Assembly (NCBI GenBank): GCA_024679065.1 | Contig: JAGIQG010000009.1 | Span: forward strand, 95,666,001 to 95,730,000 | Length of the DNA stretch: 64,000 bases | Direction: 5' to 3' | Source of the DNA: Sphyrna mokarran | Lineage: Eukaryota | Shown: piece by piece, positions 1 to 64,000 of the stretch | Numbering within the stretch: position 1 is the stretch's first letter | How the letters are laid out: the number at the start of each line of letters is the position of its first letter | Program-made: the position numbers and the translations under genes | The notes under the pieces: generated by a model | Databases searched by the model: none | The model's input: the letters and a program-made list of their open reading frames with translations, nothing else | What the model was told of the DNA's origin: nothing

Positions 1-852
1 TGAGGTCTAAAGGGGGAGAACAGTTTAAAAGTTTTGAAACTGAAAACTTGTAACCGCTACAATGAAAAAAAGACAGAAGAAATTGGAATTCACAAATTCG
101 TTACATGTGAATTAATATTTTAAGAAGAAATTTGCTGGGATTTAAAATACACTTTAGCTTCTTTCTGTGAATGTTCTGAAGTAAACCATACATGTGACTG
201 TCTCAATTTCAGATGATTTGAAAAATGTAAGTATCATTTAATTTTCTGCTTAAATAATTATGTGTCATCTAAGATAAAGAGCAAACGTGTTAGTGCCAGA
301 AATCAAATTCAATGTCAAAAAATTATATTTGATTACCAATATTATCCAGAGCTCATAGTTGAGAGAGGATGGAAAATAATGGGATGTTTGTCCAAGGAGA
401 GTGATTGAGAGATGTAGTGTTAGGAAACATACACACTGCACACATATCAGCATCATCATGGGTGTAATCTAGTATTGAGATATATTTTACAGAAAGAAAA
501 ATAGTTTAGATGGGTAATTTGCTGACTTTCTCTTGGTGATGTTTGTGCCCTTGTACAGAGGAAGGTTCCTAACCAGCTAATAAGATTTTTAAACAGGATC
601 TCTCAAAAGACAGAACATTAGTAAAGTGTTACATGATCCTTACAACAAGCTAACAAGAATCATTTACACAAATATGAAGGCAGAAACAGAATCAAACAAG
701 TAGTTATGATTTAAAAACATATATGTTGATATTTTAAACATATGTTAAATTTATTATTCACATCAGCCAAAGCAAGCAGTACAGAGACTCATTCACAAGC
801 TGCACTGGGCACAGCATCTTATTTGGCCAAACCTAAAGACATCTCCTGGTCT

Positions 853-1112
853 GGGCAGCACAGTGGTTAGCACTTCTTCATAGCGCCAGGGGCTTGGGTT
901 CGATTCCTGGCTTGGGCAACTGTTTGTGCCGAGTCTGCACATTCTCCCCGTCTCTTTGTGGGGTTCTTCCCGCATTCTGAAAGTTGTGCTGTTGAGGTGC
1001 ATTGGAAATGCTAAATTTTCCCTCAGTGTAACTGAACAGATGCCAGAGGATTTTCACAGTAAGCTTCACTGCAATGTTAACATAAGTCTATTTGTGACAC
1101 TAATAAATAAAC
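853..1112 (+). mobile_element. tRNA-derived SINE (HE1/V-SINE-like, MER6-type tail)
   Basis: GGCAGCACAGTGGTTAGCAC..GGGTTCGATTCC boxes, TTCTCCCCGT core. Confidence 0.75.
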
Positions 1113-3029
1113 TTGGAACTTTAACTTATGCTCAGCACCCTCTTCCCCTGCCCACCACTCCCCCTCACCCCAACTATATACAAATGCCAAGGTAGCTCTA
1201 TCGAAGAGGATGCAGCAGTGGGACATGTTACAGTGATTCAGATGAAATGTGTACGGAAACATTGCACATTCTTCACCTCTCATCTCGGTTATTTCCGAAG
1301 ACATTTAAGAGACAATCGCATTGCTGTGGTTTTGGATTAAAATGTAGAGCAGACCAGGTAAGGACAGCAGATTTCCTTCCTTCAAGGACATTAGTGAATG
1401 AGATAGGTTTTTACAACAGTTGGCAATGGCTTCGTGGTCATCGTTAGACTTTTTTTTTATTGAGTTCAATTTCCATTCTCTCCCATAATGGGATTCAATC
1501 CAGGTTCCCAGAGCTTTATCCTGTGTCTCTGGATTCCTATTTAGTGACAATACCTCAACACTACCAGCATGGGAAGTACCGGGCATGTATCACACACCTT
1601 GATGTCTGATGGGTTATCAAAATCAGGAATTACTACTTGGGGAGGTGGAACTGGATAGGAACACAAAGGTCACCTTCCTGCATCTTAGAGATCTTAATCT
1701 GGAATGAGAGGCTGGAATGATAAAAGATTATTGTGATCCAGTTAAAGAGATGTGCAAAGATCTGATTTCATCTTCACTAATAATCCCATGTGGTAATTTG
1801 TTTTGAAAGTCCATATACATATATCCACCAAATATTCCCATCACGATTAGTTACCACCTCTTGATGTGCATTTCTGAACTTGTAATGGTCCCTCTGCTGT
1901 GGGAGCAGAGAGGATTGTCACTCTGCCTCTGCTGTTCTCAGCCAGACTCTCTGGTCTAAACACAACACCCTGCCCCCAGCTACTGTGGGGACCTGTGGCC
2001 TATCGTGACCCTGTTGCCTATTTGCGCTGATCTAACCTCACAAATTGCTCCATCCCCCCACCCACTCAGACAGATCGACTTCAGGATACCCTGTCCCACA
2101 ACAATGGCCAGTCCAAAACCTCCCCGCCAACTCCGCCGCCAAGGCCAACCCGAAGCATGACCCTCCCTCCCACAGTGATCACTGTTGCACAGTGCACAGT
2201 GGTTCCACCCTCCCCCACCCCCCACACTGCCCCCCCTCCCCTCCCAGCATCAATCAGTCGCCCCAACCTGGCCCTTCTCCAAAAGGCCTGCCCCCTCAGG
2301 CACCACATTCGTGGTATAGCCTGATACCCGTTGGCAGTGCCACGGTGCTAGACTGGCACAGCCCAAGGAGCACTTTCCCTGCCAGTTACCCCTGGTGGGG
2401 AGCCACAAAGCCTCTATTTCTACCAGCGAGGCCATTACATCTAGGTCCCCATTGGTGGGGGCCAGCTGTGATTCTCACTGGAGAGAATCTCTCCTGGCGA
2501 GGCCACAGTGGCAAGTGAACTCAGACAATAGCGTCCCAGGCACGTGAATTCAATACAGAAGATATGTTAATATTATTTAAATGATTTATTCAGCCTTGTA
2601 CTGGAAATGTAAGTGAGGCTGACCTTGCCGGATGTCTGGTGTGAGTAAGATCGTGAAAGGGGAGAAATCGGGTGTGAACCTGATTTCTCGACTTGCTCAC
2701 CCTATTACCGGCTCACCCTGCCAATCAGCCAGTAGGGCACAAAGATAAGATCACCTCCCTAGACAGGATAAACAGAGTGAAATTTTTAATAAACTTACAT
2801 AAGCTACTATTAGAGAAACCACGGTCTCTGTTAAAGCTTACACGGTAAGCATCAATGCTTCCACACAAGGAAAGTAAGCCTAAAATAGAGGTTCATTTAT
2901 TAACAAAGACTACTAAACTGAAAGAGTTCACTAAATTAGATATCTGGAGATGGCAAAGTATTTGATATCTCCAAACCCAGGCTCAAGTTTGGATGTTACA
3001 GAGGATTTGTAACAACATGAATTCAGCGA

Positions 3030-3310
3030 ATCATAGAATCCCTACAGTGTAGAAGGAGGCCATTTGGCCCGTCAAGTTTGCACTGACCAGAATCCAACAG
3101 GCTCTGTTCCTGTAACCCATATATTTATCCTGTTAATCTTGCTGATACTAGGGTCAAGTTATCATGGTCAATCAACCTAACACGGAGGAAACCCACACAG
3201 TCACATGGAGAATGTGCAAACACAGACAGTGACCCATGGCCTGAATTGAACCCTGGCCTCTTGGTGCTGTGAGGTAGTAGTGCAAACCACTGTGCCACCG
3301 TGCTGTCTCA
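3030..3310 (-). mobile_element. HE1-like SINE
   Basis: tRNA head at ~3240-3305, CR1-type tail ATCATAGAATCCCTACAG. Confidence 0.7.
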
Positions 3311-5099
3311 CTGTGCCATCACGCCACCTCTATTTGGTCAGCTAACATGATTAAATCTTCATGCTAATTGAATATTATAATTGTTATAATGCAGTCAGAA
3401 ACTCCAAGGTATTTTATGAAGTCAGCCTGAACCATAAGTTTTACACTTTGAATTTGGCTGGGCTAAGCATAAAATGATTCACTTCAGCTATGATTTAAAT
3501 GACCCAGTAGAGAGCTTTAATCAAACAAAGTTTAATTAAATATACTGTTAAGAAATAGAATGAAAATTAGTAATAATCTTTACTATACAAACAAGAAAAA
3601 ACACAACCATGATATTGTATAAACCTTAACAAATAAATGCATGTTCCAATACAACAAACATCTTTATAAACATACATCTACCTCAGGATTAGCACAGAAA
3701 ATAAGAATGCTCTCATGGTTTTGCAGCTTAGCAATGCCTGTTGTGAATTAGTCCTTTGGATAGAATTGAAACTCTGGTGTCTCAGCCTTGTAACTTCTAG
3801 CAGACATTGTGGTAGAGATAAAGCCACTGCTGTTATCTAGCTATTAACCAGCAAACCACTGACAGCAAAGTTTTCATTCCAGGAAGGCAAGAAAAACTGT
3901 GTATAATATTGCAGAATTTCTAACAGGGAGAGTGGCATGGAAATACTGTCTTTCAGTTTGAAGTCCAAACATCTTCTAACTAAAAAGCAGCCGGCACCTC
4001 CAGCCAAAAGTGAAAAACTCTTGTCATCTGACCTATCAATCATTCTTCTCTCTAATATTTGAAAAGGGTTGTAAACTCATAAAACTCCAAGACATCACAG
4101 AAGGCCCAGATTAAAAATAAACAAAACCCATTTAACCCATTTAAGTAGCAATGAAAGGATACCTAAGCACACAAGTTGACAACAATAATAAAAAAAAGCT
4201 ACCTACAAAATGCAGGGAACAGACTTAAATGATATATTTCTTAAAGCACAGTAGCATCACATAATTAAACAGGCATGCAAAAGTGGTAATTATCATATGT
4301 ATCTTTTGCATGTTGTAACTTTAATCAGTAGTTGTAAGTGAATAGAGATAACTCCCACAGCTTGATTAGTATGTTAGATACTAGTAATTGTATCTAAAAG
4401 TATAACTGCTTGTGCAATTCTGACATCTGTATTCTGGCTTACTTTCTGGGATCCTTGATTTTATAACTCGCGGATCAAACAGATGTGTGATTTGGTTTAG
4501 CTACATCAAGGGAAAAAAACTTGTAACAACTTGAAAAGGCTGATCAACAAAATGCCTCACAACACAGGGCAGATCAGAATAGCTTAAATAGTGTAGGTCC
4601 TGATAGAGCAATCCCTGACAACCCATAACCTTTAGAATCAGTGCAGGGCAAACAATGAATCACCTGATGAAGGAGCAGTGCTTACAAAAGCTTGTGATTC
4701 CAAATAAACTTCTTGGACTTTAACTTAGTGTTGTGAGACTTCTTACTCCACAATCTGTGCAGAATAAACAGGTCAGATCAGAATAGCTTCAAAAGTGCAG
4801 CTCCAGATGGAACAATCCCTGGTAAACGATTGCCACAGTTCCGTTCACAGAGAATCACATAAGCAGTGTTTAAATCAGTCCGTCGCAGTTATTTCAATGA
4901 AGTCTTCCCAGATTCTCGCATACACTCTGCCACTGATCTCGGGACTAATATCCCTGGATTACAAATGGGACACTGAGGATGAGAAAGAAATACATCGCTA
5001 TAGAGTGAAATAAACCCAGCAGAGCTGGAACACCCCCAACAAAATCCATCAGATCCACCCAACTCCCACATATACCAGAAGCAAAATCTATCAGATCCC

Positions 5100-6520
5100 G
5101 AACACTTTAATACTGCTGAAACCTGGAATAGTACAGGGACAGTAGGGATGAAATTAAAAGGGAAACCAGGAAAGTAATGTGAGGGCGTGAAAACATCAAG
5201 AAACCTCCAAGGAAGTTCTCTAAGTACATGAAAAGAAAAGGAGAAGGAAAGGCTAGGGTCTGTTGCAGACTATTAAAATAGTCCAGGTAAGAGGGTGGAG
5301 AATGTGGTGACATTGTGAATAAATACATTGCCACTATCTTTGGGAAACAGGGATCAATGCTGATATTGCAGTTAAGGAAGAAGCGTATGAAGTACTGCGT
5401 CAGATAAACATTGTAACAGACGATGTATTAACAGATTTTAGCATTTTGAAAATAGATAAATCTCCTGGTTAAAAGAAGCAAAGGAGGACATTCAAGAGGC
5501 TCTGATCATTAGGATCATCCATGCCAGGCTACAGGAGTGTGGAAGGAGATTAAAGGACTGCCAACATTACACCATGGATTAAAGAGGGAAGAACAGGTAA
5601 TCTGAGTAATTATATACCAGTTAGTGTAACTTCAGTGTTGGAAAAATTATTGGAATCAATTTTCAGGAATGGTCCAAACCTTCATTTAAGCTAAATTGAA
5701 TTAAAATTTGGAAAAGGTGTGAGGAGGATTGATGAGGGCAGTGGGGTGAACATGGTCCAGAGAGATTTTAATAATGTTTTAGACAAAACATCCCACATGG
5801 TCCCACATGGTGGGTTGGTCAGAAATATAAAACTATATTGAGATCCAACACATCCGACAAACCAGACCCTAAATTAGCTCAGTGGCAGGAAGCAAAGGGT
5901 TAAGAGGATTTAGTAACTGCAAGGCTGTCAGCAGTGAGGTTTCAAAGGACCCAGCTCTCATGCCTTTGCTTTTCGTAGTTTGTATTAATGAATTAGATTC
6001 AAATATAGGGAGAATGATAAAGAAGTTTAGAGATGTACAAATATTTTCTGTGGGTGGCAGTGAGGAGGAAAGCTTCAGAATGCAGGAAGATAGGAGATGG
6101 TCTGGGCAGTGGGGAAGAACAGTGGGAAATGGAATTCCATCCCGAGCAGTGAGAGGGGATGGATTTTCAGAGTATTAACAAGGTGAAGGGAATTCCCAAT
6201 AAGTGGGAGGACAATGAATAATGTGGAAGACAGAGGGACCCAGAAGTGTGTGTCCACACACTGGGAAAAGTATCAGATCAGCTTAGTTACGCTGATTAAC
6301 AAGACATACAACATGTTTTCCTTTATTAGCCAAGGTGAGACCTGGGTTTTGCTAAAACTACAAACAACATCAGATAGACTACAGCTGAAGCATTGCACAT
6401 AGTCTGATCAGAAAGGATGTGATTGTATTAGACAGAAAGCAGAGGAGATTGTTTAATGTGGAGAGCTTTTCATTATCAGGCAGGGATTCAATGAGCTGAA
6501 TGGCTCAGTCCGAAGCGTAG
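5100..6520 (+). mobile_element. Old CR1 fossil in the 3' flank, shared by all three paralogues
   Basis: Homologous to ~30480-32410 and, inverted, 61100-62350. Confidence 0.6.
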
Positions 6521-6540
6521 ATGTTTTAACATTCAATGAA

Positions 6541-6665
6541 ACACCAGCTAAGCCCATCAGAGCCCCAAACACCAGCTAAGCCCATCAGAGCCCCAAACAC
6601 CAGCTAAGCCCATCAGAGCCCCAAACACCAGCTAAGCCCATCAGAGCCCCAAACACCAGCTAAAC
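6541..6665. repeat. 28-nt minisatellite downstream of gene A (4+ units)
   Basis: ACACCAGCTAAGCCCATCAGAGCCCCAA tandem. Confidence 0.9.
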
Positions 6666-6995
6666 TGATAAGTTCTACTCCACACCCCAAAACATTCAGC
6701 AAATGATCAGACTCATCATAAAACACAACTAATATTAAATCCTGGGGAGTGGCACAGCTCAGTGACCAACTTCAATGAACTCCCTCTGCAATCTGAGACA
6801 TTTCCTACAATTCACAGATACTCCCCCTTTATCATGAGACCTTTACCCTCCCTATCCCCATCCTGGGACTCTTTCACCCACTCTGTTCTCCCCACACCAA
6901 CCTGAGACCCACAGCCTGAGCCACCCCCACTCTGGAATACTCTCCCAGAATCCCTCCCCCCAGTGAGGAGCTGCTATTTTCCCTCCAATTCCTAC

Positions 6996-7100
6996 CTTTC
7001 TTGTTGTAGATGACGACCCCCACAATGATGAGAGCGATGAGCACGAGGACCCCGACCACAATCCCGACAGTAACAGCAACCTGGGAGCGAGACTTTGGTT
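6996..7100 (-). CDS. MHC class I gene A, exon 5 (transmembrane)
   Basis: EPKSRSQVAVTVGIVVGVLVLIALIIVGVVIYNKK; 105 nt; no exon 6/7 homologue downstream (deleted), read-through frame ends at 6874. Confidence 0.9.
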
Positions 7101-8311
7101 CTGTTAGAGAGAGAATCAGAGAAACTGAGTGAATCAGGGAGAAGGAAAAGTGAGAATCAGAGAGACAGAATGTGAATAGTGGGAGAGAATGAGAGAGAGA
7201 GAGAAGTGAGAAAGCTGGCATTAAAGAATGAGTGAGGAAGTGAATGAGAGATAGAGAAAGCTCAGAGGGAAAAAATGAAAGAGTGAATCAAAGAGAGAGA
7301 AAGAGAAATGTGAGAGTGAAAATGACAGAGGAAGAAAGAGAAGTGAGAGAGTGAATCAGGCAGTGAGGGAGAATCAGGAAACACAGGATATATGACACAG
7401 AAACTGGCCAATCAGCCCATCCAGTTGATACTGGTGTTAATGTTCTACTTGAGGCTCCTCCTGTCTTTTTTTCTCGTCTAATTCAACCATTTTAAATCTA
7501 TTCCCTTCTCCCTCATTTGCTTGTCTATCTTCCCATTAAACTATACTGTTCAGTTCAGTCACTCCCTGTGGCAGCGAGCTCCACATTCTCATCACTCTTT
7601 GGGTGAAGAGGGTTCTCATGAATTCTCCATTGAGTTTCTTGTATTGATGGTCACTGGATATGTTCTTCCCACAGGAGGAACACTCTCAATGTGTCCGCTC
7701 TATAAAAAACCTTTCATAATTTTAAAGTCCTCGATTAGATCAACCCTCAGCGTTCTGTTTTCCCAAGAGCAGGGACCCAGCCGGTCAATCCTTTCCTGAG
7801 ATGATCCACCCACTCATTTCTGGAATCATCTCTGTAAATCTTCTCCACACTCTCTCCCCTGACTCTATATCCTTTGATTGAAACAGTGACTGGAACTACG
7901 CACAGTCTTTAAATGTGGTCTAACCAAGGTTTGGCAATAACATCCCTGCTTTACAATTCTATTCTTCGAGAAGTAAAGCCTGGTTTTCGATGTTATTTTG
8001 TTTATTGCCTAACCTGTAACAGTATGTTTACTGATTGGTGTATTTGTACACCAAGATCCTTTGTTTCTCAACCCTCCCTATTCATTGTTAACTGAAAAAT
8101 ATCTCATGTTTATCTGTGCTGAACTTAATTCACCAACTATTTGCTGGAGTTTATTCATGTCCTATTAATTTATTCCAGTTCTCCTCAAAATCAAATAATT
8201 CCCCCAATTTGGTATTATCTGCAAATTAAGAAATGGTGTTTTTGATTCCAATATCCAAGTTATGGAGTGTAAGTTGTGAATAACAGTGATCCCAACACTG
8301 ATTCTTGTGGA

Positions 8312-10135
8312 ATGATGGAGGAGCCCAGAACATCAGTGCAGAAGATAAAGTCGAAGTATTCACAGCAATCTTTAGCCTGAAGTGCCGAGTGGATGATCCA
8401 TCTCAGCCTCCTCCAGTGGTCCCCAGCATCTCAGATATCAGTCTCCAGATAATTTGATTCTCTTCACGTGATATCAAGAAATGGTTGGAGACACTGGATA
8501 CTGCAAAGGCAATGGGCCCTGATAACATTCCACCAATAGTACTGAAGACTTGTGCTCCAGGACTTGCTGCTCCCCAAGCCAAGCTCTTCCAGTACAGTTA
8601 TAACACTGGCATCTACCCAACAATGTGGAAAATTGCTCAGGTATGGCCTGGACACAAAAAGCAGGATAAACCCAACCCAGCCAATTCCTGCCCAATCAGT
8701 CTACTATTGATCACCAGTAAAGTGATGGAAGGAGTTATTGACAGTGTTATCATGCAGCCCCTGCTCAGCAATGCCCAGTTTGGGTTTTGCCAGGGTCACT
8801 CAGCTCCTGACATCATTACAGCCTCGGTTCAAACATCGACAAAAGAGCTGAATTCCAGAGGTGAGATGAGAGTGACAGCCTTTGAAATCAAGACCACATT
8901 TGACCAAGTGTGGATCGAGGAGCCCGAGCAAAACTGGAATTAGAAGGGACAAACTCTCCTCAGCCTTCAGTTTTCCCAAGAGCAGAGACCCAGCCGGTCA
9001 ATCCTTTCCTGAGATGCCCACCCACTGATTTCTAGAATCACTCTGTAAATCTTTTCTACACTCTCTCCCCTGACTCTATATCCTTTGTATGAAATGGTGA
9101 CCAGAACAGCACATGGTTGGAGTCAGATCTGGTACATAGGAAGATGGCTGTGGTTGTGGAGGGTCAGTCACCTCAGTTCTATGACATCTCAGCAGGAATC
9201 TCTCAGGGTAGTGTCCCAGGCCCAAAAATCTTCAGCTGCTTCACCAATGACCTTCCCTCCATCATGAGGTCGGAAGTGGGGATGTTCACAGTTGATCGCA
9301 CAATGCTCAGCATCATTCGTGGCTTCTCAGACATTGAAGCAGTCCATGTCCAAATGCAACAAAATCTGGACAATATCCAGGCTTGGGCTGACAAGTGGCA
9401 AATAATATTCGCACCACATAAATTACAGGCAATGACCATCACCAACATGAGATATTCTAACCACTGCCCCTGAACATTCAATGGCGTAACCATCACTGAA
9501 TTCCCCCTCTGTCAACATCCTTGGGGTTACCATTGACCAGAAACTCAGCTGGACTCACCACATAAACACAGTGGCTGCAGGACAGGTCAGAGGCTAGGAA
9601 TACTGTGGCAAGTAACTCACCTCCTGACTCCCCAGAGCCTATTCACCATCTACAAGGCACAAGTCAGGAGTGTGATGGAATACTCTCCACTTGCCTAGAT
9701 GGGTGCACCTCCAATAACACTCAAGAAGCTTGACACTATCCAGGACAAAGCATTTCACTTGATTGGCACCACGTCGACAAACATTCAATCTGTCTACTAC
9801 CGACGCTGTAGCAGCAGTGTGTACTATCTACAAGATGCACTGCAGCAATTCACTGAAGATCCTTAGATAGCATTTTCCAAATACACAACCACTTCCATCT
9901 AGAAGGACAAGGACAGCAGACGAATGGGAAAACCACCACCTGCAAGTTCCCCTCCAAGACACTCACCATCCCGACTTGCAAACATATCACCGTTCCTGTG
10001 TGGTCACTGGGTCAAGATCCTAGAATTCCCTCCCTAACAGCATTGTCACCATCACCTTCTCAAGGGCAACTAGGGATGGGCAATAAATGCTGATCAGCCA
10101 GCGACACCCATGACCCACGAATGAATAAAAAAAAC
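8312..10135 (+). mobile_element. Degenerate L2/CR1-type LINE RT fragment, gene A intron 4
   Basis: KAMGPDNIP, QFGF, GISQGSVPGP; tail GGGCAACTAGGGATGGGCAATAAATG plus polyA. Confidence 0.85.
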
Positions 10136-10599
10136 ATTTTCCACTTCCTGTCACTCTGAATAACTCCCTTTACTCACACTCTCTGCTTTCTGTCTCAAAG
10201 TCAGTGAGTGATCCATTCTGTCACTCATCCCCTAACTCCACATGCTTTGACCTTGTCAATCAATCCATCGCAAACCCTCTTTTTTATTACATTTGAAAAA
10301 TTATATATTATATCTATTATATTAGCATTGTCTATTCCCTTTGTTACATCCTCAAAAAATCCACTGAGTAAAATAAGATTTTCCATTTCAAAATCCATGC
10401 TGACTGTTCATTGTCATAATATTTGATTCTAGATTTTCATGAATTGTCTCCAATAGAAGGAATTCCTTTATTTTTCTGAATACTGATCTTAATCTGACTG
10501 AAGTAAACTTCCAGGATGCACTGGGTCCTGTCCTACTGTAATATTTATTATTGTCACATGTATTGAAACAGTGAAAACTATTGTTTCTTGGTCTTGTCT

Positions 10600-11420
10600 G
10601 TTCTCTAATATCCCAGGCACACCATGCCCTACCTCCTGTAATATCCCAGCATACATTAGACCCTGTCTCTCTTCTAATATCCCAGGATATCCTGTCTGCC
10701 CTGTAATATCCCAGGCACACCATGCCCTACCTCCTGTAATATCCGGGGATACATCAGGCCCTGTCTACCCTCTAATAACCCAGGCACATTGGGCCCTACC
10801 TCCTGTAATACCCTATGATACCCTGGGTCATCACATACAGTAATATCTCAGGATACACCAAGCCCTGTAAGGCTGCAAAATCCCAGGATACACTAGAATT
10901 TGTCCTATTATAATATCTCAGGATACACTGCATTCTGTATTACTGCAGTATCCCAGGATACGTTAGGTCCTGTCAGGCTGCAATATCCCAGATACACTGG
11001 GCACCACCATACTGTAATATCTCCCCAGGTCCAGACTTTCTCTAATGTCCAATGATACATCAGGCCCTGTGCTACTGTAAAATACCATGATACTTGATAT
11101 CATGTCATACTGTAGTATCCCAGGACACACCAGGTCTTGTTATACTGTAATATCCAAGGATACACAAATACCAATCATACTATAATATGCCAGGATATGC
11201 CAGGCTCTTTTATACTGTAATATCCCAGGATATACCAACACCAGTCATACTTCAACATCCCGTCCCACAATAATATCTCAAAATGCACTGGGTCATGTCG
11301 TACAATAATATCCTTGGACACACTGGGCTCTGTTATGCTCTAATATCCTGAATAAACCAGGCCTTTATGTACAGTAACATCTCAGGATTCACTTGGCCTT
11401 GTCCCTATTGTAATATCCCA
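10600..11420. repeat. Degenerate ~38-40 nt tandem repeat (TAATATCCCAGGATACAC core), gene A intron 4
   Basis: Recurrent core; continues at 12400-12600; inverted homologue at 54430-54945 and 56010-56680. Confidence 0.8.
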
Positions 11421-11424
11421 ACTA

Positions 11425-12402
11425 AAGAATAACATAGAACATTACAGCACAGAACAGGCCCTTCGGCCTTCGATGTTGCTCCGACCAATATAAAAAGCAA
11501 TGCCCCTCCAAACTAAACCATTCCCTTCTCTTCCATATACTTATCAACTAACCTCTTAAACGCCACCAAACTTGGCGCATCTACAACTGCTGCAGGCAGG
11601 GCATTCCACTCCCGAACCACCCTTTGGGTAAAGAACCTACCTCTGATATCCGTCCTATAACTATCACCCCTTAATTTAAAGCTGTGTCCCCTCGTGCTAG
11701 CTTTCTCCATCCTAGGAAAAAGGCTATCACTGTCCACCCTATCTAAACCTCTAATCATCTTATATGTTTCGATCAGGTCCCCTCTTAGCCTCCTCCTTTC
11801 TAACGAAAACAACCTCAAATCCCTCAGCCTCTCCTCATAAGACCTGCCCTCCATACCAGGCAACATCCTGGTAAACCTCCTCTGTACCCTCTCCAATGCC
11901 TCCACATCATTCTTATAATGTGGGGACCAGAACTGCACACAACACTCCAAGTGCGGCCGCACTAGAGTTTTGTACAGTTGCAACATGACGTTGCGGCTCC
12001 GAAATTCAATCCCTCTACCAATAAAAGCCAAGACTCCATATGCCTTCTTAACAACCTTCTCGACCTGACTGCCTACTTTCAGGGATCTATGCACATACAC
12101 ACCAAGATCCCTCTGTTCATCTAGACTACTAAGAATCCTACCATTTGCCCTATACTCTACACATTTATTATTTCTGCCATAGTGCATTACCTCACACTTT
12201 TCCACATTAAACTCCATTTGCCACCTCTCGGCCCAGCTCTGCAACTTGTCCAAGTCCCTCTGCAAACTATAACACCCCTCTTCACTATCTACCACTCCAC
12301 CGACTTTAGTGTCATCTGCAAATTTACTAATGCATCCTTCAATACTCTCATCCAGATCATTTATAAAAATTACAAACAGCAGGGGCCCCAAAACAGACCC
12401 CT
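11425..12402 (-). mobile_element. Young 5'-truncated CR1 LINE in gene A intron 4
   Basis: Open RT C-terminal frame (QGSVLGP, KFADD, LVRPHLE), CR1 3' tail; absent at the homologous site in gene C. Confidence 0.9.
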
Positions 12403-12768
12403 GAATCTCACGATACACATCGTCATGTCCTACTGTAATGCCCAATAATGCAATGGGTCCTATATCCCATTTATTTCCCTGTCATACTGTAATATCCCAA
12501 GGTACACCAGGCAGTATCTATCCTGTAATATTCCACAACATATTAGATCCTGTTGCACTGTAATACAGCAAAATACAGTGGAGTATGTTTCATATCAAAT
12601 CCACAGACACACAACTATTTCCCTCTAATGGCAGTGATACATAACACATTGAAGGTTAATATTTATTTCCCTCTCTCTATATCCTGCACTGACAGCTCAG
12701 CACTGACCCTTCCTCCTATGATCCTGCTCTGAGGCTGGGTCCTCTCTAACTGTGAGAAACAGTCTTAC

Positions 12769-13032
12769 CATAAATCACCACCAGTGTCTCCTTCATCCCG
12801 CTGTGTTCCACCCGACAGGAATACTCGGCCCGGTTCTCTGGATCAAACTCAATCCATTTCCGGATCTGGTAGGTGATGTCATGATTGGGTAAGATCCCAG
12901 TGGACAGAGTCTCACCAATCACCACTCCGTCTCTGCACAGATTCACCTCGACGGCTTGAGGGTAAAACCCGGTGACGGCACAGGACAGCCGGTTAGAATC
13001 ACCCAGACGGGTAAAGGACACGATGGGGGCAA
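12769..13032 (-). CDS. MHC class I gene A, exon 4 (alpha3 Ig C1 domain)
   Basis: VAPIVSFTRLGDSNRLSCAVTGFYP...PNHDITYQI...YSCRVEHSGM; 264 nt, AG/GT. Confidence 0.95.
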
Positions 13033-13100
13033 CTGAGAGAGAAAGAAAGAGGAGTCAGTACAGGAACCTCGAGATAGAGAGTCCCGGCATCACCCCCTTC

Positions 13101-13946
13101 GCCGACTCTCACTTCCCCCCCTCACTCGCCGACTCTCACTTCCCCCCCTCACTCGCCGACTCTCACTTCCCCCCTCCTCGCGACTCTCACTTCCCCCCCT
13201 CACTCGCCGACTCTCACTTCCCCCCCTCACTCGCCGACTCTCACTTCCCCCCTCACTCGCCGACTCTCACTTCCCCCCCTCACTCGCCGACTCTCACTTC
13301 CCCCCTCACTCGCCGACTCTCACTTCCCCCCCTCACGCCGACTCTCACTTCCCCCCCTCACTCGCCGACTCTCACTTCCCCCTCACTCGCCGACTCTCAC
13401 TTCCCCCCTCACTCGCCGACTCTCACTTCCCCCCTCACTCGCCGACTCTCACTTCCCCCCTCACTCGCGACTCTCACTTCCCCCTCACTCGCCGACTCTC
13501 ACTTCCCCCCCTCACTCGCCGACTCTCACTTCCCCCCCTCACTCGCCGACTCTCACTTCCCCCCCTACTCGCCGACTCTCACTTCCCCCCCTCACTCGCC
13601 GACTCTCACTTCCCCCCCTCACTCGCCGACTCTCACTTCCCCCCTCACTCGCCGACTCTCACTTCCCCCCTCACTCGCCGACTCTCACTTCCCCCCCTCA
13701 CTCGCCGACTCTCACTTCCCCCCTCACTCGCCGACTCTCACTCCCCCCTCACTCGCCGACTCTCACTTCCCCCCCTCACTCGCCGACTCTCACTTCCCCC
13801 CCTCACTCGCCGACTCTCACTTCCCCCCCTCACTCGCCGACTCCCCCCTCACTCGCCGACTCTCACTTCCCCCCCTCACTCGCCGACTCTCACTTCCCCC
13901 CCTCACTCGCCGACTCTCACTTCCCCCCCTCACTCGCCGACTCTCA
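13101..13946. repeat. Intron 3 minisatellite of gene A (~26-27 nt, about 30 units)
   Basis: Unit CACTCGCCGACTCTCACTTC(n)T; on the minus strand it contains the exon 3 donor junction. Confidence 0.95.
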
Positions 13947-14213
13947 GCTGCTGTTGTCCATATTCCAAGTATATCTTCAGCCACTCAATGCACTCCTGCT
14001 CCAGGTAAAACTTCCACTGTTGATTATCCCAGGCCCTGATCTGCTGCCACCATGTCATGGTGTTCTCACTCCACGGTACCGGTGTTAGCCATTCCTGCTC
14101 ATCTTTGTCAAATGTCATGAAATCTTGCCCATCCCAACCAAACTGTGAGAAGCCGCTCGTTGTCCCATCATCAGCCATTTCGCAGCCAGTTTTCAACTGG
14201 AAGAAGTGGATCC
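13938..14213 (-). CDS. MHC class I gene A, exon 3 (alpha2 domain)
   Basis: GIHFFQLKTGCEMADDG...GWDGQDF...YLEQECIEWLKIYLEYG; 276 nt, both Cys present; donor is non-canonical G|GCGAGT. Confidence 0.95.
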
Positions 14214-14344
14214 CTGTAAATCAGGCACGTATGACCAAAGAGGCTCAGTTCGACTGAGTGACCCCCCCACCACACGTTAATCAGACATCATCTCGGAAGC
14301 CAGTGTTAATGGACCCCTGGACCACAATATAAGACTCCTTACCA

Positions 14345-14615
14345 TGTCATAGAACCCCTACAATGCAGAAGGAGGCCATTCAGCCCATCGAGTCTGCACC
14401 AACTACAACCCCACCCTATTCCTGTACTTTGACACTAAGGGGCAATTTTAGCATGGCCATCAACCTAGACCGCACATTTTTGGACTGTGGGAGGAAACGG
14501 AGCAGCCGGAGGAAACCCATGCAGACACTGGTAAAATGTACTAACTCCACACCGACTTGAGGCCAGAATTGAACCCTGGCGCTGTGAGGCAGTAGTTCTA
14601 ACCCCTGTGCTACCC
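14345..14615 (-). mobile_element. HE1-like SINE
   Basis: GGAGGAAAC..GGAAACCC core, CATAGAACCCTACA tail. Confidence 0.7.
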
Positions 14616-15469
14616 CATGTAAATGATCCGCAAACCCAACCTATATTTGAAGGACTCCCCCTGAACCATGTCTATTAGTTAAAGGAAACCCAAAGCAGCA
14701 GCTGTAAATTTACAGGTCTCCAACTAAGATTTAATTTGTCTGCAACTCCATACTACTAGACTCCCAATCCAAATATTATAAGGAGACCTTCAACCACCAA
14801 ATTCCCAATCATTATCGTAGTCATTTATTCATTCCTTTGAGTTCACGCTGGTTCTCTTTATTGCAAAATGATCAGTGCCATTTCCCCCCGCTCTATCCTC
14901 ACAGTGCTAACTATCTATTTCTCTGATGTCCTATTCAACTTCCTTTTGAAGTCATTGATCTTCCCTGCATCCGTTGCCCCCACAAGCCAAGAATCCCAGA
15001 TGTTTGCCAAGCACTTTGTAGAGAGGATTTTCCTGCATCTCTTTCCCAAAACCTGAAATCTGCAGTTAGCACTGCTGCCTCACAGTGTCTGGGTTTGATT
15101 CCGGCCTTGGGTCACTGTCTGCATGGAGTTTGTTCTCTTCGTGTTCCAAGTGAGTTTCCTCCAGGTGTTCTGGTTTCCTCCCACAGTCAGAAAGACGTGT
15201 TGGTTAGGTGCATTGGCCATTTGGCCCTTTGAATCTGTGCTGACCACAATCTGAGGAGAGACACCACATCTGAGAAAGAAGGAAGACCACAGCCAGAATG
15301 CCAGACCGGACCAAAGAACCAAACTACACAGACAACTACTAACACCAGCGCAGAGATAAAAGCCAATATCTGTTTGGGTACTTGTCAGTCATGCAAAGTT
15401 GAGTCAAGTTCTTGTATTGTACTTGAATTCTAGTATTTTCTGTAAGATAGCTTACTGTTGGTCAGGTGG

Positions 15470-15920
15470 ATGATTATTGTCCAACAAGGGGCATACACGC
15501 GGTGGGTTGTGCAAGGTCTGCTCTTGGATTTTTCAAGAGTAACCTAGTGCTTCACATCATTAGTGTATGCTTAAACTGGACCATTTGATGGGCAACACGA
15601 CAGCTCAGTGACTATCACTGTTTGCTGTGCAGATACATGGATTTGGGCCTGTGTCTGTGGGAGTTAGGGGATTCTCCCCGTGCTTGCGTGAGTTTTCTCC
15701 AGGTGCTTCGGTTTCCTTCCACACCCCAAAGATGTGCTCTTAGGCTGATTGGTGTAACAAATTGACCCTAAATTGTCTCCCCTCAATCTGGTTTCCAATG
15801 TGGATTTCCAGAAGCACAGACAAGGGTCAGGGGTGGAGGAAGAAACTCACAATGTTAAAATAGTGGCGTGGACTCGTTGAGCTGAAAGACCTGTTTCCTG
15901 TGCTCTATTGTTCTTTGATT
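15470..15920 (+). mobile_element. CR1 3'UTR-only copy (hairpin + SINE body + CR1 tail)
   Basis: Homologous to 22860-23315 and 45780-46220. Confidence 0.75.
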
Positions 15921-16469
15921 GTGTGAGTTTAAATATAGATTGTTTGTACTAATAAGACATCTTCTCTCCCACATTTGCTTTTGATGGAAGCAAACAGTCC
16001 CCCACAGCAAATATGTTTTTGGTGGGGAGGAGGCACATAAAACATGACGGGAATAGTCCATCACCTTCTTACCTACTCCTGACTGAATCCCCATAATACA
16101 GGGGCTGCCTACCCTTGTCTTCTGAGACCCTTAAATGGCCAATTAAATTTAAAACATCCCTCTGTTTCATCTCACCGTAGAGTGAGAAAACAAAGGAGAA
16201 AAGTACATATGATGGCAAAATTGGTTAATATCATACTGTCCACTTTGGAAACTCCAAACTTTTCAGGGTGGTGGGTATGTGGGATCGGCTGCCATCAGTG
16301 GTGGTGGAGGCGGATTCAATAGGGTCTTTTAAGAGACTTTTGGATGAGTACATGGGACTTGGTAAGATTGAGGATTATAGGTAAGCCTCGTAGATAGAGA
16401 TATGTTCGGCACAAGTTGTGGGTCGAAGGGTCTGTTTGTGCTGTAGTTTTTCTATATTCTATATTCTAT

Positions 16470-17140
16470 TCGTATTGTCCATCGTATAAGGGTTAAAACA
16501 AACTGATTTTACAACAGTGGTGCCCAACGTGGGGCATCGATAAGAAGTAACTTTGTTACTCCGATATCGAACCCTGCAGACTTTATATTGAATGGTTATT
16601 TAAAACTCAGAGCCAGCAGCTGTAAACTCCTTGTTGGACAATAACTGCTTTCGGGAAAGTGTTTATTGTGCATGTGTATTGTTACTAACAAGAAGGATAG
16701 GATAACTCTGTAGGTTTGTATTAGAACGACTGGAATATAGCATAAAGCCGTGCCCACAGTCCAATCGCTTCCCTACCCCTTGTCGTTAAGTATAGAATGG
16801 CAGGAAATAATATAGAGACAGAGAAGTGTCCCATATAGGGAAAAAAGAAACAGAGAATATATTAAAAGTGTGGTCCCTATGGGAGAATCTTGTGCTAATA
16901 CTGAGATGGGACTGGAATCCCTAGGGCAGATTTTGAAGTAAGGTGAGTCAAGGGGAAGAGTGAACTCTATATCAACCATGAGGCAAGGCTCAAAACCAAC
17001 TCTGGAGTGGAGAGAAGTGTTCATCGTACCCTTGATACTAACTTACTTAGAGGAACTGATTGGTAAATTAGTAGGCACTATACCCTTTCAGACATTTCTT
17101 GGTCTCCTGGGACTGTACCTAGAGAGAAACACACAGAATT
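16470..17140 (+). mobile_element. LTR retroelement/ERV fragment with tRNA-Lys PBS
   Basis: ..ACAACA g TGGTGCCCAACGTGGGGC (16518-16535), 17/18 match to the Lys1,2 PBS. Confidence 0.6.
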
Positions 17141-17535
17141 CACGGGTAGAGGTGGGGACATCAGGGTGGCGGCACGGGCTCGTTGGGCCGAAGAGCCTGT
17201 TTCCCGTGCTGTTTTTTTGTTCTTTGAGCCATATTTATCCTCTCCCTCAGTCTATCAAACAGGTACACAAGTGTGGCAACTAAGGGATTTTCACAGTAAC
17301 TTTGTTGCAGTGTTAATGTAAGTCTTACTTGTGACACAAATAAATAAACTTAAAGTTTAAATTAGCCCTTATACAATCAGCTAATTAGGAAGAATATTTC
17401 TTTGTATTTAAAGGGTGTTCCTCATTGCTGCCACTCCATGCTTGAGGTGATGAATAAATTTTTCCCCTGACGCTGGTTCTCAGATCCCATTCTGCTTCCT
17501 CTCAAAGGACAGATGATGGGAGTGCAGAGACTCAC

Positions 17536-17796
17536 CATTTGACTGGTTGGTCCGGGACATGAAGCTCTGAATGTAGAATTTGAAATGTTTCTCCTTCTCC
17601 TGTGCAAGCACTGTCTTCCGCATCCAGAAATTGGGCCTCTTGTTCTCCATATACCACTGCCAATGGCCGACCAACTCCTTCCAGTTGCTGTCATATGTAA
17701 AAAACTGCACATCATCTACAAAACCGACAATCACAAACTCCGGGAGACCAGAGACCGGTGTCATAACAGTGGCCAAATACTGGAGAGAGTGAGAAC
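17536..17796 (-). CDS. MHC class I gene A, exon 2 (alpha1 domain)
   Basis: GSHSLQYLATVMTPVSGLPEFVIVGFVDDVQF...MSRTNQSNG; 261 nt, AG/GT boundaries, phase 1, N86 sequon NQS. Confidence 0.95.
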
Positions 17797-19214
17797 CTGA
17801 AACAGAGAGAGAGAGAGAGAGAAAAAGAGACATCAGGGTGTGAACCCCAAAACACCAACACCCAGAGAGAGATACATCAGGGTGTGAACCCCAAAACACC
17901 AACACCCAGAGGCAGACAACGGGGTGTGAACTCCAAACCCAACACCCAGAGAGGAAACATATCTAACAGAATCACCACACACCTACGCCAACAAAGACTG
18001 AGGCTTCCGATGCTCCCTCCTGTCTCCTCAAAACCTGTCATCTCCTACCCCCATCGCTCACTCGACCCTGATCAGGGATTCTGTGTCCCCACTGGAGCCC
18101 TTCAAATCTCCTACAGAAACAGGAGAAATATGAACAGAGAGAAGCTGGGAACAACTTTGGACTGTTTATTTAAAGGAGATGACCAGATGGGTATCCATAG
18201 AGATACAGCGTTAGGAATGGGTTAACAGTCACCTTCAATTTAAGTTCTAAATTGGATATTAATCATTTAGGAGAAGTCACTGGGACAGATAAAGAGATTA
18301 CAGGTGACACTGGGTGTTGGGGTGTGTGTGCGGAGTTGTAAAAGAGAATAGGGGATTGGAGTGAGTTACTGACCTTTTTGATTCCATTTTGATGTTTTAA
18401 GTTTCTGTTCCACTTTGCTTTTTGTTTTGGGCTGTTCCCTTCCTTTTGTGGGCTGCCCCTTTTAATTTGTCCCTCAGTTGAGTTGATTTGGTTGGCCAGA
18501 ACGTCACTGGATATATAAAGAGGTTGTCGGTGACTGTGTGCGTGCGTGTGAAAGAGAATTAAGTGAGTTTGTGAAGAAGCTGGACTTGCATCATTTACTG
18601 GACTGCAGTTGAAAAGCTGAACAGCCAGCAAAATGAAGGAGGCAGCAAACTGTGATAGTTAAAAGAGCCTACTCTGCATCAGGCTCAGAACTGGAGGAGC
18701 AGCATTGGGGTAGGGGTCTGCAGTGAAGGATAGGCACAGGAGCTGATTGAACACAGACCCTGTGTGCCATGCTCCTGAGATAAATACCTGAGTGAGGTTC
18801 GTGACTGGGAGAAAGATCAGCCCCGGCAACATCTGTATAAGATGGAGAAACAAAGCAACATCAGCGGGAGTAACACAGGATCAACTAATGCAGAAGGAAG
18901 CATGTAAGATCCTAAGTGTTTCCTCTGGTTTTGCCCCTCAGTCCAAAAATATGTGTGGGCTAGGTTGTTCAACCTTGCTAAATTGTCCCTTTAGTGTTTG
19001 GGGATTAGCTTGGTAAATATGTGGAGTTGCAGCATAGGGCCTGGGTGGGCTTGTTGTTGGTGCAGGCTTGATGGGCTGAATGACCTCCATCTGCACCGTA
19101 GGGAATCGATGATCACACTCGTGTTTAAATACTTTCGATATAACTAAGTCAGAGATTGAATTCTTTGTGTGGAACAAAGTTTGAGATTTGGTGCACTAAA
19201 GTTTGTGTTGTAGA

Positions 19215-19517
19215 AAATCGTAGAAACCCTACAATGCAGAACGAGGCCACTGACAACAATCTCACCCAGGCCACATTCCTATAGCTCCCCATTTACCCTG
19301 TTAGTCCTCAAACCTATGCATCCCAGAACACTACGGGGTAATTTAGCATAGTCAATCCACCTAACCTGCACACCTTTGGACTGTGGGAGGAAACCCACAC
19401 AGACACAAGGAGAGTGTACAAACTCCACATAGACAGTGACCTAAGCCAGGAATTGAACCCAGGTTCCCAGGAGCTGTGAGGCAGCAGTGCTAACCATTGT
19501 GCCACTGTGCTGCCCCA
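19215..19517 (-). mobile_element. HE1-like SINE
   Basis: Complete head, core and tail. Confidence 0.75.
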
Positions 19518-19899
19518 AACTTTAGTACAGAACAATAAAGGAGACATGTTGTACAATAATTTGAGGAGAGTCGGTTAGTTCAGTTATTGGACAGCTGGGG
19601 CAGAGCGATGCCAATAGCGTGGGTTCAATCCTTGTACCAGCTGAGGTTATTCATGAAGGCCCCACCTTCTCAACCTTGCCCCTCACCTGAGGTGTGGTGA
19701 TCCCTAGGTTAAATCGCCACCAGATTCTCTCCCTCTCTGCTCTGAGGAGAGCAACCTGTGGTCACCAGGGTCTACGGAAACTTTACTTTAAATTTGAGAG
19801 TTTGAGTGCCTTTATCCAAGGCGTTAGTTGACCCGAGTTTGAGGCCAACAATTTTGTAAGCTTGGGATTTGCCTATTTACATATTAAAGCAGGGCATGA

Positions 19900-21020
19900 T
19901 AGAAGAAGGAAAGGTACAGGAACAGACCCTTCGGCTCACAAAATTTCTGCTAATCATAATGCCCTAACTAAATTTTTTAAAAAAATCTTCTGTCCTTACT
20001 TGGTCTGTATCCCTCCATTCCTCCCTAAACACGTCCCCATCAAGATACCTCTTAAATGTTGCTAACATGCTTCCTTCCACCACATTCTTTGGCAGTATAT
20101 TCCAGGCACCTACTACACTCTGCACGAAAAACTTCCGCTGCACATCTCCCATAAAATTTCTCCGTCATCTTAAACCTGTGCTCTCTTGAAATTGACACTT
20201 CCATTTAGAAAAAAGCCTCTGAATATCCACTCAGTCTATGCCTCTCGTAATTTTGTAGACCTCTATCAGCTTTGCCCTCAGCCTCCGTCTTTCCAGTGAA
20301 ACAATTCTAGTTTATTAATCCTCATAGCCAATGCCCTCGAGACCAGGCAACATCCTGGTGCACCTTCTTTGCAATCTCTCCAAAGCTTCCACATCCTTCT
20401 GGTAGTGTGGTGAGCAGAACTGCAGGCAATTAACCCAAATGTGGCCTGACCAAGGTTTTATATAGCTACAACATGATTGCCAACTCTTGTACTCAATGTC
20501 CCATCTGATAAGAACATAAGAAATAGGAGAAGGAATAGTCTATCTAGCCCCTCAAGCCTGCCCCACCATTCAAAAAGATAATAGCTGATCTGATAGTGGT
20601 TTAGTTCCACTTACCTGCCTGCTCCCCATAACTCTTAATTCCCTTATCGATCAGAAATCTATCTACCTGTGACTTAAACATATTTTTCGAGACAGCCTCC
20701 ACTGCTTCAATGGGCAGAGAATTCCAGAGATTCACTACTCTTTGAGTGAAGTTCCTCCTCAACTCTTTTATAAATTGACTCCCCTTATTTTGAGGCTGTG
20801 CCCTCTAGTTCCCGTTTCTTTTCAAACAGAAATAATCTCTCTGCCTCTACTCTGTATAGCCCATTCATTATCTTATACGTCTCCTTAAGATCTTCCTTTA
20901 ATTTTCTAAACTCCAATGAGTACAGGCCCATTCTACTCAATCTCTCCTCATAATCTAACCCCCTTATCTCTGGTATCAATCTGGTGAACCTTCTCTGTAC
21001 CCCCTCAAAGGCCAGTTTCT
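19900..21020 (-). mobile_element. Two adjacent CR1 3' fragments
   Basis: VQRRFTRLIP, FFVQSVVGAWN motifs. Confidence 0.75.
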
Positions 21021-22187
21021 GTGTTGCTCCCACAGTGCAAAGATGTGCAGAATAGGTGGATTGGACAGGATAAATTGCCTAAATTTAAGTCCAAAGTCCA
21101 AAGATGTATAGGTCAGGGTGATTAGTGGGGTAAATGTGTCACATTATAGGGACATGGCCTATGTAAGGTGCTCTGTTACAGAGCAGGTGTAGACTGGATG
21201 GGCCAAATGGTCTCCTTTAGCACTGTAGTGTTTCTATGAACTGGGAGGAGACAGCCTCAGGCAAGCATGCATATTGTACTTATGTGTCTTCTTCACTGTA
21301 TGCACATTGAGCTTAATTCCAGCTGAATCTACAAGCTCATTCTTGGAAGGGCAAAACCCTTTGACCTATTCTCTCTCTCTCTCACGTCTTTCATCAGAGC
21401 AAAGAGCTGACAACTGCAGCCAATGGTTGCTCACCAGGAGAGGTTTGAATGACCCTCTTATATGCTGCATAACTTCTATGGTCCTGTGGACTTCAGAAGT
21501 CATTTCCCCACCCCCTCTATCAGTGCAGTCGCTGCCACCATGGGGTGTGTGAGTTTGCGCTTAGATTCAATGTCATAACCTGGTGAGAACACCATGCATG
21601 CCTGACCAGCTGTCGAATGTTGTAACTGACAAGGCCATGAAGCTTGGAAGGCTAAGACAATACTAACTCCCAGGCTGATGACAAGCTTCTGGAGTTGTCA
21701 GTGAGACAACCGATACTGGAGTTTTGTTGTGAGGTGCATTTAAAGTTGGAGAAGTCTACCCAAGCCATGAACGCTGCCATTTCCCCCTCTTCTCCCTTTA
21801 GAGATTGCCAACTCTTGGAGATCCATGTCCAGCAAGTGAATACTGGAGAATTGTGCAGGCAATATGCCATTGGCTAGACTCTCAGCTCGAGGGAGTAGTG
21901 GTAAAGAGAGAGGTGGGCGAGACACAAAATTCACCATCAGGTGATGGTGAATACCTCAACTGGGAGGAATGAGTGTGTTGCAGCACATCTGCCATTGACT
22001 TTAGCCATCAAAGTGACAGGTTTCTATATCGGTTCAGGAACCTCTCAGCATGATGGCTCATTCCATGCCTCAAGTAGTCAGAGCGCAGCTGTCACAGAAG
22101 AGCAACGTCAACAGACTGCTCTGCTATCTCTTTAAACTGTGGGCAAAGTCCCACTTTTAAGTCATCTAAATATTGAGGGATAATCCT

Positions 22188-22484
22188 CCAGTACCCAGCC
22201 TGGCATTGCCTCTCTCACAGCCCATCACTCACTAACCCAGGGCTAATTCTCCAGTACCCAGCCTGGCATTGCCTCTCTCACACCCCATCACCCACTGACC
22301 CAGGGCTAATACTCCAGTACCCAGCCTGGCATTGCCTCTCTCACACCCCATCACCCACTGACCCAGGGTTAATACTCCAGTACTCAGCCTGGCATTGCCT
22401 CTCTCACACCCCATCACCCACTGACCCAGGGTTAATACTCCAGTACCCAGCCTGGCATTGCCCCTCTCACACCCCATCACTCAC
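22188..22484. repeat. 63-nt minisatellite, intron 1 of gene A (~5 units)
   Basis: CCAGTACCCAGCCTGGCATTGCC... recurring about every 63 nt. Confidence 0.9.
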
Positions 22485-22533
22485 CTGCAGACACTTCTCC
22501 ACATAGCAGGACCAGCACTATCAGTCCAGTCAT
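22485..22533 (-). CDS. MHC class I gene A, exon 1 (signal peptide)
   Basis: MTGLIVLVLLCGEVSA-G, 49 nt, donor G|GTGAGT; an in-frame upstream ATG at 22548 adds MESNP. Confidence 0.9.
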
Positions 22534-22599
22534 TGGATTGGACTCCATACTTTTTCGAAGACTCACTCCTTCTGTCTTTTCCTGTTTACACTGAGCCTC

Positions 22600-22700
22600 A
22601 ATCTGATTGGACACAAAATACGAATGAACCAATCAGAATAAAGAAATTCAGTAAGTCATCAGTCTCCGGCAGAATAGAAATAAACGTGTTGAGAAAATGC
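22600..22700 (-). promoter_or_regulatory. Gene A class I promoter, S-X1-X2-Y module plus CCAAT box
   Basis: Minus strand: TTTCTCAACAC..CTGCCGGAGAC TGATGAC..~18 nt..CTGATTGGTT..TCCAATCAG, conserved in the B and C promoters. Confidence 0.75.
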
Positions 22701-22859
22701 CTCAATATTAAGACAACTGCAACATTGAAGGCCAGCTCTTGTACTCCATACCCCTTCCTATAAAGGCTAACATACACCTGATGATATCATCAGTTGCCGG
22801 GTGGAATGAGCTGAAAAATGTAATACAGTGACAGAGGAAGGACATTGAAAGTTTGTTTA

Positions 22860-24000
22860 GAACAAAGAACAAAACAGCACGGGAAACAGGCCCTTCGGCC
22901 CAACGAGCCCGCACCACCACCCCGATGTTCCCACCCCCACCCGCAATCCCTGTCCATGTTTATAGATCTATGGATTAAAAACCAAATTTGAGACAATTTA
23001 GGGAGAATTTGTTTTGCCAATTAGCCTAAGAGCACATCTTTGGGATGTGGGAGGAAACCAGAGTGCCTGGAGAAAACCCACGCAAGCACGGGGAGAATGC
23101 GCAAACTCCCACAGACACAGACCCAAATCCATGTAGCTGCATAGCACAGCGATAGTCACTAAACTGTCATGTTGCCCATCAAATGGTCCAGGTCAAGCGT
23201 ACACTAACGACGTGAAGCACTAGGATACCCTCGAAAAAGATTCAAGAGCAGTCCTCTCACGACCCATCGCGTGTATGCCCCTCGTTAGACAACAAGGTGG
23301 ACCAAAGCACCTGTAGGATAAAAACAAGTACATCAATATCATCATCTATTTACACACTTCCCAGGGACTCCCAAGGCTCATGATCCCTAGTTTAAATCAG
23401 TTTTCTATACCCCTCCATTCCCATTCTGTTCATGTGCCCATCTAAGTATTTCTTAAATAACTCCAGAGTACCTGTCTCCACCACTTTACTTGGCAGCGCA
23501 TTCCATACCCCCACCACCCTCTGTGTGAAAAACCTCCCTCTAGCATCCGAATTATACCTTACCCTCCTCACCCTAAGCCCGTAACCCCTCGTGCTATTTG
23601 AGTCCATCCTAGGAAAAAGCTTAACCCTGTTTACTCTATCTATCCCCTTCATAATCTTGTACACCTCTATTAGATCTCCTCTAAGGCTACATCTTTCTAA
23701 GGAATACAGTCCCAATTTGCCTAATCTCTTCTCGTAACTCAGACCTTCCATACCAGGCAGCATCCTGGTAAATCTCCTCTGCACTCTCTCCAGAGTCTCC
23801 ATGTCCTTCCGGTAGTAGGGCGACCAGAACTGGACGCAGTATTCCAAATGAGGTCTAACCAACGTTTTATACAACTGCAACATTAAAGGCCAGCTCTTGT
23901 ACTCAATACCCTTCCCTACAAAGGCTAACATACTATATGCTTGCTTCACAACCTTCTCCACTTGCTCTGCCACCTTCAGAGACTTGTTCACCTGCACCCC
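22860..24000 (-). mobile_element. 5'-truncated CR1 LINE with SINE-containing 3'UTR
   Basis: ORF 23392-23997 is an RT C-terminus; 3'UTR nearly identical to 38940-39398. Confidence 0.9.
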
Positions 24001-25164
24001 CGGGTACTAGTCACAAATACGGATTACACGAACACTGCAAAGAAGTTACTACGAAATTTCCCTGGTTGCCTTAGACTAGTGCCTGTTGGGTCAATTCACC
24101 TAACTAGCACGTCTTTCAGAAGATAGGAGGAAACCGAAGCACCCAGAGGAAATCCACACAGATATGGGGAGAACGTGCGGACTCCACACAATGACCCAAG
24201 CAGAGAATCAAATGTGGACATTGTGAGGCAGCAGTGCTAACCAATGTGCCATCGTGCTGCTCATAACTGAAATTGGGTGAGTTTTTTTCTGAGAGAAGAG
24301 CACATTTATGTACTTATTAATTCAGATGTAATGAAATCGGACAATTTTGTTGGTGGACTCAGTGAATGCACTGTGTCTTTGAGTTGAAATGTGGCTTCCT
24401 GTTTCACATAGTTAGAAAGCACTTAAACTACTTGTATGTGGCAGAGGACACAGTTTTGGGGCTACTCAACTTTGCCAGCAAGGATGGAGAAGCTCAACAC
24501 TTTTTTTTTAAAAAAAACAAGACATTTGAGCACTCTACAAGGAGCACAGAAATTCCTCCAGTTGAAATCATGGAGAGGGAATGTGCAAAGTTCACATAGT
24601 CATCCAAACTCAGATTGCACCCAGGTCCCTGGTGCTGTGAGGCAGCAATGTGCCACTGCACTCCGCCTTTAAAGCATGTCCAGAAAATGTTTACGTTAAA
24701 TGATTGGGATTTATTTTGTGAGGAAAACTTGAGCAGGTTGGGGATTTATTCATTGGAGTTAGAACAATGAGAGGTAATCTCACAGGAATGGGTTTGATTC
24801 TGATAGGGATTGATCGGGTAGTGACTGAGTTTTTTCAGGAACAAAACATGAGGGCAAAGCCTCAGGATAAGGGGTGATTCATTTAAGATAAGAGAAATTC
24901 CTTCACTCAAAGTGTTGTGAGCCTTTCATTCTCTATCCCAGAGAATTGTGGAAGATATTAAAGATGGACAGATTCGTGGTGTCTCAGGGAATGGAGGAGT
25001 ACAGAGAGTAGGACTGAAATTGACATGAGGCAGAAGATCATCTATGATGGTGTTGAATGATGGGAGTCTCACAAGAATGAACGGTCTACTCTTGCTGTTT
25101 TTTCTTCACTGACTGAGGATTAATATCTAACCCAAGCACTCCCCCCACCCCTCACACCCATCAC

Positions 25165-25445
25165 CCACAGAAATCACTGTACACAAAGGGACCAGCACAT
25201 TCTGTCCAAAAGTTGTTGTTTTCTTCAGCAGTTTGGGAGGGGAAATCTGTGAAGAAATATCTTTCCAAGATTGCCTCCCACTTGTATCCTGTGCTGATAC
25301 TGTTTCCCTGTGTGTGAGCTGTATCCTGTACTGTTACTGTCCCCTTCAGTCTGTGAGCTGTGTCCTGTCCTGACATTAAACCTTGTTTCAGTTAAATTAT
25401 GTAAATAGTAACTGGACACCAAATACCACTGAAGAAATCACAATT
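25165..25445 (-). pseudogene. Orphan degenerate MHC class I exon 1 and promoter relic
   Basis: ACT TTT GGA CAG AAT GTG CTG GTC CCT TTG TGT ACA GTG ATT TCT GTG G|GTGATGGGTGTGAG aligns with the leader exons (ATG lost); decayed Y/CCAAT region at ~25405-25445. Confidence 0.6.
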
Positions 25446-27409
25446 CTCCCGAAAAAGTTCCAAGTGTCAACTTTATGGGAAAACGTGCCAGTTTTTTTCA
25501 GTGCAACTTTACACTCAAGTCTCCCATACTCTGTCGACTGGGACCTCTACATTACACAATATCATTAAAAGCTCGGCAGGGTGGTGGTGCGGGGTGGGGG
25601 GAGAGGGGGTATGCTATTCACTTGGAGGTTGATGATTCCAGAACTCTGCACATGCACAATAGCCTTTATCAATCATCCTCCCAATCGCTGGAGAGCTCAA
25701 TCTCTGGCCATCCCAGGACACTTGTAGTGCTGCCCCTCCAGCCAACCTTCCCCCCTCCATGGTGGTGATACCCTCTCCCAGGTATACCCCCTAAGGTGAT
25801 CCCCCAGGCCACTCTGATCGCTGACCTCCCTCCAGCCACAACCAATCCCAATGCAGGGTTGGCAGCAGGACCCACTCCCTCCCCTCTCACACCGCCCCTG
25901 CCCCCACCATTCCCACAACGAAGCCCCAGCTGTTCCTGTACCCTGGGCCCCATTCTCTTGGGATTGCTGGTGCACCTTGGGCATGGGCACTTTGCCCCAT
26001 GGGCTGGTACTGTCGGAGTGCCCATGCCCAGGGGCACCATCCTCTCACCATTGATCCCCCTCCCGGTGGGGCCCTGATTGCTTTCCCTTCACTCCAACGA
26101 AGTTGTCACGCTAGTTCCCTAAAAATGGGGGGCTAGTCTGAACCTCATTGGAGTGAAATATGCCTGACGGGTTGGAAGATGCTAGCGAGCCCAGAGAATT
26201 CAGTCCTGGGGTCCACCATGCACGCTAAAAACAGACACAAAGTACTCACCAGTTTCCAGTGAAGCTCAGATGGTGACAGATATTTGGCACTGGGAGATGT
26301 GTGCGTGGCAGGGATGCATGCGCGAATCCCACAAATCGGCTGACATGCGATTCTCTCAGCCCACCACCAAAAAAAATTAGTGCAGCAGGATGGGAGAATC
26401 ATTCTGCACCCCCACGCCAAGATACAAACAGGACTCAGTTTGTCAAGCCCTGTTTGAAAATGTTGCTGTATTTGTGCAGGAATGAATTGATTTTTTTTGA
26501 GAAAGTGGAGCATTGGTCAGGCAGAGTTATTTTTAAGAATAAAATAGTGCACAAAGAAACAGTATTTGGAGATTTGATGCTTGGATCAGAATAGGGAAAT
26601 TGGAACGTTTGAGGGAAAGTCGACAGAGAAAAAAAAAACAAATAGTGAGAGATCACGGAGGTGTGAGACCAAAGATTAGATTATTGAATGAGGATGAAGA
26701 AATGAGGGTGGTGCTTTGCAGAAAAGGCTGTTGCTGTCTGCTTGGTGGAATATCAGAACTAGATTAGAAAAAAAAATTAAAGAAACTCACAGTAACGTTT
26801 AAAATACAGTGTGAACAACTGGGTTGTTTATGTCCAGAGAAATCCTGATTTGTAAAGAAACAACTGTTCCTTTTCCTCTATGAATATCTATCTTTTCTGT
26901 GCACAAATCTATAGAATGTGAAGCTACCTGTGTCCATGTGGGGGTGGCAGTGGTTAGCATTGCTGCCATACAGTGCCAGGGACACAGGTTCAATTCCAGC
27001 CTTGGCCAGCTGTCATTTCAGAGTTTGGATAAGATGTTCTTTCATTAGAATAGGAATGGATGTGATGGACTAAATGGCCTTGTGCATGGTAGGAATTCTA
27101 TGCGTTTTATGTGATGCAAGAGGTGAATGGAATTCGGACTTCAGCTGATCTGTGGAAGGTTACATTCACAGTCACAAGTACCAGGCAATGGCTATCTCTA
27201 ACAATAGTGAAGTTAACTATCTCCCCTTGACAATTGGAGTTACAGAATTGTTCTGGTGCTGACAGAGGCTATTTGGCACATTGTCTTATACTTTTTAGGT
27301 TGAAGAAGTTTGTAAAAGTTCTGGAATTGGAGACTCTGCCCTCTGTTTCAATGTAACAATCTTCAATGTTTCCTTTTCTGTTATTTGTGAAATGCGATTT
27401 TCCCTCAGA

Positions 27410-28320
27410 ACAAAAACGGTTACAGCACAGGAATAGGCCCTTTGGCCCTCCCAGCCTGCACTGACTATGCTGCCCAAAACCCTCTATCCTTCTGGGGACC
27501 ATAATCCCAATTTTCCCATCCTACTCATGTACTTGTCAAGACGTCTCTTAAAAGTCACTACTGTATCTGCTTCCACTAACTCCTCCAGCAACGAGTTCCA
27601 GGCACCCACTATTCTGCTTAAAAAAAAAACCTTGTTTAAACCTTGCCCCTCACATGTTAAACCTATGGCCCCATTCACCTCTTGCATAACATAGAATTCC
27701 TACCATGCACAAGGCCATTTAGCCCATCACATCCTAGTAATTGACTCTTCCACCCTGGCAAAAAGCTTCTGATTATGCACTCTATCCATGCCTCTTGTAA
27801 TCTTGTAGACTTCTATCAGGTCACCCCTTAACCTCCATCGTTCCAGTGAGAACAAACCAAATTTCTCCAACCTCTCCTAATGCCTTCCATAACAGGCAAC
27901 ATCCTGGAAAACCTTTTCTGTACTCTCTCCAAAGCCTCCACATCTTTCTGATAGTGTGGTGACCAGAATTGAACACTATATTCCAAGTGCCAATGAAGGT
28001 AAACATGCCATATGCCTTCTTGACTACCTTCTCCACCTTTGTTGCCACTTTCAGTGACCTGTATACTGTACACACAGATCCCTTTGCCTATCAATATCTG
28101 AAGCATTCTGCCATTTACTGTATATTTCCTATTTGTATTAGACCTTCCAAAATGCATTACGTCACATTTGTCCAGATTAAACTCCATCTGCCATCTCTCC
28201 GCCCAAGTCTCCAACTAATCAATATCCTGCTGTATCCTTTGATCATCCTTATCGCTGTCTGCAAATCCATCAGCCTTTGTCGTCCACAAACTCACTAATC
28301 AATCCAGTTACGTTTTCCTC
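27410..28320 (-). mobile_element. Degenerate CR1 RT 3' fragment
   Basis: WQMEFNLDKC, VQFWSPHY. Confidence 0.75.
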
Positions 28321-31300
28321 CAAATGTGAAACTTGAAGTGATGTGAGAAAGAATTGTGTGTACAGATGTGTGTAAATGTCCTGTTAGTGAATGAGGAAAG
28401 GCTGTGTGAATGGTCTGCATTGCTGTTCCTTCAGACCGGCTCCAACTCTTTTGTGTTTTCCTGAAAACGGTTAGGTCTAATGGGGGAAAGTTTCGAAACT
28501 GGGAGCGTGTTATCGCTACAATGAAATGCTGTTGAAACGGGTGAAATGTGGATTTCTAATCCGAATACAAATCCACATCTGTCAGAGTGGGTTTTTTTTT
28601 TAAATTTTGTCAGTATAATTTCGAATTGAGGAGCTGAATTTAAGGTGATTATTAATGGCTTATTCTTGTGTTTAAAATCTCCATTAAAAACAATCCAAGG
28701 GAACATTTGGGACTTTATCTTCTAATCCCTTTTGCTCCAAGGTTTTTATTCAGAAATATCCAGTTTGTATTGGTGAATCCGCAAGACTTAAAGAAATATC
28801 TTTGTTCTGAGAACATTGTAATCAAGCCTCTTTTTGAAATTGCGGTGACAGTGAATTACTTCACCAAACTGGTTTAATTCTAAATTAAAATATTTCACTC
28901 CGAGCAGAATAAATCTTTTCTGTTTTTAATAAACACACGGGTAACAACTGTGTCCAATACTGCAAAGTGTAACCATATTTCCAACAGTGACAAGAATTGG
29001 AAACTTATCTGCAGCTCCAACAGTCAGATCACGGTTACAGTTTGATACAAAGGCTCTGATATTTCCATGATGTTTGTTACTTCCCCAGACAAAGTGCTTG
29101 GGAATGGGGGATGTGAGATAACACACTCAATCAATAGCAGATATTAAAAGAAAAAATTGGGAAAGGGCAAAAGATATTGGAATTTGAGTTCAATACATGA
29201 GATTCGCACCCAATTTCTCTCATTCTGACGCAAGGCTGAATAAAATACTTGACTACGTTTAAAATCTGTTTTGAACAAAATGAGCAGGTCCACAGCGCAA
29301 TCGTCTGGGTTCTCATCTCTGTGGCCTCACGGGAGAAGTTCTCTTCAGTGAGAAACACAAGAGAGACCAGACCTGATTGCAGTCATCCTGAGAAGTTGAG
29401 GGATTGCTTTGTGGGTAATGCCAGCCTGGGATCTTGGAAATGCCCACTAGGCAGCGTGAAGGATGTGGAGCTTGATTTGTTGGGGGTAGTCTACTGGGGT
29501 GGGCTTATCAATGGCGATGGGAGGGAATGTGCTGCACACTCTGCATTTGCAATTTGGGAGTTGGGGGAGGGTGGGGTGCTACTACCACTCAGTATTTGCC
29601 AATCAGTGAGGGGGAAGCAGTGCGCCTGCTACATTGTAATCAGGGTTGAGATGGAAGGATTGGCCCTAGTGGTGGGATCACGGAGTTTGATCTGTCTGGG
29701 GTGGAGGAGAGTGGCTCGATCCATCTGGTCAGGTGGGGTGTTGCGGGGTCAATTGGTCTGGCCATCAGGAGTCACATGAGGCCATAGATCAGTGTGGCAG
29801 CTGGGGAGGTCCATGTTAGACCATGGAGATCTGGTGAAAGTAACAAGAGGCTAAGTGACAGGTCTCTCTGTTGCTCAGCGCAGGGGAACCTGCACATGCG
29901 CAATGATGTCCTCTGCTGTTGTCAGGCAGCATTCTGGTGATTTAAGACCTGCCCCCTCCCGCTATAGATGAGAAACAGATCAGGGTTCTTTTCTGCTCTA
30001 AGTGCATAAGATTGCAGATCAGAAACTCGCCCGTTTTCATACTCTTTCTGGCCTTAGAATTTTTTTCATAAAATTGTTTATCCTGAAAGTTCACAGCAGA
30101 TCAGATCAGAGTAGCTTAGAAAGTGCAGCTCCAGATAGAACTATTACTTCCAAACCATCACCACAGTTCCATTTAAACAAAATCACATTTGTGGAGCTTG
30201 AATCAGTCAGGCACTGTCACTTTGACGAAATCACATCTTCCCTGATTCTCTCATCCATTCCTGCTATTATGTTCGGGAACTGGTGTTCCTGGATTACAAA
30301 CCCTGGATGGCACGGGGGATAAGAAAGAAATACATCACTATAGAGTGAGGCAAAGCCAGCAGAGCTGGAAACACCCGCGCACCCAACAAAATCCATCAGA
30401 TCCATCCAACTCCCAAATATATTAACAGCAAAATCCATCTGACCACTCACACCTAATAATACAGAAATCTGTAAGAATACAGACAGGAATATTGGGAAAG
30501 AAAAGAGGGGGCATGACAAAATACTGGTAAGAATAGTCAAGGTATCTTCAAGGTTGTTCGATCAGTACCTGAAGAGAAAAGGATAAGAAAAGTATGGCCT
30601 TTTGGAGAGCAATAAAATAATCTGTGTGAGAGGGTGGCGAATGTGATGGATTTCTAAAGGATTAACAAGGCAAAGGAATCCCCAATAAATGGGAGGATAA
30701 TGAGTAATGTGGAGGAACAGAGGCATTCAGGAGTGTATGTCCATAGATTGTGAAAGGTGTCAGGACTGGTTAATAAAGGTGGTATATAAAATGCTTTCCT
30801 TTATTAGCCAAATCACAGAGTAGAGTAGTTTTGCTAGAACTGCAAACACCAGATAGAATACAACTGAAGCATTGCAAACATTTTGGTCAGCACAAAATAT
30901 AATTTTTTTTTGTAACGTCAATGAATATGAGGTTATCCATTTTGTAGCAATAACAGGAAGATGGATTATTATTAGATTGGATGTAAATGGAGAGAGGTGG
31001 ATACTCAGTGAGACCTCGATGAACTCATGCATCAGTCACTGAAAGTAAAGTACAGCATGCAATAAAGATAAATGATATGCTGGTCTTCAGAGCGAGAGGA
31101 TTTGAACATAATAGGGATGTTTTACTGCAATTGTATGGGTCATTAGTGAAGCCACTCCTGGAGTATTGTGTGCAGTTTTGATATCCTTATCTAAGGAAAG
31201 ATGTTCTTGCTAGGGAGGGAGTACAATTAAGGTACACCAGGCTGATTCCTGGGATCGCAAGTCAAATTCAGTTGGGATTATATTCACTGGAGTTTAGGAA

Positions 31301-31599
31301 AGTCAGAAGGGATCTCATAGCAACTTACAAAATTCAAACAAGAATTTGAATTTTATATTCAAATGGGTAGATACAGAAAAAATGTTCTCGGTGGAGGGGG
31401 AGTCTAGAATTAGGGGCCAGAGTTTGTATATAAGGGGTAAAAGGTTTAGAACTAAGGTGAGGGGAAAAGTATGCAACACAATGTATTGAAGCAAAAAATG
31501 TCTTATTTCAAGAAGAAATTAGGTATAGCTCCTGGAGCTAAAGAGATCAAGGGACATGGGAGGAAGGGCGGATCAGGATACTGAATTTGATGATTGGAA

Positions 31600-31875
31600 C
31601 TGCTGCCCTACAGCGTCAGGGATCAGGGTTCGATTCCCACTTGGGTCACTGTCTGTGCAGAATCTGCACGTTCTTCTCATGTCTCTGTGGGTTTCCTCTG
31701 GGTGTTCCGGTTTCCTCCCACAGTCCGAAAAATGAGCTGAGTAGGGTGCGTTGGCCATGCCAAATCCTCCCTTGGTGTATCCGAACATGCTCCAGAGTGT
31801 GATAACTCAGGAATTTCCACAGTAACTTCACTGCAATGTTAATGTAAGCCCACTTCTGACAATAATAAGCTTTAA
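31600..31875 (+). mobile_element. HE1/MER6-like SINE
   Basis: GGGTTCGATTCCC box, core, TAACTTCACTGCAATGTTAATGTAAG tail. Confidence 0.7.
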
Positions 31876-33220
31876 TAAAATTTAAAAACAGAAGAAATAA
31901 TGGAGCAAGTTTGAAGGGCCGCATAGCCTACTCTTGCTTCTGGTTTCTACATGCAGAGGAGATTGTTTATTGTGGACAGGACTGGAAAATGTTCACTGTG
32001 AGGAAAGAATGGACAGGCTGGAATAGGATTCTGTAGAATAGAGGCTGAGGGGAAATTTAATTGAGGTGGATGTAATTATGAGGAACCATGATAAATAGAG
32101 ATGACACATTTATCTTAGCAGAGGGTCAAAAACCAGGGGGACAGATTTAAAATAGTTAGTAGAAAGATCAGAGGGGGAAATGAGGAAGGAGTTTTTAAAC
32201 CCAGAGGGTGGTAGGGACCTGGACTCACTTTCTGAAAGGATGGTAGAGGCAGAAACTCTCACCATATTGAATCAATTCTTGGACTTCAAGTTGAAGAGCT
32301 GTGATCTACAGAGCTACAGACTGAGTACAGGAAAGTGAGATTAGGCTGGAGAGTTCTTCATTAACAGGAAGGAGTATAATGGGCTGAAAGGCCTCACTCT
32401 CAATCATAAATTTTCTATCATTCAACATTGCAACACCAGTTAAACACATCAGACCCCAAACACCAGTTTTTCACATCGGACCCCAAACACCAGCTAAACC
32501 CATCAGAGCCCCAAACACCAGCTAAACTCATCAAAACCCCAAATGCCAGCTGAACCCTTAAGTCCCACTCCAAACCCCAAACATCCAGTGAAAGTACAGG
32601 CCCTTCATGCGTCACCAAATCCCTACAGCACAGAAGAAGGCCATTCAGCCCATCGAGCCTGATCCAAAAATGATCCCAACCAGGGCCTATTCCTGTAACC
32701 CCATGTATTGATATTGCTAATGCCCCTCACAGTAAGGGGTAACTTAGCATAACCAAGCAACATAATCTGTACATCTCTGGAGTGTGGGAGGAAACCGGAG
32801 CACCCGGAGAAACCCACGCAGACACGAGAAGAATGTGCAAACTCCACACGGACAAAACAAGACAAATATTAAATCCTGTGGGAGAGGCACAGCCTAGTGA
32901 CCAACTTCAGGGAAATCTCGTTGAATTACGATTCCTTAAAAAAACTGAGCAGCTGAGAGGAGGCTGTTTAGGGTGAGATGTTTCAAGATCTTTCGACACC
33001 TAAACACCCACAATTTCTCCACCCTCAGGCTGTACAGGAGCAGCCGTCTCCAGAAGGCCAGTCTCAAAGCTCAGTGTTGGATTGGATGAGCTGCTCTTTA
33101 CTGACTATACAGCAAGAGACAGACATTGAGCTCACATCCCACCCACCAGATTGCTAAATCCAGCAGGAATATCCCAGTTAGAAGGATCAGCTCCCAATAT
33201 TTATCAACACAGTTCATACC

Positions 33221-33267
33221 TCAGGAGTGCATGGTGGAGCTGGAACAGGAATCCCCACCATTACAAG
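33221..33267 (-). CDS. MHC class I gene B, exon 7 (cytoplasmic, stop)
   Basis: TCNGGDSCSSSTMHS*, aligns with gene C exon 7. Confidence 0.7.
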
Positions 33268-33459
33268 CTGTTAAAAGAACAGGTTTTAAAAACTGTTCAT
33301 TATTAAAGAGACAGAGACTATGCACGAGATATAGATATAGAGAGAAAGAGACATACACACATACATACACATACCATTTGGTTGAGTGTATTTGACACAG
33401 AATGAACAATGATTCACGTATTACACAGAGATACAGATGATGTTTGATGGTCAGCTTAC

Positions 33460-33492
33460 TGTTTGCAGGATTGTAGTCATTCTTTCCTCTCT
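33460..33492 (-). CDS. MHC class I gene B, exon 6 (cytoplasmic)
   Basis: ERGKNDYNPAN, 33 nt, TTTTACAG/GTAAG boundaries. Confidence 0.75.
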
Positions 33493-33924
33493 CTGTAAAA
33501 TAAGGAATATTCAGTGAGAGATGAGATTGAGAGAAAAATCAAAGACAGAGGCTGGAACTATTACTCGCACTGAGCCGCTATGACAGAATTCTGAACCTTC
33601 ACTCCCAACACGACCTAAGACCCTTACTGGTAACCTTCACTAAGACCTTAGACCCTCACCTGAGACTCTCACTCCCACACTCACCTGAGCCCCTCACTAA
33701 TACCTTGAGCTCCTCATCCAAACTGAGACCCTTCCCACAACTCCCAGACACACCCCCTTTATCATGAGTCCCTTACCCTCCCTTTCCCAACCCTGGGGCT
33801 CTTCTACCCACTCTGTGAACCCCCCACACCAATCTGAGACCCACAGTGACCCCACCCTGCAATACTTTACCAGAATCCCTCCAACCCCCAGTGAGGGAGC
33901 TGCTATTTTCCCTCCAATTCCTAC

Positions 33925-34029
33925 CTTTCTTGTTGTAGATGACGACAGTCACAATGATGAGAGCGATGAGCACGAGGACCCCGACCACAATCCCGACAGT
34001 AACAGCAGCCTGAGAGCGAGACTTTGGTT
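33925..34029 (-). CDS. MHC class I gene B, exon 5 (transmembrane)
   Basis: EPKSRSQAAVTVGIVVGVLVLIALIIVTVVIYNKK; 105 nt. Confidence 0.8.
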
Positions 34030-34077
34030 CTGTGAGAGAGAGACTGAGTGAATCAGAAAGTGGAAAAAGTGAGACTC

Positions 34078-34109
<32 letters not shown>

Positions 34110-34134
34110 GCAGAGAATCTGAGAGTGAATCACA

Positions 34135-34440
34135 GCCTCCCTACAGTACGGACGGAGGCCATTCAGCCCATCAAATCTGCACCGACAACAATCCCATCAA
34201 TGCCCTATCCCTGTAACATGTAATTAACCTGCAAACCACTCCTCTGATACTAGGAGACAATTTTGCACGGCCAATCCACAGAACCAGCAGATTTCTGAAC
34301 TGTGGGAAAAAAAACAGAAACTCAGATGAAACCCACTCAGGCATGGGGAGAACATGCAAACTCCATACTGTCAGTGATCAAGCTGGGAATCGAACCTGTG
34401 GCCCTGGCACTGTGAGGCAGCTGAGATAACTCCTGTGTCG
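34135..34440 (-). mobile_element. HE1-like SINE
   Basis: Head, core and tail on the minus strand. Confidence 0.65.
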
Positions 34441-35446
34441 CTCATAAAAGGGGAAAAAAAAGAATGAGACAGAATGAATCCAACAGAGAGAGAAAATCAG
34501 GAAACACAGGATATACAACACAGAAACCAGCCATTCGGCCCATCCAGTTGATTCTGGTGTTTATGTTCCACTTAAGCCTCCTCCCATCTTTCCACATCTA
34601 AAACAATCACGTTAACTCTATTCCCTTTTCACTCATTTGCTTGTCTATCTTCCCCTCCTGTTCTGTTCAGCCACTCCCTGTGGTTGTGAGCTCCACACTC
34701 TATGGCAAGTTGTTTACTTTGAGTTAGACCTGATGACCCACCAACAGAGGATAAGCTATGTGTCCTGCATGCAGGCTTGAGCGAGCAGTGGAAAACCGGT
34801 TACAAGCTATTTATTGGCTTGGTCGAGCAATGTGATGAGTTCCCCATTGGCTGGGCGTTACAGAACTTTCTGGAAAGTTAGAACAGTTTTGGGGGTAAAG
34901 GCACAAGTCAGCTGTCTGCTTCCAATCATAACTCTAGAGATCAACCATTGCAAGAAGTGTACCTTGCAGAACACCTTCAGAGGAAGACAGTGAGGACATT
35001 TTGCTCTAAACCAGGTCATATCTGTTTTCAGTTGAAGGATTAGAATATCTGTTTGCAATCAAGGAATTAGAATTAATGTTGAGTTAAAGACTTAATATCC
35101 ATAAAAGGGTTAAAATGTTGCAACTGTTTGAGCTTGGTACCTAAAGTGGTAAATAGATTATTAAGAGGAATAGACTTGACTTTGTCCTACTAAACTAAAA
35201 TGTTTGCAAAGAGTTGAATTAGTAGCCAAATAATAGGGGCACATTTCATATTAAATCCTTGGACACACAATTACTGCCTTCTAATGGTTGCTGCATGATA
35301 AATAAAGTATTGAAGATTAATATTTATTTTCCTCTCTCTGTATCCTGGGCTTCAGGTTGTCCTGGGCTGACAGCTCAGCACTGACCCTCCCTCCTGTGAT
35401 CCTGCTCTGAGGCTGGGTCCTCTCTAACAGTGAGAAACAGTCTTGC

Positions 35447-35710
35447 CGTAAATCACCACCACTGTCTCCTTCATCCCACTGTGTTCCACCCGACAGGAAT
35501 ACTCGGCCTGATCCTCTGGATCAAACTCCATCCACTTCTGGATCTGGTAGGTGCTGTCGTGATTGGGTAAGATCCCAGTGGACAGAGTCTCACCAATCAC
35601 CACTCCGTCTCCGCATAGATTCACCTCGATGGCTTGAGGGTAAAATCCGGTGACGGCACAGGACAGCCAGTTAGAATCACCCAGACGGGTAAAGGACACG
35701 ACGGGGGCAA
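35447..35710 (-). CDS. MHC class I gene B, exon 4 (alpha3)
   Basis: Ig C1 LSCAVTGFYP...YSCRVEHSGM; 264 nt; donor G|GCAAGA. Confidence 0.85.
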
Positions 35711-35785
35711 CTGAGAGAGAAAGAAAGAGGAGTTAGTTCAGGAACTTTGAGGTAGAGAGTCCCAGGCATCTCATACCTCACTTAC

Positions 35786-36058
35786 CAACTCTCAGTTCTC
35801 TCTGTCCGTACTCCAGATACTTCTTCAGCCACTCAATACACTCTCCTTCAAGGTAATTTTTCCATCTCTCGCTGTTGGCTACGTCCCTGTCCAAATTGTT
35901 TTTGATGATCTGTCCCCATGTGACTGGGGACACCCACACCATGTGATCCTTGTCAAAGCTGATAAAATCTTGCCCATCCCACCCGAACTGGTTGAATCCA
36001 CTCGTGGTCCCATCATCCCTCAGGTCACAGCCAGTCATCGTCTGGTAGACATGGATCC
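35786..36058 (-). CDS. MHC class I gene B, exon 3 (alpha2)
   Basis: GIHVYQTMTGCDLRDDG...YLEGECIEWLKKYLEYGQRELRV; 273 nt. Confidence 0.85.
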
Positions 36059-36379
36059 CTGTGGATCAGAAACACAAACAGCCAATCGGAGACAGTGTCA
36101 CTTGGGAGCACCCCACACACACAGCCAATCAATGCCAACTACACTGGGGGGAGCCACATTGACTGCCAATCACAGCCAGTTACACTGACTAAGCCCATAT
36201 GCAATACACACATCCAATCAGAACCAGCCTCACTTGGAAATCATCCATCACAGCCAATCATATTTATTGTCACATCTCCAATCGCAGCCAATCAGCCTTT
36301 GGCTCCCGGTTCCTGATCCACTCTGGGTTTCTCCCCATTCCCAACTTGATCCCAGAGTTGTGGGAGAGTGAGCGCTCAC

Positions 36380-36635
36380 CTCCTGACTGGTTGGCCCGAG
36401 ACATGAAGAGCGGAATATTGGCTTTGGAATACCGTTCCTGCTCCAAGCATCTTCTTCCTCTCCCAGGCTGCCGGACCCTCGCTCTCCACCATCCACTTCT
36501 CCCGGGGGATCAGCTCCCTCCGATCACTGTTGTACACAACAAACTGGACACCGTCCACGTAACCGACAGCCACAAACTCTGGGAAACCGGGGACCGGGGT
36601 CATTCCTGTGAGGAAATACCGGAGAGAGTGAGAGC
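36380..36635 (-). CDS. MHC class I gene B, exon 2 (alpha1, frameshifted)
   Basis: [32 protein letters not shown]...AAWERKKML then a frame change to EQERYSKANIPLFMSRANQSG. Confidence 0.8.
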
Positions 36636-37466
36636 CTGAAATAGAGAGAGAGAGAGAATTCAGGATATACAACCTAAAAACACTAACACACAGATATCAG
36701 GGTTTGAACCCTTAACCATCAGTACCCACATAAAGAGGGACATCAGGGTACAAACCCATTAACACTCGACAGGCCATGGTGTTTGGGACTGTGAATTACG
36801 GAAGGATGCAGTTTCACACTGTGACAAACAGGACAGTGGGCACTATTACAATCTGCTCTATGTTTGGGGTGGGTATGGAGAAAGCTGGCAGATTGTGTCT
36901 CCTCTTGATGACGGAATCATCATAGTTGGCGCCAAGGTTACACCTTGAGCAATGCCATGATACTTTGAGGCAACGTTTGCCCTGAGAATAAGTGTTGGTG
37001 ATGTAGAGTTCATTCAGATAGCAAGGCTTCAGAAGGTGCTTAGAAGCTGAATATAACTCACTGACTCGCACAACAGAGGTTTTGATGCAGTGATGTGCAC
37101 CCACAATACAGTTCCCCTGAGAGTCCTCAGCATAGAAGTCCCATGCATTTGGTCAAATATAATTATCAATGACCTTGCCCACACCTTGATGACTGAGGCA
37201 TAATGATCATGATCACTATCTGTCCTGACAGATTGTTGAAGTCACTTAGGCAAAAAATACTGCTGTCATTCAGAATCTTCCTCAGGACATCAGCTAAGGA
37301 ATCATAGAAATTCTGGAGTCTCCAGCCAGATCTGATTTCTCCTCCCTCCCCACTTTAATTGTGCATTGCTGCTAGAGTCTCTAACTAGGTCTGTGCTATT
37401 CCTTTACACACACTTTCTCTCTATTCATGCATTGCTGCTGGAGCCTTTTATTGGGTCTGATTATAT

Positions 37467-37790
37467 GGGTAGCATGGTGGCAGAATGGTTAGCACTGCTG
37501 TCTCCTAGCACCAGGGAACAAAGTTCAATTCTGATCTCGGGTAACTGTCTGTGTGGGGTTTGTATGTTCTCCCCGTGTCCGCATGGGTTTCCTCCAGGTT
37601 CTCCAGTTTCTTCCCACATTCAAAAGATATGCGGGCTATGGTTGATTGACCATGCTAAATTGTCCCTTAGTGTCATGATGATTAGTAGGATAAATACATG
37701 GGGTTACAGGAATAGTGCCCAGGTAGGACTGTTCTTGTTACAGATTCGATGGGCTAAATAACGTTCTTTTGCACTGCAGAGATTCTATCA
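37467..37790 (+). mobile_element. HE1-like SINE
   Basis: GGTAGCATGGTGGCAGAATGGTTAGCAC head, core, tail. Confidence 0.7.
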
Positions 37791-38937
37791 CCCTATATTT
37801 CTGCTGCTTTCTCTCTCTCTAATCATGCACTGTTGCTGAAGCCTTTAACCAGTCTCTGCTATTCATCTATACTCACTCTGTTTCTTAGTTGCTGCCTGCT
37901 GTCTTTAGCAGGAACATCCTCACCAAAATGGTTGTGGAAATCTGAAATCCTCTTTCCCACAAGAAGCTGTAGCTGTTGTGGGTCAATTGCGGCTTTCAAA
38001 ATTGAGATGGATTTTTGAGGGGTTGCAGAAAATGGAATTTAGGTTATTCCCCTCACATTCCTGTATTCCTTCATTCCCTCCCTCTATCTCCCCAATCTCC
38101 AATTGCATGCTCTGCTCTCAGTTCCCTCACATCGCAGTTTCCCTCCTTTAAGAAACGCAGTGTCCAGCTTGGCATTACCCCTTTCACACCCGATCACTCA
38201 CTGACCCAGGATTAATGCAGTAAGAAGTCTCTTAACTCCAGATAAAGTCCAACAGGTTTATTTGGTAGCAAAAAACCACTAGCTTTTGGAGCACAGCTCC
38301 TTTGTCAGGTGGGTGGGAGTTCTGTTCACAAACAAGGCATACAAAGACACAAACTCAATTTACAAAATAATGATTGGAATGCGAGTCTTTACAGCTAATC
38401 AAGTCTTAAAGGTGCAGACAATGTGAGTGGAGAGAGCATTGAGCACAGGTTAACGAGATGTGTATTGTCTCCAGACAGGACAGTTTGTGAGATTTTGCAA
38501 ATCCAGATATGTCATGGTAATTACAGATAGTGTGACATGAGCCCAAGATCCCGGTTGAGGCCATTCTTGTGTGTGGAACTTGGCTATCAGTCTCTATTCA
38601 GCGACTCTGCTCTGTCATGTGTCGTGAAGGCCGCCTTGGAGAATGCTTACCCGAAGGTCAGAGGCCGAATGCCTGTGACCACTGAGTGTTCCCCAACAGG
38701 AACACTTTTGCCTGGTGATTGCTGAGTGGTGTTCACACGGATGCCATTATCTCACACAAGAACACTATCTGCCAGGTACACGGTACATACTCTTGCAACC
38801 CGGCCAAAGTCTTCTACCTGATACACTGCAGGAAAGAATATTCTGAGTCATGATGGTACTCTGGGGAGACCATGCAGATGCTACGACAACACATATATGA
38901 ACACCGCTCGACAATCACCAGGCAAGAGTGGGCATTC

Positions 38938-39398
38938 AAAGAACAAAGAACAAAACAGCACGGGAAACAGGCCCTTCAGCCCAATGAGCCCACCCCGTCA
39001 CCCCAATGTTCCCACCTCTACCCGCGATCCCTGTCCATGTTTATAGATCTATGGATTAAAAACCAAATTTGAGACAATTTAGGGAGAATTTGTTTTGCCA
39101 ATTAGCCTAAGAGCACATCTTTGGGATGTGGGAGGAAACCGGAGCACCCGGAGAAAACCCACGCAAGCACGGGGAGAATGCGCAAACTCCCACAGACACA
39201 GGCCCAAATCCATGTATCTGCACAGCACAGCGATAGTCACTGAGCTGTCGTGTTGCCCATCAAATGGTCCAGGTCAAGCGTACACTAACGACGTGAAGCA
39301 CTAGGATACTCTCGAAAAAAATCCAAGAGCAGCCCTCTCACGACCCATCGCGTGTATGCCCCTTGTTAGACAACAAGGTGGATCAAAGCACCTGTAGG
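38938..39398 (-). mobile_element. CR1 3'UTR-only copy nested in a Penelope derivative
   Basis: Near-identical to 22860-23315, with (GAACAAA)n tail. Confidence 0.85.
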
Positions 39399-39750
39399 CC
39401 TCTGATCTTTGGGTAAGTTTCTCCAAGCGGCCTTCATGACACACGACGGTGCAGAGTCGCTGAACAGAGACTGATAGCCAAGTTCCCCACACCTGAGGAC
39501 GGCTTCAGCCGGGATCTTGGGTTCATGCCACACTATCTGTAACCCACGTGACTTGTCTAGATTTGCAAAATCTCACTAACTGTCCTGTCTGGAGACAATA
39601 CCATCTTTTTAACCTGTGCTTAACCCTCACTCCACTCACATTGTCTGTACCTTTAAGATTTGATTAACTGAAAAGACTCACATTCTGACCATTATTTTGT
39701 AAATTCAGTTTGTGTCTTTATGTGCCCGGTTTGTGAACAAAACTCCCACT

Positions 39751-39786
39751 CACCTGACGAAGGAGCAACGCTCTGAAAGCTAGTGG
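39751..39786 (+). ncRNA. Minimal hammerhead ribozyme motif (Penelope-associated)
   Basis: cac CTGACGA a ggagc aac gctct GAAA GC TA gtg. Confidence 0.65.
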
Positions 39787-39874
39787 CGTTTGCCACCAAA
39801 TAAACCTGTTGGACTTTAACCTGGTGTTGTGAGACTTCTTACTGTGTATACCCCAGTCCAGCACTGGCATTTTC

Positions 39875-40187
39875 ACACCAGGGTTAATGCCCCAGTACCT
39901 AGCCTGGCATTGCCCCACTCACACCCCATCACTCACTGACCCAGGGTTAATGCCCCAATACCTAGCCTGGCGTTGCCTCTCTCACACCCCGTCACTCACT
40001 GACCCAGGGTTAATGCCCCAGTATCTAGCCTGGCATTGCCCCTGTCACACCCCATCACTCACTGACCCAGGGTTAATGCCCCAGTACCTAGCCTGGCATT
40101 GCCCCTGTCACACCCCATCACTCATTGACGCAGGTTTAATGCCCCAGTACCCAGCCTGGCATTGCCCCTTCACACTCCATCACTCAC
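39875..40187. repeat. 63-nt minisatellite, intron 1 of gene B (~5 units, one more at ~38155-38218)
   Basis: Same unit as in gene A; 21-aa periodicity in the ORF track. Confidence 0.9.
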
Positions 40188-40236
40188 CTGCAGACACCTC
40201 TCCACACAGAAGGACCAGCACTATCAGTCCAATCAT
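40188..40236 (-). CDS. MHC class I gene B, exon 1 (signal peptide)
   Basis: (MREAA)MIGLIVLVLLCGEVSA-G, donor G|GTGAGT; upstream in-frame ATG at 40251. Confidence 0.8.
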
Positions 40237-40324
40237 TGCTGCTTCTCTCATATTGGGGAAACGTTTGGAGATCTGTATCCTGCATTTACGGGAAGAGGTG
40301 TTCCAATTCCGAGAACCTACCGCA

Positions 40325-40425
40325 GCCTGATTGGACTTAAATACAAATCCACCAATCAGAATAAAAACATCGTGTGAGTCATTAGTCTCCGGCAGAATAG
40401 GCACAAAACAGATTGAGAAGCAAAC
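40325..40425 (-). promoter_or_regulatory. Gene B class I promoter, S-X-Y plus CCAAT
   Basis: Minus strand: TTCTCAATCT..CTGCCGGAGAC TAATGAC..CTGATTGGT..TCCAATCAG. Confidence 0.7.
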
Positions 40426-43029
40426 TTTTGCCTCCAATTGTGTTAAGGAAATGTGTTGCGATTCTGCCAGTGCATTGTGCTACTTCAGCAGCGCAGCGTG
40501 CAGGGAGAGTAGAGCGAGCTTCCTGCTACACGTCGGATTTCCGGCGCGGAGTCATATCATTTATTTACATCATGATTTCAATCTAATGAGCGGGCCTGTG
40601 ACGGAATTCTCCGCGCCCGCCAGCGTCCCCCGCGTCCCGCCAGTCGGGTTCAGAATAGACCCCCACTTGCTGGCGGCCAGACCGCACTGGAGTGAAGGGG
40701 GTGCGGGTAGATAGGGTACCTCCTCCTGAGCATTGCCAGTTTGTCAGTACCAGCCTGCCCCCTCCCCAGCATTTTACGAGGGGGCAAGGTGCCAATGCCC
40801 AGAGGGGGCAACTTGGCATTGCCCAACGGGAGGGGGCATTGGGCAATGTCAAGGGGCGGGGCCTAATGGGACAGGGACTGATGAGGGGGCAGAATGTCTT
40901 GCGGGGGGGGGGGTATCAATGGGGGAGGGGACCCACTGCCATTCTGCCACTCTACACTGAGTGACAGAGAGAGGGAGGCCAGTGATTGGGGGGTGGCCAT
41001 CAATGTGGGGGGTGGGGGCATAGTGTGTGGGAGGGGGACGTCACGGCTGTGAAAAGGGTTCCTGTTTGGTGGGGGCGGGGGGCGAGATTAGGACTGCTGA
41101 GGGACAGACTGATGCCGAGGAGATGGAGGGGGGAATGGGGGCCCGCGAGCTTGGTCACGTCACTGGGTGCCAGCGATCGGTCCATGGAGGAGTTGGAGGG
41201 GCAGCGATGTAGGGGTGCTGGGGCTGGCCAGTGAATGAATTGGCCGGTGATCAGGAAATTCGCAGTGTGGGACTGCTGCACGCGCGCCAATCTCGGCACT
41301 GACAGATTGTGTACGCGCAATGGCCCACTCAGCACTATGCTGCCGGCCTCTTCAGCGATAATAGTTCCCGCCCACTGATCTTTAGTGAGATTCGCACTAG
41401 TGTACTCCGTGATGCAGAGTCTGGGACATTCATTTCGAAAGTCTCACTGAAAATATGGTGAATTCGACACAATATTTTTTTTGGAGAATTCCACTCATGC
41501 TGCTAATTATATCTGGGTGGTGTCTAATAGGGACCTTGACAAATTCCTCTAATTCTGGTTCAGTGAGTGCCAATGTTTCAAGTCTGCATCAGGTTAAGTG
41601 AGTGGGCAAAAATTTGGCAGATGAAATATAGCGTCAGAAAATGTATTTAGTACAAAGAATAAAGGAGCCGAATTTTATTTGAAGGGAGAAAGGAGCAGCA
41701 CAGAAGAATTAGGAATCTTCATGCATAAATCACAGAAAGATTTATCAGCATCAATCATATCTGCAGATATGAGGGAAGATAAATGGAATATCGGCCTCTA
41801 TTTCAAAGGGAATGGAGTATAAACTAGGGAAGCCTTGCTAAAGACTAGTTACACCACATCTGGAATTTTGTGAATATTTTTGGTCCCCTTATATAAGAAA
41901 AGATATACTGGTTTTGAAGGCAGTCCAGAACATGTTCATTCGGTTGATCCCAGGAATAGAAGGATTCACATATGAGGAACAATGCAAACTGTATGGAGAA
42001 CACAGACAGCTGCAAAGAGTTTAGGATAATTTAAACAAATGGGCTGCAAGGTGGCAGATGAGGAGTCACACCATCATAATATGGCCTTCTGTGCATTCAC
42101 ACTGGCCCATATAGAAATCACTCTGCTAAACCCAGCCTGCCAGAAGGTCTTTAAATTGATACATGTACATCCTTCAGGCCATTGACAGGGTATCACATGA
42201 TAAGTTATTGCATAAGGTTAAATCTCACGGCATCCAGAATGAGGTAGCCAAATGGATATAAAATTGGCTTGATGACTGAAGACAGAGGGTAGTTATACTC
42301 GGTTGTTTTTAAAACTGGAGGCCTGTGACCAGTGGTGTACCTCAGGGATCTGTGCTGGTATGTATGCTGTTGGAGACCAGAACGCCTCATTCACCTGACA
42401 AAGGCCATAGGTCGAAAGCTTGTGAGTTTACTATCAAATAAATCGGTTGGATTTAAACCTGATGTTGTCAGACCTCTTCCTGTATTGTCCTATCAAGACA
42501 GACTAAATAGTCTGGATCTGTATTCCTTGGAGTTTAGAAGAGTAAGTGGTGACCTCATTCAAAGATCTGTGGGAGCTTGACAGGGCGAGATGTTTTCACT
42601 CTGGGGAGAATCTCAAATATGGGGATATGGCTGCAAGATAAAGAACCAGTCATTTAAAACTGAGATGTGTAGAAATTTCTTCTCACAGAGTGTGGTGAAT
42701 CTCTGGAATTCTGTGCCCCAAATGGTGATGGAGGCTGAATTATTTGTAGTATTTAAAGTCGAGATGGATGAATCTTTGATAGATCAGGGAATAGACCGCT
42801 GGCTGTGGGAAATGGCATAGAAAAGGAGCTGAGGCTGGCATAGATCAGCCATGATCATACTGAGTGGTGGGGCAGGCTTGAAGGGCTTAGTGACATATTC
42901 TCACTGCTTGTGTTCATTTGATTTATCAGTATAGAATACACATTCACTCTGTACTCAAATAAAATGTAAACATCTATACAATTGAAGCTTTTAAGACTAA
43001 TAGATATCATTGTCCCATAAATAATGTTC

Positions 43030-46000
43030 ACGAGGAGTTTAGAAGTGGTGGCGGTGACCGAGACGTGGTTGAAGGAGGGGCAAGACTGGCAATTGAATAT
43101 TCCAGGGTATAAGTGTTTTAGGCATGACAGAGTTGGTGTGAGGAGAGGCGGGGGAGTGGCTTTATTAGTTAAGGACAACATCATAGCAGTGCAGAGGGAG
43201 GGAGGTATGGATGATTTAGGAATTGAGTCTCTATGGGTGGAGTTGAGGAATAGGAAGGGAGTGGTTACTCTGTTGGGTGTTTACTACAGACCGCCCAACA
43301 GCCCGCGGGCCGTGGAAGAAGGGATATGCAGGGACATTTTAGATAAGTGTAGGAAAAATAGGGTAGTAGTAGTGGGAGATTTCAATTTTCCTGGAGTAGA
43401 TTGGAGAGTGCCCAGAGCTGTAGGAGTGGACGGGGAGGAATTTGTACAGTGTGTTTTGGAAGGGTCCTTGGAGCAGTATGTGGATGGCCCGACTAGAGAT
43501 GGGGCTATACTGGATTTGGTTCTGGGGAATGAGCCAGGCCAGGTGGTTGACGTCGAGGTAGGAGAGCAGGTGTCAAATAGTGATCACAACTCTGTCTGCT
43601 TTAGGATATTAATGGAAAAGGACGAGACTGGCCCAAAAGGGAAGGTATTTAACTGGGGGAGGGCTAGATACGGCCAGATTAGGCAAGATCTTAAAGATAC
43701 CGACTGGGATAAGCTTTTTGAGGGCAGGTCAACGAGGTACATGTGGGAGTCTTTCAAGGGAAAACTAAACTCTCTGCAGGAAAGATACGTGCCGGCAAGG
43801 AGGAAGGATGGGAAAGGTAGGATTAGAGAACCGTGGCTTACCAGGGAGATTGAGGACTTGATCAGGAAAAAGTGAGAGGCTTACATTAGATCTGGGCAAC
43901 TAGGGACTGAGACAGCGCTGGAAGCTTATAGAGAGTGTAGACTGGATCTTAAAAGGGGTATTAGAAAGGCAAAAAGGGGCCACGAGGTGGCTCTGGCAGG
44001 TAGGATTAAGGAAAATCCAAAGGCATTTTACACCTATGTAAGGAGCAAAAGGATGGTTAGAGGCAAGATTGGACCTCTTAGGGACAGAGGAGGGGATCTA
44101 TGCTTAGAGCCTGAGGGAATGGGGGAGATCCTGAATGAATACTTTGCGTCGGTATTCACGCAGGAGACTGGACAGATGTCTGTGCCTGATGTTGACAAAG
44201 TTGAGGATCGGTTGAGGGAAATAAGGATTACGAGGAAAGAGGTGTTGGGGCTGTTAGGCAGCTTAAAGACATATAAAGCTCCGGGGCCTGATGGCATTTA
44301 CCCCAGGCTGCTAAGGGAGTTGAGGGAAGACTTGGCTGGGCCTCTGACGCAAATCTTTGTCTCTTCCTTGGACACAGGTGAGGTCCCAGAGGACTGGAGG
44401 ATAGCAAACGTAGTACCGTTGTTTAAAAAAGGTCAGAGGGATCACCCAGGGAACTATAGGCCGGTGAGCTTGACTTCAGTTATAGGTAAGCTAATGGAGA
44501 GGATCCTTAGGGACAGGATGTATGAGCATCTGGAGCGCTGCGATCTGATCAGGGATATGCAGCATGGCTTCGTCAAGGGGAAGTCTTGTCTTACAAATCT
44601 AGTGGAATTTTTTGAAGAAGTGACAAAAACAGTTGATGAAGGACAGGCTGTTGATGTCGTCTACATGGATTTCAGTAAGGCGTTTGACAAGGTTCCTCAT
44701 GGTAGACTGATAGAGAAGGTGAAGGCGCATGGGATACAGGGTCGGGTATGTAGATGGGTCGAGAACTGGCTCGGGAGGAGGAGACAGAGGGTAGTAGTGG
44801 AAGGCTCTTTTTCCGGCTGGAAGCCTGTCACTAGTGGAGTGCCACAAGGCTCAGTACTAGGTCCTCTTCTATTTGTGGTCTACATAAACGACTTGGAAGT
44901 AGGGGTAGGTGGTGAGATCAGCAAATTTGCTGATGACACCAAGATGCTTGGATTGGCGGGTACAGAAGAGCAGTGTCAGGCAATACAACAGGACATAGAC
45001 AGGTTGGTAGACTGGGCAGATAGATGGCAAATGGAATTTAATCCGGATAAATGCGAGGTGATGCATTTTGGCCGGAAAAATGTAGAAGAGAGTTATAGGA
45101 TAAAAGGTAAAACTATACGGAGCATAGAGACGCAGAGAGACTTGGGGGTGCAGGTTCACAAGTCTCTGAAGGTGTCCTCACAGGTGGAGAAGGTGATAAA
45201 GAAGGCGTATAGTATGTTAGCTTTCATAGAAAAGGGTATAGAATACAAGAGTAGGAGTTTGATGTTGCAGTTGTATAGAACGTTGGTTAGGCCTCACTTG
45301 GAATACTGCGTCCAGTTTTGGTCGCCGTACTATCGGAAGGATGTGGAGTCCTTGGAGAGAGTGCAGAGGAGGTTTACCAGGATGCTGCCTGGTATGGAAG
45401 GACTGTCTTATGAGGAACGATTAGATAGACTGGGGTTGTTTTCCCTTGAAAGACGTCGGCTTAGAGGGGATCTCATAGAGGTGTATAAGATTATAAGGGG
45501 TATAGATAGAGTAAATGGAGGTAAACTTTTTCCACCTTTAGAAATGGATAGGACGAGGGGTCATGGCCATAGGGTGAGGGGGGCTATGTATAGGACGAAT
45601 ATTAGAGGGCAGTTTTTCACACAAAGGGTAGTGGGGGTGTGGAATGCACTGCCGAGTAAGGTGGTGGGAGCAGGCACGCTGGGGCTGTTTAAGGGTCTCT
45701 TGGACAGCCACATGAGCGGTATGCAGATAGAGGGATATATTAGGACTGTTTAACTACGGCTTTTTTCCACAGGTAATTCGGTCCATACTTTGAGCATGCA
45801 TTCGGCAGGTGGTGCGGGTACAGCTCTTGGATGTTGATTCATGGGTTGCCTGGTACCTCATGTCATAAATGAGTGCTTTATGTGGACCATCTGAAGGGCA
45901 CCATGACAGCTCAGAGACTATCGATGTGGCTGTGCAGACACTTGGAATTGGGCTGGTGTCTGGGGGAGTTTGCGCGTTCTCCCCGTGGTTGCGTGGGTTT

Positions 46001-46229
46001 TCTCCGGGCATTCCGGTTTCCTCCCACAACCCAAAAATTCGCCCTTAGGCTGATTGGGAAACAAATTGTCCATTTCGTGAGAATTTTCCATATTAGGAAT
46101 AATATATATATTATTATATAGGAATAATATAATAGGATAATGGATTTGCTACTATATAGTTATGACGGCGGCGCGGGCTCGTTGGGCCGAAGGGCCTGTT
46201 TCCCGTGCTGTGTTGCTCTTAAAAAAAAA
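43030..46229 (+). mobile_element. CR1-clade LINE, 5'-truncated near-complete ORF2 (APE endonuclease + RT) with extended 3'UTR
   Basis: VAVTETWL, GVYYRPP, GDFNFP, SDHN, APGPDG, GVPQGSVLGP, KFADD; ORFs 43024-43875 and 43987-45753 are in one frame with a single TGA at 43873; CR1 tail GGGCCGAAGGGCCTGTTTCCCGTGCTG. Confidence 0.95.
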
Positions 46230-47495
46230 TACTAAGGGTATGGGTTACAGTCAGAAACGGGAGTTCAGATTGGCAGTGAGCTAATTGGTGTGATGGGCAA
46301 GGCTGGCAGGATTAGGGAACACTAATGACTAGAGATATTGAAGCTCTGGGCAATTGAAAAGAAGGAAGCATATATCAGGTATAGGCAGCTGGAATGAAAT
46401 GAATCCCTTGAAAAGTATGGGGGTGAGGAGTACTTAAAAGGGAAATCAGGAAGGCAAAAAGGGGACATGTGACAGCTTTGGCAGAGAGGGCAAAAGAGAA
46501 ACTAGGCAGAGTAGAGGGCCCCTTAAGGATGAAGGAGGTCTTTGAAACATGGCAGACTGTAGTAAGTTGAATCACATGGGATCCAGGGAGAACTAACCAA
46601 TTAGATATGAAATTGGCTTGCCAGTGGGGCCAGTAAGAAGTCTCACAACACCACGTTAAGTCCAACAGGTTTATTTGGAATCACAAGCTTTCAGAACACT
46701 GCTTCTTCTTTAGGTGAATATTACTGTGTCCACCCCAGTCCAACACCAGCATCTCCACATCATGGCTTGCTGGTAGAAGATGGAGGTGTTGTGGAGGGTT
46801 GTTTTTCAGACTGAAGGCATGTGATCAGTGGTGTGCCATAGGGATCGGTGCTGGGTCCACTGTTATTTGTCATTTGTATAAATGAGTCGGATGAGAATAA
46901 AGGAGGCATGGTTAGTAAGTTTACGAATGGCACCAAAATTGATGGTGCAATGGATATTGAAGAAGGTTTCTTTCCCTGAAGCGTAGGAGGTTGTGATGAT
47001 CTTATAGAGGTTTATAAAATCATGAGGAACATAGAAAAGGTAAAGCAACAAGGTCTTTGCTCCAGGGTAGACGCGTCTAAAACTAAAGGCTATAAATTAA
47101 AGGTGAGAAGAAAAAGTATAAAATGGGACGAAAAGAGACAACTTTTTCACACAGATGGTGGTGCATAAATAGAATGAGATGCTAGAAGAGATGGTTGATG
47201 TGGGTACAATTACAACATTTAAAATGAATTTGGACAGGTATAGATGGGAAAGGTTTAGAGGAATATGGGCCAAAAGCAGGCAAATGCGACTGGTTCAGGA
47301 AAGAAAACCTGGTGGGCATGTACGAGTTGGGCTGAAGGACCTATTTTTGTGCTGTAAATCTCTATGACTGTAAGTAAACGGTTCGCTCAGAACTGCTCCT
47401 GCTATTCATTTCCTTCCCTCTGTTACTGGATCAAATTCCTTTCGGCTCATCCTACCCAGCAACTGATGCTGTCAGCAGCTGTATTTATCTGATTG

Positions 47496-48650
47496 ATGTA
47501 GAGATGCCGGCGTTGGACTGGGGTAAACTCAGTAAAGTTTGACAACACCAATTTTAAATCCAACCGATTTATTTGATAGTAAATCAGCGAGCTTTCGGCC
47601 TTTGTGGCCTTCGTCAGGCGAATGAGGTGTTCTAGTCTCCAAAAGCACACATATCAGCACAGACAGTTTACACATTGCTGATTAGAATGCGAATCCTTAC
47701 ACCTAACCTGCGATTCAAGTCTTAAAGTGGCTAACAGCAGACGTTAGAGAGATGTGTATTGTCTCCAGACAGCACAGTAAGTGAGGTTTTTTGCTAACCC
47801 AGGCAAGTCATGGGGGTTACAGATAGTGTGACATGAAACCAAGATTCCTGTTGAGACCATCCTCATGTGTGCGGAACTTGGCTATCAGTCTCTGCTCAGC
47901 GACTCTGCGCTGTCGTGGGTCGTGAAGGCCCCCTTGAAGAATATTTACCCGAAGGTCGGAGGCCGAATGCCCGTGACTGCTGAAGTGTTCGCCCACAGGA
48001 AGGGAACTGTTTTGATTGGTGATTGTCGAGCGATGTTCATTCATCCACTGTCGTAGTGTCTGCATGGTCTCCCCAATGTACCATGCTTCGGGACATCCTT
48101 TCTTGAAACGTATTAGGTAGACAACGTTGGCCGAGTTGCAAGAGTATGTACCGTGTACCTGGTGAATGGTATTCTCACGTTTGACGATGTCGTCCATGTC
48201 AATGATCCGGCATGTTTTGCAGATGTTGCTGTAGCAGGGTTGTGTGATATTGTGGTCACTGTTCTCCTGAAGGTTGGGTAGTTTGCTGCGAACAATGATC
48301 TGTTTGAGGTTGCGCGGTTGTCTGAAAACAGGAAGTGGGGGGGGGCGGTGGGGATGGCCCTAGCGAGATGTTCATCATCATCAATGATATGTTGAAAACT
48401 CCAGAGAAGATGTCGTAGCTTCTCTGCTCCGGGGAAGTACTGGACAACAAAGGGTACTCTGTCCACCGTGTCCCGTGTTCGTCTTCTGAGGAGGTCAGTG
48501 CGGTTTATCGCTGTGGCACGTCGGAACTGTCGATCGATGAGTCGAGCGCCGTATCCTGTTCTCACGAGGGCATCTTTCAGTGTCTGGAGGTGTCTGTCAC
48601 GATCCTCCTCATCTGAGCAAATTCTGTGTGCGTTGTCAAACTTTACTGAG
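47496..48650 (-). mobile_element. Penelope-like element (GIY-YIG endonuclease 3' part)
   Basis: NVVYLIR..C..WYIGET..LRQWMNEH motif; 12-bp TSD TTTATCTGATTG at 47484-47495 and 48651-48662; short inverted end segment. Confidence 0.9.
47586..47620 (-). ncRNA. Minimal hammerhead ribozyme motif (Penelope-associated)
   Basis: gc CTGACGA a ggcc acaaa ggcc GAAA GC TC gc. Confidence 0.65.
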
Positions 48651-48679
48651 TTTATCTGATTGGACAGTTTTCAGCTATG

Positions 48680-48780
48680 AGGAAGTTTCTCAACCTGTTT
48701 GTTTCTATTCTGGCAGAGACTGACGACTCACTGAATCTCTTTATTCTGATTGGTTCAGTCCGATGTTGTGTCCAATCAGA
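48680..48780 (+). promoter_or_regulatory. Gene C class I promoter, S-X1-X2-Y plus CCAAT
   Basis: GGAAGTTTCT CAACCT (S-like)..CTGGCAGAGAC (X1) TGACGAC (X2/CRE)..CTGATTGGTT (Y)..TCCAATCAG. Confidence 0.8.
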
Positions 48781-48880
48781 CTAAATGTAAACAGAAAAGA
48801 CAGAAGAAGTGAGTTGAGAAAATGGCGTTTCTTCGAAAAAGAGTTTCCTTCAAATGTTTCCCCAAGATGAGGGAACAGCA

Positions 48881-48929
48881 ATGATTGGACTGATAGTGCT
48901 GGTCCTTCTGTGTGTAATGGTGTCTATAG
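48881..48929 (+). CDS. MHC class I gene C, exon 1 (signal peptide)
   Basis: MIGLIVLVLLCVMVSI-G, donor G|GTGAAT. Confidence 0.9.
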
Positions 48930-49027
48930 GTGAATGATGGGGTGTGAGAGGGGCAATGCCAGGCTGAAACTTACAGCAAAATCTCCAACCAGTGTCATGT
49001 CCTGAATTCTCTCTCTCTCTATTTCAG

Positions 49028-49288
49028 GCTCTCACTCTCTCCGGTATTTCCTCACGGGAATGACTTCGATCCCGGGTCTCCCGGAGTTTGTGGCTGTCGG
49101 TTATGTGGACGGTGTCCAGTTTGTTGTGTACGACAGTGATCGGAAGGAGCTGATCCCCCGGGAGCAGTGGATGGTGGAGAGCGAGGGTCCGGCAGCCTGG
49201 GCGAGGAAGAAGATCCTCGCACAGGAGGCGGAGATACATTTCAAAGATAATATAGAGATCCTGATGTATCGAACCAACCAATCGGGAG
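49028..49288 (+). CDS. MHC class I gene C, exon 2 (alpha1)
   Basis: [32 protein letters not shown]...[10 protein letters not shown]; 261 nt, AG/GT. Confidence 0.95.
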
Positions 49289-49779
49289 GTGAGTCTTCAC
49301 TTTGCCAGCACCCAGCCTCTTCCTCAGGATGCAGGACATCTGGGTCAGAACGGGACAAACTGAGAGTCGATCAGGATCTGGGACTAGGGGCTGTTTAACT
49401 GATGTTGTGCATGAGCTCTGCAAGGTCTGTTGGTCTCCTGAATCTGATTGTGGAGCCTGATTTTAAACGGGCATGAAAACTTGGTTAAGTTGGGCGTGAG
49501 GCCATTATCGCGATCCGTGCAAGTGCCCACTTTACCAAGGCCTGAAAATGGCTGTAGTCCTAATCGTGCCCGAACCGGACACAAGGATGATTTAAATAGA
49601 TTTGCATGCATTTGAATTAAATTAATGAACTGCCCTCCCAGCTTTAACAGCATTTCCCCCTTAACCATTGCGTTGGTTCGGCACGAAACAAACCTGCTCA
49701 GTAAAGGTCTGTTTTGGACGCTGAAATTCTGAAGAGATTTGTTTAGAGATTTCAATGTCTCCCTGACACAGATCGGGAT

Positions 49780-52700
49780 GGGGGTGGTGGGGATGGGGGT
49801 GGTGGGGATGGGATGGGGTGGTGTGTGGGGGGGGTAGGGATGGGGGTGGGTGGGGGTGGGGATGGGGGGTGGGTGGGTTGGGGGGAGTGGGGGGTGTGGT
49901 TTGTAGTGGGGGGTGGGGGTGTGGTAGTGGGGGGTGTGGGGGGGTGGTGGGGGGAGTTGGGGGTGGGGGGTGAGTGGGGTGTGGGGGTGGTGGTGGGTGT
50001 GTGGGGGTGGGGTTGGTGTGGGGGGTGGGGGTGGTGGGTTGGGGGGGTGGGGGTTAGTGNNNNNNNNNNNNNNNNNNNNNNNNNNNNNNNNNNNNNNNNN
50101 NNNNNNNNNNNNNNNNNNNNNNNNNNNNNNNNNNNNNNNNNNNNNNNNNNNNNNNNNNNNNNNNNNNNNNNNNNNNNNNNNNNNNNNNNNNGGGTGGGGG
50201 TGGGGATTGGGGGGTGTGGGGGGGGGTGGGTGGGGTGGGGTGGTGGGGGTGGGGGGGAGTGGGGGTGGTGGTGGTTGGGGGGGAGTGGGAGTTGGGGTGG
50301 TGTGTGTTGGGGGTGGGGGGGGTGGGGGTTAGTGGTGGGGGGGTGGTGTGGTGGTGGTGGTGGGGGTGGGGGGGNNNNNNNNNNNNNNNNNNNNNNNNNN
50401 NNNNNNNNNNNNNNNNNNNNNNNNNNNNNNNNNNNNNNNNNNNNNNNNNNNNNNNNNNNNNNNNNNNNNNNNNNNNNNNNNNNNNNNNNNNNNNNNNNNN
50501 NNNNNNNNNNNNNNNNNNNNNNNNNNNNNNNNNNNNNNNNNNNNNNNNNNNNNNNNNNNNNNNGGGAAGTTGGGGGGATGGGTGGGTGCTGGTGGTTGGG
50601 GGTTTTGGGGTGGTGGTTGGGGGGGGGGGTTGAGGGGGGGGTGGGGTGGGGGGGGGTTGGGGGGGGGGGGTTGATGGGGAGGGGAGTTGGGGAGTGGGGG
50701 AACGATGGGATATGGGGGCAGGGGGGAGAGTTGGCGGGGGTAAAGAGGGGAGGAGTCGAGATCATTCTTCTGTGTGGGGAGAGGGAGGGAGAAGGAGGCG
50801 GATCAGATGTATCTCTTGGTGGGGGCGGGGAGGGGAGGCCTGATATACTCTGTGGGGGGGGGGGGGTGGGGGGGGGTGGGTTTGGTTGCGTGGGGGGGGG
50901 GAGAGGGGAAGAGTAGGCCAGATTTTTATATGGTGGGGATTGGGGGATGGTGGAGTTGGGGTGGGGGGTGGGGGGGAGGGGGGGGAGGGGGGGGGGGGGG
51001 TTGGCGTTAGAGGGGGGCACGGCGGGTGACTGGGGGAGAGGGCTGGAAGGGATGGAGGAGAGTGGTGTAGGTGGGGTTAAGGATGGAGGGAGGAAGGTGG
51101 TGGGGATTTTGGGGGGGGGGGGAGGTGGGGGGGGTGGGGGGGGGGGGAGGGTGGGGGGGGGGTGGGGGGAGGGGGTGGGTGGGGGGGGGGGGGGGGAGGG
51201 GGGTGGGGGTGGGGGGGGGGGGGGTGGGGGGTGTGTGGGGGGGTGGGAGTGGGGGTTGTGGTGTGGTAGTGGGGGGGGGGGGTGTGGTAGTGGGGGTGTG
51301 GGGGGTGGTGGGGGGAGTGGGGGTGGGGGGGGAGATGGGGGGGTGTGGGGTGGGCGGTGTGGGGTTGTAGGGGGGGGGGGTCTGTGGTAGGGGGGGTGGG
51401 GTTGGTGAGTGGGGGGGTGGGGGTTAGTGGTGGGGGGTGGTGTGGTGGGGGGTGGGGATGTGGGATGGGGGGGTGGGGGAGGGGGTGGGTGGGGTGGGGG
51501 GGAGGGGTGGGGGGGTGGGGGGGAGTGGAGGGGGATGTGGTGGTGAGGGGTGGAGGGGGTGGGGTTTTCAGTGGTGGGGGGGTGAGGTGGTGGTGGTAGG
51601 TGGGGGGGGTGGGGATGGGCCGGTTGGTGGGGGGATGGGGGGTTGGGGAAGTTGGGGTGGATGGGGGTGCTGGTGGTGGGGGGTGGGCGGTGGTGGTTGG
51701 GTGAGGTGGGGTGGGGTTGATGGGGTGAGGGGAGTTGGGGGAGGTTGGGGGAACGATGGGATATGGGGGCAGGAGGGGAGAGGTGTACCGTTGCCCTTGC
51801 GGGAAAGCGATGTATGTTTATGTAATTTATAGTTATTTAATTTTTGATTAATTAATAATTATTAAAGAGGGTTAATTTATATGAATTTTAATTTTTTTTT
51901 TTTTTTTAAAATTTTTCTTATTTTAACATAAATATTAGTATTTGAATATGGGTAAAATTTTTTATATTTTTAATTTTTGAATTTTATTTTTTAAATAATT
52001 TTTTTAATTTAATTAAACTATTTGCTTTAATTTATTAATAAATATTTTTAATATTTAATAAATTAATAATGTTAATTTTTTTTAATTTTCAATAACTTTA
52101 ATTATTATAATAATTTATAAAGTTAATTAATGTATTTTTTTTTTTAAATGTTTATAAAGCTGTAGTTATATTATTAAATAAAGAGTTTTTAATTTATTTT
52201 ATATTTAATTAGTTCTTGTTTATTATTATAATTTTTTTATTTAAAAAGCTATATAGTCATTACTTTTAAAAGAGGGGAATGAATGTGGAATAATTAATTA
52301 AAGGGAAATTTAGTAACGAGCTTATATATTTAAAAGGTGACAGTATTTATCTATTTTGTGAAGGGAAGCGCAGACATTCTCTGGTGTGAGAGGAGGGAGA
52401 GGAGGCGGGATGTATCTCTGGGGGGCCTATATATGGTGCGGGAGAGGGAAAGAGGAGGCCAGATTTTTATATTGTTGGGGATGGGGGGAGGATGGAGTGT
52501 GGGGGGTGCGGGTTGGAGGGAGAGTGGTGTAGGTGGGGTAGGAGGAGGAGGGTGGTGGGGGTTGGGGGTGGGGTGGGGGCTTGGGATGCAGGTAGGGTGT
52601 GGGGGGGAGGGTGGCAGGAGGATGGCAGGGGGACCTGATTATTCTATGGTGGAGGGGGGAAGGCCAGATGGATGTGTAGTGGGAAGGGGGAGCAGGAAGG

Positions 52701-52860
52701 GTCCACCGCCACTCTGCGGGTGATCCGTGGGAGGGATGGTGGAGTTGTGCAGTAGGTAGTGATCAGTCTGAGTGGGTCTGGGTGGATAAGGAGGACAGTT
52801 ATATTGTGGGGGATGGGATGGGGTGAGGCAATGTCTGAATGGGGGGGAGGGGGGTGGTAC
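49780..52860. other. Low-quality assembly segment with N gaps in gene C intron 2
   Basis: N runs at 50060-50191 and 50375-50563, near-random G-rich then AT-only tracts, noisy internal duplicates. Confidence 0.85.
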
Positions 52861-53328
52861 TGATCCCGTTTTTTGCTCCCAGGCTGCTTTATCTACTTTT
52901 TGCGGTCTGGGCGCGATGTGGCAGTAGCACGTTTTTTGATTTTTTGTTTCTCATTGTGTGTGCGCAGTTCAAAGCTCTGATCAGACCAGCAGCGTTTTGG
53001 GTGCGATAAGCCCCACCCACTCACTCACCATTTTTGTTCCCAGGTTTAGTGCGTGTTGGGGTGCCTGAGAACGGATTTCCAGGTTAGATCTGAATTGTGC
53101 TCGGATTTAACACTTAGAATGAAAATGGTGAAACCGGGCCTGTGTGTGTGTGTGTTTGGTGACTTTGCCTTGAGTTGGATTGGGCGAGTTGGCTGTGTGT
53201 GTGTTTGTGTGTGTGTGTGTGTGGTGGCTGGATCTCCAGTGGGAACAGATCTCTTTGGGTGGGTTTATGGTGAGTGCGGTTTTTACTGGGACTGGCCCTG
53301 ATTGGCAGATTATCTTTGTAATCCACAG

Positions 53329-53601
53329 GGATCCACACATTTCAGCTGATAACCGGCTGTGACCTGAGTGATGATGGAAATACGACTGGATTCAACAATT
53401 ATGGGTGGGATGGACAAGATTTTATCAGTTTTGATAAGGATCACATGGTGTGGGTGACTCCCTTCCCTTGGGGAAACATCACCAAAAAAAAGTGGGAGGG
53501 CAGTACAGTCATTACGCAGCGATGGAAACGTTACCTGGAGGTGGAGTGTATCGAGTGGCTGAGAAAATACCTGGAGTACGGACAGAAATTACTGAGAGTC
53601 G
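53329..53601 (+). CDS. MHC class I gene C, exon 3 (alpha2)
   Basis: GIHTFQLITGCDLSDDG...GNITKKKWEG...YLEVECIEWLRKYLEYGQKLLRV; 273 nt (absent from the ORF track). Confidence 0.95.
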
Positions 53602-53895
53602 GTGAGTGAGGGGGGGAGTGAGAGTCGGTGAGTGAGGGGGGAGTGAGAGTCGGTGAGTGAGGGGGGAGTGAGAGTCGGTGAGTGAGGGAGGGGAGTGAGA
53701 GTCGGTGAGTGAGGGTGAGTGAGAGTCGGTGAGTGAGGGGTGGAGTGAGAGTCGGTGAGTGAGGGGTGGAGTGAGAGTCGGTGAGTGAGGGGGGGAGTGA
53801 GAGTCGGTGAGTGAGGGAGGGGAGTGAGAGTTGGTGAGTGAGGGAGGGGAGCGAGAGTCGGTGAGTGACGGGGGCGGGGGTTGAGAGTCGGTGAA
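53594..53895. repeat. Intron 3 minisatellite of gene C (~24-30 nt, about 12 units)
   Basis: Unit GAGAGTCGGTGAGTGAG(n)AGT. Confidence 0.95.
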
Positions 53896-53960
53896 GGGGG
53901 TGATGCCGGGACTCTCTATCTCGAGGTTCCTGTACTGACTCCTCTTTCTTTCTCTCTCAG

Positions 53961-54224
53961 TTGCCCCCGTCGTGTCCTTTACCCGTCTGGGTGATTCTAA
54001 CCGGCTGTCCTGTGCCGTCACCGGGTTTTACCCTCAAGCCATTGAGGTGAATCTGTGCAGAGACGTAGTGGTGATTGGTGAGACTCTGTCCACTGGGATC
54101 TTACCCAATCACGACAGCACCTACCAGATCTGGAAATGGATCGAGTTTGATCCAGAGGACCAGGCCGAGTATTCCTGTCGGGTGGAACACAGCGGGATGA
54201 AGGAGACACTGGTGGTGATTTACG
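53961..54224 (+). CDS. MHC class I gene C, exon 4 (alpha3)
   Basis: VAPVVSFTRLGDSNRLSCAVTGFYP...YSCRVEHSGMKETLVVIY; 264 nt. Confidence 0.95.
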
Positions 54225-54429
54225 GTAAGACTGTTTCTCACTGTTAGAGAGGACCCAGCCTCAGAGCAGGATCACAGGAGGGAGCGTCAGTGCTGAACTG
54301 TCAGCCCAGGACAGCCTGAGGCCCGGGATATAGAGAGGGAAATAAATATTAATCTTCAATGTGTTATCTAACATGGCATCACCATTAGAGGGAAATAATT
54401 GTGTGTTCATGGATTTGATATGAAACATA

Positions 54430-56680
54430 TCCCACTGCATTCTGCTGTATTACAGTGCAACAGGATGTGTTGTGGGATATTACAGCATGGAAAAGGCCCA
54501 GTGTACCTTGGGATATTACAGCACAACAGGACCTGGTCCATCCTGGGGAATATCTGGGAATATAAGACCCATTGTGTTCTTGGACATTACAGTGGGACAA
54601 GGTTCTGTATATCATGAGATCCTTTAATTGGTCAGGGCCCAGTGTATCCTGCGATATTACAGCAGAGACAAGACCAAGTGTATCCTCGGATGTGTGTGTA
54701 CACAAGGGCCTGGTTTACTTGGGATATTTACGTACAACAAGACTCAGTGCCTTTTGGGATATTATTGTGGCATGGGGAGCTGTGTATCCTGGGATATGAA
54801 AGTATGATTGGTGTTTGTGTATCTCGGGATATTATTGTACAGCAGGGACCAATGTATCTTTGGATATTACATTAAAACCCGGGCTGGTGTATCCTGGGAT
54901 ATTAAAGTATGGCTGGTGTTTGTGTATGCTGGGATATTACAGTATCGAAGTTTCACAACACCAGGTTAAAGTCTGACAAGTTTATTTGATTGTAACCCAC
55001 TAGCTTTTGGGGTTTGTCCCTTCGTCAGGTGAGTGGAGAGTTCTGGTCAGAAACAGAGCATATTTCGGTCCACACACAGTTTACAGAATACTAATTAGAA
55101 TGCGTTTCTTTACAGCTAATCAATTCTTAAACATACAGACAATGTGAATGGAGATAGCATTAAGCATGAGTTAAAGAAATGTATATTGTCACCAGTCAGG
55201 ACAGTAAGTGAGATGTTGCAAGCCCAGGCAAGTCTTGGGGATTACAGATAGTGTGACATGAACTCAAGATCCCGGTTGAGACCATCCTCAACCGGAACTT
55301 GGCTATCAGTTTATGCCCAGCGATTCTGCGCTGTCATATATCATGAAAGCCACCTTGGAGAACGTTTACCTGAAGATCAGAAGCCGAATGCCTGTGACCG
55401 CTGAAGTGCTTGCAACAGGAAGGGTCTTGCCTGGTGATTGTCGAGCGGAGTTCATTCAACCGTTGACACCACACAACCCTACCACAGCAACCTCTGCAAG
55501 ATATGCCGGACCATCGACACGGATGCCGTCATCTCATGCGCGAACACCATCCACCAGGTACACGGCACATGCTCTTGCAACTCGGCGCTGAGCAGAGACT
55601 GACAGCCAAATTCCACACACGTGAGGATGGCCTCAACCGGATCTTGGGTTCATGTCAACTATCTGTAACCCTCATAACTTGCCTGGGCTTGCAACATCTC
55701 ACTTACTGTCCTGTCTGGAGACAAGACACATCTCTTTAACCTGTGTTTGATGCTGTCTCCACTCACATTGTCTGTACTTTTGAGAATTGATTAGCTGTAA
55801 AGACTGACATTCTAATCACTGTTCTGTAAACTGTGTGTGTGCCTTTATATGCTCTGTTTGTGACCTGCACTCTCTGCTCATCTGCCGAAAGGCCAAACTC
55901 CGAAAGCTGATGGGTTTACTATCAAATGAACTTGTTGGACTTTAACCTGGTGTTGTGAGACTTCTCACTGTGTTTACCCCAGTCCAACGCCAGCATCTCC
56001 ACATCACATTATAGTATAACCGAGCCCGGTGTATCCTGGGATATTACAGTACGACATGATATCGTGTATCGTGGGACATTACAGTAGCACAGAGCCTGGT
56101 GTACCATTGGACATTAGAGTAAGTCTGGACCTGGGGTATTCTGGGATATTACAGTATGGTGGGGCCCAGTGTATCTGGGATACTGCAACCTGACAGGACC
56201 CAGTGTAACCTGGGATATTACAGTAGATAAATACCACTGTATCCTGAGATATTGCAGCCTTACAGGGCCTGGTGTATCCTGGAATATTATAGGAGGTAGA
56301 GCACTTTGTGCCTGGTATATCAGAGGGTGGACAGAGCCTGGCGTGTCCTGGGATATTACTGTATGTGATGACCCAGTGTATCATAGGATATTACAGGAGG
56401 TTCGGCGCAATGTACCTGGGATATTGGAGGATAGACAGGGCCTGGTGTGTCCTGGGATATTAGAGGAGGTAGGGCACTATGTAGCTGGGATATTAGAGGG
56501 TAGACAGGGTCTGGAATGTGCTGGGATTTTACAGGAGGTAGGGAACTGTGTACCTAGGATATGAAAGGATAAACAGGCCCCAATATACCTAAGAAACAAT
56601 ACTTTTCTTGTACCAATGCATGTGACAAAATCAAATATTACATTTGGACAGGACCCAGTGCATCCTGGAAGTTTACTTCA
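54430..56680. repeat. Degenerate tandem repeat (GTGTATCCTGGGATATTA core), gene C intron 4, interrupted by a Penelope derivative
   Basis: Reverse complement of the gene A intron 4 array. Confidence 0.75.
54946..56007. mobile_element. Penelope derivative with inverted arms, gene C intron 4
   Basis: Inverted arms ~54950-55320 and ~55590-55970; TSD-like ATTACAGTAT/ATTATAGTAT; absent from gene A. Confidence 0.8.
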
Positions 56681-57046
56681 GTCAGATTAAGATCAATATT
56701 CAGAAAAATAATGGAATTCCTTCTATTGGAGACAATTCATGAAAATTTAGAATCAAATATTATAATAATGAACAGTGAGCATGGATTTAGAAATAGAAAA
56801 TGTTGTTTTATTCCACGTTGTGGATTTTTTGAGTATGTGACAGAGGCAATGCTAATGTAATAGATGTAATATCATATAATTTTTCAAATGTAATAGGAAA
56901 GAGGGTTTGTGATGGACTGATTGACAAGGTCAAAGCATGTGAGTTAGGGGATGAGTGACAGGATGGATCACTCACTGACTTTGAGACAGAAAGCAGAGAG
57001 TGTGAGTAAAGGGAGTTATTCAGAGAGTGACAGAAAGTCGAAAATG

Positions 57047-58120
57047 TTTTTTTATTCATTCGTGGGTCATGGGTGTTGCTGCTGATCAGCATTTATTGCC
57101 AATGCCTAGTTGCCCTTGAGAAGGTGGTGGTGACAATGTTGTTAGGGAGGGAATTCTAGGATTTTGATCCAGTGACCACGCAGGAACAGTGATACATTTC
57201 CAAGTCAGGATGGTGACTTGGAACTTGGATGAAACATGGACTTGCTTCAGCATCTGAGGAGTCGCAAATGGTGCTGAACATTGTGCGATCATTGGCGAAC
57301 ATGCCCACTTCTACCTTATGATAGAGGGAACATCAATGGTGAAGCAGCAGAAGAGTTTTGGGTCTAGGACACTAACCTGAGAAACTCCTGCAGAGATGTC
57401 ATGGAGCTGAGGTGACTGAGCCTTCATAACCACATCAATCTTCCTAAGTACCAGGTCTGACTCCAACCAGTGGAGAGTTTGCCCCTTCTGATTCCAGTTT
57501 TGCTAAGGCTCCTTGATCCACACTTGGTCAAATGTGGCCTTGATTTCAGGGGCTGTCACTCTCGTCTCAGCTCCGGAATTCAGCTCTTTTGTCCATGTTT
57601 GAACTGTGGCTGTAATGAGGTCAGGAGCTGAGTGACCCTGGGAAACCTAAACTGGGCATTGCTGAGCAGGTGCTACATGGTAACACTGTCAATAACCCCT
57701 TCCATCACTTTACTGGTGATCGATAGTAGACTGATTGGGCGGGAATTGGCTGGGTTGGGTTTATCCTGCTTTTTGTGTCCAGGCCATACCTGGGCAATTT
57801 TCCACATTGTTGGGTAGATTACACTGTTGTAATTGTACTGGAAGAGCTTAGCTTGGGCAGTGGCAAGTTCTGGTGCACAAGTCTTCAGTACTATTGGTGG
57901 AATGTTATCAGGGCCCATTGCCTTTGCAGTATCCAGTGCCTCCAACCGTTTCTTGATATCATGTGAAGTGAATCGAATTATCTGGGGATTGATATCTGAG
58001 ATGCTGGGGACCACTGGAAGAATCTGAGATGGATCATCCACTCGGCACTTCAGGCTGAAGATTGCTGTGAATACTTTGGTTTTATCTTCTGCACTGATGT
58101 GCTGGGCTCCTCCATCATTC
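57047..58120 (-). mobile_element. Homologous LINE copy in gene C intron 4 (internally deleted)
   Basis: Same flanks and sequence as 8312-10135, inverted. Confidence 0.85.
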
Positions 58121-59198
58121 CACAAGGATCAGTGTTGGGATCACTGTTATTCACAACTTACACTCCATAACTTGGACATTGGAATCAAAAACATCATTTC
58201 TTAATTTTCAGATAACACCATATTGGGGGAATTATTTGATATTGAGGAGAACCGGAATAAATTAATAGGACATGAATAAACTCCAGCAAATAGTTGGTGA
58301 ATAAAGTTCAGCACAGATAAACGTGAGGTATTTTTCAGTTAACGATGAATAGGAAGGGTTGAGAAATAAAGGATCTTGGTGTACAAATACACCAATCAGT
58401 AAACATACAGTTACAGGTTAGGTAATAAACAAAATACAATTGAAAACCAGGTTTTACTTCTCGAGGAATAGAATTGTAAACGGAGTTTATTGCCAAACTT
58501 TGGTTGGACCACATTTAAAGACTCTGTGCAGTTTGGGTCACCATTTCATACAAAGGATATAGAGTCAGGGGAGACAATGTAGAGAAGATTTACAGAGATG
58601 ATTCCAGAAATGAGTGGGTGGACATCTCAGGAAAGGTTTGACTGGCTGAGTCTCTGCTCTCAGGAAAACAGAAGGCTGAGAGTTGATCTAATCAAAGACT
58701 TTAAAATTATGAAAGGTTTTTTTATAGAGTGGACACATTGAGAGTGTTCCTCCTGTGGGAAGAGCATATCCAGTGGCTGTCAATACAAGAAACTCAATGG
58801 GGAATTCACGAGAAACCTCTTCACCCAAAGAGTGATGAGAATGTGGAGCTCGCTGTCACAGGGAGTGGCTGAACTGAACAGTATAGTTTAAGGGGAAGAT
58901 AGACAAGCAAATGAGGGAGAAGGGAATAGAGTTAAAATGGTCAAATTAGATGAGGAAAGATTGGAGGAGCCTCAGGTGGAATATAAATACCAGCATCAAC
59001 TGGATGTGTCCTTTATCCTGTGTTTCCTGATTCTCCCTTTCACTTGGATTCACTCTCTCATTTATCTTTTTTCCTCTCTCATTCTCACTCTCACATTTCT
59101 TTTTCTTTCTCTCTGATTTACTCGCTCATTCTCTCTCTGAGCCCTCTCAATCTCTCATACACTCACTCATTCACTCCAAGATGCTAACCCTCTCTCTG

Positions 59199-59231
<33 letters not shown>

Positions 59232-59361
59232 TTCTCTCTCATTCTCTTTGTCTTTCATTCTTTCCCACTTTCTGACATTCTCTCTCTCTCTGATTCTCAC
59301 TTTTCCCTCTCCCTGATTCACTCAGTCTCTCTGATTCTCTCTCTCTCTCTCTCTCTAACAG

Positions 59362-59466
59362 AACCAGAGTCTCGCTCCCAGGTTGCTATTCCTGTCGGGA
59401 TTGTGGTCGGGGTCCTCGTGCTGATCGCTCTCGTCATTGTGGGGGTCGTCATCTATAACAAGAAAG
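59362..59466 (+). CDS. MHC class I gene C, exon 5 (transmembrane)
   Basis: EPESRSQVAIPVGIVVGVLVLIALVIVGVVIYNKK; 105 nt. Confidence 0.9.
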
Positions 59467-59882
59467 GTAGGAATTGGAGGGAAAATAGCAGCTCCTCACT
59501 GGGGGGAGGGATTCAGGGAGAGTATTCCAGACTCGGGGCGGCTCAGGATGTAGGTCTCAGTCGTTGGGGGGGGGGGGGGGGGGGGGACAGAGTGGGTGGA
59601 AGAGCCCCAGGATTGGGATAGGATGAATAAGGGGTTCATGATAAAGGGGAGTGTCTGCAAATTGTGGGAAGGATCTCAGACTGTGAAGGGATTTCAGGGT
59701 ATCTGTGAGGGTCTCAGGTTAGGCTAATGGTCCAGGGTCAGAATGGGAGTGAGGGTCTCAGGTCGTGGTGGGAGTGAAGGTTCAGAATTCTGTTGTAGGG
59801 GCTCAGTGCAAGCGAGAGCTCCAGTCTCTGTCTCTGACTTTCTCTCAGTCTCATCACTCATTGAACATTCCTTGTTTTACAG

Positions 59883-59915
59883 GAAGAGGGAACAGGGTCT
59901 ACAGTCCTGCAAATA
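59883..59915 (+). CDS. MHC class I gene C, exon 6 (cytoplasmic)
   Basis: GRGNRVYSPAN, 33 nt, conserved Tyr, AG/GTAAGT. Confidence 0.85.
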
Positions 59916-60109
59916 GTAAGTTGATCATCAAACACTGTGTGTATGTGTATGAGAGAGAGAGTTTATTTGTGTGTGTCACTGTCAGTATGTGTGTGAGAAC
60001 CTCTTTCTTTCTCTCTGTCTCTCTTTGTCTCTCTCATTCTCTCTTTATCACATCCATGGTCTCTCTCTTTAAAATGAACAGTTTTTAATGCCTCCTCTTC
60101 CTTCAACAG

Positions 60110-60157
60110 CTTCTATGAAAGTGGATTCCTTACCTAGCTCCTTCATGTATTCTTTAG
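60110..60157 (+). CDS. MHC class I gene C, exon 7 (cytoplasmic)
   Basis: TSMKVDSLPSSFMYSL, 48 nt, AG/GTATGA. Confidence 0.75.
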
Positions 60158-60348
60158 GTATGAACTGTGTTGACAAGTATTGGGAGCTGGTCCTTCTAAC
60201 TGGGATATTCCTGCTGGATTTAACTGTACAATCTGGTGAGTGGGATGTGAGCTCAGTGTCTGTCTCTGAATAGGCACTAAAGAGCAGCTCATCCAATCCA
60301 ACACTGACCTTTGAGACTGGCCTTCTGGAAATGGCTGCTCCTGTACAG

Positions 60349-60353
60349 CCTGA
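60349..60353 (+). CDS. MHC class I gene C, exon 8 (final Ala and stop)
   Basis: CTCCTGTACAG|CC TGA; the same acceptor is conserved in gene B near 33030. Confidence 0.55.
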
Positions 60354-60579
60354 GGGTGGAGAAATTGTGGCTGTTGAGACATCTGGAAACATCTCACCCT
60401 GGACAGCCTCTGCTAAGCTGCTCAATTTCCTGAAGGAATTCAGAATTCCCAGAGTTTTCCTTGAAGTCGACCACTGGGTTCTGTCATTCCCACAGAATTT
60501 AACATCAGTCATGTTGTGTGATGAGTCTGATCATTTGCTGAATGTTTGGGGTGTGGAGTTGAACTCAGAAGTTTAAATG

Positions 60580-61088
60580 ATGTTTGGGGCTCTGATGGGT
60601 TTAGCTGGTGTTTGGGGGTCTGATGGGTTGAGCTGGCGGTTGAGGGTCTGATGGGTTGAGCTGGCGGTTGAGGGTCTGATGGGTTGAGCTGGCGGTTGAG
60701 GGTCTGATGGGTTGAGCTGGCGGTTGAGGGTCTGATGGGTTGAGCTGGCGGTTGAGGGTCTGATGGGTTGAGGTGGCGGTTGAGGGTCTGATGGGTTGAG
60801 CTGGCGGTGAGGGTCTGATGGGTTTAGCTGGTGTTTGGGGGTCTGATGGGTTTAGCTGGCGGTTGAGGGTCTGATGGGTTGAGCTGGCGGTTGAGGGTCT
60901 GATGGGTTGAGCTGGCGGTTGAGGGTCTGATGGGTTGAGCTGGCGGTTGAGGGTCTGATGGGTTGAGCTGGCGGTTGAGGGTCTGATGGGTTGAGGTGGC
61001 GGTTGAGGGTCTGATGGGTTGAGGTGGCGGTTGAGGGTCTGATGGGTTGAGCTGGTGTTTGGGGCTCTGATGGGTTGAGCTGGTGTTT
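60580..61088. repeat. 28-nt minisatellite downstream of gene C (~18 units)
   Basis: GCTGGCGGTTGAGGGTCTGATGGGTTGA; homologous shorter arrays at 6541-6665 (A) and ~32430-32590 (B). Confidence 0.9.
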
Positions 61089-62679
61089 CATAGATGGAAC
61101 ATTGAATGTTAAAACATCTATGTTTCAGAGTGGGCCATTTAGCCCATTGAATCCCTGCCTGATATTGAAGAGCTTTCCATATTAAACAACCTCCTCTGCA
61201 TTCTCTCCAATACAATCACATCTTTTGTGTAATATGCTGACCAGACTTTGTGCAATGCTTCAACTGTAGTCTATCTGGTGTTGTTTGCAGTTCTAGCAAA
61301 ACCAAGTTCTGTACCTTGGCTAATAAAGGAAAAAATGTTGTTTAGCCTTCTTAATTATTTCACTAACCTGTCCTGACCCCTTTCTCAGTCTGTGGACACA
61401 CACTCCTGGGTCTCTTTGTTCCTCCATATTACTCATTATCCTCCCATTTCATGGGGATTCCCTTTGCCTTGTTATTCCTCCCAAAATCCATCACCTCTCA
61501 CTGCTCCGGATTGAATTCCATTTTCCACTGTTCTTCCCAACATTCAGACTTTCTCTATCTTCCTGCAGTCTGAAGCTTTCCTCCTCACTGTCACCCACAC
61601 AGACAATATTTGTACGTCTCTAAGCTTTTTCACCATTTTCCCTCCATTAGAAGCTAAATAATTTGTACAATTTATAGAAAGCAATGGGCCAAGTTCTGGG
61701 CCCGGTAGATCCCAAAACTCACCACACTGCCCTCAGTAACCCTACTTATCACCTCCACAAACAAATCAGATTTATCTGAGCTGAGTTTTCCTTCATAAAT
61801 CCATGCTAACTTTCCTTCATTAATCTGAGCTTTGCACTGTCCCTCAAAATCGACTCCAATAATTTTCCCACCACTATATTAAACGAACTGGTAGATAATC
61901 ACTCAATCATTCAACCCTCTTTCACCACTTGTGTCACACCAGGTTAAAATGTTTCTGATTCCCAAACCTCTGTAACGTCCTCCATTGCTTCTTTCAGCAG
62001 CCTGGGGATTTGTTCATTTTCAAAAATGTTAATCCCATTAATCGTTGCTGTCTTGCAATGTTTATCCATGCCATCATTCAGTCTCCTCTTCCTGAATTAC
62101 ATCATTGTATTATCATCGGCTCCCTGATTTCTGAATTATTCATCCAGAATCTTCCCCCATCCTCTGCTTCCTCACACAGGTTAGTGTTTCGGTGTCTGAT
62201 AGATCCAAATCTTTCCTTTTTGAGCCCCGATTTCATGTATTTATAAAACATTTTTGGATATTCCTCGATTTTAATTTGAAGTATCTTTTCCCAAGCATAC
62301 TCTTTGTTTTCTCAATTTTTCTTCTAATTTCACCCCTACGTTTCCTGAACTCCTCCAGTTTTCTGCAGTTTGTCAGGGCTCTGCTGGGTCTGATTGGGTT
62401 TTGTTGGGGGTGTTCTGTGTCTGTTGGGTTTTCCTCTTTCTGTAACAATGGATGTTTTTATCTTTCCCAGTGACCTTCGGCACCCTGTTAAGTAATCCGC
62501 AAGATCAGTAGAAGGAACAGCTGAGACAATCATTGAAGATTTAACTCTCTTGAGCTGACAGCCAGTGACTGATGGCGGATCTACATCTGTAACTGTGTAA
62601 ATTATACTGAGGCAGCAATGTTAATCACTGTGTCAATGTGCTATCCAGATATTTGGTTTGTGTCAGCGATTTAGAACTG

Positions 62680-63110
62680 AGGGAGAGCTGCAATGCCCAG
62701 GAGTATCGAGAGACAGCTGCAGTGTCAGAAAGTCGGTATTGAGGGAGAGCTGCAATGCCCGAGAGTTAGTATTGAGGGAGGGTCAGTACTGAGAGAGTGC
62801 TGCCCTGTCAAAGGGTCAGTACTGAGGGAGAGCTGCAGTGTCAGAAGGTCAGTACTGAGGGAGTGTTGCACTGCCAGAAGGGCAGTACTGAGGGAGTGTT
62901 GCACTGCCGGAGGGTCAGTGCTTGAGGGAGTGCTGTCCAGTCAGAGGGTCAGTACTGAGGGAATGTGGTATTGCCAGAGGGGCTGTACTGGAGGTGTGCT
63001 ATATTGTTAGAGGGGCTGTAGAGAGGGAGTGCTGCACTGTCAGAGGGGCAGTACTGAGGGAATGCGGCACTGCCAGAGGGGCTGTGCTGAGGGAGTACTG
63101 CACTGCCCGA
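62680..63110. repeat. 33-nt tandem repeat (CAGTACTGAGGGAGTGCTGCACTGTCAGAGGG-like)
   Basis: About 12 diverged units; resembles a DeuSINE-type core segment. Confidence 0.8.
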
Positions 63111-64000
63111 TGAGCAATAGATCTAGCAACTCCAGTCTGGGCATCCATGAGGTTCTGTGGACCAATAGCAGCACCAGAATTGTATTCAATCACAATCTGG
63201 TCTGGCATATCCCCCATTCCACCATCAAAACTGAGCTAGAGGTTTATCTCTGGTTCAATGAGGACTGCAGGAGGGCATGGCTATAAATGAGATGTCAACC
63301 TGATGAAGCTACAATACAGAATTACTTGTGTGCCAAGTAGCAACAGCAGCAAGGGATAGACAGAACTAAGTGATCCCAGAATCAGTTGACTGGATTCAAG
63401 TCTGCAGTCCTGCCATATCCAGGGATGAATGGTGGCGGAGAATTAAATAACTCACTGAAGGAGGAGGCTCCACAAATATCCCACCCTCAATGTCTGGGGA
63501 GTCCAGTACATCAGTGCAAAAGATCAGACTGTAGTGTTTAGAACAATCTTCAGCCTGAGTTGCTGAGTAAATTATTCATCTTGGCCTCCTCCAGAAGCCC
63601 CAACATCACAGGTACTAGTCTTCGTTCACTCCACACAATATCAACAAATGGATGAAGGCACAGGATACTGCACAGGCTATTGGGCCTGACATATTGCAGC
63701 AACAGTACTTCAATCCACTCTTGATTATCAGTAAAGAGAGGCAGGAGGTCATGAATGATGCTATCAAGCGGCACTTAGCAAGGACATGGACAATAGGGCT
63801 GAACTCCAAGGGAGAGGTAAAAATGCCATTGATATCAAGGCAGCGTTTGACAGAGTGTGACACCAAGGAGCCTTAGCAAAACTGGAGTAAATGGAAATTG
63901 GTGGTAAATCTTCCGTTGGTTGGAGTCATACCTAGCACAAAGAGAAATTGTTGTGATGGTCGTATGTCTATCATTTCGACTATAGAACATCAGTTCCTCA
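63110..64000 (+). mobile_element. Degenerate L2/CR1-type LINE fragment
   Basis: Homologous to the 8312-9200 RT region (DTAQAIGPD). Confidence 0.7.

Follow-up and report, generated by a model that had tools for sequence, protein, structure and literature searches.

How can an intron still be removed when its 5' splice site has been multiplied in tandem and every copy, the working one included, reads GC in place of GT? This question is raised by gene A, one of three MHC class I heavy-chain genes (A, B, and C) found in the 64-kb stretch of Sphyrna mokarran DNA that was analysed here as a whole and is called the window. The gene models are listed below, with positions in the window, strand, and basis.

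22485-22533, minus strand: gene A exon 1, coding part (leader); gene model
17536-17796, minus strand: gene A exon 2 (alpha1); gene model, Pfam, and the contig of sequencing run X1
13938-14213, minus strand: gene A exon 3 (alpha2), 276 nt; gene model, Pfam, and X1 contig
12769-13032, minus strand: gene A exon 4 (alpha3, C1-set); gene model and Pfam
6996-7100, minus strand: gene A transmembrane (TM) exon; gene model, without the later cytoplasmic exons of B and C
33220-40236, minus strand: gene B, a class I paralog whose alpha1 has lost 5 nt, with a frameshift, and whose exon 4 is followed by a GC donor
48881-60157, plus strand: gene C, a class I paralog whose reading frame stays open across 7 coding exons

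The leader, alpha1/alpha2 MHC_I, C1-set alpha3, and TM exons are in phase, in the manner of an MHC class I heavy chain. PF00129 scored above its cut-off in 5/5 of the alpha1/alpha2 pieces submitted, and PF07654 in the single alpha3 piece (1/1). The frame of gene A is open from the leader through the TM exon (318 codons). The nearest named relatives of the window genes are class I proteins of Mustelus asterias, and the middle unit of XP_078075253.1 from this species is identical to gene A at 76/86 residues of alpha1 and 82/91 of alpha2 (88% and 90%). This 1069-aa model joins three class I genes, one B-like, one A-like, and a third, with B preceding A as in the window; it is likely an annotation fusion that hides the counterpart of gene A. 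The Mustelus counterpart retains cytoplasmic exons and a normal tail, whereas gene A lacks them. Compared with gene C, about 760 nt are absent from gene A (59697-60456 in C; at 6775 in A), including both cytoplasmic exons and the stop. Reading through the TM exon of gene A gives a new 41-aa tail and a stop, with an AATAAA at 6327 that matches the one of gene C at 61322.

A tree of 43 rows, made by a quick search with SH-aLRT support only, placed genes A, B, and C in starred clades with nurse-shark O19479 and horn-shark O19480 (20 rows with support 95; 21 rows with support 99), apart from the polymorphic, classical-type Triakis allele series. Within a starred clade of this quick tree, gene A paired with the Mustelus unit and next with proteins of Stegostoma and Hemiscyllium. 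Our first guess, the UEA lineage, was dropped on this grouping. We provisionally take the O19479 lineage to be UBA and hence term the window genes UBA-like; the UBA genes form an expanded family that derives from UAA.

Several other features of the locus were observed in passing. The alpha1 deletion of gene B lies within 36380-36635, and Mustelus has intact B-like proteins; the GC donor after exon 4 of gene B (ACG/GCAAGA, 35446-35447; a slash marks the exon-intron cut here and below) is a second and independent one. Gene B is likely a pseudogene or an assembly error. Another minisatellite, with a 63-bp unit in about 4.9 copies, begins at the leader donor of genes A and B (22176-22484 and 39878-40187), its later units bearing donor-like TCA/GTGRGT words; gene C has less than one such unit, in an intron 1 of 98 nt. 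A 27-28-bp repeat lies 3' of each gene (6539-6663, 32432-32555, and 60584-61083) in about 4.5, 4.5, and 17.9 copies, a paralog-specific expansion. Between B and C, a pair of long open frames lying side by side (284 and 625 aa; 43021-45753) resembles by eye a recently inserted LINE element, and shorter pieces similar to them lie at 11513-12481 and 23392-24006.

A splice donor repeated in tandem

The third introns of the three genes were parsed into the following features.

13099-13946, minus strand: gene A intron-3 minisatellite (Tandem Repeats Finder: period 27, 32.5 copies, 94% matches)
13033-13108, minus strand: terminal partial unit and unique 3' part of gene A intron 3, with polypyrimidine tract and AG acceptor; 75/76 nt as in gene C
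53593-53894, plus strand: gene C intron-3 minisatellite (Tandem Repeats Finder: period 26, 11.5 copies), 11 full units and a terminal partial one
35711-35785, minus strand: gene B intron 3, 75 nt, with one donor (TTG/GTAAGT) and no array; gene model

An earlier note on this DNA had described the repeat unit as the end of the alpha2 exon plus its donor, and the parse bears this out: the 27-bp unit of gene A consists of the final 9 nt of exon 3 (-9 to -1) and the initial 18 nt of intron 3 (+1 to +18), with the first unit straddling the border. The splice junctions given there also hold, namely the cut between 13938 and 13937 and the acceptor at 13032 in gene A, and 53601 and 53961 in gene C. The gene A array comprises 32 full units and the terminal partial one, giving 33 donor positions where about 30 had been counted. 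Position +2 is C in 33/33 of them in the assembly sequence, the first and terminal units included, so that the claim of an all-GC array stood and its count did not. The exact 9-mer TCG/GCGAGT is present in 29/33 copies. The deviants include the shortened copies mentioned in the note (two lacking one G and one lacking two bases 3' of the donor) and the terminal TCG/GCGAAG; the latter, presented earlier as one more GC copy, is a degraded donor with A at +5 and G at +6, as is the terminal unit of gene C. In the gene C array, for which about 12 GT copies had been reported, +2 is T in 12/12 positions and T(C or T)G/GTGAGT occurs in 11/12. The gene model likewise agrees that gene B is free of an array, and its 75-nt intron 3 probably resembles the state before the array arose.

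Matches to the unit core numbered 38 in the window and 0 in 100 shuffles; thus, the array is not a product of chance. Across 835 aligned bases, the 32 full units of gene A contain 0 substitutions, and their 66 CpG sites are all undecayed against a background CpG observed/expected ratio of 0.305. They differ by losses only (29 gap columns, with no unit of the 32 exceeding 27), part of which may be long-read errors. The gene C units carry 6 substitutions in 282 aligned bases. The mean G4Hunter score was 1.33 for the A array and 1.29 for the C array. ViennaRNA minimum-energy folds of five array pieces nonetheless contained a quadruplex in none, while the positive control folded.

Donor strength and the X1 transcript

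Two short features lie at the first unit.

13932-13940, minus strand: working donor TCG/GCGAGT, cut between 13938 and 13937; 6/9 consensus matches, predicted U1 duplex -4.5 kcal/mol
13930-13932, minus strand: in-frame TGA met on any read-through past the first donor; equivalent stop in B and C

In the assembly sequence, intron 3 of gene A has GC at +1/+2 and an AG acceptor with a polypyrimidine tract, the make-up of a GC-AG U2-type intron. The strong consensus that is typical, if not obligatory, of GC donors is absent, the exon side being TCG with no AG at -2/-1. Predicted U1 pairing was -4.5 kcal/mol for this donor, compared with -8.9 for the GT form in gene C and -6.9 for CAG/GCAAGT. Each gene A unit also contains two GT words with predicted U1 pairing of -5.1 and -4.6 kcal/mol, neither of which is used in the X1 contig. 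As far as published accounts go, about 15-18% of GT>GC changes yield any normal transcript, with better U1 complementarity among those that do (10.1101/479493), and non-leaky +2T>C variants typically show two or more further departures from consensus (PMC12805630). The gene A donor has two or more other such departures and therefore resembles the non-leaky variants. Given this weakness and the low share of tolerated changes, the GC donor may need some helper.

Reading past the first donor gives RVGE-stop in A and C and RVGK-stop in the array-less B. The earlier note had reported RVGE-TGA, which is correct for A and C; it is not a product of the array, since the stop occurs in all three genes, B included, and thus predates the repeat. 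The note's further statement that use of a downstream copy truncates the protein after alpha2 also agrees with our models, in which any later donor leads to a stop after 197 aa. From this stop to the exon 4/TM junction downstream there would be 283 nt, which makes decay of the transcript likelier than a secreted protein. Skipping of exon 3 (276 nt), an outcome absent from the earlier note, would be in frame, and no sign of it was seen in the unbranched X1 contig over exons 2-3.

Of 17 sequencing runs listed, none recorded as RNA, four (X1, X2, X14, and X15) were compared over 13900-17800 and form the basis of what follows, the runs with small shares (X3-X11) being left aside. Further joints, deviating letters, and loose ends in this comparison derive from interspersed repeats of intron 2 and were disregarded. 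X1 is RNA-like and is labelled RNA by guess, and contigs of this kind omit rare forms. A single 653-nt contig of X1, at depth 59.5, matched gene A with 0 mismatches over 13938-14212 and 17535-17799 (540/540 aligned letters). It joins exons 2 and 3, and the unique intron bins are at zero or near-zero depth. Gene A is transcribed and spliced in the X1 sample, where the earlier note had named an absence of transcription as a possible refutation of its reading.

The match of this contig ends exactly at 13938, with 39 letters beyond it unplaced. Exon 4 of gene A differs from that of B and C at position 9 and has 31-mers in common with them from position 10; a path private to gene A should therefore end at exon-4 position 39. 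Among six joins modelled, only that of the first donor to exon 4 predicts both the end at 13938 and the 39 letters. The other donors would end the contig at 13934 (the GT at +5), 13921 (the GT at +18), or 13911 (the second GC donor), and had exon 3 been joined to the TM exon, 52 letters would remain unplaced. The depths of the edge bins (42.3, 23.2, 15.0, and 58.9) equal those expected from the X1 contig alone (42.24, 23.16, 14.99, and 58.92), so no X1 contig lies on the array start (13900-13937), a result that describes the main form in one sample. From the 39-letter overhang we infer that exon 4 is the splice partner of 13938. Apparently, the most upstream GC donor is the main one used and the intron is removed there, assuming that the X1 animal carries the same GC allele. 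The functioning GC-AG intron proposed earlier is thus borne out by a contig that leaves at 13938 with 39 letters, as modelled. Decay would deplete stop-bearing forms in X1, and minor use of downstream donors may occur.

The idea that the array serves to make a secreted alpha1-alpha2 protein was considered and rejected, because the stop is ancestral, decay is predicted, and the first donor is the one used in X1.

How the array may have come to read GC

The terminal unit and the 3' part of intron 3 are identical between genes A and C at 75/76 positions, the sole difference being C or T at +2. Between the same two genes, identity is 95.8% in exon 4 and 67% in exon 3. Among A, B, and C, the alpha3 exons are 94-96% identical and the alpha2 exons 67-77%, and the jump coincides with the position of the array at the border of exon 3 and intron 3. 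That the 3' part of intron 3 and exon 4 are near-identical next to so divergent an exon 3 points to conversion or recombination among paralogs, which would have set a C-type intron 3 and alpha3 behind the old, distinct alpha1/alpha2 of gene A. Without its array, the intron is identical to that of gene B at 68/75 aligned bases, and the gene B donor is flanked by two TGAGA words. GT is likely the ancestral state of the donor, being found in B and C and being canonical. Among switches counted in mammals, GT>GC numbered 298 and the reverse 40 (PMC2490688). The earlier note had proposed that a splice-site variant was homogenised across the array, and the unit statistics agree with this: 0 substitutions in 835 bases and 66 undecayed CpG sites in A, compared with 6/282 in C, suggest that the gene A array was likely overwritten recently by one GC-bearing unit.

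We assign a probability of about 0.65 to the reading that the array arose by neutral slippage, was recently homogenised to GC, and is spliced from its first donor. The history would be as follows. A duplication over the exon/intron border, probably between the TGAGA words, would have seeded the array in the ancestor of the A and C introns. Gene A would share its intron 3 and alpha3 exon with a C-like paralog or have received them from one. The T>C change could then have begun in one of the silent copies downstream and been spread by unit turnover, with the working position converted last, an order that is reconstructed. If the first donor were GC and the copies behind it GT, the second donor would likely win and the transcript would run into the in-frame stop. 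Thus, the sweep most plausibly took the silent copies first and the working donor last, and a functional gene with GC at this donor likely requires GC throughout the array. In the present gene, exons 2 and 3 are spliced and the transcript exits at 13938 in one run, with exon 4 as the presumed partner. Stray use of later copies would give a premature stop and decay, and not a regulated product.

Choice of the first copy has a model in intron 7 of human F7, whose 37-bp VNTR also repeats a donor. There, only the most upstream of identical donors was reported to be used, with no difference between 1 and 12 units; the next copy was used once the first was inactivated, and mutation of the G triplets had no effect (Borensztajn et al., 2006; PMC1557585). 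A perfect and much stronger downstream copy took 70-90% of splicing in the same account (PMC1557585). By analogy, the spliceosome likely settles on the copy farthest upstream in gene A, where equal GC copies would leave the first as the winner. Position alone, however, only partly explains why the two similarly pairing GT words in each unit are bypassed, which weighs against this reading. Relaxed selection may have helped, given the missing cytoplasmic exons of gene A.

A bolder version, which we consider rather unlikely, is that the minisatellite itself drove the switch from GT to GC: its silent copies would have served as a mutation reservoir, turnover would have swept GC to the working donor, and the G-runs would prop up the weak donor. 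If this were true, A and C would constitute a natural paired experiment on the origin of non-canonical donors.

It is also conceivable, if unlikely, that the array compensates the weak donor. The G5-G7 run of each unit would bind hnRNP F/H-type enhancers, the GC donor would depend on the array to work at all, and selection would have favoured the growth to 32 units. The apparent use of a donor with 6/9 matches and -4.5 kcal/mol, compared with -8.9 for the GT form in C, is consistent with this, as is the roughly threefold higher unit number of gene A than of gene C. G-rich elements downstream of donors are reported to promote splicing and to be bound by HNRNPF/H (PMC3606033), and GC donors are described as more dependent on auxiliary elements (PMC3167603). 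On the other hand, the former source presents such G-rich intronic elements as uncommon in fish and as gained mostly in mammals, sharks not being named there (PMC3606033), and in F7 neither the G-triplet mutation nor the unit number had an effect (PMC1557585). The gene C array carries GT, and hence the array did not arise for the sake of GC; moreover, a GT donor of gene B (ACA/GTAAGC) has an equal predicted pairing of -4.5 kcal/mol.

The earlier note had further suggested that copy number tunes the ratio of full-length to alpha1-alpha2-only or decay-bound transcripts through the downstream donors. The means are present, in that there are 29 identical donors and any later one would stop the protein after 197 aa. 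Human 6-16 and CBS are reported to use two downstream copies beside the true donor (PMC1557585), and GC donors to be enriched in alternative splicing (PMC2490688). The data nevertheless argue against tuning: the single unbranched contig over exons 2-3 exits at the first donor with no X1 contig on 13900-13937, the stop is ancestral and present in B, and F7 shows no effect of copy number between 1 and 12 units (PMC1557585). We therefore regard this part of the note as unsupported and very unlikely.

Behind it we rank the view that gene A is a decaying, still transcribed duplicate under relaxed selection, in which the GC donor would be one lesion of several and inefficient splicing perhaps without consequence. 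Gene A indeed lacks the roughly 760 nt holding both cytoplasmic exons and the stop, and its neighbour B has a frameshift and a GC donor of its own. The decay view is made highly improbable by the open frame from leader to TM, the spliced X1 contig at depth 59.5 that is identical to the window, the 88% and 90% identity of alpha1 and alpha2 to the Mustelus counterpart, and the TM read-through that offers a 41-aa tail, a stop, and the conserved AATAAA at 6327.

Least probable of all is that the GC is an assembly error, or that the X1 contig came from an animal with a GT allele so that no GC donor is really used: base 13936 rests on the assembly (X2 depth starts at 14027, and the raw DNA runs X14 and X15 are below 1-fold there), a stretch inside intron 2 of gene C (49780-52900) is garbled, G-rich then AT-rich with N gaps at 50060-50191 and 50375-50563, and looks low-quality, and the losses in gene A units resemble long-read deletions, but C stands at 33/33 positions with 0 other substitutions, T stands at 12/12 in near-identical gene C contexts of the same assembly, and the X1 contig equals gene A at 540/540 aligned letters.

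The preferred reading, a neutral array homogenised to GC with its first donor in use, would show concretely how a canonical donor can give way to a non-canonical one while avoiding a lethal mixed intermediate. Gene A with GC in every copy and gene C with GT in every copy would also form a matched pair, in a non-mammalian vertebrate, for asking whether position or a G-run enhancer governs the choice of the first donor. In practice, gene predictors may miss or mis-model gene A, whose cytoplasmic tail is altered as well.

Comparison with known repeats and donors

As a group, the window genes resemble the multicopy nonclassical class I genes of sharks (UBA-like; O19479, O19480, and the Mustelus cluster), since they likewise form a multicopy cluster and are grouped there in the tree. 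A donor array reading GC throughout was not found in the literature searched, which misses most subscription papers. Metagenome scans gave 67 pattern hits with a Mustelus class I protein, none confirmed as a related locus, and 0 related loci with the unit pattern.

Among GC-AG U2 introns and leaky GT>GC donors, the likeness to gene A lies in GC at +1/+2, an AG acceptor, and a spliced product (10.1101/479493, PMC12805630, PMC3167603, PMC2490688). Working GC donors as described there are usually near consensus elsewhere, whereas the gene A donor has a TCG exon side and sits in an array. The amphioxus 'mirage' minisatellites also duplicate an exon-intron boundary in tandem, undergo concerted evolution, and apparently leave splicing unharmed; in the published account they exclude the boundary units from homogenisation, in contrast to gene A, where both end units share the GC (PMC3087553).

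The closest parallels are human. The F7 repeat has a border-spanning first unit, an identical donor repeated downstream, G-containing units, and use of the most upstream donor, all as in gene A; it differs in having 5-9 units and GT donors, where gene A has 33 GC donor positions and a paralog with a twin array of GT donors alone. The donor-spanning minisatellites of human 6-16 (IFI6), CBS IVS13, LMNB2, and PDGF are described with the same architecture in 10-26 units (PMC1557585), and the existence and length alleles of the CBS VNTR are on record (PMC2630376). Two of them, 6-16 and CBS, also use two downstream copies, and none of the four is described in that source as GC (PMC1557585). The gene A array is likely a mostly harmless variant of the repeat type known from these human genes. 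The architecture of a donor-spanning array is already known; the novelty is that all copies of an array have changed to GC, a weak donor that is apparently still functional.
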